From: Spirochaetota bacterium
GTDB lineage: Bacteria > Spirochaetota > UBA12135 > COTS27 > JAFLEE01
Length of the DNA: 64,000 bases
Assembly: GCA_017302015.1 (NCBI GenBank)
Contig: JAFLEE010000014.1
Coordinates: 5,097-69,096 of the forward strand
Reading direction: 5' to 3'
In this document: in pieces, positions 1-64,000 of the stretch
How the letters are laid out: each line of letters starts with the position of its first letter
How positions within the stretch are numbered: the first letter of the stretch is position 1
Program-made: the position numbers and the translations under genes
The notes under the pieces: model-generated
Databases searched by the model: none
Seen by the model: only the letters and a program-made list of their open reading frames with translations
Told to the model about the DNA's origin: nothing

Positions 1-723
1 GAAAGAATACACCGAAAGCCCCATCTCTTCGCCTGCGGCGATCAGCGCGGTTGGTTTCGGCGCAAGTACCTCAAGAAGCGAATCAGGCTCCTTTGGCGAA
101 TACCGCCGGGAGATTAGATTCTCATCCACGGGTATGCCAAGATCTTCCAAGGCTTCACGGTACCCGGAAATCCGTTCCCGATTGCCCCAGCTCGGGTGAT
201 TCGAATGGATGAGGGCGATGCGCCGATGCCCTTTTCGGTAAAGATGCTCGACCGCGATTCTCGTCGATTCACGATGGTCTGAGGCGAGGGTAGGGAATCC
301 GCTCGCCTTTTGGTTTAAAAGCAATACAGGAAGCCCGGGAAACGCGCGCAAACACTCGAATGAGACCGATCTTGAAACAACGGCCACCGCCGCTCGGATA
401 AAACTCTCTTCGAGCCTGCCCGAGTCGGCTGCAGGAATGATTTCGAAAGGCATCGAAATCTCTGTAAAGTGCCTGCAAAGGCAGGATACCAATGTGCTCT
501 CATACCCGCTTGATGAGATAACTTCAAAATCGTCTATTAAAATCGCTGCGGTCGCTCGTTTCATCGCACCGGGGCGGTAATTGAGTTTCCGTATGGCGTC
601 GAGTATTTTCCGTTTTTTCTCCTCTAGAATGTGGGGATAGTGGTGGATGACTCGTGATACAGCCGATGCCGATTGACCAGATTCTCGCGCAACATCGTGT
701 ATCGTGATCCTCTTTGCGATCAT
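1..723 (-). CDS. LacI-family transcriptional regulator (HTH + periplasmic-binding-like ligand domain); 3' end runs off the window start
   Basis: My own translation of the reverse complement of 1-723 gives an uninterrupted ORF, MIAKRITIHDVARESGQSASAVSRVIHHYPHILEEKKRKILDAIRKLNYRPG... The LacI HTH is at the N-terminus, followed by ...IIPAADSGRLEESFIRAAV... and ...RIALIHSNHPSWGNRERISGYREAL... It is absent from the ORF track because it has no in-window stop. ATG at 721-723. Confidence 0.8.
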   Translation of the reverse strand, partial: MIAKRITIHDVARESGQSASAVSRVIHHYPHILEEKKRKILDAIRKLNYRPGAMKRATAAILIDDFEVISSSGYESTLVSCLCRHFTEISMPFEIIPAADSGRLEESFIRAAVAVVSRSVSFECLRAFPGLPVLLLNQKASGFPTLASDHRESTRIAVEHLYRKGHRRIALIHSNHPSWGNRERISGYREALEDLGIPVDENLISRRYSPKEPDSLLEVLAPKPTALIAAGEEMGLSVYSF

Positions 724-1200
724 CTCCCCTCCAAAAGTATTCGCAAAAATCTAATTCAAATTCGGCAAATTGTCAATATTTTTTATAGTATTTTTCACTT
801 TTTTATTGAAAATATTTCAATAAAGAACCTTACAGTGAATCACGAAACCGAGGTCCTGCTAGCTCCCAAGGCCCCAGCAAGCAAATCACCCCGATGCGCA
901 TGTAGACCGCTTTTTCAAACTCGATAGACTGGAAACCGTAACAACCATGGTACTCTTTGGTCGCAAGTTGTCGGAAACTCCTTAGAATGCACCTGGTTCT
1001 CCTTCTCGGGAAAGGTGGATGACGGTTGTGATTCATCAATGAGAGCAGGAGTAGGACCTTCCTTTTTGAATCACGGAGGATCTATACCCCGTGGCCACAC
1101 GATTTTCAAATCGACTTTCCACGACTATCGACTATTTGCGTATTTTGTCACCCCTGATTGACAATCGCCGTTTTCCCGAAGATCGGTCCCTGAAAATATT
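724..1200. promoter_or_regulatory. AT-rich intergenic / promoter region upstream of the LacI-family gene
   Basis: Local GC drops sharply (ttttttatagtatttttcacttttttattgaaaatatttcaataaag) relative to flanks. Only short, unconvincing ORFs. Confidence 0.3.
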
Positions 1201-1282
1201 TGCATAATCAAGAATTACGCAAGTTTTCAGATACCCCGAGGGCAGCCTTTCCCCGACATCGACCGTATTCGGCCGAAACACC

Positions 1283-2460
1283 CTATCTACTCCTCTCCCG
1301 GCATGTCGTCCCACCCCGGTCGCATGGGCGAGCAGCGAACGAAGTGAGCGACCAGCCACTTCTCCCGCTCGGTTTCTGGCACTGGCGGGGGATGAAGATC
1401 AATAGGCGGCCCCCTTGGCACCGGGTCCTGCCACTGACCCATCCGGCGCAAGGTGGCCTCGAACAGGCCGGTGTCTTCCACGATCTCCACGATCCAAACG
1501 GCACGGATGCCGTTGATGTGCGCGGCATAGGATGCGCCACATGCGCACACTTCGTGGGCTTGTGGCACCGAGGGCATTCCAGGGGATCCATTTCCCAAAC
1601 CCGCTGGATGAGCATCGCCCAGGTTTGCCGGAAATTGGCCTGGCTCTCGGTGGCCTTTGAGCCGGCGCCAGCTTTGACGCCGCCACCTTGCTTTTTGATG
1701 CATCCCCGCGTTTTGTTCGAGTACACCCCATAGTATTGACGAGTTTCTGCCTTCGGTTGGGAATTTGAGCGGCCACGGCGGCGATGAAGTCCAGCACATC
1801 GCCTTAAGTCGCCATCCATGGCGACCGGCGACCACCGTTTCGTCCTGCGGGGGTTGAAGGTCTCAAAGTTCTGGGGGTGCCATTTAGTGATTCGCACGCC
1901 CTTGTAGATCACGGTGTCCGAACCCTCCTTCCAGATGATTTTCTCCAGGGCGAACGGTGGCTTAGCGATGTATCTTGCTAGGCTGGTCGTTCGCTGCGCT
2001 CACTGCTCGCCCATGCATCCTGGGTGGCGCATCTCCTCGACGCTTTCCGCATTCGACCTTTTGAAGTCCACGCGTCTCTCGGCGAAGACCGAAAAGCCGG
2101 TGTGTTGCCAGCCGACTATTTTCCCCATCATCTCCGGGCTGATGAACTCGTGCTTGACGGCGAAGGTGGCCACGGCTTTCTTCCATAGTGAAAGGAGGTA
2201 AAGGTGGGCGCCTTCATCGAGCCCGCGCAAGGGGCGGAAAGTGCCGTTGTCGGCGAAAAGGCCGTCCGCCGCGATGACGAGGATATGGGGATTGGGCTCG
2301 AGGTATTCGCCCGAGGTCTCAATGGCCTGGACGGCAGTGGGCACGGCATCCTCGACGCCGAGGGTCTCCCGCATGAAGATCGCCTGCCAGGTGATGCCGT
2401 GTTCTCGGACTATGGCAAGCAGTTTCCCCACGGCAGGCCTTGAGACACCGGCCACGGTCC
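1283..2460 (-). pseudogene. IS91-family (Y2/HUH rolling-circle) transposase, disrupted by at least two frameshifts
   Basis: Minus-strand ORF fragments in three frames carry IS91-type motifs: NPHILVIAADGLFADNGTFRPL (HPHxH..DGGF-like), LDFIAAVAAQIPNRRQKL and RQYYGVYSNKTRG (YG.YSN.TRG), and the C-terminal WEMDPLECPRC zinc ribbon. No single frame is open. Confidence 0.7.
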
Positions 2461-2996
2461 CAATACGCCTCTGGCTGGCGATGCCGGCTTCCGCAGGCGC
2501 AGGATGTCCTTGATCTTTTTTATGGCATTTCGTGTATTAGCCACGTTTCCCCCCTTGAAGGGTAAATCGGGGACTCAAACTGCCGTTGTCACCCCCCCCG
2601 GGCGAATTCGGCGCCAGGGTGGCAACATGAGAGCGTATAGGGTGGCAAGTTTAGACCGTATTCAGTGGAAACTTTGGACCGTATTGGGTGGCACGGTTGG
2701 AGCGTATTGTGCAGGTAGTAGGGGACAATTGGAATCTGCGTCAGGCTCGTCCTGCCTGGCTGTGTGTAGCTTCGTCCATGGAGATTCTATTTGATCCGGC
2801 ATGGGCGAAGAATCCGATCAATCGTTGCCGCGGACATCGACCTCTGGGCGAGCATCTGATCGGGTAGGAGATCGAGGTGCTCGAAGATGCCTTCGCTTCG
2901 CGTGAGATTTTGGATGAAGACATGGAGGCGTCTGCTGCATAGGTTTCCGGATAGGTCCCAAAGGGCTGTCAGCGGCGCTCTTAAAACCGGGGGGTC

Positions 2997-3353
2997 CTAA
3001 TCCTTTTTTCGCGACCGTGGTTTTCGCGCTTGGGTGCCGGCCTGAAGGATGATCAAGCGCCCGCGATCCCAAACTCTGGCCTTTCTGTCAAAGGTTGTGA
3101 GCAGGGCAGAGGCGTGCTTCCTTGTAAGGCCTGACAGCACCATGAGCTCGTTGAGAATTCGAGACTTGTCAGTCTTGGAATAAACTTGGTAGCGGGGGGC
3201 CCATTCGGCGACTAAAGGGTGTCTTTCGGCGATGGAGAGGCTCATCGCCCCTTTTTTTCCATTTCCACGATTGGCTCCCAAAAGAGCCGACCGTTTCGTC
3301 CGGATTTTAAGTTGAGGCAATGGGGGCTTTCGTCCGGAATTCTGGTGATGCAA
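2997..3353 (-). other. possible transposase/integrase N-terminal HTH fragment (family unassigned)
   Basis: 118-aa ORF with ...ERHPLVAEWAPRYQVYSKTDKSRILNELMVLSGLTRKHASALL... followed by a basic tail. Resembles IS HTH regions but I cannot assign a family. Confidence 0.25.
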
Positions 3354-3407
3354 TGCGAACCATTGACTTTTATTAAGTGTATCAATACACTAAATACAGG
3401 AGTTCCC

Positions 3408-5516
3408 ATGTTGGCCCTGTCCCGCCATTCGATGCTTCTGCTCCCCATCCTGTTCGGCGCCACGCTGGCCCTCTCGGCGGGCCCCGGGGGAAAAGCCAAC
3501 GTGCTCATCCCCATGGATAAGATCGAAGGCGTGGTGAAGGTCAAAGGCGTCGCCACGCCTGCCGAAGCCTTTACCGTGCAACTCGCCGAGACCCGAAACA
3601 ACCCCGTGGAGGGCGACGGCGCCGTATCGATCCAGTTCACCCACACGGTCGTCAAAGGGCCGGGCGATTATGTTCGAATGGAAGTCTCCATCCCCCGCGG
3701 CGCGCTCGATCTCACCAAGGGCGCGGCCTATCTTCATTTCAAGGCGCCGAAACTCCCCGTCGGTGGTTCCTACTATTTGCTCATGGAGAGCCCCGGGGCC
3801 AATGCGGTATTGCCCCTGAGCAATTTCCGGGAAACCTTGAACGGCTTCCGCGCCATCCCCCTTTCCCGGGGGCTCCTGGAAACCTTGAAAGGCACGGCCG
3901 CGCGCATCGATCCATCCACCTTGACCCGGATCTTCCTGGGCATGGCCAATATCCCCGTCTCCGATGGGGGCGTGGTCGAAATCGACGCGGTTACCGATCG
4001 GCCCCTGGCTCCCTTGCTTTTTGCGGAAGTCGCCAGCGCGGCGCCCACGATCGAGCCCGCAGCCCCTTCCAAGCCCGAGAGCCCGTTGCGCATCGTGACG
4101 AATACCCCGTACGTGCACCTGAAAGATTACCGGGCGTATGAAGATTGGGAAACCAAGGGCGTCCGGTCTTATCCCGCCCCCGCGGGGGCGCCCATGGCCC
4201 AAGGGGTCCAGGCTGTCTTTCGCGCCGGGGGGAAATCCTACGACATTCCCCTCTACTCGGCGCCGGTGTACGCCGGAGAGGCCTGCCACGGGTCCATCGA
4301 CTCGACGGTGGAGGGGGAAGTGGAAATCCAGGTGGATGGGGAACTTCCCGCCGCCGTGAAGGTGCGCCCCCTTTCCAAGGGCATCGCCGCCATGGTGAAG
4401 GGAAAGTCCATCCGATTCAAGATCCCCGGCCCCGGGAAGTACAGCATCGAATTGGATGAGCGCCTTGAGCGGGCCGTGCACCTGTTCGTCAACCCGCTGG
4501 AGAAGAATCCGCCCCTGCCCGATACGCCCGGCGTCGTCTATTTCGGCCCCGGCTACCACGACCAGGTCGGAATGATCAACCTCACCAACGGCCAGACGCT
4601 CTACGTCGCCGGCGGGGCCTACCTCTACCGCGCCCGCGTCCAAGTGAAAGACGCCGACCGGGTCACCGTGCGCGGGCGTGGCATCGTGGACACGGCGGGC
4701 CGCTGGAATAACTACCAGAAAGACCCGCTGACCACCCATTGCCTGGGGGCCCTGAACACGCGCCACCTCACGGTGGAAGGCCTCACCTTCCTCGACGCCG
4801 AAACCTTCTGCACGGTTTATCGGCGTTCTTCCGACCTGCGCATCCGCAACGTCAAGATCATCGCCAAGGATGGCAACACCGACCAGAACGACCTGGTGGG
4901 TTGCCAGCGGGTGCACGTCTCCGACGTGTTCTACCGGGGGTATGACGACGGCATTGTCGTCAAGGTGGCCATCGAGGCCCGAGACCTGCACAGCTGCGAG
5001 ATCCTGGCCGAGAACTCGGTGATCTGGACCGACAAGGCCCACGCCCTCACGGTGGGCACCGAGGTGCTCAACAACGTCTACCACGTGGTGTTCACCAACA
5101 TCGACGTGCTGCACGTGCGGGAGCCCCGGGATAACTCGCGGGCGCTCGCCATCCACGTGGGCGATAACGGGACGGTCCACGACGTCATCTTCGACGACAT
5201 CCGCATCGAGAACCTCTCGCCCCCCTTCGCAAATAACGGCATCGACCTCATCCAGGTGGAGGTGAAACCCAACGTCTATTCCAAGACGGGCTTGCCCGGC
5301 CATGTGCGAAATATCCTGTTCCGGAATATCCAATTGGGCTCGGCGCCGTTCTTCCCCCGGACCGATCTCAAGGGCTTCGACGCCGATCATACGGTCGAGG
5401 GCATCACGTTCGAAAACATCCGCATTCTGGGGACGAACGTGATGGACTTAAACGGCCTCCAGGTGATGACCAACCAATGGGTGCGGGGGATCACGGTGCG
5501 AAACAAAGCCCCGTGA
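3408..5516 (+). CDS. secreted right-handed beta-helix (pectin-lyase fold) glycoside hydrolase, GH28-like
   Basis: Signal peptide MLALSRHSMLLLPILFGATLALSAG from ATG 3408, with AGGAG 8 nt upstream. The C-terminal half carries beta-helix motifs GNTDQNDLVGCQ and GYDDGIVVKV (GH28 NTDGID / GDDC[IV]AIK-like), and NVYHVVFTNIDVLHV. Confidence 0.75.
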   Translation: MLALSRHSMLLLPILFGATLALSAGPGGKANVLIPMDKIEGVVKVKGVATPAEAFTVQLAETRNNPVEGDGAVSIQFTHTVVKGPGDYVRMEVSIPRGALDLTKGAAYLHFKAPKLPVGGSYYLLMESPGANAVLPLSNFRETLNGFRAIPLSRGLLETLKGTAARIDPSTLTRIFLGMANIPVSDGGVVEIDAVTDRPLAPLLFAEVASAAPTIEPAAPSKPESPLRIVTNTPYVHLKDYRAYEDWETKGVRSYPAPAGAPMAQGVQAVFRAGGKSYDIPLYSAPVYAGEACHGSIDSTVEGEVEIQVDGELPAAVKVRPLSKGIAAMVKGKSIRFKIPGPGKYSIELDERLERAVHLFVNPLEKNPPLPDTPGVVYFGPGYHDQVGMINLTNGQTLYVAGGAYLYRARVQVKDADRVTVRGRGIVDTAGRWNNYQKDPLTTHCLGALNTRHLTVEGLTFLDAETFCTVYRRSSDLRIRNVKIIAKDGNTDQNDLVGCQRVHVSDVFYRGYDDGIVVKVAIEARDLHSCEILAENSVIWTDKAHALTVGTEVLNNVYHVVFTNIDVLHVREPRDNSRALAIHVGDNGTVHDVIFDDIRIENLSPPFANNGIDLIQVEVKPNVYSKTGLPGHVRNILFRNIQLGSAPFFPRTDLKGFDADHTVEGITFENIRILGTNVMDLNGLQVMTNQWVRGITVRNKAP

Positions 5517-6634
5517 AGCGCGCCCGGGGTCGTCCCCCCAAGCGGCGCCCCAGACCCAAACGGGGCGCGCTCCCTCCCGCCCCTCCTTCGGAAAGGGCGC
5601 TGCAGGTTCGCCATTACCTCGCGGGGGAAGCGCGCGCCGGTCGGCTCACGGCAGGGACCCCAATCCCCTCCGCCCGCGACCTCGCCCGAACCCTGGGGGT
5701 GAGCCTCAATACCGTCACCAAGGCCTTCGGCCTGCTGCGCCAGGATGGGGTGCTCGCCGGCGAGAAAGGCCGGGGCACCTACCTGGCGACCACCTTGACC
5801 CGCGGCACGGTGCTCTTGATCCACAACCGATTCCGGGAAGGGCTCGGCCCCTTGTCCCTGTTCACCTTGTCGCTGGACCGCTCGGTGGAGCTGCTCCTCG
5901 AGAAAGCGGGCTACCAAGTCGCCCTGTGCCCCGTGGCGGAGGATGGGTCCGAAATCCCGCGCATCGCCATCATGGACCGGCTCGCCACCGGGCGTTTCGA
6001 TTTCGCGGTGGACGTGGGCAGCGGCCGCTGGCACGGCGACTTTTCAAGGGCGGTCCAAAAGGCGGGCCTCGCGATGTACGCCATCCTTCCCCAGCTTGAA
6101 AATCCCCTCCACCGGGTCGTGGTGGGGTTTGATCTGGGCGATTTTCGTCGGAAGGCGCTCGAGGTTCTTGGGCCTCTCGGGGTTCGTCGCCCCCTTTGGC
6201 TCCACCGGGCATCCTGGGTCCCCGCGCCTTCCGGCGATCGTCCCCTGGGGAACAGCTCCGACGCGAAGATCATCCCGGTTGATGCTCCCCTGCCCATCGG
6301 CGGGGACCTGGATGGCGGGGCCGCGATGTTCGACAAGGCGCTGGATCGGGACGGCTCGATGGATGGGGCGGTGGTGGAGAACGACGTGTGGGCGGAGGTA
6401 CTCCAAACCCGGCTCCTGCACCGGGGGCTCAAGATCCCCCTGGTGGTGATGGCCAATCGGGCGCTGCCCCGGCATTTCGCCCTGCCGGTGACCCGCATCT
6501 TCGCGCCCCGCGAGAACCTCGGAGACCTGCTTTCGACCTGGTGGGCGGCCCCCACGGCGGGAAACCCCAAGGCGTGCCGCATCGATTTGCCATTCAGCGC
6601 CGAACCGATGCCCGGCGTGGTTCCCGTGGGGTGA
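5477..6634 (+). CDS. GntR-type winged-HTH fused to a LacI/PBP-like ligand-binding domain (transcriptional regulator); alternative GTG start at 5513
   Basis: HTH IPSARDLARTLGVSLNTVTKAFGLLRQDGVLAGEKGRGTYL, then a PBP-like domain. A basic RGRP-rich N-terminus, KRARGRPPKRRPRPKRG. GTG 5513 overlaps the upstream stop (GTGA). Confidence 0.7.
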   Translation: MGAGDHGAKQSPVKRARGRPPKRRPRPKRGALPPAPPSERALQVRHYLAGEARAGRLTAGTPIPSARDLARTLGVSLNTVTKAFGLLRQDGVLAGEKGRGTYLATTLTRGTVLLIHNRFREGLGPLSLFTLSLDRSVELLLEKAGYQVALCPVAEDGSEIPRIAIMDRLATGRFDFAVDVGSGRWHGDFSRAVQKAGLAMYAILPQLENPLHRVVVGFDLGDFRRKALEVLGPLGVRRPLWLHRASWVPAPSGDRPLGNSSDAKIIPVDAPLPIGGDLDGGAAMFDKALDRDGSMDGAVVENDVWAEVLQTRLLHRGLKIPLVVMANRALPRHFALPVTRIFAPRENLGDLLSTWWAAPTAGNPKACRIDLPFSAEPMPGVVPVG

Positions 6635-6769
6635 GGCGGGATTGGCCGACCCACTCATGGCCGCCAGCGATCCCGTTTGGGCCGCATCGCGCCGATTGGC
6701 AGGAAGGATCGGGGCCGCAGGTGCCGGCATTGACGCAGGGCTTTCTCCGGCCTTTAATAGTATCAGTAA

Positions 6770-8100
6770 TGATACATAAGAAACCCCGGCGCGAATCCTG
6801 GCTTCAGGTAACGTCAAATTTCTTTCGCACATTCACGACCACCCCTGTCAGCCTTAAGCAGCATTCATCACGGGCCTCCGGTAGATTTTGAGATATCGGT
6901 GGGTGCCCCATTTGGTCGAGGAAACGAACCGTAGACGGGCTGCGACCAACATGAGCGCCGAGCAGCCATCAGGGAAGGCGCCTACCACACGCGTGCGACG
7001 ACGTACCTCACGGTTAATCCGCTCCATCGGGTTGTGGGTCCGAATTTTCGTCCAATGACTGCGTGGGAAGCGCATGAAAGTGATTGTCTCCTCAATGCCG
7101 GATTCGATTAACGCGGCGGCCTGCTGGAGTTTCATCTTTCTAAGTTTCTTCACCACGAGGCGGGCTTTGGCAAGGGCGGCACTGCGGTCTTCCTGGGCAT
7201 GGATGGCTTTGAGCATTGCGGCCACTTCTCGGCCGTGCTTGCGAGGGGTCACCCCGAAGACATTTCGGTAGAAATGCACGACACAACGTTGCCATTTCGC
7301 TTGGGGGAAGATCTCCCCGAGCGATTCTACGAACCCCAGGGCCTTGTCCGAAATCACTAGCTTCACCTTCTGCAACCCTCGCTCTTTTAGGTGGCGGAGA
7401 AAACGGAGCCAACTATCCTTATCTTCCTTGCTTCCCTCGCAAACCCCCAGAATTTCCCGGTGACCATCAAGATTCACCCCGAAGGCGACGAGGACACTCA
7501 CGTTCTTATAATGGCCGCCCCAGCTGCGGTTGAGCCAAATGCCGTCCAAGTAGAGGTAGACGTATTCGGGCGCTAGTTTCTGGTTGTGCCAGGCATCGAT
7601 CTTTTCATAAAGCTGTTTATTGAGGTTACTGATCGTTCCAGGGGAAACCTTGGAACCCCAGAGTGCTTCTGTTATGTTTTCGACGCGTCTTACCGATACC
7701 CCTGCCAGATACATCTCCATGAGGGCTTCCTCGACCGAGATCATTTTGCGCCGATACCGTTCGATGATGGCACTTTCAAAGGGTAGGCTCCGGAGCTTGG
7801 GCATCTTTAGGGTCACGCTCCCCAGCGGGGTTTCAAGTTTCCGTGCGTAGTGCCCGGCACGGGTGGTTTTCCGCCCCGGGCTCCTTTCGTAGCGTGAAGC
7901 CTGTGCAATCTGCTGGGCCTCGCCATCCAGGAGCTGGTTGAGGGTGTCCGCGACCGTGCCCTCGACCAGCGTTTTGAGATGTTCCTCCACCTGGTGCCTA
8001 TCAATTTTTATTGCATTTTCGACCAAACTTGCCGATGATTTCATTGGTCCCTCCGTTGCGGGTTTGTTGGCAATTCATTCTCGCCAACAGGGGGGCCTTT
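6770..8100 (-). mobile_element. IS256-family insertion sequence (ends approximate)
   Basis: Intact IS256-type transposase gene with about 60-80 bp flanks. Terminal inverted repeats not confidently resolved by eye (weak ggcg[ac]gaat match at both ends). Confidence 0.65.
6854..8044 (-). CDS. IS256-family (Mutator-type) transposase
   Basis: 396-aa ORF with hallmark IS256 segments: YERSPGRKTTRAGHYARKLETPLGSVTLKMPKLR, MISVEEALMEMYLAGVSVRRVENITEALWG, YVYLYLDGIWLN, VLVAFGVNLDGHREILGV, WLRFLRHLKERGLQKVKLVISDKALGFVESL, KWQRCVVHFYRNVF, RTHNPMERINREVRRRTRVVGAFP. Confidence 0.95.
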   Translation of the reverse strand: MKSSASLVENAIKIDRHQVEEHLKTLVEGTVADTLNQLLDGEAQQIAQASRYERSPGRKTTRAGHYARKLETPLGSVTLKMPKLRSLPFESAIIERYRRKMISVEEALMEMYLAGVSVRRVENITEALWGSKVSPGTISNLNKQLYEKIDAWHNQKLAPEYVYLYLDGIWLNRSWGGHYKNVSVLVAFGVNLDGHREILGVCEGSKEDKDSWLRFLRHLKERGLQKVKLVISDKALGFVESLGEIFPQAKWQRCVVHFYRNVFGVTPRKHGREVAAMLKAIHAQEDRSAALAKARLVVKKLRKMKLQQAAALIESGIEETITFMRFPRSHWTKIRTHNPMERINREVRRRTRVVGAFPDGCSALMLVAARLRFVSSTKWGTHRYLKIYRRPVMNAA

Positions 8101-8121
8101 TTTAAATCTGAGAAAGATATT

Positions 8122-8825
8122 TTACGCTACCACACCGGTAATTGGGACACCATTGTCAGTCCGGATTCGCGTAGGAAGGCCATATTCTTTAAAGAGCCAA
8201 AAAAACAACTTCTTTGCGCCGAAATTTTCAGTAGATAGAAGTCCATGGGCAGCAAACAGATAGCGACTATAGGCGTCTGTGACTGTCAGGGGGGTGCAAC
8301 ACTCGCCATCGCCTGTTTTGAACTGTCCTTTGAAGTCCGCACACCAGACATCGTTAGGGGCCAAAATGTTGCTGTGCGGTTTACCGGGGTGCCCATTGAC
8401 TCTTCGTCGCCGCTTGCGTCAAATCATCCCGTTCCTTCCGAGGATGCCACAGACCGTAGAGCAGTGGGGCAATTCTCAGTCAGGATAATTACGCGCTACG
8501 GCAATAAAGACCTTTTAGCCTCCCAGGTCGGGTGGCGCAGGCGGGTAGCGATCAAAGCCTGCTCGATTTTAGGGGCTGTCTTCGTAGGGCTTTTACGTAG
8601 TCGCTGGGATTTTGGCACAAGGCCAGCAGGGCCCTCTTTGATGTAGCGGTCCAAAATTCCATATCCAGTATTTCGACCGATGTTGTAACGGTCACAAAAT
8701 TCGCTCATGGTATGACGCTTTTTCAAGTAGTCAGAAAGAAACGGAATTTTTTTGTCCATTGGGGTTACTTTTCTCCATGGCATTGGGCACCTCTCGGTGC
8801 TACAATGTCGGGAAAGTGTCACCAA
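8122..8825 (-). pseudogene. IS481-family transposase remnant (HTH region + truncated rve integrase core)
   Basis: ORF 8496-8825(-) has HTH plus KSQRLRKSPTKTAPKIEQALIATRLRHPTWEAK (IS481-like RSSRP..SP..T...E..I..LR..HP.WG). ORF 8122-8364(-) has rve-core motifs WCADFKGQF...TVTDAYSRYL...YGLPTRIRTDNGVPI and stops early. The two fragments are in different frames. Confidence 0.6.
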
Positions 8826-8934
8826 TGTCCCCCTACTAAAGTGTCACCCAGGTCAGGGGACCATACCTACCAAGGGCCCAACAAAGCGCCACTTCGGACG
8901 CCGCTGCGGCGACGCTGAGATCGGATGTTCGGCC

Positions 8935-9819
8935 CTAACCATCTTTCGATCCGGGCTTCGCCACCGAATCCCGCTGCACCAGAATCGCCTGGGCGAACTC
9001 GCGGATCGGGGTGCGGTCGCCGGCCCACAGGCGCGAGAGGGCTTCCACGCATTGGGCGCCGGCGGCGCCCTGGTTGAGGTCAACGCTCGTCAAGGGGGGT
9101 TGGAGGAAGGCGTCGAAATCCAAGTTATCGACGCCCACGAGGGAAAGGTCGCGGGGCAGGCTCACGCCCAAGCGCGTCGCGGCGTGCATGAGGGGCGGTA
9201 GATCGAAATCGGTGGTGGAGAACAGGGCGGTGGTCTTTTCGAGGACTGATTTGAGCCGGCGCGGGTTTCGGAAATATTCCGGAGCGGGGACGGACTCGAG
9301 GTCGAGGACCATGTCGTCGGAGGCCGGGAGTTCCCTCGCCTCGAGCCAACGCCGCCAGCATTTCTGGCGCAAGCGTTGCGCGGGGCCGTTCTTGATGAGG
9401 AGGCCGATGTGCCGATGGCCGTGCTCGAATAGGTGCTCGAGGGCCCGGCGCACGACCTCTTCTTCATCGATGGCCACCCAGTGCTGGGTCGGCCCATCGA
9501 CCGTGTAGGCGGAGGAACCGTAACCCAATACGGGGAGCGCTTTTCCGATGGAGACGGCGAGGTTTTTGGCGCCAACAGGATTGCGATGGACGATGATCGC
9601 CGAGAGATCGGGAAAGATGTCGCCCAGTTCATCGAGATGGCTCTCGATGAAGTCGAGGGCAGCGAAGTGAGCCACCGTATCGCCGCGCTGGGTGGCGGCG
9701 CCGTGGGCGACCCCGTGGAAGAAGGTGGCCGCCGTGGAGCGCGAAACCCCGCCCCGCCCGTCATAGGCCACCAGGATGCTACGATACTTTCCTTTCACGG
9801 CAGAACTATATTTTAACAA
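8935..9819 (-). CDS. LacI-type sugar-binding (Peripla_BP) domain protein lacking the N-terminal HTH; likely 5'-truncated regulator
   Basis: 294-aa ORF, SILVAYDGRGGVS...VAIDEEEVVRRALEHLFEHGHRHIGLLI...LVGVDNLDFDAFLQPPLTSVD. This matches the LacI ligand-binding core but there is an in-frame stop immediately upstream of the TTG/ML start and no HTH. Confidence 0.55.
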   Translation of the reverse strand: MLKYSSAVKGKYRSILVAYDGRGGVSRSTAATFFHGVAHGAATQRGDTVAHFAALDFIESHLDELGDIFPDLSAIIVHRNPVGAKNLAVSIGKALPVLGYGSSAYTVDGPTQHWVAIDEEEVVRRALEHLFEHGHRHIGLLIKNGPAQRLRQKCWRRWLEARELPASDDMVLDLESVPAPEYFRNPRRLKSVLEKTTALFSTTDFDLPPLMHAATRLGVSLPRDLSLVGVDNLDFDAFLQPPLTSVDLNQGAAGAQCVEALSRLWAGDRTPIREFAQAILVQRDSVAKPGSKDG

Positions 9820-10758
9820 ACAGAAAAATCAACCCTTCGCCGGGGAGCCGTGGGTGCCATTTCGGATACCGGGGGGAGGGAATCGCCGCCAGGTCGGGAG
9901 TTCCTGGGCCCTATCGTTGGATTCTACTCAGGATCCCGTGGACGATGCGAAGACGCTTAGTGTTCTCCGGGACGACGCTGGCCGAGCGGGGCGCCGCATT
10001 CATGATCGACCTCTCGCCGAAAGTGGCGACCGCGCAGAGGGTGCGGCGCTTTTGCACCCACGGCGCCACCCTTTTTTCCAAGGGGCTGGTCAAAGGCAGC
10101 ACGATCGGGTGCCGAAAACACAACCGCGGCTTCGATGCCCCCATCGGTCGCCCGGTGTGCACCCGTGTGCGTGCCCCGCGGGGTCCACCCGGCGAGGGAA
10201 GTCGACGGGTTCACCCAGATGAAGGCCCGCCCCCGGGATACGGGAGAAAGTGGAGGCCACGACCCCTGGGTTCGGAAGGTCGTCTCCAACCGCCTGGTCA
10301 CGCCTTTCATCCGGGAACACTAACTCGGCTCACCCTCGGGGGCCCCCCTGCCCGCCGATGAACCCGGGCAATTCATGCGATTCGCAATCCCGTCCTTCGG
10401 AAAACGGGGCGTGGCCTAGGCCACGCTCGGTGAACTTGGGGAACTCTATGGGAGGATGCGCCTCCTCGACCAGCGGGCCCGGCTCCCCGGAGCGGTCACC
10501 CGAAACTAGTCCCTGGCCTCCCATCCCGATCCGCGCGCCGTCGGCTTCTATCAAAGCGGCCCCCCGAGCATGATGAAGGCCGTCCGTGAAATACTGGCGG
10601 CTTTCCAGGTTCCAGCAGATCATATCGCGTCGGATGGGTTCTGAGCGCGAGGGAGTGGGCGGTCTCCCCCCCGAACAACCTTCCCACCGCCCTAGCGCCC
10701 CGAAAAGTTCGGGGGAAATGCCTCGCCACCGGACCGCAACCCGAACAAGGAGCCCGTC

Positions 10759-11592
10759 TTGAAGCTACAACTCGCCCGCCACCTCTGGGGCGTCGACCTC
10801 CGCCAGGGTCTGGAGCCCTTCGGTAAACATTGGAGGGATTTCGGCTATCAAATCATCGAATGCGGGATCCCCGGGGATGGTCCCGACCGAGACCTCCACG
10901 CCTTCCGGAAAACCTATGGCTTCGGATGGATCGCCATGGTCTTCACCCGCGCTCCCAAGCCGGGAGGCGGGGTGGCCGACCACCTGCAGAGCCTACGTGC
11001 CCAAATTGAGGCGGCCCTTCCCCACAAGCCCCTCTTCATCAATTCCCATTCGGGGAGCGATACATGGGAATGGGAACAAAACCTCGAATTTTTCCGCGGG
11101 GCGCTCGCGCTTGAAAAGAGTTTCGGAATCGCATTGAGCCACGAAACCCACCGGCAGCGGTCCTTCTCAACCCCGTGGATGACCCGCCGCGTGCTCGAAA
11201 ATCTACCCGAATTGAAGATCACAGCGGATTATAGCCACTGGGTGACCGTATGCGAACGCCTCCTTCCCGACATGGAGGAGACCCTCGCACTCTGCGCCGG
11301 GCGCGCCCTGCATGTCCACGCCCGGGTGGGCTTCGAAGAAGGACCCCAGGTGCCCGATCCCTTCGCCCCGGAGTGGTCCCATCACCTCGCGGCCCATGAA
11401 CGGTGGTGGGAGGAAATTTGGGCCGACCAACGAAGGAGGGGCCTAGCCACGACGACCCTGACGCCCGAGTTTGGGCCCTTCCCCTATCTCCATCATTTGC
11501 CCTACACGCAGGCGCCGGTGGCCGATCTGGCCAAAATCTGCGATGGAATCGCCGCACGTCAACGGAACCGATTCGACCCGAGTCCCCCCTAG
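10759..11592 (+). CDS. sugar phosphate isomerase/epimerase (xylose isomerase-like TIM barrel)
   Basis: 277-aa ORF with ...LFINSHSGSD..., ...ALSHETHRQR..., ...ITADYSHWV..., ...LHVHARVGFEEGPQVPDP... typical of AP-endonuclease 2 / xylose-isomerase-like TIM barrels. Confidence 0.8.
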   Translation: MKLQLARHLWGVDLRQGLEPFGKHWRDFGYQIIECGIPGDGPDRDLHAFRKTYGFGWIAMVFTRAPKPGGGVADHLQSLRAQIEAALPHKPLFINSHSGSDTWEWEQNLEFFRGALALEKSFGIALSHETHRQRSFSTPWMTRRVLENLPELKITADYSHWVTVCERLLPDMEETLALCAGRALHVHARVGFEEGPQVPDPFAPEWSHHLAAHERWWEEIWADQRRRGLATTTLTPEFGPFPYLHHLPYTQAPVADLAKICDGIAARQRNRFDPSPP

Positions 11593-11722
11593 GGCCCCGA
11601 GGGGCACGGTGATTTTCGATCCGCTTCCCGTGGTCGGGGCGGCCACTTCAGGGGCATGGACCCCGCCCACGTCGGCGGCCGGGTGTGGCCCCTTTTTAAC
11701 CGTGGGGAACCGGAAAACTTGC

Positions 11723-11742
11723 TTGACCCCCCCAAAAGTCAA
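11723..11742. promoter_or_regulatory. 20-bp palindrome TTGACccccccaaaaGTCAA about 60 nt upstream of the 11802 gene; candidate operator/-35 region
   Basis: Read directly from the sequence. Perfect 5-bp inverted arms separated by 10 nt. Confidence 0.25.
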
Positions 11743-11801
11743 CCGTGGCCGATGGCTTTGACCGAGCGGTTTCCATGGGCGATCTTTAGGCATGTACTCC
11801 T

Positions 11802-13013
11802 GTGGCAGACCTCGACCTCAAGACCGCCCTCTCCGTCTTCGGGAAAATGCCCCAGGAGAAGATCGCCCTCGTCCTCGAGGCCGCCGTGGAGGTGGCCACA
11901 GATAAACTCACCGGCAAAGATCTCCCCCAGGTGCTCCTGCAGCGCCGTCTCAACGAACTCGAAGCCCAACTCGGCGAACTCGCCGCCGCCCATTATACCG
12001 GTTTTCTGAGAGAACTCGGGCCCGAACATATCAATAGCATCCGCCATTTCGTGCGAATGCTCCTTTCGAAAACCGTCGACCAGGACAAGATCGTCTCGGC
12101 CCTCCGTGGGGTCGGCCTCAAGGAAGACCATATCCGCTCCGCCCTGGCCCTCATGAAGATCTGGGCCCCCGGCAAGATCCTCAAGGTCGCCAAGGGCCGG
12201 GGCCAAGATGAGTTCAGCCTGAAGATGCGGGAGCTCTTCAAACTCTACCTCGATGGCTTCCTCATCCGGGAACCCGTCGGGCGCCTCTGCCTGATTCGGA
12301 TGGCCCTCGAACCGGAAAAGGGCCAGGCGCTCCGCACCCTCCTAGGGGAAATTTCCCGCGTGGACGAGGCGGTACAGAAGGCCCGACCCTTTTGGTGGTC
12401 CGAGGCCCACGATGACAACCTGCAGGAAATCCTTTGGCGGCGCATCCCCCAACTCGTGCTTCATCCCTTGGCTTCCATGGCCGACCAATGGGACGAACCC
12501 ATCCGCAAAGAGTCGCTCATCGCCTTCTTGAAAGAAGCCCAACTCCCGGAATACTTGGCGGAACTCTATCCCTTCCTCGGCGGGGGGCCGGTACTGCCGG
12601 ATCCCCCCGAATCCTGGGAGGAACTCACCCGGGAGGCGGTCCAGGAGGATCCTGCGGGGTTCTATCTGCGCTTCCTCACCGATTGGGCCTTCTTTTACCA
12701 CCAAACGCGGGGGAGCGCGGGATGGAAACGCACCACCGCGAGCGTGGAGGCCCTTCTTTCCCGATCCTCCCTCCTCTTCACCAAGGAAGGGGAGTGGAAC
12801 CTCGACGGGTTCACCCCCGAGGGCAAGGATCTCGTGATGCACGCCTTCGCCATGGGGGCGACCTACCCGGTCCCCGCCGCAGCCCGAATGCGTGATAGGC
12901 TCCGGTTGGAATCCCCGACGAACCTTAACCAGGCGGCGAAGCGCTACCGGCAACTGAAAGCGGTCCAGCAAGGGGGCGCGCTCACGCGTAGTCCCGTGGG
13001 GATCCCGCCCTAG
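11802..13013 (+). CDS. hypothetical protein (403 aa), no domain I can recognise
   Basis: Long GC3-biased ORF from GTG 11802 (MADLDLKTALSVFGKMPQEK...). Predicted helical; no homology I can assign. Confidence 0.55.
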   Translation: MADLDLKTALSVFGKMPQEKIALVLEAAVEVATDKLTGKDLPQVLLQRRLNELEAQLGELAAAHYTGFLRELGPEHINSIRHFVRMLLSKTVDQDKIVSALRGVGLKEDHIRSALALMKIWAPGKILKVAKGRGQDEFSLKMRELFKLYLDGFLIREPVGRLCLIRMALEPEKGQALRTLLGEISRVDEAVQKARPFWWSEAHDDNLQEILWRRIPQLVLHPLASMADQWDEPIRKESLIAFLKEAQLPEYLAELYPFLGGGPVLPDPPESWEELTREAVQEDPAGFYLRFLTDWAFFYHQTRGSAGWKRTTASVEALLSRSSLLFTKEGEWNLDGFTPEGKDLVMHAFAMGATYPVPAAARMRDRLRLESPTNLNQAAKRYRQLKAVQQGGALTRSPVGIPP

Positions 13014-13423
13014 CCACGAAGCGGCCGAACGCGGACGCTTGTGGAAGGTGGATCCACTCGACCCCATCGCCCCAGAATTCGATCTCTGCCCGTTGCGCGG
13101 GGCGGAGCCGATTCCCCTCCACGCGGCATGTCCTCCTGGACACCGCCGATCGGTGCGCACCCTTTCTCCCCGCGCCCCAACTGAAGACCCACCTTGGGCG
13201 CAGCTTCGTGGCGGTAAAATGATCCACCGGGTTCGGGACCGTGATTTATTCTAACCGAGCGGGGGAACGTGCGGGCCTTAGGCCGCCATCGCGCTCGGCG
13301 GCACATTTCAAGGGTCGTGCCTACACCCGAACCCCCTCGAGGATCGGGGCCTGCGGGCTCTTGATCTCGCGGTGGCGCGCCTTCATCCGTTCGAGCATCC
13401 CGGGCTCGCCCCTTGGCGGGCCT

Positions 13424-15856
13424 TCATTCCACGGCCAGCTCAAAGAACGGGGTGGGCCCCGCGTCCAGTTTCGAGGTATCCAAGGCGAGTTTTACCGTAT
13501 CCTTGGAGACGTTTTGGAAGTTCAGGCGACCTTTCCGAGAACCGTCGATGGCCAAGGCCCAGCCCCTAATCCGTGCGGCATCCGGATGTCGAAGGGTCAG
13601 CGTGAGGGCCACGGTCTGCATCAGCACCGGCAAGTTTCCCAGGTTCACCAAACTCACCCGGTCTTCCGAAACCTCGAAATCGCTGTTGAGCGCGTCGGTG
13701 TTCACCACGAGGAGCATGCGCCGGCACTGCGGGATGGGTTTGCCGTCCAGCGACGAGAGGGCGACGACGAGGTCTGACGGCGCGCCTTCGACCTCGAGGC
13801 AGGCGAACTTCGCGGCCTGGCCCTTTTTCAGGGCCGCCGCCTCCGTCCGGGGTGCCTGGACGAAGAGGGACCTTCGCGCGATGTCCATAAGGAGTTCGCC
13901 CGTTTCGGCCTGGAAAATACCCAGAGCCGCGCGGGTCCCGTTTGAAGGCCCCAGGATGGAGGCTTTTCGCAGTTCGGAGACCCACGCCTCGGCATCCGCG
14001 TATTGAAAGGCGCCGCCGTCGCCGCTGGCATGCGTGGTCAGGGTGAGCTCGCCCCCCGTCTGGGGGCTCAGGGTCAGCTGGGCCTCACGGGGACCTTTCA
14101 CCAGCGGGGGCCGCGGGCCCTCCCGATCGATGCCGAAGCGGCAGAGCAGCGAGAGCAGGCTCTGCGCGTCGCTGAGCTTCTTCTGCATGCTGTTGCTCTG
14201 CGTCAAGAAACCCTCGGTGAGCATGACCTTGGCGGTCTTCTCCGACGGGCGCACATCCCTTCGAGCGAAGAGCAGCGTCGCGAGGACCTCGTTGGCCCGT
14301 TGCACGGGGTCGCGGCCGATGAAGAAGGAACCCATGGGGTAGGCCACCCTCATGAGGACGGGTTGGCAATGGGCCACGAGGCCCGAAAATCCCTGGAACG
14401 AGGCGTAGGCGGGAAAGAGCAGGCCGGCTTCATGGCGCAGCCTACCCCAGTACGGAAAATTGTTCTCGGTGATGAACAGCGGCCGATCGACATAGCGCGC
14501 CTGCGCGGCTTTTCGGAAATAGGCCCCCCCGTTTTCGAGGGCGCCCTGTTGGGGGTTCTTCGTCCCCGGCGTATTGAAACCGGTGGGATGGTTGTGGTAG
14601 GTATGGAAGGCGACCACCGTGCTCTGGCCGCGCGCGGCTTGGTTGCGCAATCGCACGACCGTATCGTAGACATGGGTCAGGCCCTTGTAACCCAGCCCGC
14701 GGATGGTTCTCTCGTACCACGCCAACAGGTCTTCCTGCAACCCAAAAAGAAACAGGCCCGCATCGTTCCCACGGGCCTGGTCGTACTCGAGCGCGAATTT
14801 CTTATCGAAGGGGATGGCGTCGAAGGAAGCGAACGCGTCGGCCTGGTCGCCCCAGGCCTGCTTCAGGCGCTCGATGGATCCTGCGTACCGCTTACCCAAG
14901 AAATCACGCCATCGTTCGGCGGCGAGCGCCCTCAGTTCTTCCTTCTGGAACAGGCCCAATTCGGCGATGAGATCCTGCTCGTTCCAGAAGGTCAGCGAGA
15001 CGAGCGCCGCATCCTCCGCCAAGGAGAGGCCCGTATAGGGGTTGCGGTGCGTCAGGAGGGCCTCCGCGCCGAACGCCCAGGCTTTCCGGGCTTCCGGATC
15101 CAGGAGGAGCCTCTCCCGAAGCTGGCGTTGGTCCGCCTCGTCCCAGCGCCCCTTCAGGAAGCCGTTATGGTAGGCGAGATCGAGCGTGTAGTAGATGCCC
15201 GCCTCCCGCAGGCAGGACAGGAAAAAATCCAAGCGCTCCAGGTTCGTCTGATGGAGTTCTCCATCGCACTGCGCGCCGCTGCTTAAGATCATGTCGAGGT
15301 TCTGGAGGCGAAGCAGGTTGTAGCCTTGCCTTCGGATCGCCGTGACGTGGGCCCTCACATTGGCATGCTCCCCTTCCCGATCGGGGGCGAGCATGGAAAA
15401 TTCCAAGTAATTCCTATTTTTCTCGCTGAAGCCCCTCTCGTGGACGATCGAGTCGTAGCCAAAAAAACGCACTGGGGACCCCGGCGTGTTCTCGAAGGCG
15501 AAGCCGCCGTGGGGACCGACGACCACCCGGCCGTGTTTGCCGGCCGGGCCGATTTCCACGAGCGCGCTGAAATCGAGGGCCGAGCCGGCCTGGATGACCG
15601 TCGATGACATATCGACGGGTTTCCACTCGTCGCCCGCGGCGACTTTCCAGGCGTGAAGCGGGACGACCATGAGGAGGGTCCATAGGAAAAAGGAGCCCCG
15701 AACTCCCCAGTTGGGCGCGCCGGGGTTCGATTCCAAGCGGGACCTCAACACCGGCATCATCCATGCTCCTCTCAGTCGGGCGAAAAACGCGGCGAGCCCG
15801 ACGCCAAGGGGGGCGGCGCCTCGTGGGTACGCCTTTTTCGTTCCAGAGTTCATCAT
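13424..15856 (-). CDS. clan GH-A TIM-barrel glycoside hydrolase, probably secreted; start uncertain (possible internal start about 15760)
   Basis: 810-aa ORF with acid/base-like VSLTFWNEQDL and nucleophile-like LFITENNFPYWG motifs, spaced as in GH-A enzymes. Hydrophobic N-terminal region. Confidence 0.75.
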   Translation of the reverse strand: MMNSGTKKAYPRGAAPLGVGLAAFFARLRGAWMMPVLRSRLESNPGAPNWGVRGSFFLWTLLMVVPLHAWKVAAGDEWKPVDMSSTVIQAGSALDFSALVEIGPAGKHGRVVVGPHGGFAFENTPGSPVRFFGYDSIVHERGFSEKNRNYLEFSMLAPDREGEHANVRAHVTAIRRQGYNLLRLQNLDMILSSGAQCDGELHQTNLERLDFFLSCLREAGIYYTLDLAYHNGFLKGRWDEADQRQLRERLLLDPEARKAWAFGAEALLTHRNPYTGLSLAEDAALVSLTFWNEQDLIAELGLFQKEELRALAAERWRDFLGKRYAGSIERLKQAWGDQADAFASFDAIPFDKKFALEYDQARGNDAGLFLFGLQEDLLAWYERTIRGLGYKGLTHVYDTVVRLRNQAARGQSTVVAFHTYHNHPTGFNTPGTKNPQQGALENGGAYFRKAAQARYVDRPLFITENNFPYWGRLRHEAGLLFPAYASFQGFSGLVAHCQPVLMRVAYPMGSFFIGRDPVQRANEVLATLLFARRDVRPSEKTAKVMLTEGFLTQSNSMQKKLSDAQSLLSLLCRFGIDREGPRPPLVKGPREAQLTLSPQTGGELTLTTHASGDGGAFQYADAEAWVSELRKASILGPSNGTRAALGIFQAETGELLMDIARRSLFVQAPRTEAAALKKGQAAKFACLEVEGAPSDLVVALSSLDGKPIPQCRRMLLVVNTDALNSDFEVSEDRVSLVNLGNLPVLMQTVALTLTLRHPDAARIRGWALAIDGSRKGRLNFQNVSKDTVKLALDTSKLDAGPTPFFELAVE

Positions 15857-16347
15857 CGAAGTTCTCCGTGCTTTTAGAGTATGAAATCATCCCGAGAAAC
15901 AAGCAAGGCCACCCGATCCCCTGCGGCATGCCGGATAAGAGCCGGTTCACGAAAAGTTGAATCGCCACTTCCTTTGCTGGATGGTTCTTTTTCCGGGAAT
16001 GAATACTTGCAGAGGATGCATGATTGCAGCGAGAGCCTCACCGCGACATACAGATTCCAGGCGATGGGAGTTTCCTGACCGCTTCGATCGCAGCCTAAAA
16101 CGCCGCCGAGGCAGTTCGTCCGGGAGATCGCCCCTGGAGGCCGCCAACGCGCCCTCGATTAGAATCTGTCTACGGGCCCAAAATATTATAGTAGATTCGC
16201 GTAACGAATGGATGCCCATCCCCGTCGCGGGTCTTACACGGGGCCTATCGTGCGTGGGCTCATCCAGCCCCCACTCCATTTGTGGCTGGCTTGTGGACGA
16301 TCTGACACCGAAAGCCTGCCCGCGCTCCATGGGAAGCGATCCAGTCC

Positions 16348-16734
16348 TTAACCGGGCTCCTCGTGGAATCGCTGCCGGTAAGCCCGGGGGCCCAACCCCA
16401 CATGGCAATGGAACAGCAGAGAAAAATGGGGGTAGGTTTCGAAGCCGCATGCGGCGGCGATGCGCCCCTCGAGCTTGCGTGTCAGACGAAGGAGTCGCTG
16501 GGCGCGGTCGAACTGCTGTGTCAAGTGAGATCGGCGAGGGGGCAGCCCCATGGCGGCGTGGTAGAGCCTGATGAAATAGCTGGGGGCGAGGCCGTATTGG
16601 CCGGCGAGGGCCCCGTTCGCCGGGGTAAGTTGGGCCGTCCGGGGCCATAAATCGAGGCTGGCTTCGAAGGCCGGGCGCAATCCACCCAGATTCACCACCG
16701 GCGGCAGCAGCGGCCGTGGCACCGGGCATCCCAC
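16348..16734 (-). pseudogene. AraC-type HTH (C-terminal half) fragment
   Basis: 128-aa ORF, ...YGLAPSYFIRLYHAAMGLPPRRSHLTQQFDRAQRLLRLTRKLEGRIAAACGFETYPHFSLLFHCHVGLGPRAYRQRF. There is no N-terminal sensor domain. Confidence 0.45.
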
Positions 16735-16755
16735 GCGATGGCCCGCGTCGCCTCG

Positions 16756-17634
16756 TCAAGTCCTTGCCGAAATACGCCTTCGCGTCTCCGGGACTTCGGC
16801 CCCGCGCCAGCGGCCGGGGCTCGTTCCATAATGGCGGCGGAACACCTTGATGAAATACCCGGGCTCGTTGAACCCGCATTGGCGGGCGACTTCGGCGACG
16901 GGGATTTTCCCCGGGGCGAGAAGGGCGCAGGCCCGGCCCAGCCTGAGTTCATCGAGGTATTTATGGAACCCGAGGGAGCCGGCCTCGCGGAAGAGCCTCG
17001 AGATGTGGTCCGGGGATAACCCGAAGCTGCGCGCGACCGAGCTGCGGTTGATGGGAAGGTGGCAGCATTCCCTCATGTGCTCGCGGATGCTCTGGTAGAT
17101 CGAACCGGGGGGATTCGCCCACGCCGCGGCGCTTCCGTGGAACGCTTCGCGGGCCGTGCGCAGGATCACGTGGAAGAGGGCGAGGAGTAGCTCCGGGGAG
17201 CGCCCCTCGCGCTCGGCGGAAACCAAAGCGTTCAGGAGCCATTGCCCGTCGGCGCCCAGGGGGAAACCCGCGAGTTCCTGGTCCTGCGGATCGAGGCCTT
17301 CGGGGTCGGAAGGGGACCGATGGCCGAGGGTCCACCGCATGTCACGGGGAAGGAAGTGGATGCAGAACAAGGTGCGTGCGCTGGCGAAGGAACGGAGATT
17401 CCAGGCGCCGGTCCCTGCGAAAAAGGCGTCGCCCCGGACCAGACGGCGTTGGACCGGCCCCGAGCCCGATAAATACTGGATGGGCAGGGCGCCATGGAGG
17501 ACGATCTCCAAGTGGGGATGGCCGGGAAGCCAGGCCCCCGGTGGGGCCTCGCCGCGGCGGGCGACGAACACGCGTTTGATCCCGCCATTTTCCAGGAGGG
17601 CTTCGAGCGCCTTGAGAACCCGGGAATCGGCCAT
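16756..17634 (-). CDS. AraC family transcriptional regulator
   Basis: 292-aa ORF. C-terminal HTH_18: SVARSFGLSPDHISRLFREAGSLGFHKYLDELRLGRACALL...VAEVARQCGFNEPGYFIKVFRRHYGTSPGRWR. Confidence 0.85.
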   Translation of the reverse strand: MADSRVLKALEALLENGGIKRVFVARRGEAPPGAWLPGHPHLEIVLHGALPIQYLSGSGPVQRRLVRGDAFFAGTGAWNLRSFASARTLFCIHFLPRDMRWTLGHRSPSDPEGLDPQDQELAGFPLGADGQWLLNALVSAEREGRSPELLLALFHVILRTAREAFHGSAAAWANPPGSIYQSIREHMRECCHLPINRSSVARSFGLSPDHISRLFREAGSLGFHKYLDELRLGRACALLAPGKIPVAEVARQCGFNEPGYFIKVFRRHYGTSPGRWRGAEVPETRRRISART

Positions 17635-17756
17635 GTCGTATTTATACCATTACGGACTTATATTTCTTATTGTTTTTACGGTTAGAGCCGCCTATAATGA
17701 CGTATAAATACAATCGGCGAAGCGCGCATCGCGCTGGCCTCGACGGAGCATGACCC

Positions 17757-18893
17757 GTGCAGATCGACCACGCCTTCCCCGGCGGAAATATCCTCCTCGA
17801 AAAGATCGAGGGGGATGACGTCACCCTCCGGCAAGACCTGCGGGATACCGAGGGTTGGTGGTTCTATTGGTGTTTCCGGGTGCGGGGGGCGGCGGGGCGG
17901 ACGCTCCACTTCCATTTCCCGGATACCGGCGAGGCTTGGCAGAGCGTGATCGGGGTGCGCGGACCCGCGGTGAGCAGGGACGAGGGCCGCCATTGGAATT
18001 GGCTGGGGCGGGGATCCGCCTCGGATTTCTCGTTCACCTTCGGCGCGGATGACGACGCGGTCCGCTTCAGTTTCGCCATGCCCTACCAGGAGGATCGCCT
18101 CGAGCGCTTCCTCGACTGCCACGTTGGCCATCCGCGCCTGCGCCGCGAACGCCTTTGCCATTCGCGGAAAGGGCGCTCTGTGGAACGGCTCCATCTCGGC
18201 TGCCTCCACGGGGCGCCTCGTTACCGGGTGGCGCTCACCTGCCGCCACCACGCCTGCGAAATGATGGCGAGTTATTCCCTGGAGGGCCTTCTGGAAGAGA
18301 TCCTGGGCGATTCGGAAGCGGGGGCATGGCTTGGCGAGAACGTGGAGTTCCTCGCCATCCCCTTCGTCGACAAAGACGGCGTCGAAGACGGCGACCAGGG
18401 CAAAAGCCGCAAGCCCCACGACCATGCCCTGGATTACGGGGAGCATCGCCTCTACCCCGAGACTACCGCCCTCGCCGCCTTCCTTCCCGAATGGTCGCGG
18501 GGGAAACTCGCCATCGCCCTCGACCTGCATTGCCCCTCCATCCGCGGGCCGTTCCACGAAGACCTCATGTCGCCCGACCGCCTGCGGGATGCGGGCAATT
18601 GGGCGCGCACGGAAGATTTTTTCAGGGTCTTGGAGAAGGTACAGCAAGGCCCCCTGATTTTCAGGCTTGCCGACAGCCAGGCCTTCACGACCTGGACCGG
18701 CCCCGAGGGGCCGAAGGGACCTGTCGCGGGTCTCATCACTACCTGGGTGCGGACCTTGCCTGGCCTGCGCTTCGGCACCGCCCTCGAAATTCCCTACGCC
18801 AACGCCGGCGGGAAAGAGGTGAACCAGGAAAGCGCGACCGCTTTCGGCCGTGACCTAGCGCGGGCGTTGCATCGATATCTCGCCGACGGATGA
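17757..18893 (+). CDS. M14-family zinc carboxypeptidase-like protein
   Basis: 378-aa ORF with HxxE-like HHACEMMASYSLEG, FLAIPFVDKDGVEDGD and IALDLHCPS (DxHS-like), as in M14 peptidases. GTG start. Confidence 0.6.
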   Translation: MQIDHAFPGGNILLEKIEGDDVTLRQDLRDTEGWWFYWCFRVRGAAGRTLHFHFPDTGEAWQSVIGVRGPAVSRDEGRHWNWLGRGSASDFSFTFGADDDAVRFSFAMPYQEDRLERFLDCHVGHPRLRRERLCHSRKGRSVERLHLGCLHGAPRYRVALTCRHHACEMMASYSLEGLLEEILGDSEAGAWLGENVEFLAIPFVDKDGVEDGDQGKSRKPHDHALDYGEHRLYPETTALAAFLPEWSRGKLAIALDLHCPSIRGPFHEDLMSPDRLRDAGNWARTEDFFRVLEKVQQGPLIFRLADSQAFTTWTGPEGPKGPVAGLITTWVRTLPGLRFGTALEIPYANAGGKEVNQESATAFGRDLARALHRYLADG

Positions 18894-18894
18894 A

Positions 18895-19685
18895 ACGGAC
18901 CGCTTTCGCCGTGGGGAACGGCCTTGATGCGGGCGGTCCTCGTCGAGGACGCACTGCACCGCAACGAGGGGTAACTCACGCCTATGAAAACTTCCATCCC
19001 GCCCTCGTACCCAACCTGTCAGAAAGCCGGGTCATCGAATGGGCCCGGGCCTCGGAGCCCTAGCCCGCCGTCGAAGAGCGATTCATACGTTCGCGGCGCC
19101 ATCTGGAGACCCATGACCCCGAACCCCTGCGCCCCTCGGACCTCGCCGCGGTCGCGGGCCTGTCCGCCTCGCGTTTTTCAAGGGCCTTCCATGCCGCCTT
19201 CGGCGCCTCGCCCATCGAACACCTCATCCAGGTCCGACTGGAGGCGGCGCGCGAGAAACTCCTGTTCACGGTTTTTCCGACCCGCGGGATCGCCTTCGGA
19301 GTCGGTTTCCCCGACGCCCTCCATTTCTCTAAGGTTTTCACCCGCGCCAGGGTCGGGGGCTCCGGGCCTTCCAACGGGGCCAATAAACACCGAACGGGGC
19401 AGGATCTTCCATTTACCCGGCCGGGATGCCGGCCCATGCTTACCCCCGAACGGGAGGTGCTTCGTGAATCATGGCCCAATTCGGTCCATCGCCCTCACGG
19501 GGTCCTCATGCGGTTCAGTATCGGCGCGGAGAACAGGGCGTCCGGCCACCCGGAAAGCCTCTTCGGGAAGACCCTGGAGGAGGTCGGCAGAATGGGCGTC
19601 GGGCCGTCGATGGATTGCGCCATCCATGGGAACTACCTCTATTCCATCGGGGAAGGGAAACTCCGCATCTCCCGACACGCCTAGC
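18895..19685 (+). repeat. degraded duplicate copy (about 85-90% identity by eye, with indels and an internal stop) of 24610-25400
   Basis: Direct nucleotide comparison: gacgcactgcaccgcaacgaggggtaactcacgcctatgaaaacttccatcccgccctcgt... versus gacgccctgcaccgcatcgacggggaactcagcgcccatgaaaacttccatcccgccctcgt... The similarity continues through ...atgcttaccccc/ag aacgggaggtgc... and ...cacccggaaagcctcttcgggaagaccctggaggag... to ...ggaaactccgcatctcccgac. Copy A contains ccctagcc (stop) and deletions. Confidence 0.8.
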
Positions 19686-20132
19686 AAACAGTCGCTCCAA
19701 GATGCCTCACGATCCGCAAGGGCACTCTTTGAACTAGATCCCTTGTTTGCCGCATAAAGATCGACCTCGCGATATCCCTCGTGGTTTATTTTTAGACGGC
19801 CCGGCGATACGAGAATGCTTCGTGAATTTTCCTAGTCCAAAATCTAAACTATTTATACGCCCCTCGATCAGGGATCATTGGATAGCGTTTCCAGTCCAAA
19901 AAGAACAATCCGCACTCGCGTCCCGAGAACGATTTGAACCGAATTCTTGAATCATGATCCCAATCAATTTTTTGACATATCGAACGATGCACACAGCCCA
20001 CAAAATTCTCCAAGCCATCGATAAGGGATCGCGCCCAATCAAGGCGCAAAGCGCTCGTCGTCAGGGGGCCGTTCCTTTCATACCTCCTCGCTGAATACCG
20101 GCGCCGCAGTCCCGGCGGAAATTCGGATCGTT

Positions 20133-21224
20133 TCATGGATCTTCTTTCGCGACGAGGCGTTGCAAATCAATTAAATCATAACGGAAGACGCCTATCCCGT
20201 TGGACTCGGTGGGCCAATTGACATAAAGATATCGACCGTCCCTCGAAAAACTTGAATCGACGTGGATCCTCCTTTTCCAAACAAGGTCAACGTTGGTTGT
20301 CTCGTCCAATAGGAAATGTCTTCGGGTTCCTTTCGCTCCCGCATAGTCCAAGGAAAGGACCAAAGGCGAGGATCCATACCATGTCTCTCCGGCGATCCAC
20401 CTTCGATCGGGGGAGACTCCCGGATGACAGAGGTCCTTCTCGGTGCGGGCCACGGGTGGTCCGACCTGGACTCGGTCCAAGTCGAAAAGCGTACCACCGG
20501 CGTAGATCCTTTCATTGTCCCACCAGAAAGGGTGCGCTCCGGGGCCGGGGAAAAAACGGACCTCATTTCCATTGGTCGAAAAGGTGAAGGCGAATTCCGG
20601 CTTTTGGACCTTGACCCAAATGCGACCCCCCTTAGGGCTCCAATAGCGATGCCATATATTCTGGGGCACCGCGCCGCCCATCCTTTCCTTCCAATTGGAG
20701 AACGCCCCGATGTCGAGTATTTTCCGGGTCACGCCCGTGCGTGGATCGACGGTCCAGACATTCCCGTTTTCGAACGAACCGGTGAGGACCAAGCCTGTGC
20801 CGGGGTGGTAACTCACGGGTCCGCAGTTTCCACACGTGATCGTGCGTAAAATTTTTCCCGTCGCGCTTTCGCGAACCACGATCTCGTTGCTGGGGCCTCG
20901 GTGGACAAATGATTCCTCGCCGATCCACAGGGCCATGACCCCGGTGTGCGGGATCGCCTTGATGGCCTCCACAAGTACCCGAGGCTCGGAACCATCGAGA
21001 CGGGAGATCATCAGTTGCGCCGGTTTTTCTAAACCATCGGGCCATTGGACGAAAAGAATGTGACGCCCCTCCGGATCGTCAGGGAACTGGTTCCAGTGAT
21101 AAGCTTTTCGGGCATAGACGGCGGTGGAAACGGGGGTTTTTTGGACCACGGCGCCGCTCATTCGGATTTCAGTTCCTCCAAAAGCCGCGGACATCATGAA
21201 AAGGAGGGGCATCAGGCGCTTCAT
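20133..21224 (-). CDS. secreted beta-propeller-like hypothetical protein (lower-GC gene)
   Basis: 363-aa ORF with signal peptide MKRLMPLLFMMSAAFGG. Repeated WxxxGxxI / YxxxW strands. Noticeably lower GC than neighbours, and an AT-rich flank at 19700-20130. Confidence 0.7.
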   Translation of the reverse strand: MKRLMPLLFMMSAAFGGTEIRMSGAVVQKTPVSTAVYARKAYHWNQFPDDPEGRHILFVQWPDGLEKPAQLMISRLDGSEPRVLVEAIKAIPHTGVMALWIGEESFVHRGPSNEIVVRESATGKILRTITCGNCGPVSYHPGTGLVLTGSFENGNVWTVDPRTGVTRKILDIGAFSNWKERMGGAVPQNIWHRYWSPKGGRIWVKVQKPEFAFTFSTNGNEVRFFPGPGAHPFWWDNERIYAGGTLFDLDRVQVGPPVARTEKDLCHPGVSPDRRWIAGETWYGSSPLVLSLDYAGAKGTRRHFLLDETTNVDLVWKRRIHVDSSFSRDGRYLYVNWPTESNGIGVFRYDLIDLQRLVAKEDP

Positions 21225-21324
21225 GGATTTTCCTTTTTGGGTCTGGCCGTCTTTCCGTATTTTGCCTTTATGCTTCGGCGGATTTCAAGGATGCCCAACG
21301 TGTAACTGAGTCCTTCGATGGGGG

Positions 21325-22656
21325 TCATTCGGTCTTGCCGCTTGCTTCCCCCGCCGAATTCACAACGCTTCCGTCACCCATTCTCATGGGCTTTACCGCA
21401 TCCCAGAGGCGAGCCATGGCCAGCAGGGGGTTATGTCCCAAATAATCGCAGCAGGGCTGGTTGAATGGGGTCTGGGGTTTGCGTTCAAGATCCGCCTGGG
21501 AGCCGCGATCGGGATGGTAGAATTCCAAGATTTTTCCCGTTCGCTCAAACTGAAGCGCCGCGGAATCCAGTGCCCCTTCCAGAAGTTGCCGGGCTGCGTC
21601 TTCACGTTGATAGGCGCAGCATCCTTTTGCGACCCAAAAGACCATGCTATTCCAGACAGGGCCGCGCCACATGCGCAGCGTGAAGGCGGGCTCATCTCGT
21701 GAGACGGAGGGCAACGGGTGGGCGGTCAAGAATCTTTTTGGATTCAAGAGATGCTCGTCGATGAGCCGCTGGGCCTGGGCCGGGCTTGCGGCTCCTACCA
21801 CCATGGGCCAGAACCCATCGAAGCTGAGCGCTTTGCTCTTGCTGTCTCTTTCTATCCAGGCATCGAAAAAGAAACCAACCTCTTCGTGAAAGAGATGGTC
21901 CTGGATATACCGCTGTATTTTCGTTCGTTTCTCAGCGTATTCCCCCGCGGAAATGGAAAGTTTTTTTGACCATTCCTCAGCCGTCCGGTACAAAAGGAAG
22001 AGATGCGCGCTCGCATCGATGCAGGCCGCCTTTTGGTTTCGAACCTTGTCAAATCGCACCCCTTCATCGACACCGCTTTCCCATTCATGATCGAGGATGT
22101 CACGGTAGAAAAAGCCATCCCCCGCCTTCCGGTCCCGCTCAAACCACCCGATTTGACGGATTAATTTCCCATAGGTCTCCTCGCGTAAGCCTTCGTCCCC
22201 ACCAAGTAAAAGCAGCTCGTCCACCAAAATCGGCCAGAGGGGCGGGTGTGTCCACGTCTGTGGTTTCAGGTGGAAAGCGCCCTCGCGAACGTAGAGCACC
22301 CCGGGGAGCATCCCCGTTCCGTACTGGAGCGCCAGATAGTGCATCAGTTGCGACCGCGCATGCCCGGGGTTTTCCGGCAGCACATCGAGTGCCTGGTGGA
22401 TCGTATCCCAATGCCCAAATGCCGGGCCGTAGCAATAGCCGGGCCCAATCTCTTCCCAAGGGGTCATGAAAGGGGGCAATGGCGCCCGGATGCTTTTTTC
22501 ATGAAGATCCATCGTATATTTCAGGAGCGGCTGCCAACTGGCCTTCCCCGGGAACGGGGTGGGACGGTTTAAGTGCATGGGTGTTTTCTCGGGTCCGTTC
22601 ATCTGGGTTTCCATGTGGAAAGGATGGGAATAAAGAGATCTCACGGGTATATCCAT
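21325..22656 (-). CDS. six-hairpin (alpha/alpha)6 glycoside hydrolase, GH63 / trehalase-like superfamily; start uncertain
   Basis: 443-aa ORF, ...FDGFWPMVVGAASPAQAQRLIDEHLLNPKRFLTAHPLPSVSRDEPAFTLRMWRGPVWNSMVFWV..., typical of GH63/GH37/GH100-type barrels. Confidence 0.65.
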   Translation of the reverse strand: MDIPVRSLYSHPFHMETQMNGPEKTPMHLNRPTPFPGKASWQPLLKYTMDLHEKSIRAPLPPFMTPWEEIGPGYCYGPAFGHWDTIHQALDVLPENPGHARSQLMHYLALQYGTGMLPGVLYVREGAFHLKPQTWTHPPLWPILVDELLLLGGDEGLREETYGKLIRQIGWFERDRKAGDGFFYRDILDHEWESGVDEGVRFDKVRNQKAACIDASAHLFLLYRTAEEWSKKLSISAGEYAEKRTKIQRYIQDHLFHEEVGFFFDAWIERDSKSKALSFDGFWPMVVGAASPAQAQRLIDEHLLNPKRFLTAHPLPSVSRDEPAFTLRMWRGPVWNSMVFWVAKGCCAYQREDAARQLLEGALDSAALQFERTGKILEFYHPDRGSQADLERKPQTPFNQPCCDYLGHNPLLAMARLWDAVKPMRMGDGSVVNSAGEASGKTE

Positions 22657-22710
22657 TTGAACACATCATACCTATAATTAACGTATTCTCCTCCCCGCCG
22701 GGGGCACGGC

Positions 22711-23484
22711 ATGAGCATCGGACGGCCCTTCACCTGCTATTACTGGAAAGTCGATCGGCGTTATACCTTCCGGGCCCATTCCCATAGCGATCGCTATGAG
22801 CTCATCGTGGGCCTCACGGGTGAACTGACCCTTGCCATCGCCGACCGTTCTTGGAAAATCGCCCCCGGTCGTATCCTGCTGTTATCACCGGGAACCCATC
22901 ACGGGATTTGGAAGACCGGGAGCCTCGACACCACCTATTTCAACGCCACCTTTGCGGGGTCGGATCGCCTCTTCCACGAGCTCGCCCAGCGGGGCCCCCT
23001 CCAAATCCCAAAAAATTGCGACGCCTTTTGGCTGCGCCGGGAGACGCGGGACCGGGTGCAATACCTCAACCCGGCGAGCGAGGCCTGGCTCATGGGCAAA
23101 ATCTACGCGTTGTGCGCCGAGCTGGTGCTGTTCTCGAATTCCCGCTCGGCGTTGTCAGAAAAGAAAGTAGCCCCGGGTCATTTTGGGGAGCGCCTCCAAG
23201 CCCTCGTGGAGAGCCAGCCGGACCAGCTTCACCGGCGCAAGCACCTTGCGGCCTATTTCGGCTTCACCGACGCCGGCCTCTCCATGAGAGCCAAGCGGAG
23301 CACGGGGCATCCGCTGATGAAACTCTATGATCAAGTCAAGTGCGCCCAGGCCAGGCGTTTTCTCCAGAGGGGTTTTTCGGTCAAAGCGACCGCCGAAGCT
23401 TGCGGGTTTGCCAACGCATTCCATTTCAGTCGCAAGTTCAAGTCCGTCTTTGGCCTTCGTCCGTCCCAAATCCGGGAGGAATAA
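22711..23484 (+). CDS. AraC family transcriptional regulator (cupin sensor + HTH)
   Basis: 257-aa ORF. N-terminal cupin-like HSHSDRYELIVGLTGEL; C-terminal HTH ...VKATAEACGFANAFHFSRKFKSVFGLRPSQIREE. Confidence 0.85.
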   Translation: MSIGRPFTCYYWKVDRRYTFRAHSHSDRYELIVGLTGELTLAIADRSWKIAPGRILLLSPGTHHGIWKTGSLDTTYFNATFAGSDRLFHELAQRGPLQIPKNCDAFWLRRETRDRVQYLNPASEAWLMGKIYALCAELVLFSNSRSALSEKKVAPGHFGERLQALVESQPDQLHRRKHLAAYFGFTDAGLSMRAKRSTGHPLMKLYDQVKCAQARRFLQRGFSVKATAEACGFANAFHFSRKFKSVFGLRPSQIREE

Positions 23485-23771
23485 AGGGGATAGGGCACTC
23501 GGCATTTTCCCGACCGTCCTGCTATTTGCGCCTCATAGAGAGACCGAGGCGCCAAGCTTTCGCCTTTCCCGATACCTTCGACGATTTCGGTATCGCCCGT
23601 TTCGAACACGGGTGCTGGGCCGCGGTTGCCGATCGCGTATCATTGCGGCTCCAAGGAGCAGGCGTGTCAGCGCCATCCTCTCGCCCCCGGATTCCCCGGC
23701 AGTTCTCCATCATGGCCATTTCCATGATCGTGACGTCTGAGGCGCCGCTTCGCAGCCTCTTCCCACCGGCC

Positions 23772-23995
23772 TTCATGGGGACGGGCTGGCAATGGGCCAC
23801 GGGGCCCGAAAAATCCTGGAACGAAGCGCGGGCGGGAAACAGCAGGCCAGCTTCGGGGCGCAGCTTTCCCCAGTACGGAAAATGGTTCTCGGTGATGAAC
23901 ATCTGCCGATCGATATGGCGCGACCGCGGAATGCGGGCAAACGGGCGCGTACGGAAGATTTTTTCCGGGTCCTGGAGAAGGTTCAGCAATGCCCC
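23772..23995 (+). repeat. mosaic of two abutting short duplicated gene fragments (from 14351-14510 of the GH gene and 18587-18653 of the M14 gene)
   Basis: 23772-23925 (tcatggggacgggctggcaatgggccacggggcccgaaaaatcctggaacgaagcg...cagtacggaaaatggttctcggtgatgaacat) parallels 14351-14510. 23928-23995 (ggaatgcgggcaaacgggcgcgtacggaagattttttccgggtcctggagaaggttcagcaatgcccc) parallels 18587-18653. Confidence 0.75.
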
Positions 23996-24297
23996 GGCCA
24001 AATGGCCGCGATCTTCCTACCAGAAGAGGGCGGCTTCGACCTCAGGATAGCGTCCGGTGTACGGGCCCTCGGCCTCCGACGATTCCACCCCTTTGAGAAC
24101 CGACGACACCTTGTTCTATAATTGGCGAATCGCCTGGCCCATCCGTTGGAAATGCCCCAAGAATTTTTTTTCGCCCCGTCGGCACCGGTTCGACCGCTTG
24201 CCGGCTATCATTCCCTAGCGCCATCGCGTCCCGCCATGGGGACCGCCCACGACCGCCGATTTGCGAGAAGGATCCCGGCGGGGTAGAGTATCTGTCC

Positions 24298-25104
24298 ATG
24301 CGCCGCCAGTACCGTGTCTACTTGCCGGAGAACCGTCCCGATTCGGGCTCCCTCGCCGTCATGTCCCTCGGGCATTTCCAGCGCGAGTCGTTCTTCCGTT
24401 ATCCCCATGGCCACCCCGCCTGGGCCTTCGTTTATTTCGAGACGGCGGTGACGGTGCTCCTCGGCGGCGCCAAGCGACAGATCGCCGGCGGCCACGCGGT
24501 CGTCTTCCCGCCTTCGCGGCCCCTCTTCTACGGCCATGAGAAGGGCTTCCGCCAGCGCTTCCTTTGCGTCCGCGGCCCCGAACTCGCCCCATGGGCGAAG
24601 GCCCACCGGCTCCCCATCGAGGCGCCCATCCCCTGCCCCTCCGCGGCCCTCTTCGCGGACGCCCTGCACCGCATCGACGGGGAACTCAGCGCCCATGAAA
24701 ACTTCCATCCCGCCCTCGTGCGCAACCTGGTGGAGAACCTGGTCATCGAATTGGCCCGAGCCTCAGAGCCCCGTCCCGCCCCCGCCATCGATGAGCGACT
24801 ACTCCGTGCACGGCGCCATCTGGAGACCCATTACCCCGAACCTCTGCGCCTCTCGGACCTCGCCGCGGTCGCGGGCCTGTCCGCCTCGCGCTTTTCCCGG
24901 GCCTTCCATGCCGCCTTCGGCGCCTCGCCCATCGAACTCCTCATCCAGGTCCGACTGGAGGCTGCGCGCGAGAAACTCCTGTCCTCGGACTTACCGATCC
25001 GCGAGATCGCCTTCGAGGTCGGCTTCCCCGACGCCCTCCATTTCTCGAAGGTTTTCACCCAGCGCCAGGGTCAGGGGCCCCGGGCCTTTCGGCGGGGCAA
25101 ATAA
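24298..25104 (+). CDS. AraC family transcriptional regulator
   Basis: 268-aa ORF. HTH ...LSDLAAVAGLSASRFSRAFHAAFGASPIELLIQVRLEAAREKLLSSDLPIREIAFEVGFPDALHFSKVFTQRQGQGPRAFRR. Confidence 0.85.
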   Translation: MRRQYRVYLPENRPDSGSLAVMSLGHFQRESFFRYPHGHPAWAFVYFETAVTVLLGGAKRQIAGGHAVVFPPSRPLFYGHEKGFRQRFLCVRGPELAPWAKAHRLPIEAPIPCPSAALFADALHRIDGELSAHENFHPALVRNLVENLVIELARASEPRPAPAIDERLLRARRHLETHYPEPLRLSDLAAVAGLSASRFSRAFHAAFGASPIELLIQVRLEAAREKLLSSDLPIREIAFEVGFPDALHFSKVFTQRQGQGPRAFRRGK

Positions 25105-25400
25105 ACACCGAACGGGGCAGGATCTTCCATTTACCTGGACGGGATGCCGGCCTATGCTTACCCCAGAACGGGAGGTGCCTCGTGAACCATGGCCGAATGA
25201 ATTGCATCGCCCTCACGGGGGCCCTCATGCTGTTCGGCATCGGCGCGGAGAATACGGCGCCCGGCCACCCGGAAAGCCTCTTCGGGAAGACCCTGGAGGA
25301 GATCGGCAGAATGGGCGTCGGGCCGTCGATGGACTGCGCCGTCGACGGGAATTACCTCTATTCCATCGGGGACGGAAAACTCCGCATCTCCCGACTCGAC
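24610..25400 (+). repeat. intact source copy of the segment duplicated at 18895-19685 (spans the AraC 3' end, the intergenic promoter and the 5' end of the LVIVD gene)
   Basis: See the feature at 18895-19685. This copy keeps both reading frames open. Confidence 0.8.
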
Positions 25401-27215
25401 GATCCGGCCCGCCCCGCCCTCGTTTCGACCCTGACCGAGCTCGGTAATACCCGGCAGATCGATGTTGCCAAAGGCATCGCCTACATCACCTCCCGGGAAG
25501 ACGGCCTATTTCTCGTGGACGTCTCCGATCCGCTGAAACCGGCGATCCTTTGCCAGTACGACACGATCGAATTGGCGACGGGGATCGCGGTGGCTGGGAA
25601 TCTCGCCTACATCGCCTGCCGTTCCATCGGTGTCGAACTCGTTGACGTGGCCGATCCCCGCAAACCCAGGCATCTGAGTTCGGTCCGCACGGGCGAGGCC
25701 CAATCCCTCGCCGTGCGGGATGGCGTCCTCTACGTCGGCGTCTGGGGTTCCCGCGAACTCGTGGTGTGCGATGTGGGCGATCCGTGGTCCCCCCGCGTCC
25801 TCTCCAAGACCCCGTTGGACGGCTTCGGCGATGGGGTCGATGTGCGGGGCAAGTATTGCTTCGTCGCCACGGGCCACCACGCGCGCTCCCTCAGGAAGCA
25901 CGACGCTTCGGACCCCGGATTCGGCGCCGGCCATGGCCTCGAATGCTATGACGTCTCGGATCCCGCGAAGCCGGTCCTCGTCTCGCGGGTCAAACTCCCC
26001 AGGCTCTACTCCCTCGGGAACGACATGTGGGACGTCCAGGTGTCGGGGCCCTACGCGTTCGTGGGAGATACCTATAACGGCGTCTTCGCGGTGGAGGTTT
26101 CCGACCCATCGCGCATGCGCTTCGCCGGGCACCGCCAACTCGACTGGGTCGCGGCGCGCAAGCAATTCGGTTTCGTCGGCGGCTTCGCCATCGGGAAGGG
26201 CTGCCTCTATGTCGCCGGCGGGTCCACCGACCTCCACGTCATCGCCGCGGCGGGGATGGCGGTTCCCCAGATCCGGGAGACCGGCTGGGCCCCCGCGATC
26301 CCGCCGGAGCCGGATTCGCCGGATGCGCGCTTCCACCGCTATGCCGCGGGGGGCCAAGTCTATGCCGTCGCGATTTCGGGATCGACCGCGTTCGCCGCGG
26401 CGGGCGCCGCCGGCTTGCACGTGTTGGACTTAGGCGGGGGGGGCCTCGCTCGCCGCGCGGTGGTAGAGACGGGGGGATTCGCCCTGGATGTGAAGATCAG
26501 GGGCGACCTCATCCTGACCGCCGAAGGGAAGGGAGGTCTCGTGATCTCCCGTTGGCAAGACGACCGGATGGAGTTCCTCGGGCGCTACCGCGACGGGAAT
26601 CTACCGGTCAAGCAGGTGGTGCCCGTCCCCAACTCGCCCTACGTGCTCCTGCAGGTCGGCGGATCCCAGATGCAGGTGGTGGACATCTCGGATCCGAAGC
26701 GGCCGAACTTCGTGTATCGCGACAAACGCACGGGACTACTATACGGCTACCAGATCAGCGAAGGCGCGCTGGAGGACCGGTGGGGCCTCTGTTTCTGGCA
26801 TGTCAGCGGGTTCCATTGGTACGACCTGAAGACGGGCGGAGTTCCCGCCTACGGGGGCAATTTCCAACTCAATATGAGCCCCGCCGACGGCGCGGTCTTC
26901 ATCGACGGAGGCGCCCTGGCCATCGCGCGCGGGGGTTATTTCATCCTCCGCCCGGGGGAGTTCGCGCCCGCGGATGGCGTGAAGCCCCTCACCCTCGCCG
27001 GCCATCCCCTCTCCGGGAAGCCGAGCCTCTACGGCAAGACGCTCTACCTCGCGGATCGTTTCTCGGGGATGGTGCAGGTGGTCGACATCGAATCCCTGGA
27101 AAAACCCAGTTGGCGGCGTTCGTTCGAACTTCCCGGGAATCCGGGGGCGGTCCGGGAGTTCCGCGGAAAACTCGTCATCCCCGCGGGTTATCAGGGCTTG
27201 CTCCTTGAAAAATAG
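25182..27215 (+). CDS. secreted LVIVD-repeat beta-propeller protein
   Basis: 677-aa ORF. N-terminal hydrophobic MNCIALTGALMLFGIGA. Repeated units of the LVIVD type: YAYITSREDGLFLVDVSDPLKP, LAYIACRSIGVELVDVADPRKP, YAFVGDTYNGVFAVEVSDPS, MQVVDISDPKRP. Confidence 0.8.
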   Translation: MNHGRMNCIALTGALMLFGIGAENTAPGHPESLFGKTLEEIGRMGVGPSMDCAVDGNYLYSIGDGKLRISRLDDPARPALVSTLTELGNTRQIDVAKGIAYITSREDGLFLVDVSDPLKPAILCQYDTIELATGIAVAGNLAYIACRSIGVELVDVADPRKPRHLSSVRTGEAQSLAVRDGVLYVGVWGSRELVVCDVGDPWSPRVLSKTPLDGFGDGVDVRGKYCFVATGHHARSLRKHDASDPGFGAGHGLECYDVSDPAKPVLVSRVKLPRLYSLGNDMWDVQVSGPYAFVGDTYNGVFAVEVSDPSRMRFAGHRQLDWVAARKQFGFVGGFAIGKGCLYVAGGSTDLHVIAAAGMAVPQIRETGWAPAIPPEPDSPDARFHRYAAGGQVYAVAISGSTAFAAAGAAGLHVLDLGGGGLARRAVVETGGFALDVKIRGDLILTAEGKGGLVISRWQDDRMEFLGRYRDGNLPVKQVVPVPNSPYVLLQVGGSQMQVVDISDPKRPNFVYRDKRTGLLYGYQISEGALEDRWGLCFWHVSGFHWYDLKTGGVPAYGGNFQLNMSPADGAVFIDGGALAIARGGYFILRPGEFAPADGVKPLTLAGHPLSGKPSLYGKTLYLADRFSGMVQVVDIESLEKPSWRRSFELPGNPGAVREFRGKLVIPAGYQGLLLEK

Positions 27216-27359
27216 GAAGAAATCGCGGTCAACACACGAATGGAGGTGCGGTTCCGTGGCCCGAGGGCTCAAACTCCGCTCCAAGAAGTCAGATAAAGTC
27301 CTCCTTGACACCGTTTGAAAAGAGTGTAGAATCCTTTAAATAAATCGTTTTACCTAGAG

Positions 27360-30300
27360 GTGACTGTGCGCTCCATCCTTTGCATCCTCTCCTTGTTCGC
27401 GCTCGCCGCCGCCGTGGAGCCCGTGCCCATCGCCCTCCCCAATGGATCCTTCGAACAGGATGCCTGGGATGGCGATCGGGGACTACCGACGGGGTGGACC
27501 CCGGCTCCGATGAACGAGTTCGCCATCTGCGCATTGGACCCCACCACGCGCCATGGGGGCGGATCCTCCCTCCATCTCAAGGACGCCCATACCGGCCAGG
27601 CGAACGAGGGCCTGTCGTATGCATTGCCCCCCAAACAAGTCGAAGCCGTCCTGGGCAAAACCCTCCGATTACGCGGCTGGGTCCGGCAGAAATTCTCGAA
27701 AACCGGCGGCAACGTGTTCCTGGGCATCATGGTGAAGACCCGGGACCAGCGCTGGATCCTGCAGAAGGCGGGGCCGGACGGGGAAGGGGAAAGCCCCTGG
27801 GGCGAATACGCGGTTCGGCACGCGATCCCCCGGAATGCCGAGTTGGTGCGGATCGTGCTCGCCTGCGCCCAGGGCTGGGGGAATATGGCGGAGGCCTGGT
27901 TCGACGATTTGTCCATGGCCTACGAGGAAACGGAAGCCCCCGTCGCCCGGGCCAAGTCCGGGAGCCGGGTGGATGTCTACGACGATTCGTTCCCCAGCCA
28001 ATGGCGCAAGGCCAGCTGGGGCGGACTGACGGTCGAGGAGACGGAAATCGATCCACTAGAGGGCTCCAAGCGCCTGCGGGTTAGGGCCGCCGCCGGGACG
28101 AAGGCGTACTCGGGTTGGCGGATCTTCACCGAGGCCATCAATCGCATGGCCTCGTTCACCGCCTATCGGGAGAACGGCGGGTACCTCGAGTTCGCCGTGC
28201 GACCGATGCCGCCCATTCAGGTGGCCTGGATCGCCGAGAAGGGCGCCGCGCCCCCGGTTCCCATCCGCGATTATGCCTCTCCCCTCGAACGCGGATGGAC
28301 GCGCGTGCGCATTCCCCTCCAAAAATTGATGCGGCCCGAGGGCGGGGAACGCCTCGCGGGCCTCATGTTCCAGTGTTCGGCCGCGCCGGAAGGGGAGGAG
28401 ACGTCCTTCGATTCGATGGCGATCGCCTGCGACCGCGAAAACCTGGCGGCGCCCACGGCCCTGCCGGAAGGGATCCGGGCGGCCCTCGAGGCGATCGAGG
28501 GGCCCGCGGTCCCGTTCACCCGGGATGATTTCGAGCGACCGGAGATTCGGGAGGGCACCTTCTATTGGAAAGGTCGGCCCCATTTCTTCGCTGGGCCCTG
28601 GCATTACGACAACGACACCGATTTCAAGGGCCCCGCGACCCACCGGGAAGGCTACGGGGCGGCGGGCTACGGCGAGACCGTGCTCGACGCCGCCCAGGCC
28701 AAGACCCTCGGGTTCACCTCGCTGCAACTCAGCAGCGCGCCCAATACGCCCCTCATCCTGGGGCTCGACGGGCCGATCATCCCGCGCGACATCGAACGGA
28801 CCCAATTCTACCCGGGGTTCCTCAAGGGGCTTTCGGGGATGCCGTTCGTCCTGGATTACGCCTGGATTTGGGGCCTCGAGAAACTCGACCTCGTCGGCGA
28901 GGGGCGGCTGCCCGCCGACATCCTGCAGCAGAACCGGGGGTGGCACGCGTTCATCCCGTTCTGTCCGGAGCACCCCAAGGGCCGGGAGATCTACCGGCGC
29001 TATTTCCAAAGCGGCGTGCGCTCGGCGCGGGCCAACGGCGGCAACCCGTTCGTCTACGAACTCTTCAACGAATCCTCCTACCAATGCCGCTGCCGATATA
29101 ATCGCGCCGCGTTCGCCGTCCGCCTGCGCGCGCGGTGGGGGAGCATCGCGGCCGCCAACGAGGCCTGGAAGAGCCGCTTCGCCGACTTCGACCAAGCCGC
29201 CGCCACAGAACCCCTCGAGAAATGCCCCGGCCTCTTCGTCGATTGGCTCCAGTTCACCGGGGACCGCTACGTCGAGGTCCTCGAGGAGGGGAAGAAGGCG
29301 ATCCGCGAACTCGACGGGCGACCGCGGGTGTACTTCACGGAGCAGGCCTCCATCCCGAATTACCTCTCCGCCAGCGGGGCCTCGATGGACTACCGCAAGA
29401 TCGCCGCGGCCCTCGACTTGGTCTGCGTGGAGGGCGGGGTGCCCTTCGGCTCCTCGCGCCAGACCAAGGCCCTGTCCGATTTCGAGGCCGTGATCGACAA
29501 CCAGGGGATCCAATATTCCCTCTACCTCGACATGGCCACGGCCCTGGCCAAGGGCAAGCCGGTGGTCAACCACGAACTCTATTGCGGCCGATTCGAGGAC
29601 GGGCTCCGGGTGCCTTCCCGCCGCAGCGACCTCCTCACTTCGCTGTGGAACGAGATGATCCACGGTTCCTCGGCCTCGTATTTCTACGTCTGGGACAAGC
29701 GGTCCTTCGACTGGAAAACCCCCGAAGAGGCCAAACAGAACGTCCTGCAGGGCGGGTACAAGGCTTTCTCGCTGCTGAACCCCTACGCCTACCCGGCGCA
29801 AGCGCACCTCGGGATCCGCGATTTCCACGATGAGATGGAACGCCTGGGGGCTCTCGTGCTTCCGGGCAAGCGCATCCGGGGCCGCGTGGGCTTCTTGATT
29901 TCCTACGCGAGCCTGCGCCAGGCGGCGATCACCCAGGCCCCGACCCTGCGCCTAGCCCGGGAACTCTACCAAACTATCCTGGAATCCCACCTGCCCTTGG
30001 AGGTGGTTTATGAAGAAGATTTCACCGCCAAGGCTCCGTTCGAAGCCGTGGTCGCGCCCTTTTTAGACCACCGATTGGAGCAAACGCCCGCGCGCCTCAC
30101 GGGGTTCGCCGAAGCGGGGGGCCTCGTCGTCGTGAGCGCCGGCGCCCTGGGCTTCGACGAGTACGGCCGTCCCGAAGACGCCTCGGGCTTGCTCGGGGTC
30201 CGCCGCGGCGAAAGCCGCCTCACGGCCACCTGGGGTTCCGGGGATCCGGTCCAATCGCTCAAGGAGACCTACGACGCCACCCCCCTCACCGCCAAGGTGC

Positions 30301-31472
30301 TCCTGGAAAGCCGAGAAGGGCGTGGCTTATTGTTCGAGAATTCTGTCGGAAAAGGCCGGGTGCGCTACCTCGCCGCCGCCCCCGCGGGCACCTGGGGGCG
30401 CGCGGCCATGGACCGCGCCTTGGCGGGAACCACCCGCATGGGGGAACTCCTCCAAACCAACGGCACGCGGCTGGCCCAGAGCGAAATCCAGTCTATCGAC
30501 CGCGGCGACACCCGATTGTTCTACGCCGTGGCCTGGGGGCCCGAACCCCAACGCGCCCGTATGCGCCTATTCCAAACGCCCGGGGACCCTTTTTACATCG
30601 TCGACTGGGTGGCCGGCGAGGCGTACCCCTCGCCTTCTGGGAAACTCGCCTGGACGAAGTCAGAGGCATCCAACGGCATCGAGCTGATCCTGCCTTCCCA
30701 GACGCGCGCGGTGATCCTCGCCCAGCGCGAAGAGCCCAAAGGGCTCCCCTGGGTCCGCCCGGCGGCCCTCGACGCGCGCTTCGAGAAGGCCCGGCGCGAG
30801 GAGGCCGCCTGGAAGGCGGGGAGCAAATCCGATCTCGAGGACCGCGACCGCAAGGCCGCCGAAGCCAGGCGCTACGAGGGGGTGCGGGAAGCGAAATGCT
30901 TTGCCATCGATCTTTCGCGCCAGGCCAATATGGGATTCCGCGACGAGGTGGAGGGCGACAAGAAAGGCGGCTGGTTCGACCAAGGGGCCAACGACCTGCG
31001 GGCCATGGCGCCCGGGCGGCGTACCTTCTCGGGGGTGCCATTCCAGATCCTGGATCCCGGGGAGCACGATGGGAAAGCCGTGCTCGTGCTCGGGGGGAAA
31101 CCGAGGGCCTACCTGCCCGAGCGGGCGACGGGGATCCCGGTGGGGCGCCCCGCGTCGCGGTTCTATTTCCTCCACACCGCGGGCTGGGACGATGGGGGCG
31201 CCGTCCTCTCCTACATCATCCGCTACGAAGGGGGGTCCTTCCTCGAGGTCCCGGTGCGCTTTGGCGTGGAGATCGGGGGCTGGTGGGGCCCGAAGGAACT
31301 TCCCTCCGCGAAGATCGCCTTCGAATGCGCCAACGCCGTCTGCCCGCGCGTCGGGCTTTATTGCTTCCGATGGGAAAACCCGAAACCCGGGTTGAAAGTG
31401 GCCTCGATCGACGTGGTGTCCGCCATGGGGGGCGCCGTCCCCGCGGTCGTCGCCATCACCGGGGAGGAATGA
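27360..31472 (+). CDS. 1370-aa secreted multidomain glycosidase: N-terminal CBM4/9-like module + GH42-like beta-galactosidase catalytic and trimerisation-like domains
   Basis: Signal peptide MTVRSILCILSLFALAAAV (GTG 27360). CBM-like NGSFEQ...GWT...HGGGSSLHL. GH42-like core VYELFNESSYQCRCRYNRAAFAVRLRARWGSIAAANEAWKSRFADFDQ (NE acid/base + Cys cluster + LN.AW motif). Confidence 0.8.
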   Translation: MTVRSILCILSLFALAAAVEPVPIALPNGSFEQDAWDGDRGLPTGWTPAPMNEFAICALDPTTRHGGGSSLHLKDAHTGQANEGLSYALPPKQVEAVLGKTLRLRGWVRQKFSKTGGNVFLGIMVKTRDQRWILQKAGPDGEGESPWGEYAVRHAIPRNAELVRIVLACAQGWGNMAEAWFDDLSMAYEETEAPVARAKSGSRVDVYDDSFPSQWRKASWGGLTVEETEIDPLEGSKRLRVRAAAGTKAYSGWRIFTEAINRMASFTAYRENGGYLEFAVRPMPPIQVAWIAEKGAAPPVPIRDYASPLERGWTRVRIPLQKLMRPEGGERLAGLMFQCSAAPEGEETSFDSMAIACDRENLAAPTALPEGIRAALEAIEGPAVPFTRDDFERPEIREGTFYWKGRPHFFAGPWHYDNDTDFKGPATHREGYGAAGYGETVLDAAQAKTLGFTSLQLSSAPNTPLILGLDGPIIPRDIERTQFYPGFLKGLSGMPFVLDYAWIWGLEKLDLVGEGRLPADILQQNRGWHAFIPFCPEHPKGREIYRRYFQSGVRSARANGGNPFVYELFNESSYQCRCRYNRAAFAVRLRARWGSIAAANEAWKSRFADFDQAAATEPLEKCPGLFVDWLQFTGDRYVEVLEEGKKAIRELDGRPRVYFTEQASIPNYLSASGASMDYRKIAAALDLVCVEGGVPFGSSRQTKALSDFEAVIDNQGIQYSLYLDMATALAKGKPVVNHELYCGRFEDGLRVPSRRSDLLTSLWNEMIHGSSASYFYVWDKRSFDWKTPEEAKQNVLQGGYKAFSLLNPYAYPAQAHLGIRDFHDEMERLGALVLPGKRIRGRVGFLISYASLRQAAITQAPTLRLARELYQTILESHLPLEVVYEEDFTAKAPFEAVVAPFLDHRLEQTPARLTGFAEAGGLVVVSAGALGFDEYGRPEDASGLLGVRRGESRLTATWGSGDPVQSLKETYDATPLTAKVLLESREGRGLLFENSVGKGRVRYLAAAPAGTWGRAAMDRALAGTTRMGELLQTNGTRLAQSEIQSIDRGDTRLFYAVAWGPEPQRARMRLFQTPGDPFYIVDWVAGEAYPSPSGKLAWTKSEASNGIELILPSQTRAVILAQREEPKGLPWVRPAALDARFEKARREEAAWKAGSKSDLEDRDRKAAEARRYEGVREAKCFAIDLSRQANMGFRDEVEGDKKGGWFDQGANDLRAMAPGRRTFSGVPFQILDPGEHDGKAVLVLGGKPRAYLPERATGIPVGRPASRFYFLHTAGWDDGGAVLSYIIRYEGGSFLEVPVRFGVEIGGWWGPKELPSAKIAFECANAVCPRVGLYCFRWENPKPGLKVASIDVVSAMGGAVPAVVAITGEE

Positions 31473-31913
31473 AGCCGAACCGAAACCGGGCCCGGCAAGG
31501 ATCGATGGGGCAGCCGCCGATCCCATTAATTGTATACTTTTACGGCAGAATCCCCCGGCTCGCAAGGCGAACCATGACCCGATGCTTGGATGCGATCGAC
31601 CTCGGATCGTTCGCTCTTCCCAAGCCCTGGTGATCCCACGGATACGAATCCGCGACGGGGCTGCACGAAAAGCACACCGCCAAGCATCTCACCCATGGCT
31701 CATTTCGAATTTATCCACCCGAACACCCGCGGTGTTCGCCTTCCGAAATCGATCCCGCTCGGAGCATGCGGCGCGGCGGGAAGCCGCTGGGTTCGCGCCC
31801 GACGCGCGGTCGCGAACGAGGCGACGGTTTCATCCCATCGACTCCACCGTCCGTGAGCTTCCAACCCCTCCCTATGCCCGTGTCAAAACCCCTCATTCGG
31901 TAGGCCCACGAAG

Positions 31914-32549
31914 ATGTGGAATGATCTCGACCCGCCTTGGAAAGATTGCTTCGATTTGGCATGGCTTTCATTCAAAAAGGGCTCCATCCCCATCGGCGCG
32001 GTCATTGTCAACGAAACGAAAACACGCGTCGCCGGAGGAAGGAGCCAACAATACGAAAAAGCGGGCTCTCCCGGGGAAATCGTCAACCATAAATTGTCCC
32101 ACGCGGAATTGAACGCCTTGCTGAAGGTGGGCAAAGAAGAGCATCCGGACGTTCGGCATTACGCCCTCTACTCCACCATGGAACCCTGCCCGTTGTGCTT
32201 CTGCGCAATCGCGATGTCCGGGATCAGGCGAATCGAATACGCCGCCAGGGACGGTTACGCGGGGGGCGTCGAGATCAACCGCCTTAGCGGATACATCGCC
32301 GCGAAGAAGATCGAAGTTTCCGGTCCATACGGCGAAATGGAGGCGATCCAATTGACGATCCAAAGCGTCTTCGAATATCGCCGGGGGCCCTCGGAAAAAT
32401 TATTGTCGAAATGGAGCGAGGATTCGAAGGCGGCCGTCGACCTCGCGAAAACGTTGTTTCACGAAGGGACACTCCTCCGCTTCGCGGAAAAAGACCTGGA
32501 AATGTCGGTCGTCTATGATTTTCTTTGCGGGAACCTCAAGAGGCGCTGA
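31914..32549 (+). CDS. CDA-fold nucleoside deaminase (TadA / guanine-deaminase-like) with a roughly 50-aa C-terminal extension
   Basis: 211-aa ORF with IPIGAVIV, HAELNAL (HAE zinc motif) and MEPCPLCFCAI (PCxxC), then RIEYAARD. Lower GC than flanks; 440 bp of upstream non-coding DNA. Confidence 0.75.
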   Translation: MWNDLDPPWKDCFDLAWLSFKKGSIPIGAVIVNETKTRVAGGRSQQYEKAGSPGEIVNHKLSHAELNALLKVGKEEHPDVRHYALYSTMEPCPLCFCAIAMSGIRRIEYAARDGYAGGVEINRLSGYIAAKKIEVSGPYGEMEAIQLTIQSVFEYRRGPSEKLLSKWSEDSKAAVDLAKTLFHEGTLLRFAEKDLEMSVVYDFLCGNLKRR

Positions 32550-32559
32550 TTCCCTCCCC

Positions 32560-33801
32560 TCATTCCTCCTTCTCGAGGTTCTTCCCGAACCTGCCCCAAC
32601 CCTCCTCCGGCTCGGGGCACGGCTTGATCATGGCGAGGTATTCCGCCAGATGACGCCGATGCTCGGCCAGGATCCCGGCGTAGGCCGTCTCCGAAGCGAG
32701 GTCACGGGATTCGTGGGCATCCTTCGCGAGATCATAGAGGGCAACCCCCCGCCGCTGGTGCACCGACTTGTGCGTCGCGGTGCGCACCACGGTCATGACC
32801 TCGTGGATGAGGCATTCGGTCACGTTCCAGGGGCGCCAGGCCACGGGGGGGCCATGGAGGATGGGCCGGAGACTTCGGGCATAATTCATGTCAGGCATGG
32901 CGGGCGCCCCGAAGAGGTCCAGGATGGTGGCGGCGAGATCGACCCCGGAGACGAGATGATCGGAGGTGGAACCCGGAGCGATGCCGGGGCCGACGATGAA
33001 GAGGGGCACCCGGATGGCTTCCTCCCAGGGCACCCCCTTGGTGTAATGATTGTGCTCGCCGTTCATCTGCCCGTGGTCGGAGGAGAAGATCAGGTAGGTG
33101 TTTTCGCGGTGGGGGGATTGGCGAACCGCCCGGACCACCCGACCCACCTCCCGGTCCACCATCTCCACCATCCGGTCGTAACTGTAGCGATAATAGCCGA
33201 GATGTTCCGGACCCAGCGGCATCGGGAGGGAAGGATCATAGACCGCGGGCATCGGCGGAATTTGCCCGGCCACGTCCGCGGCGGCCTCGTATTTGGCGGG
33301 GTTTCGGGCATGGGACCAGAAGCAGATATCATGGGGATTGAGGAGCCCCACGTTCAGGAAGAACGGCCCGGCGGCGGGGCTTCGATCCTGGAGGTAGGCC
33401 TCGGCCACCCTGGCCACTTGGGCATCGGCCAATTCCCCCACCCCGAACCCCGGGTGGAGCAGGCGGAAACTGCGCTGGACCTCCCGGTGCGGTACATGCC
33501 ATTTTCCGGCATAAACGCACTCGATCCCCCGGCCGCCCAGCCATTGGCCGAGATCGGGGATGTCCTTCTGGAGCGGATAGCCGTTGTCGAGGACCCCCGT
33601 CTCCCGGGACATGCGCCCGGTGTACCAGGAGGTCCGGGCGGGGCAACACACGGGGTTCGTGGAAAATGAGGATGTAAACCGAATGCCCTGAGCCCGCAGC
33701 GCATCGAGGTGCGGGGTGCGGACCCGGGGATTGCCCTCGCATTGGAGGGCCCCGTGGTATAGCTGGTCCACATGGATGAAGACGAGATTGGGGGTGCCCA
33801 C
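32560..33801 (-). CDS. Cys-type sulfatase (formylglycine motif CxPxR), no N-terminal signal peptide
   Basis: GTG at 33801, 5 nt after the upstream stop. It opens directly with the conserved VGTPNLVFIHVDQL, then CCPARTSWYTGR and the SSDHGQ metal site. The in-frame upstream extension to 34044 overlaps the upstream gene and is not signal-like. Confidence 0.8.
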   Translation of the reverse strand: MGTPNLVFIHVDQLYHGALQCEGNPRVRTPHLDALRAQGIRFTSSFSTNPVCCPARTSWYTGRMSRETGVLDNGYPLQKDIPDLGQWLGGRGIECVYAGKWHVPHREVQRSFRLLHPGFGVGELADAQVARVAEAYLQDRSPAAGPFFLNVGLLNPHDICFWSHARNPAKYEAAADVAGQIPPMPAVYDPSLPMPLGPEHLGYYRYSYDRMVEMVDREVGRVVRAVRQSPHRENTYLIFSSDHGQMNGEHNHYTKGVPWEEAIRVPLFIVGPGIAPGSTSDHLVSGVDLAATILDLFGAPAMPDMNYARSLRPILHGPPVAWRPWNVTECLIHEVMTVVRTATHKSVHQRRGVALYDLAKDAHESRDLASETAYAGILAEHRRHLAEYLAMIKPCPEPEEGWGRFGKNLEKEE

Positions 33802-33805
33802 GGGC

Positions 33806-34663
33806 CTAGGCCTCGACCTTCTGCAGCAGGTAGGACCGCATGGCATGGGTGATGAAAAGGGGCCGGCCGGCCGCGTCGAACCAGTAATGGATGGGATGGG
33901 TGGCGTCGCCCACCTGATAATAGCCCCGCAGGCTCCCGGCGCCCCACGGGATTTCTCCCGCATCCCCGAGGCGCTGGTTCTGCCCGAGGTTTCCATTTTC
34001 GTCGAGGAAGGTGAAGCTTCCCTCGGGCTTCCGCCCCCTGGCAAGGAGGACTAAGAGGTCCGCCAGGCACCAGAGCGGCCCGGGGCACGGGAGCACGTCG
34101 GAAAAACCCATGGCTCCGGAAATGGTTTTTAATAGAGCCACCTCCCCTTCCAGCCGGATCTCCTGGACCCTCCGCAGGGTTTCACCGGCTCCCAGCGCGC
34201 TGCTCGCAGTATCGGTCCAACCGGAGAGGCCCGCCGATCCCCCGGCGATGACGAGTTCGATGCGATGGCCCCCTTGCCGGAATTCCAGGAGAGACCGCCG
34301 CTCCCCGCCCCGAAGGCCGAGGCGCAGGGTGCCGGTGGGAACGGTGCGCAGCATTTGCTGCGGATTCCTCGAGGGAACGGCCCGCACCTGCATGAACTCG
34401 AGCCCCCACTCGCCCTCCAGGATCCCCTTCCCGGGGAGCGAAGAGGCTTCTTGGACGCGGTCCGAAATAGGTCGCAGGGAAAAATGCCCTGGCGCCCCCG
34501 CCAGGACGAGCCCCTCGGTGGCCGGTCTAGATTTCTTTTTTGTGTCGGCAGCCTTCAGGGACAAGAGAAGGGCCGCCGCGCCCATCCCGCCAATGGCCAC
34601 GAAACGTCGCCGCGTCATGGGAGCCGACGCACCGGAAGGAGAAGGATTCTCAATCTTTTCCAC
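33806..34663 (-). CDS. Tat-signal hypothetical protein (start 34663 or 34618)
   Basis: Twin-arginine motif MTRRRFVAIGGMGAAALLLSLKAA. About 270-aa mature region without a domain I recognise. Stop TAG 5 nt before the sulfatase GTG. Confidence 0.7.
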   Translation of the reverse strand: MEKIENPSPSGASAPMTRRRFVAIGGMGAAALLLSLKAADTKKKSRPATEGLVLAGAPGHFSLRPISDRVQEASSLPGKGILEGEWGLEFMQVRAVPSRNPQQMLRTVPTGTLRLGLRGGERRSLLEFRQGGHRIELVIAGGSAGLSGWTDTASSALGAGETLRRVQEIRLEGEVALLKTISGAMGFSDVLPCPGPLWCLADLLVLLARGRKPEGSFTFLDENGNLGQNQRLGDAGEIPWGAGSLRGYYQVGDATHPIHYWFDAAGRPLFITHAMRSYLLQKVEA

Positions 34664-34975
34664 GGTTCGACGATATCCTGCCCACCCCCATTATTCAACT
34701 CTTTGGATCGGCTGCGACCGATCGAAGCGCCCAGAGCCCGATTACTATAAAAGCGGCTTCGAGCGTGGCTCGGGGCGCCCATTCTTCCCCGGCACCCCCG
34801 GGGCAAAGTGGATCTTCGCGCGTCGGTTTGACGGCGATGGCCGGACGACGAGCGGGAATGCGGGGGCGGGAGAACGGATTTCACCCCTCGGCAGAATTGC
34901 CGGTGGCAAAGACCAGATCCATTCCCGGGCTCACCCGATCCCGAGGATCCCGCGGGCCCGGCGACGGAGGAGGCC

Positions 34976-35866
34976 CTAGCGACCGGTGAAGCGCGGGAGC
35001 ACCGTGCCCGAGGCGGAAAGGGCGGACGCGCCTTCCCGATTTCCCTCCCGGAAGGCCGTCGGCGTCCTCCCCGTCTGCTTCTTGAATTGGGTGGCGAAAT
35101 AGCGCCCGTCCCCGAACCCGCACCGCTGCGCGATCTCGGAGACCGGGAGTTCGCCGTGGGAGAGCAGGAAACTCGCGGCCTCGAAGCGGCGGGCGAGCAG
35201 GTAATGGTGGGGCGTGGCGCCGAGTTCCGCCTTGAAGCGGCGGATGACGTAGGTCGACGTGGTGCCGACGAGCTGGCCCAAGCGGCCCAAGGGGATCGTC
35301 TCGTGGAAACGCGCGTCGAGGAAATCTTTGAGGCGTTGGACGAGGGGAGAATGGCGCACGAAAAGGGTGCCCGCGCCCTCGGCGAGGGTGTGGAGCACGC
35401 GGTGGACGAGATGGGCGAGATCCTTCCCCTGGCGCGGAAAAGGCGCCCGGGGATCGGCCGCCGAAAGCCCCTCGGCGAGGGCGTGGGCGCTGCGGAAGAG
35501 CGGCAGCAGCGTGGCGCCGGCGGGAACGTGGAAGATCCCCTCGAGGCGGAACAAAGAGAGGAGGAGTTCGATGCTCTCTCGTTCAAAATAGAGATAGAAC
35601 TTACTGGCGAAGGCGGGCGGACGCGCCTCGTAGCGGAAGGTGGAAAAGCGCGGGAGGAGGAAGACGTCGCCCGGCCGGAGTTCGAAGGGCATTCGATCGA
35701 CCACGAGGTCGGCGCTCCCGGAGACGAGGCATTCGATGGAGGTGCGGTAGGGACGGTCCCGCTGAAAAAAATGGGCCTGGGCGGGGCTGAAACCCACCGC
35801 GGTGGGCAGGAAGGGAACGCCCCGCCAGATCTCGGGGATGCGGTAGACGATTTCATTTTGTTTCAT
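34976..35866 (-). CDS. AraC family transcriptional regulator
   Basis: 296-aa ORF. HTH ...IPLGRLGQLVGTTSTYVIRRFKAELGATPHHYLLARRFEAASFLL...VSEIAQRCGFGDGRYFATQFKKQTGRTPTAFRE. Confidence 0.85.
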   Translation of the reverse strand: MKQNEIVYRIPEIWRGVPFLPTAVGFSPAQAHFFQRDRPYRTSIECLVSGSADLVVDRMPFELRPGDVFLLPRFSTFRYEARPPAFASKFYLYFERESIELLLSLFRLEGIFHVPAGATLLPLFRSAHALAEGLSAADPRAPFPRQGKDLAHLVHRVLHTLAEGAGTLFVRHSPLVQRLKDFLDARFHETIPLGRLGQLVGTTSTYVIRRFKAELGATPHHYLLARRFEAASFLLSHGELPVSEIAQRCGFGDGRYFATQFKKQTGRTPTAFREGNREGASALSASGTVLPRFTGR

Positions 35867-35969
35867 ATTTCGAACATCCAGGTTCCTCTTTCGACTTGTG
35901 GGGCCATGGCCGGGTCTTTATACTATAAAAAAGCCTATTTTTTGGCCCATCCCATCCAGGAAGGCATCC

Positions 35970-38900
35970 ATGGTCAAGCAATTTATCCTACTCCTCGCCG
36001 TCCTCGCCGGCGGGGTTTTCTCCCAAGGCCTGAAGCAAGACTTCGAGGATAGCCTCGGGGAATGGAAAACCCAGGGGGATGTGGGCCTCGTTCAGCATCC
36101 CGACGGAGGCCATTACGCCCAAATCCGCACCGAGGGCAAGGCGACCGCGCGGCTCTTCTCGCCCACCGTGCCCCTGGGGGGAGCGAAGGCCCTCGCCGTC
36201 GCGTTCCGCTACCGCAGCACGGTGCCCCGTTCTGCGATGCACGTGGGTTCGTGGATCTGCGTCCTTTTCTACGATAAAAACATGAAGAGCTTGGGGGATG
36301 CGGGGATCCTCGCCGTACTGGCGCCCCTCTCCGCCGAGTGGCGGAGCATCCGCGAGAGTCTGCCGTGCCCGGTGGGCGCGGCGTTCGTGTCGCTCCAACC
36401 GCGCCTCCAGCAGAGCGAAGGCCGCTTCGATCTCGACGATTTATCCGCCGCTCCTGGGGACGGGGCCCCGGCGGTCGACACGGCGGGCGCGGAGAAAAGC
36501 GCGGGACCCGACCCCACGAGCGCGTTTCGAACCCTCGAAAGCTTCGTCCTGGAGAAGGGGGAGCGGGTGCTTCTTCGCGGCCAAAAGAGCGTCCTCGCCA
36601 ACGAAAACCGCGGTGGGGGGAACGCGCTGCCTTGGGTGTTCACGCTGCCCGACGCCTTCTGCGAGAATCCCGACCTGGTCTACGAAGTCTCGGCCACCAT
36701 CGTCCCCGCATGGTCGACTCGCGGGGAGTCCGAGCCCCATGGCATCTTCGCCCTGGGCGCCAATATCCTCGGCCAAGACACCAATTCGTTCACGCTCATG
36801 CTCTGGGCGGGGAATAACCTGATCGTGCGCGCCTTGCCGAACATGCTCGGGGCCCGGGCCGAGGTGCGCCAGCCCCTCGTCATCGAAGCGGGCAAGGCGC
36901 GCACCGTGCGCGCTCTGCTTTCGGCGCGGGAACTCACCGCCTGGCTCGACGGCGGCCTCTTCGGGCAGGCCCCCTCGACGCGGGACTTCACCTGGCCCAA
37001 GGGGCGGCCCTTCGTCATCGGCGGCGAGCGGGTGAACTCGGCCCCGCTCAATGGAGAAATCCAAGCATTCAAGATCGCGGTTCATGAGCCCCTCATCCGG
37101 GCGGCCTTCGCGGGAGGCCCGGATTTCGGCTATTTCACTGGTCCCGGGCCCCATACCGTCGACCTCGCCCTCTCTGGCGGTATCGGGGCCGCGGCCACCA
37201 GCGCCATCAGCGTGCAGGATTCGGATGGCAAGCCCGTGGCCAAGCTGGCGCCGAAGGAGCGCTCGGCCGAACGCCACCGATACGCCCTTCCGGCCTTGCC
37301 GTGGGGCTATTACCGTTTGGAGGCCGAAATCTCCTACCAAATCGCGAAAAAAACCATTACCCGCGGCATCGTCCTTCTTCCGCGTGCGGTGGAGCGGGAA
37401 CCGGCCGAGAAATCGATCTACGGCATGACCCATGAATACCCGACCTTCCCCGACACGGTCAACCCCGAAGTACTCGATACGGCCTTCGGGCGCATGGCGG
37501 CCCTGGGCATCCGCTGGTTCCGCGTCTGGGCGACCTGGGACCAGGTGGAGACGGTGCGGGGCGTCTACGATTGGCGGGGGGTCGATACCCTCGTCGCCGC
37601 GGCGAAGAAGCACGGCATCGAACTCTACGTCTGCCTGCACGGGGGCACCAAAGATTTCATGATCGGCAAGCGCGAAGATCGGCGCAGGTTCGACTTCACC
37701 TACGCCGGGGCCATGTTCGAGCCCCTCATCGACGTGCCGGCTTGGCTCAAATGGGTGAGGGCCTACGCCGAACGCTACAAAGATGCCATCACGCATTACC
37801 AGATCTGGAACGAGACCGATACGCGCCTGTATTTCTGGCCCTTCAAGCCCGAGGCCTATATCGCCTTCATGAAAGACGGCGGTGCGGCGGTGAAGGCCGG
37901 CAACCCCCGTGCGCGCATCGCCCTGGGCGGCTTCTGCGCGGCCCTCGAGGATAATTTCTTCGACCGCATGACGCACACCGACAAAGACAGCGCCTACGGC
38001 CTCAAAGAGTTCTACCAGCACAAACCCCAGCCCTATTTCGAGATCTTCGATTACCACTTCTACACCCCGGGCGAAGCCGGCCAATCGTGGGACAGCCGCA
38101 CCCTGCTGGTGAAGCGCCTGCGGGATTACTTGGCGAGCCAGGGAGACGGCCACAAGCCGATCTGGAACGGCGAAACGGGCTTCGCCTCCACGGGCATCGC
38201 GGAGCGGGTGGGGAAATTGGGATCGTGCTTCAACGTGCCGCTGCTTTCCGAACGCGAGCACGGGGCGAGGATCGTCCAGTGGCACGTGCAGTCGAAAGCC
38301 CTGGGCATCGAGCGCAATTTCAATTACCTCTTCAATTCCGAGACCTTCGGTCCGGTGAACGACGATTTCTCCCCCAAGCCGGCCTACGCGGCCCAGGCCC
38401 AACTCGCCAACCTCCTGGGCGGGAGCGCCTATGAACGCGAGATCCAGGTCCACCCGTCCATCCGCGCTTACGTCTTCAAAGGGCCACTCGGCTATACCAC
38501 CTATCTATGGACCCGAAGCGGCAGCGAGATCCTCGCCTTGGGCGGGGCCGGCGAGAAACCGAGCGCCCTCGACCTGTTCGGCAACGCGCTTCCCTGGGCG
38601 GGCGTGCTGAAACTCGGCGAAGAACCCGTGGCGCTCCGCACCGCCGCGATCCCGACGATCTCTCCCCTGGTGCGGGTATCGGTGGCCGACGGCCTCGTCG
38701 GCGGCGAGACCTTCGCCGTGCGCATCGAATTGCGCAATCCCTCCCAAGCCCCCTGCGAGGCGTCTTTCGGCGCGTCGATCGGCGGCGGTACGCCTACCCG
38801 AAGGGCCGTGAGCCTCGCCGCTGGGGAATCCCGCGAGGAGACGATCGACCTCCCCGGCATCGAGGGGAGGCTCCTGGTGGAGGGCGCCCTCCGCGGCGCG

Positions 38901-39515
38901 ATCGCCCAACCCTTCCTCTTCGAGAAGAAGATCTCGCCCCGCCCGTCGCTGATCCTCGCGGAAGGGGGCGAGGCCGCCTTCGCCATCGACGCCGAGCGGC
39001 AGGTGGCGGTGGGCGGAAAAGTCCTCGACGCCCAGGCGCGGACCGTCGTGGAATGCCAGTGGAAGGGGCCGAAAGACGCTTCGATGCGCGGAACGCTGCG
39101 GCGCCAAGGCGCGAAACTCGCGTTCACTTTCGAGGTCACCGACGACCGGTTCTTCCCTTCCGAGGGGGCCCTCTATAACGGCGACGCCCTCGAGATCTTC
39201 CTCGACCTGCGCACGGACGAGATGAAAAAAGACAAGACGATGGAGGGCGTGCACCAATGGGTGGTCTCCGCGGCGGGAAAGACCTGGTGGGCGCGGAACA
39301 AGCCGATCCCCGGCGCCCAAATACAGACCGCCCGCACGGAGACGGGTTGGAAAGCCTGGGGCACCGTCCCGACGCCGGCCCTTAAACGCTTCGGCTTCGA
39401 TGTCTCCCTCGACGATGGCGATGATGTTGCCGGCCGCCGCACCCAATCGGCGTGGGCGGGATCCGCAGAGAACCATTCGAACCCCGATGGCTACGGGAAA
39501 GTGATCCTGAAATGA
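35970..39515 (+). CDS. 1181-aa secreted multidomain clan GH-A glycosidase with N-terminal lectin/CBM-like region and C-terminal CBM9-like domain
   Basis: ATG 35970 after AGGAAGG. Signal peptide MVKQFILLLAVLAGGVFSQG. TIM-barrel segment RWFRVWATWDQVE...YQIWNETD (NE acid/base). C-terminal ...FTFEVTDDRFFPSEGALYNGDALEIFLD... CBM9-like. Confidence 0.8.
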   Translation: MVKQFILLLAVLAGGVFSQGLKQDFEDSLGEWKTQGDVGLVQHPDGGHYAQIRTEGKATARLFSPTVPLGGAKALAVAFRYRSTVPRSAMHVGSWICVLFYDKNMKSLGDAGILAVLAPLSAEWRSIRESLPCPVGAAFVSLQPRLQQSEGRFDLDDLSAAPGDGAPAVDTAGAEKSAGPDPTSAFRTLESFVLEKGERVLLRGQKSVLANENRGGGNALPWVFTLPDAFCENPDLVYEVSATIVPAWSTRGESEPHGIFALGANILGQDTNSFTLMLWAGNNLIVRALPNMLGARAEVRQPLVIEAGKARTVRALLSARELTAWLDGGLFGQAPSTRDFTWPKGRPFVIGGERVNSAPLNGEIQAFKIAVHEPLIRAAFAGGPDFGYFTGPGPHTVDLALSGGIGAAATSAISVQDSDGKPVAKLAPKERSAERHRYALPALPWGYYRLEAEISYQIAKKTITRGIVLLPRAVEREPAEKSIYGMTHEYPTFPDTVNPEVLDTAFGRMAALGIRWFRVWATWDQVETVRGVYDWRGVDTLVAAAKKHGIELYVCLHGGTKDFMIGKREDRRRFDFTYAGAMFEPLIDVPAWLKWVRAYAERYKDAITHYQIWNETDTRLYFWPFKPEAYIAFMKDGGAAVKAGNPRARIALGGFCAALEDNFFDRMTHTDKDSAYGLKEFYQHKPQPYFEIFDYHFYTPGEAGQSWDSRTLLVKRLRDYLASQGDGHKPIWNGETGFASTGIAERVGKLGSCFNVPLLSEREHGARIVQWHVQSKALGIERNFNYLFNSETFGPVNDDFSPKPAYAAQAQLANLLGGSAYEREIQVHPSIRAYVFKGPLGYTTYLWTRSGSEILALGGAGEKPSALDLFGNALPWAGVLKLGEEPVALRTAAIPTISPLVRVSVADGLVGGETFAVRIELRNPSQAPCEASFGASIGGGTPTRRAVSLAAGESREETIDLPGIEGRLLVEGALRGAIAQPFLFEKKISPRPSLILAEGGEAAFAIDAERQVAVGGKVLDAQARTVVECQWKGPKDASMRGTLRRQGAKLAFTFEVTDDRFFPSEGALYNGDALEIFLDLRTDEMKKDKTMEGVHQWVVSAAGKTWWARNKPIPGAQIQTARTETGWKAWGTVPTPALKRFGFDVSLDDGDDVAGRRTQSAWAGSAENHSNPDGYGKVILK

Positions 39516-41707
39516 AGAAAAATAGAGCCTCATCCATCGACGCTTCCTGGCTCACCCGACCCGAGGGCCGGGTCTTCAATAACCTGACCATCGCCGATAC
39601 GGCGGCGGGCCGGGCCGAACTCGCCCTCATCACCGGCGAGAAATTCATGGCGACGGCGGCGAAGGCCGGGGGCAAGACCGTGTTCGCCGACGCGAAGAAC
39701 CAGCATTACGCGCTCCACGAAACCACCGTGAGCGAGAAGCATCCCGGCCTGGGGAAGCGCGATCTGGTCGCCGAACTCATCCAAGCGTCCAAGAAACGGG
39801 GCTTGCGCTTCGTCGCCTATGTGCCCGTGGATTGCGACATGCGGGCGTGGCGGGAGCACCCCGAATGGCGCCCCCGGCGGGCCGACGGGAGCAGCCTCGT
39901 CGACCGCGTCGGCTTCCCCCGGCTCTGCGAGAACTCGCCGTTTAAGGATTTCATGGCGGCCTATTGCGCGGAACTCGCGGCAAACTACGAGATCGCGGGG
40001 TTCTGGTTCGATGGGCTGGGGCTGGCCTCGGCGCCGGAGTTCTGCTATTGCGATTCGTGCGCCCGGGGCTTCCAGGAACTCCACGGCCAACCCCCGCCCC
40101 AAAAAGGAGCGCCCGCCGAATCGTGGGCGCTTTGGCGGAAGTACCGGGCGGCCGGACTTCGGGGGACGATGAAGTCCCTCCGCGATGCGATCCGCCGGGT
40201 GAAGCCCGGCCTCCCCCTCATCACCGGCATCGGATCGGGGAATTGGCAGAATACCTCGACGGATTTCCTCGACTATTCCGACATGGCCGAACACGAGAAC
40301 GCCTGGTCTTGGGCGCCGGCGTCCATGCAGATCCTGAGGGCCGTCCACGGAAAGACCCCCGAATACTATATCCCGACCTTCCAGTACGGCCCCAGCTACC
40401 CGCTCACGCTCCCCTTGGAGGAATTGCGCGCCAAAGCCTTCACCGCCATCGCCAACGGAAGCGTACCGACTTTCACGATGAAGGGCCGCCCCGAACTCCT
40501 GCGCACCGTGAACCGCGAACTCGCCGCGCGTTCGGCCTATTGCGTGGGCGCCGAAGAGCTGCCCTATTGCGGGATCGTCTTTTCCGAGCGCTCCATGAAC
40601 GCCTGCGACCCCGCTCCTTTCGCCGAGCCGAGCCATTTCACCACCTACGGCGTGCTGCGCGCCCTCTTCGAGGAAAAAATCCCCGAGCAGTACCTAAGCG
40701 ATCGGCAATTAAACGGCGACCTCTCGCGCTTTGCGGTGATCGTCCTTCCCGATATCGGCTACCTCCCCGAGGAGACCGCGGAGAAACTCCGCAAGTATGT
40801 CGCCGCGGGGGGCGGCCTCGTGGCGATGCACCGAACTTCCCTCATGGACGGAAAGGGCGCCCCGATGGCCAATTTCCTCCTCGCCGACCTCTTCGGCGTC
40901 GACTTCGCCGGGGAACTCCCGGAGACGACCGAACTTCCCCCCTGGTTCGGCGATCTGCGCGACGGCACCGAATACCCCAATAGCCAGAAGATGAAGTTCC
41001 TCGCCACGGCCCGCCATCCCATCGTCGACGAACTCATCCGCACCGCCCACTCCATCGAGGTCATGCCGGAATTCCTGCGGGGAACGCCCGCGGACTGCCG
41101 GCTTCCCTTCATGGCCCCCATGCTGAAGGTTTCGGCCCGCCCGGGAACGGACCTGGCCATGTGGGAAGGCGCTCAGGAGCCGGGAAAGAAATGGCCCCTC
41201 GTCACCACCCGGCGCTTCGGAAAGGGCCGAGTCGCCTATCTCGCCGCGGACCTGGGGCGCGCCTACGTCGACCACCATACCTTCCCCTACCAGCGGCGCA
41301 TCATCACCAACGCGGTGCGCTTCGCCGCCCGCCAAAGGGCCCCGGTCTCGGTGGAGGCTCCGCTCCATGTACAGATGACCGCCTTCACCCAAGGGGAGCG
41401 CCAGATCATCCACCTACTCAACGACGCCCATCCCCACGGGCTTCCGCCCCTGACCAAGCAGACTTGGAACGGCTATTACACCAATTTTTCCCGGGTGCAC
41501 GAGGAGACCGTCCCCCTATACGGCGTGAAGGTCACCCTCGACGGGAAGTTCCGCAGCGTGCGCTATGTGCCCGGGGAAGCGAAACTCCCCATGACGTACG
41601 CCGCGGGGAAAACAACCGTCATCCTCCCGCGTCTAGACCTGCACGGCATGGTGGTGGCGGAGAAGGCCGGCCTTCCTCGGCCTCCTGAGCGTACCACCAG
41701 GCATTAG
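39512..41707 (+). CDS. glycoside-hydrolase-like protein with beta-galactosidase-trimerisation-like domain (GHL6 / GH42-related)
   Basis: ATG 39512 overlaps the upstream stop (ATGA). ...FVAYVPVDCDMRAWREHPEWRPRRADGS...YEIAGFWFDGLGL... and a C-terminal A4-beta-gal-like region (...IVLPDIGYLPEETAEKLRKYVAAGGGLVA...). Confidence 0.7.
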   Translation: MKKNRASSIDASWLTRPEGRVFNNLTIADTAAGRAELALITGEKFMATAAKAGGKTVFADAKNQHYALHETTVSEKHPGLGKRDLVAELIQASKKRGLRFVAYVPVDCDMRAWREHPEWRPRRADGSSLVDRVGFPRLCENSPFKDFMAAYCAELAANYEIAGFWFDGLGLASAPEFCYCDSCARGFQELHGQPPPQKGAPAESWALWRKYRAAGLRGTMKSLRDAIRRVKPGLPLITGIGSGNWQNTSTDFLDYSDMAEHENAWSWAPASMQILRAVHGKTPEYYIPTFQYGPSYPLTLPLEELRAKAFTAIANGSVPTFTMKGRPELLRTVNRELAARSAYCVGAEELPYCGIVFSERSMNACDPAPFAEPSHFTTYGVLRALFEEKIPEQYLSDRQLNGDLSRFAVIVLPDIGYLPEETAEKLRKYVAAGGGLVAMHRTSLMDGKGAPMANFLLADLFGVDFAGELPETTELPPWFGDLRDGTEYPNSQKMKFLATARHPIVDELIRTAHSIEVMPEFLRGTPADCRLPFMAPMLKVSARPGTDLAMWEGAQEPGKKWPLVTTRRFGKGRVAYLAADLGRAYVDHHTFPYQRRIITNAVRFAARQRAPVSVEAPLHVQMTAFTQGERQIIHLLNDAHPHGLPPLTKQTWNGYYTNFSRVHEETVPLYGVKVTLDGKFRSVRYVPGEAKLPMTYAAGKTTVILPRLDLHGMVVAEKAGLPRPPERTTRH

Positions 41708-41829
41708 GGGAGATCCTCGCTCGGCGGGAATGCCCATTCTCGATCCTTCCAACTCTGCGTGGATGGGTGGCCCTTTCACGGCTTTCCCGGTTCCTTAGCC
41801 TGATCATAGAATGGCACGGCAGGCTTCTC

Positions 41830-43080
41830 ATGCGCCCCCGAAAACTCATCGCCGTCTTCTTCGGCAATATGTCGTTCCGTTCCCTGGGCGACGACGTGCT
41901 CGGCGACTTGGTGCGTTCCCTGGGGGAAGTGCGGCGCAGCCGCGACCTCAACCTCGTCTTCTACGACCGAAAAGACCGGCTGGACGCCTTCGAGGGCACG
42001 GGCGAGTGGCGCGATTACGACGGGGTCCTGGGGTGCGTCCCTTCGTCCGACCCCGTGGCGGTGGCCGCCTGGGAACGCTTGGAACGCCGTCTCCCCTGCG
42101 TGGCGTTCCTGTCCGCGCCCCTTTCCGAATCCGTCCACCGGCATTATGTGGGCATCGATGAACGGTCGGCCTGCGAGCTCCTGGTTTCGCATGTGGGGGA
42201 CCAGGGGGCCCGGTCCATCGGCTGGTGCGCCTTCGCCGCGGAGCGCTTCACGCGCCAGAGGTTCGAAGGGTACCGCAGCGCGCTCTCCCGACGGGGGTGG
42301 CCCCTGCGGCAAGCATGGGTGCACGGATTTTCTGTCGAGACGGGCGCCCCCCTCCCCGGAAGGTGGCGGGCGACTCCGGGGAACCGGCCTTCCACGTCCT
42401 CGCGCTTGTCGGTCTACCGCCGCCTCTTGGCGGCGAAGCCCCGCCCCGATGCCATCCTGTGCGAGGGCGACCCCATGGGCTTGGAGTTGATGGCCGAAGC
42501 GCGGTGCCTCGGGTTGCGCGTGCCCGAGGACCTCATGGTCACCGGCTTCGATAATAGCCGCTCGATCCTCGGAGCGCGCCCCGAACTCACCACCATCCAC
42601 CAGGATTTTCGGCGCATCGCCCGCGAGGCGCTCCTGCTCCTCCTCGAACTCATCGGGAAACCGCGGCCCGGGCCCGAGGCGATCCTCCTGCCGCCCCGGC
42701 TCCTCGCCCGCGCTTCGACGCTGAGGCGGGGCGACCGAACGGGGGAGCCCAACATTGCCGAGCGGCGCCGGGATTGGGGGCGGCGCCTGGATCGCCACCT
42801 GGGAGATCCGGGCCCCGCGGCGCTCCTCGCGGGGGAGCTGGGGCTGTCCACCCCCTATTTCCTTCGCCGATGGCGCGCCCTCATGGGGGAGCCGTTCGTG
42901 AAGGACCTCAACGAGCGCCGCTTGGAGAAGGCCGCCCGAAGCCTCCGTTCCACGAAAAAATCCGTCACCCTCGTCTATCTGGAATGCGGGTTCTCCAACC
43001 ACGTGCACTTCAACCGGCTCTTCCGGCGGGCCTATGGGCAGACGGCGCGGGCCTACCGAAATACATACGAAAACCGATGA
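41830..43080 (+). CDS. XylR-like regulator: periplasmic-binding-protein-like sensor domain fused to C-terminal AraC-type HTH (alternative start 41767)
   Basis: N-terminus KLIAVFFGN...FYDRKD...DGVLG...VAFLS (PBP-like), C-terminus ...LAGELGLSTPYFLRRWRALMGEPFVKDLNERRLEKAARSL...LVYLECGFSNHVHFNRLFRRAYGQTARAYR. Confidence 0.75.
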   Translation: MRPRKLIAVFFGNMSFRSLGDDVLGDLVRSLGEVRRSRDLNLVFYDRKDRLDAFEGTGEWRDYDGVLGCVPSSDPVAVAAWERLERRLPCVAFLSAPLSESVHRHYVGIDERSACELLVSHVGDQGARSIGWCAFAAERFTRQRFEGYRSALSRRGWPLRQAWVHGFSVETGAPLPGRWRATPGNRPSTSSRLSVYRRLLAAKPRPDAILCEGDPMGLELMAEARCLGLRVPEDLMVTGFDNSRSILGARPELTTIHQDFRRIAREALLLLLELIGKPRPGPEAILLPPRLLARASTLRRGDRTGEPNIAERRRDWGRRLDRHLGDPGPAALLAGELGLSTPYFLRRWRALMGEPFVKDLNERRLEKAARSLRSTKKSVTLVYLECGFSNHVHFNRLFRRAYGQTARAYRNTYENR

Positions 43081-43156
43081 CAGAAAAGGTATGATGACAG
43101 GCGCGTATCTCGGCCCCCCGGCCGCACCGGTATAATCAAGGGGTCAGGAGCCTCCC

Positions 43157-46100
43157 ATGCGGTTCATCCCCCCCTTCGCCCTCCTCCTCGCCTGTCTCGC
43201 CGCCGAGGAGGCTCCCCGGCCGGCCTTCGACGCCAGCGGGGCGATCCGCTTCGCCGACAAGTCGCTCACCATGGCGAAAGGGCACCTCCTCTATACGGTC
43301 GACGGGAAGGAACTCATGAATCTCTACCCGTTCTGGTCCGCGCCCGGGCAATCCTACGGGGAAGCCGGCTACGGGGATACCCAAACGGTCAACGGCCTCG
43401 ACGCCGCCGCGGGCGAGTGGGTGGTCGCGGCGACCCTGCCCAAGGCCGGCGACGCGAAGTACGAGATCCGCGTCGGGGTGCTGCCCGACGGGCTCGTGCG
43501 CTACCGGGTGCGCTTCACCGAACTCGGTGATCTGAAGAGCAAGGCGCTCCAGGTGCGCTTCCCCAAATCGACCCTCGACGGGACGACCATCCGCGATGAG
43601 GGGCAAGACATCACCGTGGCGCCGTTCGACGGGGAACGCAAGAGCTTCCTCTTGCCCAAGGGCCACAGGCCCGAGTTCTTCGCCGAAAACCCCGACCGCG
43701 CCATCGGTATAAGCCTGCTCAAGCACGACGAACGGCAGACCCGCTACGGCATCAGCGACGCCCGCCACGACAAGGGTCTGCCCCGCATGGAATACCGGCC
43801 GGGGTTCAACGCCGAGAACGAGATCGAACTCACCTTGGACCTGCGCAAACTCAGCGACGCCCGGCGAAGCCGGCTGGGGAAGGAGAAGGGGGATGCGTGG
43901 GACTTGCTCGGCCTCGGGAAATTCAACCGCATGGAACTCCCGAACTTCGCCGCGTCCTCCAACCTCATCCAGAATCCCGGGTTCGAGGAGGGGTTCCACG
44001 GCTGGGAACTGGTCGGGGCCACCCGGGTGACCAATTTGGACCACCTGCGCGATTGGCTTCTCATCGACGACCGGGTCGCCTTCCAGGGCAAGCGCAGCCT
44101 GCGCTTCGAACTGCGGCCATCCTACCAGACCAACTTCAACACCACCCTTTCCCTCGTGGCCCCCTACGCGTTCCAACTCAAGGTCGGCAAGAAGTACACC
44201 CTCAGCTTCTACGCGAAGGCCGAGACGGACGGCCTCAGCGTCGGCACGGTGGCCTGGGGCGCGAAAACCTGGGGCAAATGGCTGGGGGCGACGCGCGTGA
44301 AACTCACCCGCGACTGGAAGCGCTTCACCGTCAGTTTCGCCCCCACCGAGACCCTGACCACGGTGATGTTCGGCGTGCCGTGGTGGTTCGATGAGACCTA
44401 CCAGGGCGTGCGCGAGACCACCCATTTCTGGGCCGATGCCTTCCAATTGGAGGAGGGCGAGGCGGCCACCGAGTTCACGGTGAAGCCCGTCTCCATCCTC
44501 GCCGACGGCCTCAAGGCCTGCTACGGGCTCCGGGAAGAGAAGCCGATCGCCCTCCAACTCGTCAATAACCGCGACGTCGAATGCACCGTGAACGCGGTGG
44601 TGAGCGTGCGCGATTTCTTCAAGAACGAGGTGGCGGCCAAGGTCTTCCAGGGGGTGAAACTCCCCCCCGGGGCGCGGGTGCCCCTCGCCTTCACCCCCGG
44701 GAAGGAACTCGCCGCCATCGGGTACTACACGGTGCGCGTGGGGGTCGAGTCGGGCGGCCAGCAGGACCGGGATTTCTTCCCCTTCACGGTCATCGATCCC
44801 TATTCGAAGGAAGAACTCGCGGCGATGAAGCACCGCCTCTTCTTCACCTGGGGGAACACCCCCGGCGGCGACCGCGAGCGCAACGTGCGCCGGCTGCGCG
44901 AACTCGGCGTCGGGGGCCTCCAGCCCCAGATGTACCCCATGGACGAGGGCTCCTACCGGCTCATCGCCAACGAGGGGATCCTCCAATTCACGGGGCTCTT
45001 CGGCAGCGACGCCAACAACATGTACATCGCCGACCCCGCCGAGCGGGCCCTCGTGGCGCCCCTGTGGCACCTCAAGCGCTTCGAGGGCCCGGCCTACGAG
45101 GCCTACACGAATTTCCTGCGGGACACCTGGATCCCCCGCTACCGGCATTATCCCTACATCAAGTTCTTCAACGAGCCCCACCTCACCTTCGCCGAGGGGG
45201 TCGACGCCTTCGGCCCGAGCAATATGGCCAAACTCTACCGCGACCTCGCCCCGATCCTCCGCGCGGGCATCCCCGGGGTGAAACTCATCTCCAGCGACCC
45301 GGCCAATATCGGCGACCAGGCCCGCCGATGGCACGAGCAGGTCTTCGCCGCGGGCGGCGGGAAGGTCCTCGACATCCTCGCCGGCCACCCCTACCGCGAG
45401 AAGCCGGAGCGGCCGGACCTCGACGCCGATATCCGGGCCTTCATCGACCTCGCCGACCGGCTGGAGTTCAAGGGCGAACTCTGGTTCACCGAGGCGGGGA
45501 ACCACCCCATGCTCCAACTCCCCGGATTCGGGGCCGTGGAACCGCGCCACAGCGCCCTCACCGGCGACCTGCCCGGCCGGCGCGGGCTCATCGCCTATAA
45601 TATCCGCTACCTGCTGATGACGCTGAAATACGCGGACCGCATCCGCATGTTCCTCAATTGGAAGGTCGGTATCGCCCTCAACGCCCTCGACGGCACCCCG
45701 AGCCCCGTGGGGGTGGAATACAACGCCGTGGCCCGGGCCTTCGGCAATAGCCGCTACGTGCGCGATTTCGCCTACGCCGACGGGGTGAAGACCCTCCTCT
45801 TCGACGACGGGGGCGGACGGGGCGTGGCCGCCATCTGGGATTTCGAAGACCGCCTCGAGGCCGGGGAACGCAAGCCCAACCGCTTCCGCCTCCACGCCAA
45901 GGGCGGGGCGACCGCCGCCGATCTCTTCGGCCGGCCCCTCCGCCACGCCACCCGGGAGGGCGACGACCTCTATTTCGACCTCGAGGAGGTGCCCGCGATC
46001 CTGCGCGCCCCCGATGTGAAGACCCTCGCGGAGGCCCTGGAAAAATCCGGCGTGCAGTACGGCGCGGCGGAACAAGTGGCCGTCGCCGTCGGCCTCTCCG

Positions 46101-47008
46101 GTTTCACGACGCTGAAGCTCGATTTCAAGAACCGGGGCGCCACGGCGTTCAGCGGGACCGCGTCGGTGAAGGTGGACGGGAAGCCGAAGGAGCTCCCCCT
46201 CGCCCTAAGGCCCTTCGGGGAACAATCGGTGCCCGTGCCCGTACGGGGGGACGGCGACTCGGCGCGCTATAGCCTCGCCACGCCCATCCGCTTGGTCGAT
46301 GCCCAGGGCAAGCTCGTCAGCGAGTCGGGCGAGCGGCGCTACCATGCCCTCTTCTGCAACCGGCGCAAGGGGCCCATCGCCATCGACGGCGACCTTTCGG
46401 ATTGGGCCGGCTACCGCTCGGGGCTCGTGGGCAAGGACGCCTTCGACGTCGTGGAATACCAGAAGGGCGCCCGCGCCGGCTTCCAAGACTTAGGCGCCCG
46501 CTTCTGGGCGGCGTGGGATGAATCGGCCCTCTACCTCGCCGTCGAAGTCTCCGACGATACCCACACCCAGGCCAAGACCGGCGGGGGCACTTGGGACGGC
46601 GATTCCGTGCAGGTCTTCATCGATGCGTTCCGCGACGGCCAAGAGACCTCCCTCGCCATGCAGGATGATTACGCCTACGCCTTCGCCAAGACGCCCCTGG
46701 GCGACCAGGTCTGGCGCGCCTTCAGCCCGGACCGCCAGCTCTCCTGGCTGGATATCCAGAATAACACCCTCGAGCCCGGCGTGGAGGCCAAAATCATCCG
46801 GGATGATGCGAAGAAGGTCACGCGCTACGAGCTGCGTTTCCCCGCCAAATACATCCAACCGGTGGCCCTCAAGCAGGGGAACGTCATCGGCCTCGGCCTC
46901 ATGGTCAACGACGCCGACGGCGGGGGGCGCAAGACGGCCATCACCACCTGCGACGGGAAGGAGGGGTGGATGAAGCCCTATAATCTCTCCTTCTTCTATT
47001 TCGAGTGA
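43157..47008 (+). CDS. 1283-aa secreted multidomain glycosidase: GH-A catalytic domain + CBM4/9-like + C-terminal CBM9-like
   Basis: Signal peptide MRFIPPFALLLACLAAEEAP. CBM4_9-like NLIQNPGFEEGFHGWELVGATRV. Catalytic ...YIKFFNEPHLTF... (NEP) and ...ELWFTEAGNH... (nucleophile-like TE). C-terminal ...ARFWAAWDESALYLAVEVSDDTH... CBM9 signature. Confidence 0.8.
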   Translation: MRFIPPFALLLACLAAEEAPRPAFDASGAIRFADKSLTMAKGHLLYTVDGKELMNLYPFWSAPGQSYGEAGYGDTQTVNGLDAAAGEWVVAATLPKAGDAKYEIRVGVLPDGLVRYRVRFTELGDLKSKALQVRFPKSTLDGTTIRDEGQDITVAPFDGERKSFLLPKGHRPEFFAENPDRAIGISLLKHDERQTRYGISDARHDKGLPRMEYRPGFNAENEIELTLDLRKLSDARRSRLGKEKGDAWDLLGLGKFNRMELPNFAASSNLIQNPGFEEGFHGWELVGATRVTNLDHLRDWLLIDDRVAFQGKRSLRFELRPSYQTNFNTTLSLVAPYAFQLKVGKKYTLSFYAKAETDGLSVGTVAWGAKTWGKWLGATRVKLTRDWKRFTVSFAPTETLTTVMFGVPWWFDETYQGVRETTHFWADAFQLEEGEAATEFTVKPVSILADGLKACYGLREEKPIALQLVNNRDVECTVNAVVSVRDFFKNEVAAKVFQGVKLPPGARVPLAFTPGKELAAIGYYTVRVGVESGGQQDRDFFPFTVIDPYSKEELAAMKHRLFFTWGNTPGGDRERNVRRLRELGVGGLQPQMYPMDEGSYRLIANEGILQFTGLFGSDANNMYIADPAERALVAPLWHLKRFEGPAYEAYTNFLRDTWIPRYRHYPYIKFFNEPHLTFAEGVDAFGPSNMAKLYRDLAPILRAGIPGVKLISSDPANIGDQARRWHEQVFAAGGGKVLDILAGHPYREKPERPDLDADIRAFIDLADRLEFKGELWFTEAGNHPMLQLPGFGAVEPRHSALTGDLPGRRGLIAYNIRYLLMTLKYADRIRMFLNWKVGIALNALDGTPSPVGVEYNAVARAFGNSRYVRDFAYADGVKTLLFDDGGGRGVAAIWDFEDRLEAGERKPNRFRLHAKGGATAADLFGRPLRHATREGDDLYFDLEEVPAILRAPDVKTLAEALEKSGVQYGAAEQVAVAVGLSGFTTLKLDFKNRGATAFSGTASVKVDGKPKELPLALRPFGEQSVPVPVRGDGDSARYSLATPIRLVDAQGKLVSESGERRYHALFCNRRKGPIAIDGDLSDWAGYRSGLVGKDAFDVVEYQKGARAGFQDLGARFWAAWDESALYLAVEVSDDTHTQAKTGGGTWDGDSVQVFIDAFRDGQETSLAMQDDYAYAFAKTPLGDQVWRAFSPDRQLSWLDIQNNTLEPGVEAKIIRDDAKKVTRYELRFPAKYIQPVALKQGNVIGLGLMVNDADGGGRKTAITTCDGKEGWMKPYNLSFFYFE

Positions 47009-47228
47009 GGCGGATGGGGGACGATCGGCCTTTGGCGACCTGAGGAACTGCGCTCCCACGGGCTTTCGCCCCTGGGTGCGTTTCGGACCCGGTTCGTTCA
47101 TTTTTCCATCCCCGGGATCGCCGGGGCCCCGCGATGGGCAAATTCCGGGTCCATTTGCTATACTCATATATAGTAAAGACTTGAAAGGGCGCCTTCGCGA
47201 ACCGGGCGCCTTTTGGGACCCGCCCCGT

Positions 47229-48800
47229 ATGACAACCGGAAAAATCCTCATCGCCGCGGCCCTGCTGGCCTCGGCCGCCTGGCCTCAGCGGGAGCCCATC
47301 GCCCCCTTCGAACTTCCCCAGACCGCCCCGCGGGTTTCGCCCATCGACGACCTGGTCTTCGACAAACTCGCCGCTTCGGGGAAGAAGCCCAATTACCTCG
47401 TCAGCGACGAGGTCTATGCGCGGCGGGTCGCCTTCGACCTCACCGGCACCCTGCCCACCGCCGCCGAAATGCGGGCTTTCCTCGCCGACCGGTCCACGAA
47501 CAAACGTGCCCGCCTGGTGGACCGCCTGCTGGCATCGGATCCTTACGCCTCCTACTTCACCATGAAATGGTGCGATCTCCTGCGGGTGAAGAGCGAGTTC
47601 CCCATCAACCTCTGGCCCAACGCGGTGCAGGCCTACCAGCGCTTCATCTACGCCTCCATCAAGACCAACCTCCCCTTCGACCGTTTCAGCCGCGCGCTCT
47701 TGACCACGAGCGGCGGCAATTTCCTCGACCCCGCGGCCAATTTCTACCGGGCCGTCCAGAAAAAGGAGCCCTATAATATCGCCCAAGCGGTGGCCCTCAC
47801 CTTCATGGGCGCCCGTTTCGAGGCGTGGCCGGCGGCGAAGCAAGCGGGCCTGGCCGCGTTCTTCTCCAAGGTGGCCTATAAATCCACCCTCGAATGGAAG
47901 GAGGAGATCGTCTTCTTCGATCCCGACCTGCCCGCGTTCACCAACGAACGGGGGCAGCCCATCGATGCGGTCTTCCCGGACGGTGCCCGGGCCGCCCTCG
48001 ATCCCGCCGTCGATCCCCGCAAGACCTTCGCCGACTGGCTCCTGCGGCCCGAGAACCCATATTTCGGGAAGGCCATCGCCAACCGGGTCTGGTACTGGAT
48101 GATGGGCCGGGGAATCGTCCACGAACCCGATGATTTCCGGGACGGCAACCCGCCGCAGAACGCCGCGCTCTTGGCGTGGCTCGAGGGCGCCCTCGCCTCC
48201 AACGGCTACGACCTCAAAGCGCTCATGCGCCTCATCGCGGCCTCGGGCACCTACCAGCAATCCTCCATCCCCCTCGCGGTGTCCTGGAGCAACGATCTGA
48301 ACTTCTCCCGCTACCTGCCCCGGCGCCTCGAGGCCGAGGTGCTCATCGACGCGATCTGCCAACTCACCGGCACCTCCGAATCCTACTCGAGCCCCATCCC
48401 CGAGCCCTTCACCTTCATCCCCCCTTCCAGCCGCTCGGTGGACTTGGCCGACGGCAGCATCAATAGCGCCTTCACCGAGATGTTCGGGCGGCCCGCGCGC
48501 GATACCGGCACCGAGGCGGAGCGCAATAACACGCCCAACGCCGAGCAGAAGATCCACCTCCTCAACTCGAGCCATATCCTCGACAAGTTCAAGCAGGCCC
48601 GCAATTTCCGCCGCGCCATCGCCCAGGCCAAGGACCCCGAGAAATCCGTCGACGAGGTCTACCTCTGGGTGCTCTCCCGCGCCCCCACCGAGGCGGAACG
48701 CCAGGCGGCCCTCGCCTATTCCAAAGTGAACCGGGCCGAGCCGTGGATCGACCTGGCCTGGTCGCTGGTGAACGCCAATGAGTTCCAGTTCAAGCATTAG
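47229..48800 (+). CDS. DUF1549 / DUF1553 (PSCyt2/PSD1-type) protein, PVC-group specific
   Basis: Signal peptide MTTGKILIAAALLASAAW. ...RRVAFDLTGTLPTAAEMRAFLAD...KRARLVDRLLASDPYASYFTMKWCDLLRVKSE... (DUF1549) and a C-terminal DUF1553-like ...ARDTGTEAERNNTPNAEQKIHLLNSSHI... Confidence 0.8.
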   Translation: MTTGKILIAAALLASAAWPQREPIAPFELPQTAPRVSPIDDLVFDKLAASGKKPNYLVSDEVYARRVAFDLTGTLPTAAEMRAFLADRSTNKRARLVDRLLASDPYASYFTMKWCDLLRVKSEFPINLWPNAVQAYQRFIYASIKTNLPFDRFSRALLTTSGGNFLDPAANFYRAVQKKEPYNIAQAVALTFMGARFEAWPAAKQAGLAAFFSKVAYKSTLEWKEEIVFFDPDLPAFTNERGQPIDAVFPDGARAALDPAVDPRKTFADWLLRPENPYFGKAIANRVWYWMMGRGIVHEPDDFRDGNPPQNAALLAWLEGALASNGYDLKALMRLIAASGTYQQSSIPLAVSWSNDLNFSRYLPRRLEAEVLIDAICQLTGTSESYSSPIPEPFTFIPPSSRSVDLADGSINSAFTEMFGRPARDTGTEAERNNTPNAEQKIHLLNSSHILDKFKQARNFRRAIAQAKDPEKSVDEVYLWVLSRAPTEAERQAALAYSKVNRAEPWIDLAWSLVNANEFQFKH

Positions 48801-48914
48801 CCCAAGCCCGATGGCGCCCCGCAAGGGCCCGGACATCGCAACGCGCGCCACGCCGCCAAGCGCCCGGCGCGCAGGATGGCGGAACCTCGATCGAATCGCG
48901 ACCAGACGACCTGA

Positions 48915-50261
48915 ATGGGAGGCCCCATGAAGCCACGAAACATCCTCCGCGACGCCGACGCCCTCTCGCGCCGGGAAATCCTCCGGCTCATGGCCATCGG
49001 GGCGCTCACCGTTTCGGCCCTGCCCGCCCGGGCCGAAAAGACCCCCTCGGGCAAGGGCACCGCCCGCTCCGTCATCCAGATCTGGCTCTCGGGCGGCCCG
49101 ACGCACCTGGACACCTTCGACCCGAAGCCCGAGGCGGGGACCGAATACATGGGCCCGCTGCGGGCGATCCCCACCAATGTCGACGGGGTGCAGATCGGCG
49201 AACTCCTGCCCCTCCTCGCCAAGCAGGCCGACAAGTACAGCTTGCTGCGGGGGATGACTCACGGCAATAACGGCCACGAGACCGCGGCCTACATGGTCCA
49301 GACCGGTTGGACGCCCGGGGGAACCCTCGTGCACCCCTGCCTGAGCGCGGTGCTCACCCAGCGCCTCATCGCGGCGGGAAGTTATAAGGGGCTCATCCCC
49401 CCCTATCTCGTCCTCACCCAACCCCAGGGCCGTTTCTCCGAAGCCGGCTTCCTCGGGCAGCGGTGCAAGCCCTTCGCCACCGGCGGCGACCCGTCCCAGG
49501 CCCGCTTCACCGTGGAGGGGGTGGTCTCCAAGGACCTCACCCCCGAGCGCCAGGAGGCGCGCAAGACGCTCTTGGGCCAGGTGGACGCATTGGCCCAAGC
49601 CGGCGCGACGATGCCCGAACTCGCCCCCGCGGCCGCCAGCGAGCGCGAGGCCTGGGAACTCATCCTCGGTCCGGCGGGCAAGGTCTTCGACCTCGGCCAG
49701 GAAGCCAAGGAACTCCGCGACAAGTACGGCATGAACCCCTTCGGCCAATCGTGCCTCGCCGCGCGGCGCCTGGTGGAGAGCGGCGTGCCCTATATCACCA
49801 TCAATTTCGGCGGCTGGGACCACCACAAGCAGATCTTCCCGGCCCTGCGCCAGAAATTGCCCCAACTCGATCGGGGCGTGGCCTCCCTCCTGGAAGACCT
49901 CGCCTCCCGCGGGCTCCTCGAGAGCACGGTGGTGTGGGTGGGCGGCGAGTTCGGGCGCACGCCCAAGGTGCAGCCCGAGGCGCCATGGAACGGCGGACGC
50001 CACCATTTCGGCCAGGCGTTCAGCCATCTGGTGGCGGGCGGCGGCTTTCGCGGGGGCTCCGTCATCGGCGCCACCGACAAGACGGGCGACACGGTGAAGG
50101 ACCGCCCCATCTACCCCTGGGACCTCATCGGGAGCATCTATGAGCGCCTGGGGCTCAGCCCAGAAGCCACGGTGCCCCACCCTTCGGGCTATGCCGTGCG
50201 CGTGCTGCCGCCGATGGAGGCGAAGACGCCCACCGGGGGCCGGCTCAAGGAATTGGTATGA
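48915..50261 (+). CDS. DUF1501 family (alkaline-phosphatase-like superfamily) protein with Tat signal (alternative start 48927)
   Basis: SRREILRLMAIGALTVSALPARA twin-arginine signal. ...VIQIWLSGGPTHLDTFDPKPEAG..., ...INFGGWDHH..., ...VWVGGEFGRTPK... typical of DUF1501. Confidence 0.8.
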   Translation: MGGPMKPRNILRDADALSRREILRLMAIGALTVSALPARAEKTPSGKGTARSVIQIWLSGGPTHLDTFDPKPEAGTEYMGPLRAIPTNVDGVQIGELLPLLAKQADKYSLLRGMTHGNNGHETAAYMVQTGWTPGGTLVHPCLSAVLTQRLIAAGSYKGLIPPYLVLTQPQGRFSEAGFLGQRCKPFATGGDPSQARFTVEGVVSKDLTPERQEARKTLLGQVDALAQAGATMPELAPAAASEREAWELILGPAGKVFDLGQEAKELRDKYGMNPFGQSCLAARRLVESGVPYITINFGGWDHHKQIFPALRQKLPQLDRGVASLLEDLASRGLLESTVVWVGGEFGRTPKVQPEAPWNGGRHHFGQAFSHLVAGGGFRGGSVIGATDKTGDTVKDRPIYPWDLIGSIYERLGLSPEATVPHPSGYAVRVLPPMEAKTPTGGRLKELV

Positions 50262-52516
50262 GGCGCCGCGGGATCCTTTCTCTCGCTCTCGCCGCGGGCG
50301 TCCTCGCGGCCCAGGATCGGCCCCACGTGGGCTTCGTCTACCCGGCCGGCGCGAAGGCGGGCGAGACCATTGTCGTCGTCATCGGCGGGCAGTACCTCGA
50401 GGGCACGAGCAATTTCAATTTCACGGGCATCGACATCCCCGGGCGCGTCTACTCCTTCACCCGCGACCTCGATCCCCGCACCGTCGGCCAACTCAAGAAC
50501 CGAAAGGAGATCCTCGAGGCCCGGTTCACCAATGCCAGCGACGCCGAGCGGCCCCAGATCGAGCGCCAACTCGCCCAGGTGCTCCAGCAACTCGCCTACG
50601 AGGAGAAGATGCCGGAGGATCCGGATTACGCGCGCTACCTGCGGGCGATGCAGCCGAAGAAGCAGCCCAACGCCCAACTCACCGACCGCGTGCGCCTCGA
50701 GATCACGGTGCCCTCCAACGCGAGCCCGGGCCGGCACGAACTGCGCCTGGGGACCGCCGTGGGCATGTCGGAACCCCTGGCGTTCTGGATCGGCGATCTC
50801 CCCGAGGCGCGGGAGCGCGAGCCCAACGATTTCCCCGGCCAGGCGGTAGCGGTCTCGAACCTGCCGGCCGTGCTCTCCGGCCAGATCCTCCCGGGCGATG
50901 TAGATTCCTGGCGCATCCCGGCAAAGAAGGGGCAGACCCTGGTCTTCGCGGTCCAGGCCCGCTCCCTGGTGCCCTACCTCGCCGATGCCGTGCCCGGCTG
51001 GTTCCAGGCCGTCATCACCCTCACCGACGCCCGCGGGAAGGAAGTAGGCTACGCCGACCGCTTCCGCAATAACCCCGAACCGGTCCTCGTCGTCAAGATC
51101 CCCGCCGAAGGGGATTATGTCCTCCAGATCCGCGACTCCATCTACCGAGGCAGGGAAGATTTCGTCTACCGCATCAGCGCCGGCGAACTCCCCTTCGTCA
51201 CCGGCATCTTCCCCATGGGCGGCGCCGCCCGGGGGCGCACGGCGGTGGAACTCACGGGCGTGAACCTGCCCCAGCCCCGGGCCGTCATCGACCTCGCGGC
51301 CAACGAACTCGGGCCCGTCATCCTCACCAATTTCTCCGCGCTCCTCCCCAACCCGATCCTCTTCCACGCCGAGGCGCTTCCGGAATGCGCGGCGTCCCGG
51401 GGCAACCTGGCCCCGGCCTCCGCCCAGGCCCTCGCGCTGCCCGTCATCGTCAACGGGCGCGTGGAACAGCCGGGGAAACCCGTCTATTTCAAGTTCCAGG
51501 GGAAGGCGGGGGAGGAGCTCATCGCCGAAACCTACGCCCGCCGTTTGGGCTCGCCCATGGATACGGCCCTGAAACTCATGGATCCCAATGGCCGCGTCCT
51601 CGCCACCAATGACGACTGGAGCGACCCCATGGCGGGGCTCCAGACCCATTACGCCGACTCGTTCCTGCGCTGCAAGCTCCCGCTCGACGGGGAGTACCTC
51701 CTCGCCCTGCGCGACGTGCAGGACCACGCCGGCGAGGCCTTCGCCTATCGCCTGCGCCTTAGCCCGCCGCGCCCCGATTACCGGTTGCGCTTGGCGCCGT
51801 CGAGCGTGAAGGTGCGCCGGGGGAATACCGTCGCCCTCGATGTCCTCCTCTCGCGCATCGACGATTTCGCCGGGCCCGTGACGCTCTTCCTCTCCAACGC
51901 CCCCGCGGGGTTCGTCCTGGGCGGGGCGGAGCTCCGTTCCCGGGAACGCAACCAGCGCATCACGCTCAGCGCCCCGCTGAACCCCCAGACGAACCTGCTG
52001 AACCTCGACGTCTGGGGCGCGGCCGTCCTCGACGGGAAGCCCGTGGTGCGCCGGGCCCTCCCCGCGGAGGACATGATGCAGGCCTTCGCCTACCGCCATT
52101 TCGTGCCGTCGGAAGAGTTCATCGTCGCCCTGGCCCCCCGGGCCCCGGCCTTCCTCGCGGTGGACCAGGAGCCGGGGCAGACCGCCCGCCTCATCCCGGG
52201 TTCCAATCTGTCACTGGGGATCCGGTTCCCGGGAACGCCGGCCGGGAGGAGATTCCCCGTGGTGAACCTGAACTTCGAACTCGACCAGCCGCCGCCGGGC
52301 ATCAGCGTGGCCCAGGTGGTCCAGGGCGACCCTACCAACGCGCCCCGACTCGTGCTGAAGGCCGACCCCTACAGCGCCAAGCCCGGGCAATGCGGCAATC
52401 TGATCGTGAAGGCCTTCACGGTTCCCCGGCCCTCCACCAACACCAATGCGCGGCCCGGGAATCCGTCGCTCCTGGGGGTGCTGCCCGCCGTGTCCTTCGA
52501 GGTGGTGGCGCCATGA
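50258..52516 (+). CDS. 752-aa secreted hypothetical protein with pre-peptidase-C-terminal (PPC)-like beta-sandwich repeats
   Basis: ATG 50258 overlaps the upstream stop (ATGA). Signal MRRRGILSLALAAGVLAAQD. Repeated ...REPNDFPGQAVAVSNLPAVLSGQILPGDVDSWRIPAKKGQTLVFAV... / ...LPVIVNGRVEQPGKPVYFKFQGKAGEELIAE... modules. Confidence 0.7.
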   Translation: MRRRGILSLALAAGVLAAQDRPHVGFVYPAGAKAGETIVVVIGGQYLEGTSNFNFTGIDIPGRVYSFTRDLDPRTVGQLKNRKEILEARFTNASDAERPQIERQLAQVLQQLAYEEKMPEDPDYARYLRAMQPKKQPNAQLTDRVRLEITVPSNASPGRHELRLGTAVGMSEPLAFWIGDLPEAREREPNDFPGQAVAVSNLPAVLSGQILPGDVDSWRIPAKKGQTLVFAVQARSLVPYLADAVPGWFQAVITLTDARGKEVGYADRFRNNPEPVLVVKIPAEGDYVLQIRDSIYRGREDFVYRISAGELPFVTGIFPMGGAARGRTAVELTGVNLPQPRAVIDLAANELGPVILTNFSALLPNPILFHAEALPECAASRGNLAPASAQALALPVIVNGRVEQPGKPVYFKFQGKAGEELIAETYARRLGSPMDTALKLMDPNGRVLATNDDWSDPMAGLQTHYADSFLRCKLPLDGEYLLALRDVQDHAGEAFAYRLRLSPPRPDYRLRLAPSSVKVRRGNTVALDVLLSRIDDFAGPVTLFLSNAPAGFVLGGAELRSRERNQRITLSAPLNPQTNLLNLDVWGAAVLDGKPVVRRALPAEDMMQAFAYRHFVPSEEFIVALAPRAPAFLAVDQEPGQTARLIPGSNLSLGIRFPGTPAGRRFPVVNLNFELDQPPPGISVAQVVQGDPTNAPRLVLKADPYSAKPGQCGNLIVKAFTVPRPSTNTNARPGNPSLLGVLPAVSFEVVAP

Positions 52517-53013
52517 GCGGCGCCGTGACCGGGCGAATCGGCGCCCGAACAGCCGGGTGGATCCTGGGACTCGCCCTCGCCTGCGGCGCGCTCCTGGCCG
52601 ATCCTCCCTCGATCTACGACCCGATGGCCGATGCCGGGGCGGCGGTGAAGGCCGCCCTCGAAGGGGCCGCCGCCACCCGCGTGCGGGTGATGGTCGTCTT
52701 CGGGGCCGATTGGTGCGGGGATTGCCGGGCCCTCGACGCGGCCCTAAAGAGCGCGGATAACGCCCCGCTCGTCGAGAAACACTTTAAGGTGGTGAAGGTC
52801 AACGTCGGAAAATTCGACAAGAACCTTGAACTCGCGGCGTCCTACGGGCTTCCCTTGAAGCGCGGCATTCCCGGCTTGGTCTTGCTCACCCAGGCGGGAA
52901 AAGTCGCCTACGTCACCAAGTCCGGAGAACTCGCCAGCGCCAGGAAAATGGGAGCCGAGGGGATCCACGAGTTCCTCGTGAAACTCGCCCAGCGCCCCGA
53001 CGAAGCGCCCTGA
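52513..53013 (+). CDS. thioredoxin-fold protein (CxxC: WCGDC), secreted
   Basis: ATG 52513 overlaps the upstream stop (ATGA). Signal MSGAVTGRIGARTAGWILGLALACGALLA. RVMVVFGADWCGDCRALD thioredoxin motif. Confidence 0.75.
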   Translation: MSGAVTGRIGARTAGWILGLALACGALLADPPSIYDPMADAGAAVKAALEGAAATRVRVMVVFGADWCGDCRALDAALKSADNAPLVEKHFKVVKVNVGKFDKNLELAASYGLPLKRGIPGLVLLTQAGKVAYVTKSGELASARKMGAEGIHEFLVKLAQRPDEAP

Positions 53014-53025
53014 GGGGAAAGCCGG

Positions 53026-53043
53026 GCGCCCGAATCGGGCCGC
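53026..53043. terminator. weak GC hairpin (gcccg-aat-cgggc) in the 33-nt gap between convergent genes; candidate bidirectional terminator
   Basis: Read from the sequence: a 5-bp GC stem with a 3-nt loop, followed on + by ttattt. Weak. Confidence 0.25.
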
Positions 53044-53046
53044 GAC

Positions 53047-53517
53047 TTATTTCCCGAAATGCCAGCGGGCCCCGATGGCCAGGGCGTGGTCGAATCCGAG
53101 TGTTCTGATGATTTGCACCCCCGGGGCCCATTCGAGGTAGACCTCGATCTGGGAAACGGGGAACCACTGGAGCGCGAGGGGCACGCGGGCGCCGAGGTTG
53201 AAGCCGCCCCCGAGGCCGATGCCGGCGCCCACGCCGATATAGTACCAGAAGGGCGTCTGGGTGATCTGGCCGCGCCAGAAGAGCCAATCCACCGAGGCGC
53301 CGAAATAATTGGCGAAGCTCCAGTGCAGGTTCACCTGGAAGGGGTGGTTCTTATGCCCGACGAGGCCGGTGAGGCCGAGGCCGTCGGTATAGAGGCTGAA
53401 GAAGGAGTAATTGAGGCCGATGGCGCCGAGCACCGTGCTTCCCTGGGCGGGAGCTTTCGCGAGGGCCGGGACGCTGAGGGCGCCGGCGAGCAGGAGGAGG
53501 ACGAGGGTTTTCTTCAT
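53047..53517 (-). CDS. small outer-membrane beta-barrel protein (OmpW/porin-like)
   Basis: 156 aa. Signal MKKTLVLLLLAGALSVPALA. Alternating aromatic/Gly-rich beta-strands, C-terminal ...ARWHFGK (terminal aromatic-x-x). Confidence 0.7.
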   Translation of the reverse strand: MKKTLVLLLLAGALSVPALAKAPAQGSTVLGAIGLNYSFFSLYTDGLGLTGLVGHKNHPFQVNLHWSFANYFGASVDWLFWRGQITQTPFWYYIGVGAGIGLGGGFNLGARVPLALQWFPVSQIEVYLEWAPGVQIIRTLGFDHALAIGARWHFGK

Positions 53518-53581
53518 GGTCGATCCTTGGGATGGAGGGCGATCTATTTTATTTTCAGGGATCGTTCCGGGTCAATCGGGC

Positions 53582-58300
<4,719 letters not shown>

Positions 58301-58410
58301 TATACCCCGTGCGTCGTATTAATTCAAACGGCGGACGCCGTCGCTCCGAACCTCGGGTTCCGCCTCCGGGTCCCCGCGCCCGTCGGGGATCCGGTTGAAT
58401 GCCAGGCGAG

Positions 58411-59244
58411 CTAGGCCCCGAGGCGTCGAACGTCGATCTTCCGTTCCAGGGTCCCGTCGAGGCGGCGGAGGTCGTGGTCGATGGTGGCCACCGTGCACCC
58501 TTCGCCGACAAGATCCACCACGCGGCTATGGCGCTTCCCATCCCTATTCTGGCCCGGATGGAGCGTGCCGCAATGCACGAAATGGGCCCCCAGGGCTCGG
58601 GAGATCGCATCGGGATACTGGTGTCCGAGGTGGGTATGGCCCGAGAACCACAGGCGAACGCCGGGATGGCTCAAGAGGATATGGGCGATCCTCCCCGGCT
58701 CGTAATTCTGGTTCACGTAGGCGTTCCCGCCACGCAGGTGGAGTTCCGGGAGGATGCGGAGCCCGGATCCCAGGGGGGAGGCGTGGCAGACGACGAAGAC
58801 CGGCGCCGAGGCCCGGGCGAGGGTCTCCTCGAACCAGGCGAGTTGGGCCGGCGAGAGGTAGACCTCGTGGCGTTGCACGGTGTGGTCGCGGAAGCGTTCG
58901 TTGCACAGGAAGACCCCCTTCCAGGCGCCGAAATCTCGCGCGTACCAGGGGGTCTGCCGACCGAACACCGAAAGGAAATCATCGAGATTCTCCCGGTCGG
59001 TGGAGAACTCGGCCCCCTCGAAATCGTGGTTCCCTGCGACGGCGTGCACGGGGACCCCCAGGCCATCGAGGAGCGCCTTGGCTTCGCGCAGGGCCTTCCC
59101 GCCGCCCACCCCGCTTCCGCCCGTGAGATCGCCGACGGACAGGATGAAATCGGGGGCCAGTGCCCGCAGGTCGGCGAAGGCCTCGCGCACGGCCGCTTCG
59201 CAGCGGCCATCCCAATGGAGGTCGCCGAGGACGACGAACCTCAT
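58411..59244 (-). CDS. calcineurin-like metallophosphoesterase
   Basis: MRFVVLGDLHWD...SVGDLTGG...AVAGNHDFE...SGHTHLGHQ motifs (GDxH / GDxxD / GNH[DE] / GH). Confidence 0.85.
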   Translation of the reverse strand: MRFVVLGDLHWDGRCEAAVREAFADLRALAPDFILSVGDLTGGSGVGGGKALREAKALLDGLGVPVHAVAGNHDFEGAEFSTDRENLDDFLSVFGRQTPWYARDFGAWKGVFLCNERFRDHTVQRHEVYLSPAQLAWFEETLARASAPVFVVCHASPLGSGLRILPELHLRGGNAYVNQNYEPGRIAHILLSHPGVRLWFSGHTHLGHQYPDAISRALGAHFVHCGTLHPGQNRDGKRHSRVVDLVGEGCTVATIDHDLRRLDGTLERKIDVRRLGA

Positions 59245-60011
59245 CGAACCGAGGAGAGCTCGACGCGGTCGCCGGGCCGCGGGGCGAAGGCCTGGGCAAA
59301 GATCGGCTGGGCCTGGGCCAGGCGGGCCGCCCGTTGGGAGAGCGGGAAATGGATGAGCGCCAGGCGGCCGACCGCGGCGTCCCGGGCCAGGCTCGCCGCT
59401 TCCCGGGCGGTGCTATGGCCGCGCTGGGGGTCATCGGCGGCGAAATCGGCGGGGTGCGACGCCTCGTGGACGAGGAGGCGGCTGCCCCGGGCGAAGTCGG
59501 CGAGCGGCGCATGGGGGGCGCTATCGCCGCAGAGGGTGAGCAGCCGCGCCCCATCCTCCTCGAAGCGGTAGGCGAGGCTCGCCACGGCGTGCCGGAGGCC
59601 GAGCACGCGCACCTGGTAGCCCGGGAGGCTTACGGCGTCGCCCGAATCCAGGGGGAAGTACTTCAGTTTGGGGACCACCGTCGGCGTGCGCGCCGCGCCG
59701 AGGAACGCCAGGACGGCTTCCATCTTCTCGTCGAACCCGGCCCGCGGCGCGAAGATCTCGAGGACGTTATCGGGCCCCGGGCGGCCGTGGCCCAGGCCGA
59801 AGAGCAGGCCGGCCAAGCCGATAAAATGGTCGTGGTGCCAATGGGTGAGGAAGATCCGCCGGATGGCCCGGGCATCGGCGCCCGCCTCGTGCAGGCTGCG
59901 GTAGGCGCCGAGGCCGGTGTCGACGATGGTGTGGTCGTCGACGAGGTAACTGGCGGTATCGTTACCCGCGACGGGGAGGACCGAATCGGTGCCGAGGAAA
60001 GTCAGGCGCAT
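59241..60011 (-). CDS. MBL-fold metallo-hydrolase (beta-lactamase-like; HxHxDH)
   Basis: LTHWHHDHFIGLAGLL motif. 256 aa. ATG overlaps the downstream gene's stop region (ATGA at 59241-59244). Confidence 0.85.
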   Translation of the reverse strand: MRLTFLGTDSVLPVAGNDTASYLVDDHTIVDTGLGAYRSLHEAGADARAIRRIFLTHWHHDHFIGLAGLLFGLGHGRPGPDNVLEIFAPRAGFDEKMEAVLAFLGAARTPTVVPKLKYFPLDSGDAVSLPGYQVRVLGLRHAVASLAYRFEEDGARLLTLCGDSAPHAPLADFARGSRLLVHEASHPADFAADDPQRGHSTAREAASLARDAAVGRLALIHFPLSQRAARLAQAQPIFAQAFAPRPGDRVELSSVR

Positions 60012-60035
60012 CGGTTTCGCCCCGTCGCGCCCGCG

Positions 60036-60908
60036 TCAGGCCAGGTCGTGGAGTCGCTTCAGGTTATCGCGCCCGATGCGGATGCCCGTAAGCACATCTT
60101 CCATCCCCTCGAACTCGATGGAGAGCACCCCGTCGTACTTGGCGCCCTTGAGGAGGCGGATACATTGGAGCACGGGGATGTCGCCCTGGCCGATGATGGC
60201 GCCCCGCAGGAAATTGCCCCCGCGGCTCTGGAACCAGCCCTCCCCCGGCACCGGGAGCATGCCGCTGCGGATGTGGAAATCTTTGGCGTGGGCGTGGAAC
60301 GCGTAGCGCAGAAGCCGGCCGACGGCGAGGCCCGAGGGCTCATCGACGCAGGCGAAATTGCCCATGTCGATGAGCACGCCGAAATTGGGGTGGTCGACGG
60401 CGCAGACGAGCTTCTCGACGCGCTCGCTATCCTGGCAGAAGCGGCCGTGGTTCTCGACCATGGTCTTGATCTTCTTGGCGGCGGCGTACTCGGTCACGGC
60501 GCGGCAGCCCTCGGCCAGGCGGGGCACGGCGGCCTCGAAGCTCTTGGCGCCCGCGTGGTTCTCGGGCCAGCCGCCCGTGGCGTCGTGGCGCATGCCGGGC
60601 ACGCCGAGGATCTCGGCGACGTCGACCTCGCGCTTCACCCGCTCGATCTCGGCCTTGAGGTCGCCGGCGGACCCGCCGAGGAAATCGGCGCCGATGGTGT
60701 AATTGGCGATGGGCAGGCCGCAGCGCTCGGCCTCTTTGCGGAGTTCGGCGGCGAAGGCGGGGAGGGTCTTGCCTTCCGGCACCGCGATCGTGCTGAACTC
60801 GATGACGTCGAAGCCCTGCTCCTTCGCCTTGGCGATGACTTCGATCTGCTTGAGGGCCCCGCTCTTGACGAGGCGGGAATAACTGTAGGAACTGACGCCG
60901 ATCTTCAT
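60036..60908 (-). CDS. sugar phosphate isomerase/epimerase (xylose isomerase-like TIM barrel)
   Basis: Start MKIGVSSYSYSRL at 60908. ...FDVIEF..., ...MVENHG..., ...FGVLIDMGNF..., ...HAHAKDF... motifs. Confidence 0.8.
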   Translation of the reverse strand: MKIGVSSYSYSRLVKSGALKQIEVIAKAKEQGFDVIEFSTIAVPEGKTLPAFAAELRKEAERCGLPIANYTIGADFLGGSAGDLKAEIERVKREVDVAEILGVPGMRHDATGGWPENHAGAKSFEAAVPRLAEGCRAVTEYAAAKKIKTMVENHGRFCQDSERVEKLVCAVDHPNFGVLIDMGNFACVDEPSGLAVGRLLRYAFHAHAKDFHIRSGMLPVPGEGWFQSRGGNFLRGAIIGQGDIPVLQCIRLLKGAKYDGVLSIEFEGMEDVLTGIRIGRDNLKRLHDLA

Positions 60909-60955
60909 GGGAACTCCGTGGATGGGGGATTTTTGGGGGATGGGGTTGGGTTGAC

Positions 60956-61996
60956 TCATGCCGGCCGGGGCGCTTGGGCCCGGGCCGCATGATCCACGGC
61001 GACGAAGCCGCGGGATTCGGAAGAAAGGGCGATGGCCTCGCACAGCGCCAGCGCGCGGCGCCCGTACTCGCCCGGGGTCGGCGAGGGGGCCTCGCCGCGG
61101 ATGGCGGCGACGAAAGAGGCGTAGCTACTGAACCCGTCATCCACCGGCGTGTCGATGCGGGTCTCGGGCTTGGGGACGCCGGGCTTGATCACTTCGATGC
61201 CCGCCGCGGCGAAGCCGGTGCGCAGGGTGCCGGCGCTGCCGTAGATCTCGAGGAGGCCCGCCCCCGCGGGGAAGGTCCAACTGAGTTCGAGCACGCCCGT
61301 CGCGCCGTTTTGGAAGCGGAAGAGCGCCGTGACGTTGTCGGGAACGTCGATCTCGGGGCGCCGGGTGTCGACGATGGCGGAAACGCGGTCGACCTCGCCC
61401 ACGATGTGGCGCATGATGTCGGCCATATGGATTCCGATATCCAGGAGCACGCCGCCCTGCGCCTGCTTGGAGACGAACCAGGTGGCCCCGGGCGACCAGC
61501 CCACGTCCGGCGAGGAGCCGCCGGAACGCATGCAGCGGATATGGTGCACGGTGCCGATCTCGCCCTGGGCCACCAGGTCGGCCAGGCGGCGGTAGACCGG
61601 AGCATAGCGGCAACTCTGGTTGATCTGGAGCACCCGCCCCGCCCGCTTCGAGGCCGCGACCATCTCGTCGGCTTCCCGGAGCGTGGCGGCCATGGGCTTC
61701 TCGCAGAGCACGTGCAGGCCGGCGCCTAAGGCCGCGAGGGTCATGGGATGGTGGAGAAAATTCGGCGTGCAGAGGGTCACCGCATCCACCTCGCCCGAGC
61801 GGATGAGGGCCTCGAAATCATTGAAGATCCGCGCCTCGGGAACCTTGGAGGCGCGCAACGCCTCGGCGCGGCTGGCGTCTGTGTCGAAAAGCGCCGTGAT
61901 ACGGGCATTGGGCGATTTCAGAAAGCCGGGGATCTGGCTTGAAGTCGCGATTTTGCCGCATCCGGCGATACCGATGCGAACGGGCTTTGCGGTCAT
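60956..61996 (-). CDS. Gfo/Idh/MocA family NAD(P)-dependent oxidoreductase
   Basis: VRIGIAGCGKIATSSQIPGF Rossmann motif. ...DAVTLCTPNFLHHPMTLAALGAGLHVLCEKPMA... GGAGG RBS before ATG 61996. Confidence 0.85.
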   Translation of the reverse strand: MTAKPVRIGIAGCGKIATSSQIPGFLKSPNARITALFDTDASRAEALRASKVPEARIFNDFEALIRSGEVDAVTLCTPNFLHHPMTLAALGAGLHVLCEKPMAATLREADEMVAASKRAGRVLQINQSCRYAPVYRRLADLVAQGEIGTVHHIRCMRSGGSSPDVGWSPGATWFVSKQAQGGVLLDIGIHMADIMRHIVGEVDRVSAIVDTRRPEIDVPDNVTALFRFQNGATGVLELSWTFPAGAGLLEIYGSAGTLRTGFAAAGIEVIKPGVPKPETRIDTPVDDGFSSYASFVAAIRGEAPSPTPGEYGRRALALCEAIALSSESRGFVAVDHAARAQAPRPA

Positions 61997-62226
61997 CGAG
62001 GGCCTCCTTCTATTATAGAAGAATCGAACTTGGAGGCCTGTGTCGGACGGTTTCCAGGAAATGACGAAAAAGCCTAGCGCGAATGGACTGGGAAAAATCG
62101 GAGGAAAACCATGGGAGACACAGGCACCATCGGGAGAAGCATAGTCCGCCTGGGTTCTGATTTCTCTCCAAAGGGGTGCAAAAAAGCATACTAGATTGAT
62201 CTGGGTTTAGCGGTTATACTTTCTCC

Positions 62227-63120
62227 GTGACGGCGGAAAAAGTAGAAAACCTCGTTTTTTCGGGGTTGGGCCTCTTCCGAAGCCGCGCGGGAGCGGTTCA
62301 CCGGGAGGGGTTCTTCCCCGATCACCGGCACGACGCCGTCGAGATCCTCATGCCCCAGGGGCTCCAAGGACAGGCCTATACCCCCACGGAGCGCCTGCCG
62401 TTTAAGGATGGCTACGCCCTGGTCATCCCCGCGAACTTGGTCCACGCGACATGGACCGTGCCCGTGGGGAGGGAAAGCGGCTTACGCTTCATCCAACTGA
62501 GCGCCGCGCGGCTTTTGGCGATGGCGCGGCAGTTCTCACCTGATATCCTCAACGACAAAGACCTAGGTTGGCTGCTCCATGGGAACTCGGCCCTCGACTT
62601 GAACCTCGACCTCATCCGCACCGAAGTCGAGGCCCTGTTCGCCCTCGGCACCCCCCAGGGACGGGGGGCCGCGGGTACGCTATTCGCCGCGTTCTCCCTG
62701 GTCCATCGCCTACTGGACGCGGCCCGTGAACGAGCGGGGATCGCGGGGGGAAAGGCCCCCGCCCTCCGCAGCGCCCAGACGGAAGAGATCATCGCCTTCC
62801 TCGAGCGCAACCACGCCGAGCCGCTCCAACTTTCCGTGCTGGCCCAGCGTTTCGGCTGCTCGCCCCACCACCTTTGCCGCCAATTCAAGCGGCGCACGGG
62901 GAAAACCCTGGGCGATTACCTGCGCTACCTGCGGGTCTCCCGCGCCATGAACCTGATCATGGACGGCGCGGAGCGCATGGGCGACGTCGGCCACGCCGTG
63001 GGCTTCAACGACTTGAACCATTTCGCCCGTTGCTTCCGGGCCGTCACCGGGGAAACCCCGAAGCGCTTCCAGAAGCGCGCCGCCTCGGGGGCGCGGGGCC
63101 CGGCCCCTTCGGTGGGTTGA
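62227..63120 (+). CDS. AraC family transcriptional regulator (GTG start)
   Basis: C-terminal HTH ...LSVLAQRFGCSPHHLCRQFKRRTGKTLGDYLRYLRVSRAMNLI...VGHAVGFNDLNHFARCFRAVTGETPKRFQ. Confidence 0.8.
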   Translation: MTAEKVENLVFSGLGLFRSRAGAVHREGFFPDHRHDAVEILMPQGLQGQAYTPTERLPFKDGYALVIPANLVHATWTVPVGRESGLRFIQLSAARLLAMARQFSPDILNDKDLGWLLHGNSALDLNLDLIRTEVEALFALGTPQGRGAAGTLFAAFSLVHRLLDAARERAGIAGGKAPALRSAQTEEIIAFLERNHAEPLQLSVLAQRFGCSPHHLCRQFKRRTGKTLGDYLRYLRVSRAMNLIMDGAERMGDVGHAVGFNDLNHFARCFRAVTGETPKRFQKRAASGARGPAPSVG

Positions 63121-63201
63121 AATTTAGGCCGTCCGCCGTTACAGTAGGGGCTCCTCCCCCGCGGCCCCGCGCCGCAATCCCCCCGACCCGCAGGAGCCCC
63201 C

Positions 63202-64000
63202 TTGAACCCGAACCGCGTCCTCTCCCGTTGGCTGACCGTCGTCGTGCTGCTTTCCCTCTTGCTCGTCGCTATCGGCGGCATCACCCGCCTGACCCGATCG
63301 GGCCTCTCCATCACCGAGTGGAAGCCCGTCACCGGCGTGCTCCCCCCCATCGGCGAGGCGGCCTGGACGGCGGAGTTCGCCAAGTACCAGGCCACGCCCG
63401 AATACCTCAAGGTCAACAAAGCGAACGGCATGGCCCTGCCCGAGTTCAAGGGCATCTTCTTCTGGGAATGGCTCCACCGACTCCTCGCCCGCCTCATCGG
63501 CGTCGTGCTCGTCCTCCCCTTCACCGTCCTCCTCTTCGCGGGGAAACTCCGCAAAGAACACGCGGCCAAAGGCGCCGTGCTCCTCGCGCTCCTGGCCTTC
63601 CAGGCGCTCCTCGGCTGGTTCATGGTGAAAAGCGGCCTCGTCGAACTCCCCCGGGTCAGCCACCTGCGCCTCGCCGCCCATCTTTCGGCGGCCATCCTCT
63701 TCATCACCGTCACTTGGGCCTTCGCCCTCGGCTTTCGATCCGAAGAGGCCGCCCCCGCCAACGCCGACCGCGGCCCCGCCTTCCACCGCGGCGCCCTCCT
63801 GCTCTTGGCGCTATTTGCCGTGCAGATCCTCTACGGCGCCTTCACCGCAGGCCTTCGGGCCGGCGTCGTCTCCACCACCTGGCCCCTTATGGAGGGCAGC
63901 CTCATCCCAAACGGAATGGGGTGGATGAGCCCGTTCCTCCGCAACCTCTTCGATAATCCCGTCACCGTTCACTTCATCCACCGCACCCTCGCCCTCTTCG
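63202..64000 (+). CDS. ctaA: heme A synthase (CtaA / COX15 family), 3'-partial at window end
   Basis: My translation from TTG 63202: LNPNRVLSRWLTVVVLLSLLLVAIGGITRLTRSGLSITEWKPVTGVLPP...EFKGIFFWEWLHRLLARLIGVV... Multi-TM with the conserved EW/H residues of COX15. Absent from the ORF track because it has no stop in the window. Confidence 0.7.
   Translation, partial: MNPNRVLSRWLTVVVLLSLLLVAIGGITRLTRSGLSITEWKPVTGVLPPIGEAAWTAEFAKYQATPEYLKVNKANGMALPEFKGIFFWEWLHRLLARLIGVVLVLPFTVLLFAGKLRKEHAAKGAVLLALLAFQALLGWFMVKSGLVELPRVSHLRLAAHLSAAILFITVTWAFALGFRSEEAAPANADRGPAFHRGALLLLALFAVQILYGAFTAGLRAGVVSTTWPLMEGSLIPNGMGWMSPFLRNLFDNPVTVHFIHRTLALF

Follow-up and report, generated by a model that had tools for sequence, protein, structure and literature searches.

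The 64,000-nt stretch of DNA from a Spirochaetota bacterium analysed here (the window) carries the junction between an AraC-family regulator gene and an LVIVD-repeat gene twice, once intact and once damaged. This raises the question of where the damaged copy came from and whether it still has any role. Gapped blastn self-comparison and local alignment define the pair as a direct repeat of 18933-19679 (copy A, plus strand) and 24643-25398 (copy B, plus strand). Their alignment spans 756 columns with 87.8% identity (E = 0) and contains four gap openings and nine gap positions; the longest exact run is 41 nt. All gaps are bases absent from copy A and none are absent from copy B. They correspond to 1 nt at position 24689 of copy B, 6 nt within 24772-24780, 1 nt at 25061 and 1 nt at 25217.

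A preliminary description of this DNA had recognized the repeat at 18895-19685 and 24610-25400 and judged it to be 85-90% identical with several indels. The repeat is real and the estimate of its similarity was accurate, but the left edge had been drawn about 35 nt too far out, where a forced alignment is dissimilar. Because these leftmost ~35 nt have no real similarity, detectable homology starts about 40 nt past the stop codon of the M14 peptidase gene at 18893, not exactly after that stop codon as had been stated.

Copy B takes in the last 462 nt of the AraC gene (codons ~116-268), the 77 nt between the two genes and the first 217 nt of LVIVD (codons 1-72). The AraC-family regulator (24298-25104, plus strand, 268 aa) is the parent of the AraC-derived part of copy A and has the Pfam domains HTH_18 (78.2 bits) and HTH_AraC. 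The parent of the LVIVD-derived part (25182-27215, plus strand) encodes a 677-aa LVIVD-repeat β-propeller protein with a signal-peptide-like N-terminus (Pfam LVIVD, E = 1.8e-35) and has 772 homologues. The adjacency of the two genes, AraC followed by LVIVD, is kept in a JGI metagenome contig with a 99%-identical LVIVD gene (L001), which represents a sister strain of the metagenome-assembled genome (MAG) that contains the window, and in a locus of 58% identity (L003). L001 is 100% identical to copy B across the whole repeat. With its intact ORFs and Pfam domains, copy B is the functional counterpart spanning the AraC end, the intergenic region and the LVIVD start, as had been proposed.

Copy A can be divided into ψAraC (18933-19386, parent codons ~116-268), a ψ-intergenic segment (19387-19463) and ψLVIVD (19464-19679, codons 1-72). 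In the parental AraC frame it has the stop codons TAA at 18972 and TAG at 19061. Deletions of 1 nt shift the AraC frame near 18979 and again near 19343, and a third breaks the LVIVD frame near 19499; the 6-nt deletion is in-frame. AraC codons 1-115 and all of LVIVD past codon 72 are missing. The preliminary description had mentioned the TAG and frame-breaking deletions in the AraC part, and the damage proves more numerous than that, with the TAA, three frameshifts and the 6-nt deletion. It had also noted a truncated 82-aa LVIVD ORF. An ORF of this kind exists (19436-19684), but only its last ~60 residues derive from LVIVD. Two in-frame stops, three 1-nt deletions and truncation of both genes are disabling lesions of the kind that define a pseudogene, and the nucleotide similarity to intact AraC and LVIVD parent genes in the same genome is that of a duplicated one.

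The substitutions in copy A are consistent with this picture. Mismatches between the copies are nearly even over the codon positions, at 12/18/23 in the AraC part and 6/7/10 in the LVIVD part, with no departure from uniformity (p = 0.11). A locus with an 80%-identical LVIVD gene (L002), whose overlap with the repeat is limited to the final ~30 nt of AraC, the intergenic region and the beginning of LVIVD, was used as an outgroup. It places 20 changes on the A branch, those in the LVIVD part spread 5/5/5 over the codon positions, and 10 on the B branch, where the coding changes are at third positions or in variable signal-peptide codons. Copy A thus evolves at about twice the rate of copy B and without codon-position bias. 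In the AraC part, four orthologues of 51-62% identity polarize the amino-acid differences into 20 derived in A, two derived in B and eight unassigned, and 12 of the 20 A-derived replacements fall at sites invariant in B and in all four outgroups. The pairwise dN/dS of A versus B is 0.42-0.51, compared with 0.19-0.32 among functional orthologues. The 5/5/5 spread, the 20 versus two replacements and the dN/dS all point to relaxed selection on copy A, with modest power (p ~0.03-0.1; codon-position statistics, p = 0.03-0.11).

Taken together, polarization, codon-position spread and dN/dS suggest that copy A has been unconstrained for most or all of its history and that copy B was kept under selection. 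The dN/dS below 1 leaves room for an earlier phase in which ψAraC may have been functional. Copy A had previously been called the older, decaying copy. The lesions and the 20 A-derived versus two B-derived replacements bear out the decay. The term "older" is meaningless since both copies arose in the same event; A merely evolves about twice as fast.

The A/B repeat is the largest and best preserved of three direct homologous pieces that occur in the same order and orientation and are 86-88% identical. The first is a fragment of a second copy of an 810-aa gene (23770-23928, minus strand, residues 447-504). It is 86.2% identical to its left-block counterpart (14347-14505, minus strand), with 67% amino-acid identity in blastx. 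The second is a fragment of a second M14 peptidase copy (23921-23995, plus strand, residues 275-299) that corresponds to 18579-18653 (plus strand), with 86.7% identity overall, 88.6% over the core 18584-18653 and 80% in blastx. The mismatches in the three pieces (22/159, 10/75 and 81/747) indicate homogeneous divergence (χ² p = 0.49), and those of the 810-aa-gene piece are flat over the codon positions (6/9/7). The simplest account is one duplication that covered 5.3 kb or more (14347 to 19679). With two extra collinear pieces and homogeneous divergence, the self-contained ~0.8-kb duplication of the preliminary description gives way to this larger block, which deletions then trimmed. Permissive blastn and tblastx searches of the spacer and inter-piece regions against the left block and the downstream genes yielded no further homologous pieces.

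The two small fragments, situated just upstream of copy B, abut with an 8-nt overlap (23921-23928). The octamer CGCCTGCG is present at both source sites in the left block, as the last 8 nt of the 810-aa-gene counterpart (14498-14505) and as the first 8 nt of the M14 counterpart (18579-18586). This is the signature of a 4.07-kb microhomology-mediated deletion in a right copy that would at one time have held the full interval, and the overlap is its scar.

We therefore favor, with a probability of about 0.75, the reading that copy A is a non-functional pseudogene relic of an old and larger direct duplication within the genome, probably a tandem one. The ancestral locus would have had the order 810-aa gene (minus strand), AraC2 (minus strand), M14, AraC and LVIVD (all plus strand), with further sequence possible between the 810-aa gene and AraC2. 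Direct duplication of a block that started within the 810-aa gene, at 14347 or to the left of it, and reached LVIVD codon 72 or beyond may then have been followed by complementary losses, such that the left copy retained the 810-aa gene, AraC2 and M14 and the right copy retained AraC and LVIVD. The sequence itself shows that, in the right copy, the 4.07-kb deletion between two CGCCTGCG octamers joined the 810-aa-gene fragment to the M14 fragment (23770-23995). It also shows that the left copy lost AraC codons 1-115 and that its remnant then gained two stops, three frameshifts, the 6-nt deletion and ~6-7% substitutions without codon-position bias.

ψLVIVD breaks off at codon 72 and the second 810-aa gene at residue ~504, and these truncated ends face each other across the spacer, as a tandem-duplication join predicts. 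All three pieces have the direct orientation and collinearity of a tandem duplication, but the blocks do not meet head to tail at one novel join; between them lie 4.09 kb of unrelated DNA (19680-23769). Because this spacer occupies the presumed join, the join is no longer visible and we can only infer a strictly tandem origin. An intact ancestral M14-AraC-LVIVD order was absent from the genomic contexts of M14 homologues at 60-64% identity.

The spacer has a GC content of 0.563, versus ~0.65 in its flanks. It comprises an AT-rich non-coding stretch, a 363-aa protein on the minus strand that had no family match, a GH63/MGH1-like glycoside hydrolase on the minus strand and a cupin-AraC regulator on the plus strand. 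The GC3 of the spacer genes is 0.64-0.74, compared with a window mean of 0.79±0.08, and the genes for the 363-aa protein and the glycoside hydrolase have the lowest GC3 in the window, level with one other ORF (6854-8044). Searches against Pfam, NCBIfam and PHROGs found no integrase or transposase among the spacer ORFs, only the glycoside hydrolase, the AraC regulator and the protein of unknown function. No tRNA or tmRNA was found in the 10-30 kb region of the window, and an Rfam and inverted-repeat search of the spacer returned no Rfam family and no terminal inverted repeats. Scans of GTDB species representatives with the LVIVD gene and with the spacer glycoside hydrolase gave no relatives; the lineage is without a close representative genome there. 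We infer that the spacer is horizontally acquired DNA. This three-gene segment of foreign composition may have entered at the duplication join or may have replaced the centre of a still larger duplication; the data fit both.

Integrative elements such as e14 and phage 21, which insert in icd of E. coli, duplicate the end of their target gene. The locus resembles such islands: DNA of atypical composition lies between two imperfect direct copies of part of a gene, one of them functional and the other a pseudo-copy. Unlike these islands, it lacks an integrase, a tRNA or tmRNA and a short exact att core. Furthermore, functional copy B is resident and shared with the island-free L001, and the limits of the variable region lie off the repeat. 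An integrative element that supplied copy B was also considered and is rejected, given that the island-free L001 has the B-type sequence at 100% identity.

A blastn comparison of L001 with the window places copy A in a strain-variable island (15857-24242). The two sequences are 98.8% identical up to 15856, which lies inside the 810-aa gene, 81% identical over 15857-16333 and again 98.7% identical from 24243 onwards. Between these flanks the window has AraC2, M14, copy A, the spacer and the mosaic of gene fragments. L001 has instead a segment of ~4.7 kb (L001 ~992-5745) with an alcohol dehydrogenase (ADH) and an HxlR regulator, of which ~4.1 kb (1653-5745) is unmatched in the window. It is because L001 carries this different segment between matching flanks that copy A can be assigned to a strain-variable island. 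The island limits (15857 and 24242) differ from those of the repeat, so copies A and B are not its recombination end-points.

The dS between A and B is ~0.15-0.3, whereas the strains diverge by ~1%, and the duplication is thus old and far predates the strain split. This in turn requires either that the L001 lineage lost the structure by replacement or that the window lineage re-acquired it. The three-piece structure could serve as a datable internal marker, roughly 15 times older than the sister-strain split, and might help to trace the rearrangement history of the locus if more genomes of the lineage appear.

The locus is a fresh example of the well-known class of duplicated pseudogenes and an ordinary by-product of genome rearrangement. 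Short-microhomology deletion junctions are typical of pseudogenes from resolved bacterial duplications. The direct repeats, collinear blocks, truncated genes facing the join, 8-nt microhomology and complementary decay are those of bacterial tandem or segmental duplications, from which the locus differs by the 4.09 kb of unrelated low-GC DNA between the blocks and the loss of the join. It also differs from recent, unstable amplifications in being old (dS ~0.15-0.3). In E. coli and B. subtilis, microhomologies of 9 bp at the borders suffice for precise illegitimate recombination and tandem duplications (PMC11111574). In the lpl cluster of S. aureus, an evolutionary unit has been described that runs from the 3′ end of one ORF through the intergenic region into the 5′ end of the next (Tsuru & Kobayashi 2008, PMC2568036), and the surviving repeat here has a similar make-up. 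In lpl, recombination at a conserved central region maintains the unit in tandem paralogues that are functional (PMC2568036). In contrast, the repeat in the window joins two mutually unrelated genes, one copy is dead, and the limits of the unit are deletion or insertion breakpoints.

Copy A has no function as a gene. In practice it gives rise to a mis-annotated ORF and is a weak substrate for homologous recombination with its intact counterpart. The finding is of minor biological importance. The value of the locus is as a textbook case of a duplication resolved by complementary decay and microhomology-mediated deletion, in a strain-variable carbohydrate-utilisation neighbourhood of an uncultured bacterium that is prone to horizontal gene transfer.

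The alternative that fares best against this history, although we regard it as unlikely, is that copy A, M14 and AraC2 were imported together from a related lineage with ~12% divergence, by horizontal transfer or homeologous recombination. The distance between A and B would then measure how far the lineages had diverged instead of how old a duplication is. Copy A does lie in a strain-variable island missing from L001, and the region undergoes replacement and holds compositionally foreign DNA. The island proteins looked up by exact sequence in a collection of 15 billion proteins are moreover all singletons that occur only in this MAG. However, the A branch appears neutral from its origin (5/5/5; 20:2 derived replacements). 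Copy A would therefore have been a pseudogene for nearly all of its divergence, and the source genome would have had to carry a live copy as well as a dead one. A protein database of 5.8 billion clusters contains no LVIVD or AraC lineage that is nearer to A than B is; the next relatives there are 80% and 62% identical. The left part of the island also looks host-like (GC 0.651, GC3 ~0.80).

Less probable still is the reading given in the preliminary description, a self-contained dispersed duplication of ~0.8 kb whose orphan promoter and leader would still be active and send transcription into 19.7-21.2 kb. No part of the repeat is better conserved than the intergenic segment (93.5%), and copy A keeps blocks conserved in B, L002 and L003, together with the GGAGG Shine-Dalgarno sequence and the GTG start. 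These intergenic blocks, shared by A, B, L002 and L003, are GGCAKGATYYCCATKTACC, a TATGCT-like hexamer 17 nt further on and GGAGG, and their conservation makes it plausible that the intergenic region of copy B holds a promoter or operator. The excess conservation of the segment is not significant, though (Fisher p = 0.25 for A versus B, p = 0.08 for the A branch). The promoter assumed in the repeat is thus putative at most: a scan for σ70 consensus sites at ≥9/12 was empty in both copies. B and L002 share a weaker TTTACC-N17-TATGCT, whose hexamer reads CATGCT in copy A, with a derived T→C.

Transcription from copy A would meet a terminator-like hairpin followed by TTTATTTTTA, a T-run, 85 nt downstream of the copy (19767-19784, plus strand); terminator-like sites are no more frequent in the region than in shuffled sequence. 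The next gene (20133-21224) is on the minus strand and convergent, so read-through from copy A into 19.7-21.2 kb would be antisense and useless as a promoter for it. The two extra collinear fragments, which imply a larger block, likewise speak against a self-contained duplication.

It is decidedly improbable, but conceivable from the sequence, that the dead copy A is active in cis. It could provide a decoy site that titrates the intact AraC regulator (AraC-B), or it could give rise to a short AraC-dependent transcript antisense to the horizontally acquired genes for the 363-aa protein and the glycoside hydrolase. A variant would have a 199-aa ORF over copy A act as a nascent chimeric regulator. 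The idea stems from the conserved intergenic blocks that copy A retains (a possible AraC-B operator and the −35 hexamer), its Shine-Dalgarno sequence and its start codon. An antisense transcript, if true, would couple the expression of the 363-aa protein and the glycoside hydrolase to the LVIVD regulon.

We give very little credence to an assembly artefact, such as a chimeric MAG contig or a wrongly expanded repeat. The window does come from a metagenome-assembled genome, and no independent contig of the island turned up in the collections searched; an exact 24-nt probe over the junction of copy A and the spacer, for example, had no match in JGI metagenome contigs. As the island was found on no other contig, the reconstruction rests on this one MAG contig. 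However, with 12% of their sites different and no exact match longer than 41 bases, the copies could be neither collapsed nor expanded by an assembler. Chimeric joins switch genomes at homologous positions and are not expected to yield a second copy that is truncated, frameshifted and interrupted by stops. The two flanks of the island are found on one and the same independent JGI contig, at 98.7-98.8% identity, and the microhomology deletion scar is a biological signature.

GenBank annotates a CDS in copy A (P0250, 19085-19684, plus strand, 199 aa) as a "helix-turn-helix transcriptional regulator" that begins with ATA. This ORF reads through from the ψAraC helix-turn-helix region over the ψ-intergenic segment into ψLVIVD; two of the 1-nt deletions happen to link the AraC helix-turn-helix frame, the former stop with the intergenic region, and the LVIVD frame into one open frame. 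That frame extends over 207 codons (19064-19684), the ATA codon has a purine-rich GAAGAG 6 nt ahead of it, and the Pfam HTH_18 match passes the gathering threshold with 55.7 bits. The first ATG, GTG or TTG in frame is at 19436, downstream of the helix-turn-helix region. The HTH_18 match covers only positions 1-68 of 80, and its score compares with 78.2 bits for the intact regulator; it ends there because a frameshift removes the conserved C-terminal G-x-S/T-P-x-x-F-R. The ORF thus lacks both the complete ~100-aa double helix-turn-helix domain and the standard start codon of an AraC/XylS regulator. Twelve replacements fall at positions invariant among orthologues, and the protein forms a singleton cluster. 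The off-frame stretch is open in copy B as well (ORF 24536-25447), so the openness of the frame is a matter of chance in GC-rich DNA. A real new chimeric gene, with an AraC helix-turn-helix fused to an LVIVD-derived tail, is accordingly the least credible of the alternatives. The CDS is most likely a homology-driven annotation artefact, and the 199-aa "regulator" should carry a pseudogene flag in GenBank.

The site between the 810-aa gene (13424-15856, minus strand) and the AraC-LVIVD pair is a replacement hotspot. In the sister strain, represented by a JGI metagenome contig (L001), this site carries a cassette (L001 1653-5745) that is wholly unlike window 15857-24242, while the flanks of the two strains are 98.8% identical. 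The L001 cassette encodes a Zn-dependent alcohol dehydrogenase, an HxlR regulator and a 27-aa ORF. Identity to L001 is only 81-83% in the ~0.9 kb that lies upstream of the 810-aa gene (window 15857-16755), compared with 98.8% for the adjoining gene. The coding signal of this stretch is unconvincing; ORF 15947-16879 has a GC3 of just 0.57 and no family match. The stretch could represent either another decayed gene or regulatory sequence that evolves rapidly.

The pseudogene fragment at 18933-19679 is spanned by a GenBank (PGAP) CDS at 19085-19684 (plus strand) that is annotated as a 199-aa "helix-turn-helix transcriptional regulator" and starts with a non-canonical ATA codon. This entry is due a pseudogene flag. 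On the minus strand, a 159-aa ORF with a TTG start (23522-24001) contains the fragment of the second copy of the 810-aa gene in frame. It has no family match and is probably a chance ORF across pseudogene debris.

The AraC-LVIVD intergenic region (window 25105-25181) contains blocks that are conserved in orthologous loci (L002 1-159; L003 9856-10000), down to an identity of 58%. These are GGCAKGATYYCCATKTACC, followed 17 nt further on by a TATGCT-like hexamer, and GGAGG. The region is a candidate operator/promoter of the gene pair. LVIVD homologues are abundant (772 matches) and often carry extra fused domains, giving proteins of ~1100 aa.

The genes at 13424-15856 (minus strand) and 27360-31472 (plus strand), together with the downstream genes of L001, look like a polysaccharide-utilisation locus. 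Its putative members are the 810-aa protein, which has neither a Pfam nor an NCBIfam match, a 1370-aa GH42-like protein, a sulfatase, a CBM9 protein and several AraC regulators. A below-threshold Rfam match to the twister-sister ribozyme within the 810-aa coding region (15510-15592, minus strand; 23.3 bits against a gathering score of 34, E=0.21) is most likely due to chance.

Downstream, differences between the window and L001 are strongly clustered at 30743-31243 and 33743-35743, with 13-27 per 500 nt versus 0-6 elsewhere. This clustering suggests that recombination brought in both tracts from a lineage that is more divergent. Near the start of the window, a 47-nt inverted repeat (1311-1357 and 1981-2027, 83% identical) encloses ~0.6 kb. 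A 396-aa ORF at 6854-8044 (minus strand) is a compositional outlier with a GC3 of 0.65, akin to the genes of the low-GC segment 19680-23769, and may have been acquired horizontally as well.

What the first reader, a model, noticed from the sequence alone, without database searches (positions are those of the whole stretch)
23772..23995. Mosaic recombination scar: two unrelated gene fragments fused at an 8-bp microhomology
The region between the AraC genes at 22711 and 24298 contains two short directly repeated fragments abutting each other: 23772-23925, a copy of 14351-14510 from the GH-A glycosidase gene, and 23928-23995, a copy of 18587-18653 from the M14 peptidase gene. At the junction the GH source reads ...catagcgcgcctgcgcgg and the peptidase source reads ...gaccgcctgcgggatgcgggc; both share cgcctgcg, and the copy reads atggcgcgaccgcggaatgcgggc. 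This is consistent with microhomology-mediated template switching or illegitimate recombination. Neither fragment is in a coding context here, so this is non-coding debris documenting past rearrangement of the locus.
Basis: seen in the sequence. Interest (0 to 1): 0.55.

Follow-up and report, generated by a model that had tools for sequence, protein, structure and literature searches.

The report
Deletion scar in decayed duplicate block
The two abutting gene fragments are real: they are the decayed leftovers of a second copy of a neighbouring 5-kb gene block, joined where about 4 kb was deleted between two 8-base repeats, which is an ordinary kind of bacterial genome debris.

Summary
Window 23770-23922 matches 14347-14499 (153 bp, 86.9%, E 6e-45). 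Window 23926-23995 matches 18584-18653 (70 bp, 88.6%, E 8e-19). Both alignments are ungapped and +/+. The 8-mer CGCCTGCG occurs in both sources, and both alignments place it on the same 8 bases of the copy (23921-23928). The chance of 8 or more shared bases at a random junction in this window is 3e-4.

Window 18933-19676 matches 24643-25395 (753 bp, 88.2%). It covers the second half of the AraC gene at 24298 and the start of the next gene.

Two copies of a block of at least 5.3 kb therefore exist (GH, AraC, M14, AraC, LVIVD protein). Each gene is intact in only one copy. The two copies flank a low-GC 4-kb insert.

The scar is best read as a 4,081-bp deletion between 8-bp direct repeats inside the second copy. 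It is not a fusion of two separately copied pieces. All remnants look neutral: mismatches are spread over the codon positions, and the larger remnant carries frameshifts and stops.

A near-identical metagenome contig lacks the whole region, so it varies between strains.

This is an ordinary phenomenon and of low interest.

The parts
23770..23922 (-). Pseudogene fragment of the GH-A glycosidase. It corresponds to residues ~453-503 of the 810-aa reading and includes the FITEN motif with the family's invariant Glu, the presumed catalytic nucleophile.
   Evidence: BLASTN 86.9% over 153 bp to 14347-14499. tblastn to the GH protein, 5.5e-21. Mismatches by codon position are 5/8/7.
23921..23928 (.). 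Deletion junction. This is the single retained copy of the 8-bp repeat and now reads CGACCGCG.
   Evidence: Both ungapped alignments place the source 8-mer CGCCTGCG on these positions. P(8 or more bases by chance) = 3.3e-4.
23926..23995 (+). Pseudogene fragment of the M14-like carboxypeptidase (residues ~276-299).
   Evidence: BLASTN 88.6% over 70 bp to 18584-18653. tblastn 80% over 25 aa.
14347..14499 (-). Intact counterpart of the GH fragment, inside the GH-A gene 13424-15856 (minus strand). The 8-mer CGCCTGCG lies at 14498-14505.
   Evidence: Family assignment.
18579..18653 (+). Intact counterpart of the M14 fragment, inside the M14-like gene 17757-18893 (plus strand). It begins with the 8-mer CGCCTGCG at 18579-18586.
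   Evidence: M14 assignment.
14506..18586 (.). The stretch whose equivalent was deleted from the second copy (4,081 bp). It holds the 5' ~56% of the GH gene, a stand-alone AraC HTH ORF, the AraC gene 16756-17634 (minus strand) and the first ~276 codons of the M14 gene.
   Evidence: Distance between the two 8-mers. Gene content.
18933..19676 (+). Reciprocal relic in the first copy. It is a dead copy of AraC2 codons ~116-268, the intergenic spacer and the first ~71 codons of the LVIVD-repeat protein.
   Evidence: BLASTN 88.2% over 753 bp to 24643-25395. Frameshifts and in-frame stops are present, and mismatches by codon position are 12/16/21 and 6/6/10.
24643..25395 (+). Intact counterpart of that relic: the 3' part of AraC2 (24298-25104) and the 5' part of the LVIVD-repeat gene (25182-27215).
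19677..23769 (.). Block lying between the two copies. It is low-GC (0.50-0.60 against 0.63-0.69 in the flanks). It holds an unassigned 363-aa ORF (minus strand), an MGH1/GH63-like hydrolase at 21325-22656 (minus strand), AraC1 at 22711-23484 (plus strand) and 285 bp of unassigned spacer.
   Evidence: Composition profile. Pfam. No terminal repeats found.
23996..24242 (.). Unassigned 247 bp between the scar and the point where the related contig L001 becomes collinear (24243). It contains a promoter-like site at 24093-24122 (plus strand).

Best explanation
The 226-bp segment is what remains of part of a second copy of a contiguous block of at least 5.3 kb. The block ran: GH-A glycosidase (minus strand), AraC (minus), M14-like carboxypeptidase (plus), AraC2 (plus), LVIVD-repeat protein (plus).

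Both copies once existed in the same order and orientation, on either side of the low-GC block at 19.7-23.8 kb. Because the genes were redundant, each copy decayed in a complementary way. The left copy kept the GH, AraC and M14 genes and lost most of AraC2 and the LVIVD gene. The right copy kept AraC2 and the LVIVD gene and lost the rest.

The junction at 23921-23928 is one of those losses. The repeat CGCCTGCG occurred once in the GH gene and once, 4,081 bp away, in the M14 gene. Short-homology-dependent illegitimate recombination between the two removed everything in between and kept one repeat. The mechanism could be replication slippage, or microhomology-mediated end joining after a break.

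The remnants have since drifted neutrally to about 12% divergence. They have no function.

What is shown: the three collinear repeats, their equal divergence, the in-register 8-mer, and the neutral decay. What is inferred: that the right copy was once complete, which enzymatic route made the deletion, and where the second copy came from.
For: 1. Three repeats map monotonically and in the same orientation: 14347->23770, 18584->23926 and 18933->24643. Their identities are indistinguishable (86.9, 88.6 and 88.2%).

2. The 8-mer is present in both sources and is in register in both ungapped alignments. The chance value is 3.3e-4. There are 118 direct 8-mer pairs between the two genes, so substrates for such a deletion are abundant.

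3. The pattern of retention is complementary. tblastn shows AraC2 residues 128-261 and LVIVD-protein residues 13-71 as a dead copy right after the M14 gene, with frameshifts and stops. The GH and M14 pieces sit right before the intact AraC2.

4. The substitution pattern is neutral (5/8/7 and 5/0/3 by codon position).

5. All four outer edges of the repeats are abrupt.

6. The window's own genes are by far the closest known relatives of the fragments. The GH piece is 79% identical to the window's GH and at most 66% to any other homologue. The M14 piece is 80% identical to the window's M14 and at most 52% to any other.

7. The region is strain-variable. Contig L001 is 98-100% identical across the part of the GH coding sequence it holds (14772-15671) and from 24243 onward, but it carries ADH and HxlR genes in place of 16714-24242. 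Rearrangement at this locus is therefore ongoing.
Against: No genome with an intact right-hand copy was found, so the former contiguity of the two fragments is inferred and not observed.

The low-GC block sits exactly at the join of the two copies. This needs either an extra event or a one-step integration model.

Deletion by slippage falls off steeply with the distance between short repeats (reference 38 of PMC2884548, known to me only from its title there). A 4-kb deletion on 8 bp would therefore be a rare event by that route.

Two of the eight junction bases differ from the presumed repeat.

The sequence is a short-read MAG contig, and I could not inspect read support.
Confidence: 0.7

Rival explanations
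1. Patch insertion by serial template switching (MMBIR/FoSTeS-like, the reader's first option). A stalled 3' end in the AraC1-AraC2 spacer copied 153 bp from the GH gene. It then jumped on the 8-bp microhomology to the M14 gene, copied 70 bp and returned. No full second copy ever existed.
For: The junction sequence is equally compatible with this reading. The fragments are short, and no intact second copy is known.
Against: This model does not explain the third repeat in the reciprocal position with the same divergence. It does not explain the strict collinearity of all three blocks, roughly a 1 in 24 chance for three independent pieces. It would need a second, mirror-image event of the same age. 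Microhomology at the outer edges cannot be checked, because the acceptor sequence is unknown.
Confidence: 0.15
2. Assembly artefact. The MAG contig is a chimera that joins reads from different strains or loci at this point.
For: The window comes from a metagenome-assembled genome. A near-identical strain with a different arrangement exists in another sample.
Against: The longest exact matches between the fragments and their sources are 17 and 15 bp. These are shorter than the k-mers assemblers normally use (21 or more, from my own knowledge). An 8-bp overlap cannot join contigs. Assemblers do not create copies that are 12% diverged. Both copies sit on one contig, each with its own unique flanks.
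Confidence: 0.03
3. A functional element. Read-through from AraC1 on the plus strand would carry 153 nt antisense to the GH mRNA (87% complementary) and could regulate it. Alternatively, the 159-codon or 109-codon open frames could encode a small chimeric protein.
For: No terminator-like site lies between AraC1 and the scar. An ORF of 159 codons keeps the GH frame open.
Against: There is no Rfam hit and no Pfam hit for any ORF in the spacer. Mismatches are evenly spread over codon positions. The longest perfect complementarity is only 17 nt. The whole region is missing from a near-identical strain.
Confidence: 0.03

Closest known systems
Short-homology-dependent illegitimate recombination: RecA-independent deletion between short direct repeats, by replication slippage or alternative end joining. 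PMC2884548 and PMC5426353 discuss it; the classic lacI deletion work is from my own knowledge.
   Same: The two parental sites share a short direct repeat (8 bp). One repeat is retained and the intervening DNA is lost. The repeat is far below the ~30 bp that PMC2884548 cites as the threshold for RecA-dependent recombination in E. coli.
   Different: The parental, undeleted copy is inferred from a paralogous copy and not observed. The distance (4.1 kb) is long for slippage. The enzymatic route is unknown in this uncultivated organism.
Decay of redundant genes after segmental duplication: deletional bias in bacterial genomes, and reciprocal gene loss after duplication (from my own knowledge of that literature).
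   Same: Two collinear copies of equal age, with every gene left intact in exactly one copy. The remnants carry frameshifts, stops and internal deletions.
   Different: The copies are separated by a 4-kb low-GC block instead of being strictly tandem. The block may have been imported and not duplicated in place.
Homology-facilitated illegitimate recombination (HFIR) during uptake of foreign DNA (de Vries & Wackernagel 2002, as described in PMC2884548).
   Same: Compared with contig L001, the variable segment has one border inside homologous sequence, where identity decays from 100% to 80%, and one abrupt border without homology at 24243. That is the pattern HFIR gives.
   Different: This concerns the replacement of the whole 7.5-kb segment between strains, not the 8-bp junction itself. 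Which strain is derived is unknown.
Microhomology-mediated break-induced replication / FoSTeS template switching.
   Same: Microhomology at a junction between segments copied from non-adjacent templates.
   Different: The collinear three-block pattern with reciprocal relics is explained more simply by deletions in a full copy. No inverted or out-of-order segment is present, although such segments are typical of serial template switching.

Membership tests
Deletion between short direct repeats (short-homology-dependent illegitimate recombination) | Both parental breakpoints carry the same short sequence in direct orientation | tested here: met
   CGCCTGCG lies at 14498-14505 and at 18579-18586, on the same strand.
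Deletion between short direct repeats (short-homology-dependent illegitimate recombination) | Exactly one copy of the repeat remains at the junction, in register with both flanks | tested here: met
   Both ungapped alignments overlap on 23921-23928 (CGACCGCG, 6 of 8 bases). The chance of this is 3.3e-4.
Deletion between short direct repeats (short-homology-dependent illegitimate recombination) | The two flanks were previously contiguous on one molecule, separated by the lost segment | tested here: inconclusive
   The order, orientation and equal divergence of the three blocks support this. No intact second copy was found in any collection.
Deletion between short direct repeats (short-homology-dependent illegitimate recombination) | Independence from RecA / origin in replication slippage or end joining | not testable with these tools
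   This needs genetics in the organism or a model host.
Segmental duplication with complementary decay | Two or more collinear, same-orientation blocks of similar divergence | tested here: met
   Three blocks at 86.9, 88.6 and 88.2% identity, all +/+, in monotonic order.
Segmental duplication with complementary decay | Each gene is intact in only one copy, and the other copy is disabled | tested here: met
   GH, AraC3 and M14 are intact only on the left. AraC2 and the LVIVD-repeat gene are intact only on the right. The dead copies are truncated, and the larger one carries frameshifts and stops.
Segmental duplication with complementary decay | The copies arose within the same genome, not by import | tested here: inconclusive
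   The window's own genes are the closest known relatives of the fragments. However, a low-GC block lies between the copies, and no outgroup is close enough to date the split.
Assembly chimera | The join coincides with an exact repeat at least as long as the assembler's k-mer | tested here: not met
   The longest exact runs shared with the sources are 17 and 15 bp, and the junction overlap is 8 bp.
Clan GH-A glycoside hydrolase (source gene 13424-15856) | Sequence similarity to GH-A families, with a conserved Asn-Glu (acid/base) and a second Glu (nucleophile) | tested here: met
   The family profile hits GH5 mannanases (2e-13) and GH42 enzymes. N260/E261 and E432 are invariant in 29 homologues. 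The single sequence has no Pfam hit. Fold and activity were not tested.
Peptidase M14 (source gene 17757-18893) | Sequence similarity to M14 carboxypeptidases | tested here: met
   PDB 4a37 at 1.8e-10 and 3l2n at 6.8e-9. The Pfam M14 and M14_N hits are just below the curated cut-offs. Zinc ligands were not checked.

The most novel reading that the evidence does not exclude
The two copies were not made by duplication in place. They are the footprint of a single integration event. A circular or linear piece of DNA from a related organism carried the low-GC hydrolase/AraC1 cassette plus a ~5.3-kb homeologous copy of the resident locus. It recombined into that locus and produced copy-cassette-copy. 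The resident and incoming genes then decayed reciprocally, so the present operon is a patchwork of native and foreign genes. The scar would then be a dated record of how homology-guided gene import is tidied up in an uncultivated Spirochaetota lineage.
Probability: 0.3. Interest if true: 0.35.

Novelty: new member of a known kind. Interest (0 to 1): 0.2.

Why it matters
The scar is a clean, well-delimited natural example of two textbook processes: deletion at a short direct repeat, and complementary loss of redundant genes after a block is doubled. It occurs in an uncultivated bacterium and in a locus that differs between near-identical strains.

Its practical value is for annotation. The spacer between the two AraC genes, and the stretch at 18933-19676, are pseudogene debris and should not be called as genes.

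It does not reveal a new mechanism or a new kind of element.

Tried and rejected
Chance similarity is rejected: the E-values are 6e-45 and 8e-19.

An RNA element in the spacer was sought with Rfam at E up to 1 on 23300-24500. Nothing was found.

Protein families were sought for every ORF in the spacer. There were none.

I looked for a closer relative of the fragments, or an intact second copy, in several ways:
- The scan of GTDB species genomes with the M14 protein gave at best 68% identity.
- The JGI metagenome scan used a concatenated query (GH C-terminal half plus M14). Only M14 relatives of 59% identity or less were returned, and no GH relatives made the list.
- The protein database search with the GH gave the MAG's own protein and then 54% or less.
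- Exact-protein look-ups for the M14, AraC1, GH, AraC3 proteins and P0001 found nothing on record. Only AraC2 gave a contig, L001.

L001 stops at the position equivalent to 14772, so it cannot show its own version of 14347-14499.

For the origin of the low-GC block, the closest GH63-like homologues are 57% identical or less and are spread over several phyla, which is uninformative. No terminal direct or inverted repeats bound the block.

I considered models based on a tandem duplication that included the low-GC block. They need more events than a copy-cassette-copy origin, so I did not adopt them.

Full report
OBSERVATION

I read the three stretches and aligned the window against itself. The spacer between the AraC-family genes at 22711-23484 and 24298-25104 (Pfam) contains two abutting, ungapped, plus/plus matches.
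- 23770-23922 matches 14347-14499 (153 bp, 86.9%, E 6e-45).
- 23926-23995 matches 18584-18653 (70 bp, 88.6%, E 8e-19).

Every junction string it quoted is present.

The 8-mer CGCCTGCG lies at 14498-14505 and at 18579-18586. With the two alignment offsets (9423 and 5342), both 8-mers fall on the same copy positions, 23921-23928. That stretch now reads CGACCGCG. In 2 million random junction pairs from this window, in-register identity of 8 bases or more occurred at a frequency of 3.3e-4.

THE SOURCE GENES

The first source lies in an 810-codon ORF on the minus strand (13424-15856).
- It has no Pfam hit of its own and no sequence match in the PDB.
- Its database homologues sometimes carry GH5 or GH42 Pfam domains.
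- An alignment of 29 homologues has an invariant Asn-Glu pair and a second invariant Glu.
- The profile built from that alignment hits GH5 mannanases (2e-13) and GH42 beta-galactosidases.
- 'Clan GH-A' is therefore supported. The copied piece includes the FITEN motif with the second invariant Glu.

The second source lies in a plus-strand gene (17757-18893). This gene matches M14 carboxypeptidase structures (4a37, 1.8e-10). Its Pfam hits sit just under the curated cut-offs.

Between the two source genes lie a minus-strand AraC gene (16756-17634) and a stand-alone AraC HTH ORF (16348-16734).

The GH fragment is therefore 'sense' on the minus strand and the M14 fragment is 'sense' on the plus strand. 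That is the same relative orientation the two genes have at their source.

The self-alignment shows a third and larger repeat: 18933-19676 matches 24643-25395 (753 bp, 88.2%, 9 gap positions by megablast).
- The right-hand member is the 3' part of the intact AraC2 gene, the spacer after it, and the first ~71 codons of the intact LVIVD-repeat gene at 25182-27215.
- The left-hand member sits 39 bp after the stop codon of the M14 gene. It is dead: it has single-base deletions, in-frame stops, and mismatches spread 12/16/21 and 6/6/10 over the codon positions.

The three repeats map in the same order and orientation (14347->23770, 18584->23926, 18933->24643), and their divergence is indistinguishable. 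All four outer edges are abrupt.

Two copies of one block therefore exist: GH, AraC, M14, AraC2, LVIVD protein. The block spans at least 14347-19676.
- The left copy has the GH, AraC and M14 genes intact and AraC2/LVIVD dead.
- The right copy has AraC2 and the LVIVD gene intact, and only 226 bp of GH and M14 left.

The mismatches in those 226 bp are spread 5/8/7 and 5/0/3 over the codon positions. This is neutral drift.

MECHANISM

Given a once-complete right-hand copy, the junction is a 4,081-bp deletion (18579 minus 14498) between two direct 8-mers, with one 8-mer retained. This is the signature of short-homology-dependent illegitimate recombination, by replication slippage or by microhomology-mediated end joining after a break.

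PMC2884548 reviews the process. It notes that repeats below about 30 bp are too short for RecA-dependent recombination in E. coli. It cites work whose title states that deletion frequency falls exponentially with the distance between repeats. PMC5426353 gives experimental RecA-independent examples.

There are 118 direct 8-mer pairs between the two genes, so substrates are plentiful. The enzymatic route cannot be decided from sequence.

At least two further deletions are needed to reach the present state. One runs from M14 codon ~300 to somewhere upstream of AraC2 in the right copy. The other runs from 39 bp past the M14 stop codon to AraC2 codon ~115 in the left copy.

ORIGIN OF THE SECOND COPY (UNRESOLVED)

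The two copies are not adjacent. Between them lies 19677-23769, which holds an unassigned ORF, an MGH1/GH63-like hydrolase and AraC1. Its GC content is 0.50-0.60, against 0.63-0.69 in the flanks. It has no terminal repeats.

There are two possibilities. The block was duplicated and the low-GC cassette was inserted at the join. Alternatively, one integration of DNA carrying both the cassette and a homeologous copy of the locus produced copy-cassette-copy in a single step.

The window's own genes are by far the closest known relatives of the fragments. The GH piece is 79% identical to the window's GH and 66% or less to others. The M14 piece is 80% identical to the window's M14 and 52% or less to others. 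No collection held a close enough outgroup to settle the question.

STRAIN COMPARISON

The window is from an NCBI MAG labelled 'Spirochaetes bacterium'. The only close relative recovered is a JGI contig, L001.
- It is 98-100% identical to the window across the part of the GH coding sequence it holds (14772-15671) and from 24243 onward.
- Its identity falls to 80-91% across 15672-16333.
- It carries 4.1 kb of ADH and HxlR genes in place of window 16714-24242.

The scar therefore lies inside a strain-variable segment. The segment's left border is a gradient of homology and its right border is abrupt, 55 bp before the AraC2 start codon. Homology-facilitated illegitimate recombination gives this pattern (PMC2884548).

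Which arrangement is ancestral is unknown. L001 ends before the position of the GH fragment's source, so it cannot show its own version of 14347-14499.

RIVAL EXPLANATIONS

- Serial template switching that copied two short pieces fits the junction itself. It does not fit the reciprocal third repeat of equal age or the collinearity.
- An assembly chimera is unlikely. The fragments share at most 17 and 15 exact bases with their sources, and the junction overlap is 8 bp. These are too short to mislead an assembler, and diverged copies are not made by assemblers. Read support could not be checked.
- A functional role, as an antisense RNA to the GH mRNA or as a small chimeric ORF, has no support. 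There is no Rfam hit and no Pfam hit. The substitution pattern is neutral. The region is absent from a near-identical strain.

VERDICT

It is better described as an internal deletion scar in the degenerate second copy of a doubled gene block than as a fusion of two independently captured pieces. Such debris is a known and common outcome of bacterial genome dynamics. Interest is low (0.2). It is a new instance of a known kind.

Noticed in passing
window 18933-19676 (counterpart 24643-25395): A 753-bp dead copy (88.2%) of the 3' part of AraC2, the spacer and the 5' end of the LVIVD-repeat gene lies 39 bp after the M14 stop codon. It carries frameshifts and in-frame stops. The spurious ORF 18984-19757 overlaps it out of frame.
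   Followed up: yes
window 16348-16734 (minus strand): A 128-aa ORF consists only of an AraC-type HTH_18 domain (Pfam 1.4e-10). It lies largely within a 288-bp stretch (16334-16621) that is absent from the related contig L001. It may be another truncated regulator relic or a stand-alone DNA-binding protein.
   Followed up: partly
window 16714-24242 against L001 1653-5745: A near-identical strain (JGI Ga0310364_1479925) has zinc alcohol dehydrogenase and HxlR genes where the window has 7.5 kb. The left border is a homology gradient (100% falling to 80%) and the right border is abrupt at 24243. This resembles homology-facilitated illegitimate recombination.
   Followed up: partly
window 19677-23484: A low-GC block (0.50-0.60 against 0.63-0.69 in the flanks) lies exactly between the two repeat copies. 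It holds an unassigned 363-aa ORF, an MGH1/GH63-like hydrolase and AraC1. The closest GH63-like homologues are 57% identical or less and are spread over several phyla.
   Followed up: partly
window 24093-24122 (plus strand): A strong sigma-70-like site, TTGAGA-18 nt-TATAAT (11 of 12 bases), lies ~175 bp upstream of the AraC2 start codon. It is inside the 247 bp that the related strain lacks, so the two strains may drive AraC2 from different promoters.
   Followed up: no
window 6854-8044 (minus strand): An IS256/Mutator-family transposase gene (Pfam Transposase_mut, 4e-107) lies about 6 kb upstream of the GH gene.
   Followed up: no
window 1311-1357 and 1981-2027: An imperfect 47-bp inverted repeat (83%) whose arms are about 620 bp apart. 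Its nature was not examined.
   Followed up: no
L003 (MAG bin.579, JABMPG010000589.1) 720-5133: The closest genome with M14-like relatives has a minus-strand AraC gene followed by two tandem M14-like paralogues (60% and 64% identical to the window protein). Divergent AraC-M14 pairing and local duplication of this gene therefore recur in relatives.
   Followed up: no
window 30843-31142 and 34143-34742: Identity between the window and L001 dips locally to 93-97% within an alignment that is otherwise ~99-100% identical. This suggests small recombination tracts or variable patches in the GH42-like gene and in the sulfatase/AraC region.
   Followed up: no

Follow-up and report, generated by a model that had tools for sequence, protein, structure and literature searches.

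A signal-less sulfatase and its conserved neighbour: a candidate pair for Tat hitchhiker export

The locus described here raises the question of whether a sulfatase that has no export signal of its own could leave the cytoplasm on the signal of the protein encoded next to it. The window, meaning the whole stretch of 64,000 nucleotides that was analysed, contains such a sulfatase gene, here called S, directly downstream of a gene, here called X, whose product begins with a Tat-like sequence. The two genes and the active-site motifs of S are these:

33806..34618, minus strand: gene X, a 270-aa partner protein of an unannotated family, read from the ORF and its translation (ATG 34618, stop TAG 33808-33806)
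32560..33801, minus strand: S, a signal-less Cys-type S1 sulfatase of 413 aa (GTG start 33801, PF00884 and SGSH_C)
33613..33648, minus strand: formylglycine motif CCPARTSWYTGR, S residues 52-63 from the translation, with Cys52 the predicted FGly precursor
33067..33084, minus strand: metal-binding motif SSDHGQ, S residues 240-245 from the translation, with D242, H243 and G244 invariant

By the PF00884 cut-off (156.4 bits against 25, E 1.3e-45) S is an S1 formylglycine-dependent sulfatase with the whole catalytic domain matched, residues 4-299 lying on profile positions 1-301. Its motif reads C52-C-P-A-R56-TSWYTGR63, which is of the C/S-x-P-x-R type followed by xxxxTG(R), and C52, P54 and R56 are invariant in the alignment of paired sulfatases, as are the metal and catalytic columns D12, Q13, K100, H102, H157, D242, H243 and K255. 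The full-length PF00884 match, the C-x-P-x-R motif and the conserved metal and catalytic residues are shared with other S1 sulfatases, although S is a short protein. The nearest structures by sequence are 3b5q (YidJ-like) and 5g2t (BT1596, a GAG 2-O-sulfatase), and similarity to any solved sulfatase is distant (E about 3e-31).

An earlier note on this DNA described S as having no signal peptide, and this is borne out: no upstream in-frame start supplies one, and about 115 of the 120 best homologues begin at the same position, 2-8 residues before PNIVFIHV, so the missing signal is the norm for the clade and not a start-codon artefact. The gene call in a 99 % identical twin contig is also 413 aa. 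The possibility of a signal peptide hidden in the in-frame extension upstream (to TTG 34044) was rejected, as this extension is hydrophilic, has a maximum 12-aa Kyte-Doolittle mean of 0.91 with no hydrophobic stretch, and overlaps gene X in another frame.

Protein X begins MTRRRFVAIGG..., MTRRRFVAIGGMGAAALLLSLKAADTKKK... There is an alternative GTG start at 34663, which would add 15 residues, and comparison with the twin contig fits neither start better. A word-index search with the protein returned only itself, an exhaustive phmmer search returned 17 representatives, and profile matches span many phyla. Between the window and the twin contig, 23 of 30 substitutions in gene X are synonymous and 7 non-synonymous, with 20 of the 30 at codon position 3. 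That X might be an orphan or not a gene at all is ruled out by the phmmer relatives, the profile matches beside sulfatases and the mostly synonymous substitutions. Searches of Pfam, NCBIfam and PDB sequences with 31 members of the family gave zero matches, in agreement with the earlier description of X as a protein without a recognisable domain. Three parts of X can be distinguished:

34547..34618, minus strand: Tat-like signal, residues 1-24, MTRRRFVAIGGMGAAALLLSLKAA, with T-R-R-x-F and a 15-aa Gly/Ala/Leu hydrophobic region
34490..34546, minus strand: basic disordered linker, residues 25-43, DTKKKSRPATEG..., with pLDDT <50 at residues 31-42
33809..34489, minus strand: core domain, residues 44-270, a LolA-like open beta-barrel with a conserved C-terminal HPxHYWxDxxGRPLF motif

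The signal of X had been called a textbook twin-arginine signal, which stands only in part. By eye the fit is good: T2-R-R-R-F-V-A8 is of the S/T-R-R-x-F-L-K type, and the hydrophobic region VAIGGMGAAALLLSL is moderately hydrophobic (maximum 12-aa Kyte-Doolittle mean 2.02). However, the scores lie below both cut-offs, at 13.5 bits for PF10518 (cut-off 22.7) and 9.2 for TIGR01409 (cut-off 16.7). Cleavage could fall at LKA|A or at KAA|D, with no clear AxA, and the AF2 model has a low-confidence helix at residues 3-20. Among the orthologues, R-R-x-F-L/M/I is present in about 35, and there are X signals above the cut-offs in L088 (PF10518 25.6, TIGR01409 17.3) and L012 (TIGR01409 22.4).

A Tat-specific feature that helps to avoid Sec is the presence of basic residues behind the hydrophobic region, and the basic linker of X may be such an element. 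Lys/Arg-rich stretches are found at this position in orthologues as well. The AlphaFold model of the core is an unclosed antiparallel beta-barrel with a helical plug, which is a LolA/LolB-like fold. By sequence X does not belong to a LolA-type family (31 members searched), its identity to LolA/LolB-like barrels and to the DUF184x barrel 6ntr being 7-13 % with no sequence relationship. Unlike LolA and LolB, X has no link to lipoprotein sorting, and its genomic partner is always a sulfatase.

The genes nearly abut, as had been noted before, although the gap between the X stop and the S GTG is 4 nt and not 5:

33802..33814, minus strand: coupling junction, with an SD-like GAGG (33814-33811) inside the end of X, the stop TAG (33808-33806) and the spacer (33805-33802)

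Orthologous X and S genes are separated by gaps of about 1-30 nt or have 4-nt overlaps. A promoter and terminator scan of 32300-35100 found nothing above chance.

Whether the two genes belong together was examined in 80 loci of the S clade, gathered from genomes with the sulfatase alignment. An X homologue lies directly beside S, on the same strand and in either gene order, in 76 of them. These cover more than 10 phyla, with paired taxa including Planctomycetota, Latescibacterota, Armatimonadota, Lentisphaerae/Victivallales, Kiritimatiellales, Verrucomicrobiota, Acidobacteria, Gemmatimonadetes, Sumerlaeota and Binatia, so that the pairing, on whose conservation the earlier proposal of a partnership depended, is kept in related genomes. 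Of the four unpaired loci, two are at contig ends and not assessable, and in the other two X has been precisely deleted, each time from a genome that retains a second X-S pair. There is no third gene conserved near the pair across clades. Heparinase II/III or sugar-acid enzymes are encoded in some of the neighbourhoods. The distance matrices of S and X are strongly correlated (Mantel r = 0.953; 0 of 2000 permutations as high), with X the faster-evolving of the two (mean distance 0.70 vs 0.48 for S).

In one locus, L077, the two are naturally fused in a 727-aa ORF, where a lipoprotein signal precedes S and a Lys-rich linker joins S to X, the X part having no signal of its own. This sole fusion is a clean in-frame join without the X signal, and the idea that the window might hold a single frameshifted X-S gene is therefore unsupported; nearly every locus has X and S as two distinct genes. 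The suggestion that X is a dedicated partner subunit is strongly supported by the correlation, by the fusion and by the fact that no other neighbour is conserved. With the adjacency in 76 of 80 loci, the lack of a third gene, the varying placement of the signal and the loci of reversed topology described below, X is almost certainly a dedicated partner of this sulfatase.

The position of the export signal varies among the 76 pairs. A Tat-like signal is on X only in 35, including the window pair, where X is the one signal-bearing partner, as in a hitchhiker pair. In 8 pairs the Tat signal is on S only and X is signal-less, which answers the earlier question of whether homologues of S elsewhere carry their own signals: these 8 do, and the roughly 115 of the 120 best homologues that start as S does are signal-less. 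Examples of signals borne by S are SRRRFLK (PF10518 25.8 bits) and ARREFLK (TIGR01409 18.9), and that of L072 is of the ordinary cleavable Tat type (AFRAFA|Q). Both partners have signals in one pair (L075), neither does in 30 (about 40 %), and the remaining two are the L077 fusion and a truncated locus (L058). In L088 there is a Sec-type signal on S, with the Tat signal retained on X (25.6 bits). A rule that the two are never both signal-bearing is ruled out by L075, so that one signal per pair is not absolute. Since the 8 pairs with the signal on S only fall into a single clade of the sulfatase tree, independent relocations of the signal must be few, with roughly 4-5 state changes in all.

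An independent route led to two signal-less X genes; in each case the next gene encodes a Tat-signal sulfatase, which begins with MTRRAFIQSGALGAAG or ISRRSLLGTGAAG. A further look-up gave a Tat-signal X gene followed by a signal-less sulfatase. That a signal-less X would have a Tat-signal sulfatase next door had been predicted beforehand, and this held in both look-ups.

The presence of 30 pairs with no signal on either partner means that the core function of X is not export. It also makes the earlier statement that sulfatases normally act outside the cytoplasm too strong, given that about 40 % of pairs are signal-less and that there are cytoplasmic predictions in the Kiritimatiellales, strains of which have hundreds of sulfatases, about a quarter of them predicted to be cytoplasmic (PMC6388578).

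Because the pair occurs in more than 10 phyla with the signal on either partner, X and S most likely act, and are transported, as a single complex. It is thought probable, with appreciable doubt, that they make up a two-subunit sulfatase sharing one export signal and co-exported through Tat on that of X by hitchhiking. Catalysis would fall to S, a short S1 sulfatase that depends on formylglycine, and X would be a dedicated non-catalytic partner with a LolA-like beta-barrel, for which substrate capture, stabilisation and tethering are candidate roles. Judging from the 4-nt spacer and the SD-like GAGG inside the end of X, the genes would be co-transcribed and translationally coupled. S would then mature in the cytoplasm, where an unlinked maturase converts Cys52 to formylglycine, calcium binds and the protein folds. 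The co-inheritance of the genes and their natural fusion suggest that the barrel of X would bind the folded S, leaving the Tat-like signal and basic linker free, and the distribution of signals suggests that the Tat translocase would recognise T-R-R-R-F-V on X and move the whole complex across the membrane. The large GH-like proteins neighbouring the pair have Sec signals, and from this context the complex may, once outside the cytoplasm, desulfate glycan fragments that come from them.

There are other ways of reading the locus. That X might be a MelC1-type chaperone or escort with only a passing role, binding S in the cytoplasm, aiding its folding or maturation, taking it through Tat and then letting go, and in signal-less lineages being a cytoplasmic folding or maturation factor only, would account for the retention of X without any export signal in 30 of 76 pairs, for its faster evolution and for the two genomes in which X is deleted and S kept. 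The natural fusion, however, implies that permanent association is tolerated and selected, and signals on each partner in L088 and L075 fit joint periplasmic assembly or function and not a purely cytoplasmic step, so that such an escort is considered unlikely. Somewhat more doubtful is the proposal that the two genes are linked but their products work in separate compartments, X being exported alone through Tat, for example as a periplasmic substrate-binding protein, and S acting in the cytoplasm on imported sulfated sugars. In its favour, signal-less sulfatases are common and generally taken to be cytoplasmic (PMC6388578), both partners look cytoplasmic in 30 of 76 pairs, and an MFS transporter adjoins the pair in Tichowtungia. 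Against this, the reversed topology, with Tat on S and none on X, in 8 loci and the two look-ups would require the compartments to be swapped, while the fusion and the loci in which both partners are exported (L088, L075) put X and S together.

The N-terminus of X could also be an uncleaved membrane anchor that keeps X, and thereby S, at the cytoplasmic face of the membrane. Positive charges are more numerous behind the hydrophobic region than in front of it, which would favour an N-out, C-in orientation, and the lack of a clear AxA site and the sub-threshold Tat scores of the window X point the same way. This is nevertheless improbable, as the R-R-x-F-L/M consensus is found in about 35 X orthologues, several of which are above the curated Tat cut-offs, as basic residues in this position are the known Sec-avoidance feature, and as S in the reversed clade bears Tat signals of the ordinary cleavable kind, such as that of L072. 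Chance adjacency, or a purely local neighbourhood of unrelated genes, has nothing in its favour except the missing annotation of X; with pairing in 76 of 80 loci in more than 10 phyla, a fusion, an r of 0.95 and no other conserved neighbours, it scarcely merits consideration. For the window pair, co-export through Tat on the signal of X is the best-supported reading and is favoured with modest confidence.

Tat hitchhiker export is an established mode, known for HybOC and PaoABC (PMC4273604). Like X and S, HybO/HybC (E. coli hydrogenase-2) and PaoABC (an aldehyde oxidoreductase) are encoded by adjacent genes with the signal on the small subunit, and the signal-less larger catalytic subunit is proposed to be co-exported after cytoplasmic folding and assembly (PMC4273604). 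These are redox enzymes with complex cofactors, whereas S is a hydrolase whose sole cytoplasmic maturation is formylglycine formation, and in X-S, where export is predicted, the signal shifts between partners or is missing, depending on the lineage. Another parallel is the melC1-melC2 pair of Streptomyces, in which a small Tat-signal protein, encoded just upstream of a signal-less, non-redox-complex tyrosinase, escorts the enzyme out of the cell. MelC1 is a copper chaperone with a fold unrelated to that of X and is released after export, whereas X, a LolA-like barrel, persists in lineages that have no signal and is fused to the enzyme in L077. No published description of the X-S pair was found; the literature search found neither a published S1 sulfatase with an obligatory second subunit nor relevant work on sulfatase hitchhiker or twin-arginine export, or on formylglycine together with twin-arginine.

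The chances appear evenly balanced that X and the S clade represent an unrecognised, widespread class of two-subunit sulfatases, in which the LolA-like subunit is required, the signal is interchangeable and many 'cytoplasmic' sulfatases are periplasmic hitchhikers. If so, this would be the first hydrolase case of natural hitchhiker export with partner-swapped signals, and a sizeable share of the 'cytoplasmic' sulfatases of Planctomycetota, Verrucomicrobiota, Lentisphaerota and Armatimonadota would actually be periplasmic. The localisation of sulfatases in polysaccharide degraders is usually predicted protein by protein, and models of where sulfated glycans are desulfated would need revision if this clade is exported on a partner's signal. 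S1 sulfatases are also regarded as enzymes of one subunit; a LolA-like partner, if obligatory, would have consequences for heterologous expression and biochemical characterisation, since attempts to express the sulfatase by itself may fail. A signal that can move between partners would offer a natural experiment in the evolution of Tat hitchhiking with a non-redox cargo, and the unannotated X family gains a testable role, with Tichowtungia aerotolerans and Ruficoccus amylovorans as cultured hosts.

No FGE, anSME or tatABC genes are present in the window or among the recurrent Latescibacterota neighbours of the pair. The organism probably uses Tat, because a DUF1501 gene in the window (48915-50261) has an N-terminus beginning ...LSRREILRLMAIGALTV. 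Upstream of the pair is a regulatory gene:

34976..35866, minus strand: AraC-family regulator (PF12833, PF00165, PF02311)

It is possible that this regulator controls the X and S genes, and AraC-type genes also adjoin the pair in L001, L002 and L093.

The sulfatase gene lies directly 3' of the gene for X (J0L75_06030) in a metagenome-assembled genome labelled 'Spirochaetes bacterium', and the features concerned are as follows.

33806-34618, minus strand: X, 270 aa, with stop codon TAG at 33808-33806
33814-33811, minus strand: SD-like GAGG, within the final codons of X
32560-33801, minus strand: sulfatase, 413 aa, with start codon GTG at 33801

These ORFs agree with the layout described in the earlier note, except that the window sequence has 4 nt, not 5 nt, between the stop of X and GTG 33801. 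A 99 %-identical metagenome contig, for which genes were called independently, likewise has a 413 aa sulfatase product.

The sulfatase matches PF00884 from residue 4 (E 1.3e-45), with CCPARTSWYTGR at residues 52-63 and SSDHGQ at 240-245, and its usual metal-binding and catalytic residues are all invariant across its relatives. Every sequence criterion applied marks it as a true member of the S1 family, remote in sequence from every solved structure, the nearest being 3b5q and the 2-O-sulfatase 5g2t (E about 3e-31). It is indeed signal-less, as had been proposed: the extension of its frame up to TTG 34044 is hydrophilic and overlaps X, which is read in a different frame, and in about 115 of the 120 best homologues, drawn from many phyla, the protein begins 2-8 residues ahead of the PNIVFIHV strand, which together rule out a hidden upstream signal peptide. 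At another locus, L090 (916-1100), a signal-less sulfatase beside a Tat-bearing X has HPVSAP in place of NPVCCPAR, which suggests a Ser-type formylglycine motif in that protein (434 aa gene, only part translated).

X begins MTRRRFVAIGGMGAAALLLSLKAADTKKKSRP and, as the earlier note had it, has no recognisable domain, there being no match to any Pfam or NCBIfam profile. A word-index search returned only X itself, while exhaustive phmmer picked out 17 relatives among 1.8 billion cluster representatives, to which a profile search added more. X differs from its counterpart on the 99 % twin contig by 30 substitutions, 23 synonymous and 20 at third codon positions, from which it follows that it is translated and under purifying selection. 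Between the window (32560-34618) and this twin, L002 (5184-7242), there are 30 differences in the 813 nt of X and 9 in the 1242 nt of the sulfatase, of which 6 are non-synonymous; recombination is one possible cause of this uneven divergence. An AlphaFold2 model based on 31 family members (pLDDT 79, pTM 0.78) has an N-terminal helix of low confidence, which is the signal, a disordered basic linker, and a barrel that has about 12 strands and a single internal helix. As modelled, X resembles LolA in fold only.

Besides the twin, the nearest sulfatase homologue (53 % identity) is in another Spirochaetes-labelled genome, where an X homologue (32 % identity, MKRRDFITES...) ends 1 base before the sulfatase start. 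Look-ups centred on X found the same order, X then sulfatase, on Sedimentisphaerales and Pirellulales contigs. An alignment of four paired sulfatases was next used to search GTDB at one genome per species, and the X profile was run against every stop-to-stop ORF in the best 80 loci. In 76 of these 80 an X homologue directly adjoins the sulfatase on the same strand, immediately upstream or downstream, typically with a gap of a few to about 30 nt. Two of the four unpaired loci are at contig ends and two have lost X by precise deletion in Latescibacterota that keep a second pair. In the latter, L022 and L031 (~5306-5317, compared with L013, 5312-5996), only the first ~26 codons of X remain, the sulfatase is intact, as are the flanking coaD-like and lon genes, and a second, paralogous sulfatase-X pair is present. 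X evolves faster than the sulfatase, and the distance matrices of the two are correlated (r = 0.953; none of 2000 permutations as high). Comparison of neighbourhoods across the clade revealed no other conserved neighbour beyond close relatives. The pairing is thus conserved in related genomes, and with the co-inheritance, a fusion of the two proteins and the lack of any other conserved neighbour, it makes it close to certain that X is a partner dedicated to this clade of sulfatases, which the earlier note had raised as a possibility. The pair is also present in two cultured species, Tichowtungia aerotolerans, where X (MMATRRRFMEG...) and a signal-less sulfatase overlap by 4 nt, and Ruficoccus amylovorans, and experiments are therefore feasible.

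Placement of the export signal in 76 adjacent sulfatase-X pairs

R-R-x-F-L-type signal on X only: 35 loci; Planctomycetota, Lentisphaerae/Victivallales, Armatimonadota, Acidobacteria, Binatia, Verrucomicrobiota, Kiritimatiellales and the window lineage
Tat signal on sulfatase only, X opening at its core: 8 loci; TRRQLLK, SRREFLR, SRRRFLK, ARREFLK, TRRETL; Sumerlaeota, Chthonomonadales, Armatimonadia, Fimbriimonadaceae and one Planctomycetota
Signals on both: 1 locus, L075
Signal on neither: 30 loci; Latescibacterota, Gemmatimonadetes and one Deltaproteobacteria-labelled genome
Fusion of 727 aa: 1 locus, L077; lipoprotein signal, sulfatase, Lys-rich linker, X minus its own signal
Truncated, not scorable: 1 locus, L058

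Sulfatase homologues elsewhere can carry signals of their own, in the eight sulfatase-only loci and L075. The eight form one clade on the sulfatase tree, and pairs lacking any signal fall into at least two clades; because signal states cluster by clade, there were some 4-5 independent changes of state, not dozens. Outside the genome set, the sulfatase P0114 carries a Sec-type signal, and the X that comes after it has a strong Tat signal. Placement was also predicted beforehand and then checked on three of the X proteins that the exhaustive search had returned: beside two signal-less X proteins, the next gene encodes a Tat signal and sulfatase N-terminus (MTRRAFIQSGALGAAG...RRPNLLFINCDQ and ISRRSLLGTGAAG...PPNFLF), and downstream of the Tat-bearing X the sulfatase is signal-less. 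The L077 fusion (3884-6064, on a MAG contig labelled 'Bacteroides sp.') is a lipoprotein with lipobox FVSC, in which the Tat signal of X is gone and the Lys-rich linker retained.

Several signals of the pairs pass the curated PF10518 or TIGR01409 cut-offs. That of the window X is of the R-R-x-F-L type and is not the textbook example it had been called, scoring 13.5 against 22.7 bits (PF10518) and 9.2 against 16.7 (TIGR01409), and no clear cleavage site was seen in it. A basic stretch after the hydrophobic region is a known Sec-avoidance feature of Tat signals, and that of X fits this. In loci with the order sulfatase then X (e.g. L012, L018, L021, L025, L028, L032), a conserved G-R-L-P-L-L-(G/A/S)-A ends the hydrophobic region of the X signal; signal peptides are seldom so well conserved, which hints at a function besides targeting, for example in binding a chaperone or the partner.

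Since 30 of the 76 pairs carry no signal whatever, export is not the core job of X, which is instead something the sulfatase needs wherever that enzyme acts. In the 35 lineages with a signal on X only, the partners would end up in separate compartments if the sulfatase did not accompany X. Such separation is improbable: the reversed clade, the both-signal locus, the Sec-plus-Tat locus and the fusion would all, as predicted from their signals, put the two together, although a Kiritimatiellales genomic study counts signal-less sulfatases as cytoplasmic (PMC6388578). It is unlikely that X is a transient, MelC1-like escort of the sulfatase, and that it is a tether on the cytoplasmic membrane face is very doubtful. 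The simplest reading for this locus is that the folded, formylglycine-matured sulfatase would bind X in the cytoplasm and the complex would be exported through Tat using the signal of X. This co-export is supported, not proven, and we consider it only somewhat probable because the X signal is sub-threshold with no clear cleavage site, neither tat nor sulfatase maturase genes were seen within the 64-kb window, and export itself is inferred.

Hitchhiker export through Tat is established for HybOC and PaoABC (PMC4273604), and the sulfatase and X would work like such a pair. No paper tying sulfatases to hitchhiker export or an accessory subunit was found in the full-text literature; Tat hitchhiking of a sulfatase that apparently has two subunits, the partner belonging to an unannotated LolA-like family, would be new, again as a supported and not a proven proposal.

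Around the pair, 24298-47008 looks like a polysaccharide-utilisation region, with very large Sec-signal proteins (1370, 1205, 751 and 1283 aa) weakly matching GH42, GH5, GHL6 and CBM9, and at least 5 AraC-type regulators. At 47076-50261 (plus strand) lie a DUF1549/DUF1553 (PSCyt2/PSD1) gene and, after it, a DUF1501 gene with a product beginning ...LSRREILRLMAIGALTV (Tat-like). This signal and the large Sec-exported GH-like proteins are consistent with extracytoplasmic work on sulfated glycans. The DUF1549/DUF1553 and DUF1501 gene pair is typical for Planctomycetota and Verrucomicrobiota, so the 'Spirochaetes' label of the MAG may be unreliable. A Mutator-family transposase at 6854-8044 (minus strand; PF00872, E 4e-107), with third-position GC of 0.65 against ~0.8 in its neighbours, is probably an insertion sequence of recent arrival. 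At 53582-58300 (minus strand) is a 1572 aa hybrid histidine kinase with HisKA, HATPase_c, receiver and Hpt domains and a long unannotated N-terminal region.

Follow-up and report, generated by a model that had tools for sequence, protein, structure and literature searches.

A conserved three-gene unit of PSCyt2/PSD1, DUF1501 and PPC-type proteins and its thioredoxin neighbour in a Spirochaetota bacterium

In Planctomycetes, Verrucomicrobia and some Acidobacteria, the PSCyt/PSD1 and DUF1501 proteins belong to the largest families that still lack an explanation. In the window studied here, i.e., the whole analysed stretch of 64,000 nt from a Spirochaetota bacterium, a gene pair of this kind is followed by genes for a PPC-type and a thioredoxin-family protein, which raises the question of which genes belong together and what they do. 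The original prediction had read all four as one redox-dependent extracytoplasmic system. What our analysis mainly provides is a delimitation: the PPC protein joins the pair as a three-gene unit, kept at 40-60% identity over phyla, which comes without heme, without a carbohydrate-binding module (CBM) and apparently without need for the thioredoxin. With the redox idea removed, this minimal trio lends itself well to biochemical or genetic study.

Gene layout and conservation of the trio

An ORF check found all five genes where they had been predicted. On the forward strand, g1 (47229-48800, 523 aa) encodes a heme-less, secreted PSCyt2/DUF1549 and PSD1/DUF1553 protein (Pfam), g2 (48915-50261, 448 aa) a DUF1501 protein with a twin-arginine (Tat) signal (Pfam and motif), g3 (50258-52516, 752 aa) a secreted chain of beta-sandwiches with two PPC (collagenase collagen-binding-domain-like) domains, and g4 (52513-53013, 166 aa) a secreted thioredoxin-family protein with a WCGDC motif (Pfam Thioredoxin_7). 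Convergent to these lies g5 (53047-53517, reverse strand, 156 aa), which encodes a small signal-peptide protein and possibly an 8-stranded outer-membrane barrel (weak Pfam match).

The 220-nt gap between an upstream CBM gene and g1 holds a site that is promoter-like by consensus match only (TGGGCA-18-TATACT with an upstream TG, 9/12; 47135..47164, forward strand, ~65 nt 5' of the g1 start), which is consistent with g1 opening its own transcription unit. A second such site, again a consensus match only, precedes g5 (53575-53546, reverse strand). While g1 and g2 are spaced by 114 nt, the predicted overlaps of g2/g3 (50258-50261) and g3/g4 (52513-52516) were both read directly in the sequence as ATGA, and a Shine-Dalgarno-like GAGGTGG lies upstream of the g4 start. 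Co-transcription of g4 with the trio is probable here. Same-strand overlaps of 4 nt are frequent in bacterial genomes, so that such an overlap alone is a weak sign of a functional link. With regard to the g2 start, ATG 48927 is more likely the true one, giving 444 instead of 448 aa, since GGGAGG precedes it (48917-48922) and a second gene caller also arrives at the 444-aa form. An Rfam search of 46800-53800 revealed no regulatory RNA, and the g1-g2 spacer does not fold better than shuffled sequence (z +0.87).

We then compared the locus with those of other species. Among the 66 informative ones, i.e., those with enough upstream DNA, 61 keep the order g1-g2-g3 on one strand, including the pairing of the DUF1501 gene with the adjoining PSCyt2/PSD1 gene. 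The g2-g3 junction is tight as well: a g3 start is available in 62/70 loci no more than 40 nt from where g2 stops, and a 4-nt overlap in 18 of the 70. Median identities to the other species' proteins are 52% (g1), 58% (g2) and 41% (g3). The flanks of the trio vary: no single family follows g3 in more than 5/73 loci and none recurs in the neighbourhood of more than about 12/80. The conserved unit is thus the three genes g1-g2-g3, and the PPC protein belongs with the DUF1549/1553 and DUF1501 pair, to which the original prediction had rightly seen it tightly coupled. Members of the g3 family, which comprises 1,500 clusters at 50% identity (E <= 1e-30), at times occur without g1 or g2 (loci L088, L056 and L069).

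The trio loci span at least five phyla (Verrucomicrobiota, Planctomycetota, Acidobacteriota, Armatimonadota and Victivallales among the labels) and are also present in MAGs labelled Spirochaetota. The pair had been taken for a PVC-group module; this is too narrow given its presence in Acidobacteriota, Armatimonadota and the Spirochaetota-labelled MAGs, and the module had been noticed earlier (PMC3542564). The view that its function is undescribed holds: the searchable literature reports none for DUF1501, DUF1549 or DUF1553 proteins, and we found no such work there treating DUF1501 and DUF1553 together.

Protein features and a proposed mechanism

The predicted DUF1549/DUF1553, DUF1501 and thioredoxin-fold assignments all score above the Pfam gathering cut-offs. 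For g1, these are PSCyt2/DUF1549 (PF07583, E 5e-30, 105.4 bits vs. a cut-off of 29.8) and PSD1/DUF1553 (PF07587, E 2.5e-44, 152 bits vs. 28.5), preceded by a hydrophobic, signal-like N-terminal segment. A PSCyt1 domain was not matched in g1, and the CxxCH heme motif is absent from g1, g2 and g3, i.e., none of them reads as a c-type cytochrome. The best-conserved motifs of g1 coincide with the low-confidence stretches of its otherwise confident structure model, a pattern that is typical for partner-dependent folding. Sequence searches of the PDB with g1, g2 and g3 gave nothing usable, and the three match no NCBIfam family.

The DUF1501 match of g2 (PF07394, E 1.4e-87, 294.8 bits vs. a cut-off of 27) covers profile positions 1-378 of 390. 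Ahead of a hydrophobic stretch, residues 18-24 form the twin-arginine motif S-R-R-E-I-L-R, whose R19 is shared by all of 33 orthologues and whose R20 is conserved to at least 90% among them. Invariant in the same set are H121-E122-T123-A124, D302, H304, E345, R348, R362 and H364, and Cys280 is the sole invariant cysteine. Pfam places DUF1501 in the alkaline-phosphatase clan. When aligning the g2 profile with that of six sulfatases from flanking genes (hhalign), we obtained a probability of 63% with an E-value of 6.8e-5 over 356 columns. Here, the sulfatase CxPxR site falls on the H-E-T-A of g2 and the metal-binding Asp of the sulfatases on the invariant E345. A weak S1_8 sulfatase match of the g2 profile in the PDB (E 0.4) lies in the same region, whereas thermonuclease matches from that search were judged to be chance.

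A relation of g2 to sulfatases and alkaline phosphatases is thus moderately supported at the level of sequence profiles. The profile-profile alignment extends over strand 1, the helix of the nucleophile and the D-x-x-V-G...L...GL...NT...D/E-G region. In common with type I sulfatases and the alkaline-phosphatase superfamily, g2 carries an export signal and has conserved His, Asp and Glu residues that could bind metal. In contrast, the formylglycine motif (C/S-x-P/A-x-R) of type I sulfatases is not found at the nucleophile position, where all 33 orthologues read H-E-T-A, which suggests a Thr nucleophile. Furthermore, the first Asp-Asp metal site of the superfamily is not evident, as WxxGGP stands after strand 1 instead of DD, g2 has an obligate-looking partner gene, and the significance of the match is moderate (63%). 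We also considered Cys280 (C-L-A-A-R) as a formylglycine site and dismissed it because the profile-profile alignment puts CxPxR ~155 residues upstream, i.e., at H-E-T-A 121-124.

For g3, the PPC match of the individual sequence (PF04151, E 0.0028, 18.9 bits) stays under the cut-off of 25.9. At family level the PPC assignment is secure, based on the PF04151 matches of 23/23 aligned relatives (E <= 0.01, best E 1.2e-13) and the match of the g3 model (pLDDT 85, pTM 0.81) to the collagen-binding PPC domain 1nqd. Comparing the model to the PDB with Foldseek, the tandem collagen-binding domain of ColG was found with E 1.5e-12 (5iku), and single domains of ColG/ColH superimpose with TM 0.83 (1nqd) and 0.80 (3jqw). 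The two PPC-like domains span about residues 183-310 and 376-502 and are mutually 28% identical (E 2e-8). The remainder consists, in the model, of about four further beta-sandwich domains and a helical insert, following a hydrophobic, signal-like N-terminus. That is, g3 does contain PPC domains as predicted but is not a PPC-repeat protein throughout.

The family consensus of g3 resembles ColG/ColH also in its E-x-E-P-N-type linker motifs ahead of each PPC domain, the second of which is degenerate in the window's g3. In ColG, linkers of this type bind calcium. In contrast to the collagenases, g3 has no attached protease, embeds its PPC pair among other beta-sandwiches, and shows a highly conserved loop (ADAVPGWFQ, residues 242-250) for which we identified no counterpart in ColG/ColH. 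We dismissed the label "Peptidase" on one g3 relative (P0042), as the g3 model shows no catalytic domain. Foldseek matches to alpha-2-macroglobulin and DeCLIC (TM 0.11-0.15) were likewise dismissed as hints at function, since they reflect strings of beta-sandwiches and g3 contains no other type of domain.

Taken together, we favour, with a probability of roughly 55%, an extracytoplasmic three-gene module in which g2 would act as metalloenzyme, g1 as its partner and g3 as binder. The inferred complex and chemistry draw on the synteny of the trio, the varying flanks, the tight g2-g3 junction and the conserved Tat motif. All three products would be exported to the periplasm or the cell surface, g2 presumably folded via the Tat pathway. 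Given the sulfatase profile alignment, the positions of H-E-T-A and E345, and the S1_8 match, g2 may belong with the alkaline phosphatases and sulfatases as an esterase or transferase that depends on metal, with T123 as nucleophile, not formylglycine as in true sulfatases. The helical, heme-less g1 would be the obligate partner of g2; since the motifs that are best conserved in g1 are those modelled with low confidence, these invariant loops, unstructured in the model, probably pack against g2 and may complete or gate its active site. The Ig-like and the two calcium-type PPC domains of g3, whose model matches calcium-dependent collagen-binding domains, may anchor the complex to the cell surface or to a substrate that is polymeric or insoluble, with esters of phosphate or sulfate on a polymer of the envelope or the environment as possible target.

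Counting against this mechanism, we note the moderate sulfatase link, the missing evidence of a DD metal site in g2, and the g3 relatives that lack g1 or g2.

Going further, one may speculate that the heme-less, CBM-less trio represents the ancestral core of the PSCyt/PSD1-DUF1501 expansion. As such, it would represent a novel type of extracytoplasmic enzyme with two subunits: the invariant, intrinsically unfolded PSD1 loops of g1 would enter the DUF1501 protein and there form or gate a metallo-esterase site based on Thr, and the PPC protein would tether the enzyme to an envelope polymer. We consider this rather unlikely. If true, the near-fixed sequence over at least five phyla would speak for a basic cell-envelope task and not for nutrient scavenging.

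Alternative readings and the thioredoxin gene

The best-surviving alternative gives the trio an accessory role in the breakdown of polysaccharides, in which it would strip sulfate or phosphate from, or bind, a glycan that is also the substrate of secreted carbohydrate-active enzymes encoded nearby, e.g., the 1283-aa protein encoded upstream. The latter carries CBM_4_9 and CBM9_1 domains, its gene itself following that of an AraC-type regulator, and in a related locus (L003) the gene immediately upstream encodes a CBM_4_9/Beta_helix protein, with that of a CBM9_1 protein close by. Other flanks include GH28, sulfatases and a PcRGLX lyase, and carbohydrate roles have been proposed for CBM-bearing PSCyt proteins (He et al. 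2017, PMC5615132). However, the trio proteins themselves contain no CBM, and the 220-nt gap parts the CBM gene from the trio with terminator-like as well as promoter-like sites. The variability of the flanks across the 80 loci points in the same direction, and an identity of 50-60% over phyla, irrespective of the flanking genes, is more in keeping with a fixed core function. We thus regard this accessory role as rather unlikely, and the metalloenzyme module remains our preferred reading.

Next, we consider the possibility that all four genes form one redox system in which a dedicated g4 acts as reductant or oxidant on cysteines of g1-g2-g3 or on a ligand that these handle. The Thioredoxin_7 match of g4 is clear (E 1.5e-11, 44.7 bits vs. 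a cut-off of 27, CGDC at residues 68-71); its putative secretion signal together with WCGDC, the 4-nt overlap with g3 preceded by GAGGTGG, and the invariant Cys280 of g2 would fit such a role. Yet a census of the other trio loci with downstream DNA finds a g4-like gene in 0/73, which speaks against a dedicated thioredoxin. The g4 plus g5 arrangement recurs solely in a near-identical metagenome contig (L087), which at 99-100% identity is not independent evidence. The closest relatives of g4 outside the organism (50-63% identity) are thioredoxin-family proteins of ~151 aa from many bacteria, the few named ones being Burkholderiales. The three we looked up (54-60% identity) are stand-alone genes in unrelated contexts. 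Such periplasmic proteins, which are related to the DsbD C-terminal domain, share fold signature, signal peptide and WCxxC with g4. Here, g4 overlaps the g3 stop, a linkage that none of the three relatives shows.

The trio itself offers little to a thiol-disulfide partner: neither CxxC nor CxxCH is present in g1, g2 and g3, no cysteine pair is conserved across the orthologues, and the window's g1 even misses one cysteine that most orthologues have. The predicted redox dependence is thus unsupported, and we consider the four-gene system improbable. By sequence comparison, g4 appears to be a lineage-specific neighbour outside of the conserved module that the trio does not require. Given the g3-g4 ATGA overlap, it may still have a local accessory role in this organism, e.g., keeping Cys280 of g2 reduced.

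That the module is an electron-transfer device at internal membranes, as proposed in 2012 for PSCyt/DUF1501 clusters (PMC3542564) and as both the name 'planctomycete-specific cytochrome' in Pfam and the Tat signal of g2, often found on cofactor-containing redox enzymes, might suggest, is most improbable of all, given that g1 has neither a PSCyt1 domain nor CxxCH, that g2 resembles sulfatase-type hydrolases and not redox enzymes, and that the trio occurs outside of the PVC group too (Acidobacteriota, Armatimonadota, Spirochaetota-labelled MAGs).

Concerning g5, the predicted convergent gene is there and encodes a signal peptide, while its assignment as a small outer-membrane beta-barrel stays below threshold (OMP_b-brl, E 8e-4, 20 bits vs. 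a cut-off of 28.7; DUF3996, E 0.003, also under the cut-off). Of the other 86 loci, L087 alone has a g5 homologue, i.e., g5 likewise seems to be a lineage-specific neighbour outside the module.

Relation to known gene clusters

Clusters of DUF1501, weak-PPC and PSCyt/PSD1 genes were described by Kamneva et al. 2012 (PMC3542564). According to He et al. 2017 (PMC5615132), PSCyt2 genes usually adjoin DUF1501 genes, and some genomes hold dozens of PSCyt/PSD1 and DUF1501 copies; Rhodopirellula baltica has 41 copies of each domain (PMC2754498). The trio module is thus already reported, and the present locus is a further example that adds little beyond that.

The correspondence to the clusters of Planctomycetes, Verrucomicrobia and Lentisphaerae (PMC3542564, PMC5615132) extends to the Tat signal of the DUF1501 protein, the PSCyt2/PSD1 gene, the signal peptide of the weak-PPC protein and the conservation across species. 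Differences concern composition and spread. The four-gene cluster of Kamneva et al. 2012 comprises a PSCyt1/Big_2/PSCyt2/PSD1 protein and, as fourth gene, a PSCyt1/WD40 protein, whereas g1 has only PSCyt2 and PSD1 and neither PSCyt1 nor WD40 domains occur in the neighbouring genes here. The locus therefore presents a minimal form, a fixed three-gene unit that is found also outside the PVC group, with a thioredoxin gene appended only in the present organism. Its genes are already labelled in GenBank (MBN8216185-189).

Gene arrangement and the known module

With a G+C content of about 67%, the region is prone to spurious ORFs. Five ORFs are conspicuous and have Pfam matches, i.e., g1 (47229-48800, + strand, 523 aa; PSCyt2/DUF1549, E 5e-30, and PSD1/DUF1553, E 2.5e-44), g2 (48915-50261, + strand, 448 aa; DUF1501, E 1.4e-87), g3 (50258-52516, + strand, 752 aa; PPC, E 0.0028, under the gathering score), g4 (52513-53013, + strand, 166 aa; Thioredoxin_7, E 1.5e-11, with a WCGDC motif) and g5 (53047-53517, - strand, 156 aa; OMP_b-brl, E 8e-4, under the cut-off). 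This confirms the arrangement and domains of the original prediction, including the 4-nt ATGA overlaps at 50258 (g2/g3) and 52513 (g3/g4). The 114-nt spacer between g1 and g2 shows no unusual structure, and an Rfam search of 46800-53800 gave no match. Two in-frame ATGs (48915 and 48927) are available for g2, with a Shine-Dalgarno-like GGGAGG between them; the first (448 aa) is that of the GenBank protein, and the second (444 aa) is the choice of another gene caller. Five bases past GGGAGG, the second ATG (48927) is probably the true start. The 220-nt gap between g1 and its upstream gene holds a promoter-like site (47135-47164) and a weak terminator-like hairpin, and no terminator-like sites were found on the + strand from g1 to the end of g4.

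In GenBank, the window matches a MAG labelled "Spirochaetes bacterium", in which the five proteins (MBN8216185-189) are annotated, in order, as DUF1553 domain-containing, DUF1501 domain-containing, hypothetical, thioredoxin family and hypothetical. The genes are already labelled there, and the module to which the locus belongs has been described before, though not characterised. Kamneva et al. 2012 (PMC3542564) describe DUF1501 neighbourhoods including a four-gene cluster, whose function they call unknown: DUF1501, a signal-peptide protein with weak PPC matches, a PSCyt1/Big_2/PSCyt2/PSD1 protein and a PSCyt1/WD40 protein. Compared to this cluster, the window locus is a minimal variant lacking PSCyt1, Big_2 and the WD40 gene. 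He et al. 2017 (PMC5615132) note that PSCyt2 genes usually adjoin DUF1501 genes and describe their function as wholly unknown; the literature we searched yielded no report of a function for this type of module.

Conservation of the g1-g2-g3 trio

The PPC-type protein g3 is a member of a very large full-length family, with at least 6,904 protein matches in a word-indexed search and 1,500 clusters (50% identity) at E <= 1e-30 in an exhaustive one. With the window's proteins as queries, we searched 80 loci, drawn from different species, whose g3 relatives show about 40% identity; these come from Verrucomicrobiota, Planctomycetota, Bryobacteraceae and other Acidobacteriota, Armatimonadota and Victivallales, along with a few bins bearing odd labels. 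Among the 66 loci with at least 3.3 kb of upstream DNA, 61 carry g1 and g2 orthologues directly upstream of g3 with order and strand kept, 3 have g2 only and 2 have neither. Median identities to the window proteins are 52% (g1), 58% (g2) and 41% (g3). The tight g2-g3 junction is a general feature of the loci: 62/70 offer a start codon within 40 nt of the g2 stop, and 18/70 permit a 4-nt overlap. The value of the locus lies in a clean three-gene unit delimited for experiments, and in nothing peculiar to the window itself.

Six loci (L011, L017, L019, L029, L050, L063) show a tandem duplication of the g3-type gene, with each copy about 38-41% identical to the window's g3 and the second downstream of or beside the g3 match. 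In a Spirochaetota MAG (L088, 8001-10457), a g3 relative of 48% identity has no g1 or g2 nearby, while an alpha-L-fucosidase and a 1478-aa CBM9_1 protein are encoded close by, which shows that the PPC protein can occur without the pair. In a Planctomycetota MAG (L001/L012, 5850-7685), the gene preceding the g3 relative encodes 611 aa matching N_methyl (weakly) and DUF1501; g1 is missing there, and the upstream side holds a series of N_methyl genes.

Predicted structures and a possible esterase complex

g2 carries a twin-arginine export motif, with R19 invariant and R20 conserved in at least 90% of orthologues. It has many invariant polar residues, i.e., H116, H121-E122-T123-A124, D302, H304, E345-F-G-R348, R362 and H364. 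A profile of 73 g2 orthologues aligned with a profile built from six sulfatases encoded in the flanks of the fetched loci (probability 63%, E 6.8e-5, 356 columns). The alignment matches up the first strand and pairs the sulfatase CxPxR formylglycine site with H-E-T-A and the sulfatase metal-binding Asp with E345. This fits the Pfam clan that groups DUF1501 with alkaline phosphatases and sulfatases. The alignment also suggests that Thr serves as nucleophile, the role it plays in nucleotide pyrophosphatases and phosphoethanolamine transferases. Support for this kinship is moderate, since PDB sequence searches with g2 gave no significant match and the comparison is at sequence level.

The predicted g1 model is confident overall (pLDDT 80.6, pTM 0.83) and almost wholly helical. 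Its best-conserved stretches, KSEFPINLWPN (121-131), SPIPEPFTFIP (388-398) and DGSI..F.EMFGRP.RDTG.E.ERNN (408-434), coincide with AlphaFold segments of pLDDT <50 (122-128, 385-398, 407-435), which suggests that these become ordered only on contact with a partner, g2 being the most plausible one. For g3 the model is also good (pLDDT 85, pTM 0.81), with about six beta-sandwich domains in a string, a helical insert (73-134) and no catalytic domain. Two of the sandwich domains are PPC domains (about 183-310 and 376-502; mutual identity 28%, E 2e-8), and PF04151 matches in 23/23 aligned relatives. Structure comparison places the model closest to the calcium-dependent collagen-binding domains of ColG/ColH (5iku, E 1.5e-12; 1nqd, TM 0.83). 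In the loop 242-250, ADAVPGW is invariant, F and Q are nearly so, and residues 242-248 have pLDDT <50; the loop may therefore be an additional contact site.

We tentatively propose that the trio forms an extracytoplasmic three-protein assembly, in which g2 would be a Tat-exported metallo-esterase or transferase acting on a phosphate or sulfate ester, g1 its obligate helical partner, and g3 a calcium-type arm that binds and tethers a polymeric or surface substrate. Of this picture, the analysis shows the unit, the export signals, the domain folds and the exclusion of g4 and g5; complex formation, the catalytic residues and the chemistry are inferred. A conserved unit combined with such an esterase complex is our best overall explanation (probability roughly 0.55), the mechanism by itself being the doubtful part.

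Neighbouring genes and other explanations

The trio might instead be an accessory to glycan breakdown, given the carbohydrate-active proteins encoded near it in the window, at L003 and at some other loci. We regard this as rather unlikely, since the flanks vary and no trio protein contains a CBM. When flank ORFs were clustered all against all, the recurrent families were all small, i.e., Tat-signal GFO/IDH/MocA oxidoreductases (about 8 loci), prepilin-type N_methyl proteins upstream of g1 (about 12 verrucomicrobial loci) and sulfatases (about 6 loci). In 73 loci the longest ORF immediately following g3 was scanned against Pfam; no family turned up in more than 5 of them, and no thioredoxin family appeared at all.

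The original prediction had read g1-g4 as a redox-dependent system with g4 as dedicated thiol-disulfide partner. Neither g4 nor g5 has a tblastn match (E <= 10) in the fetched loci except L087, a 99-100% identical contig of the same organism from a JGI metagenome. Relatives of g4 form a compact family of secreted thioredoxin-family proteins (about 151 aa, 50-63% identical to g4), whose few named members are from Burkholderiales; in three long contigs they stand alone beside unrelated genes (an MFS transporter with ABC transporter genes; a TonB-type receptor; toxin-antitoxin pairs). Moreover, g1, g2 and g3 contain no CxxCH or CxxC motif, g3 has no conserved cysteine, C280 is the single invariant cysteine of g2, and a cysteine present in most g1 orthologues is missing from the window's g1. 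The redox idea is therefore based solely on one ATGA overlap in one lineage and is very improbable. Both g4 and g5 are lineage-specific neighbours outside the module. The earlier interpretation is supported in part; we hold with high confidence that the trio is a conserved unit of which the thioredoxin is no part. A role in electron transfer at internal membranes, an idea from 2012, is the least credible reading, as g1 lacks a heme motif and the distribution of the trio extends beyond the PVC group.

Upstream of the trio, the window encodes an AraC-type regulator with a periplasmic-binding-protein-like sensor domain (41767-43080, + strand) and a 1283-aa signal-peptide protein with CBM_4_9 and a C-terminal CBM9_1 (43157-47008, + strand). 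Pfam found no catalytic domain in the latter; by eye, NEP and TEAG motifs in its middle part recall clan GH-A glycosidases. Giant CBM9_1 proteins similar to this one are also encoded close to g3 relatives in two more Spirochaetes/Spirochaetota-labelled MAGs (L003, L088). Just past g5, a hybrid histidine kinase of about 1560-1570 aa (53582-58300, - strand) combines a long N-terminal region without recognised domain with HisKA, HATPase_c, receiver and Hpt domains, as assigned from the identical contig L087.
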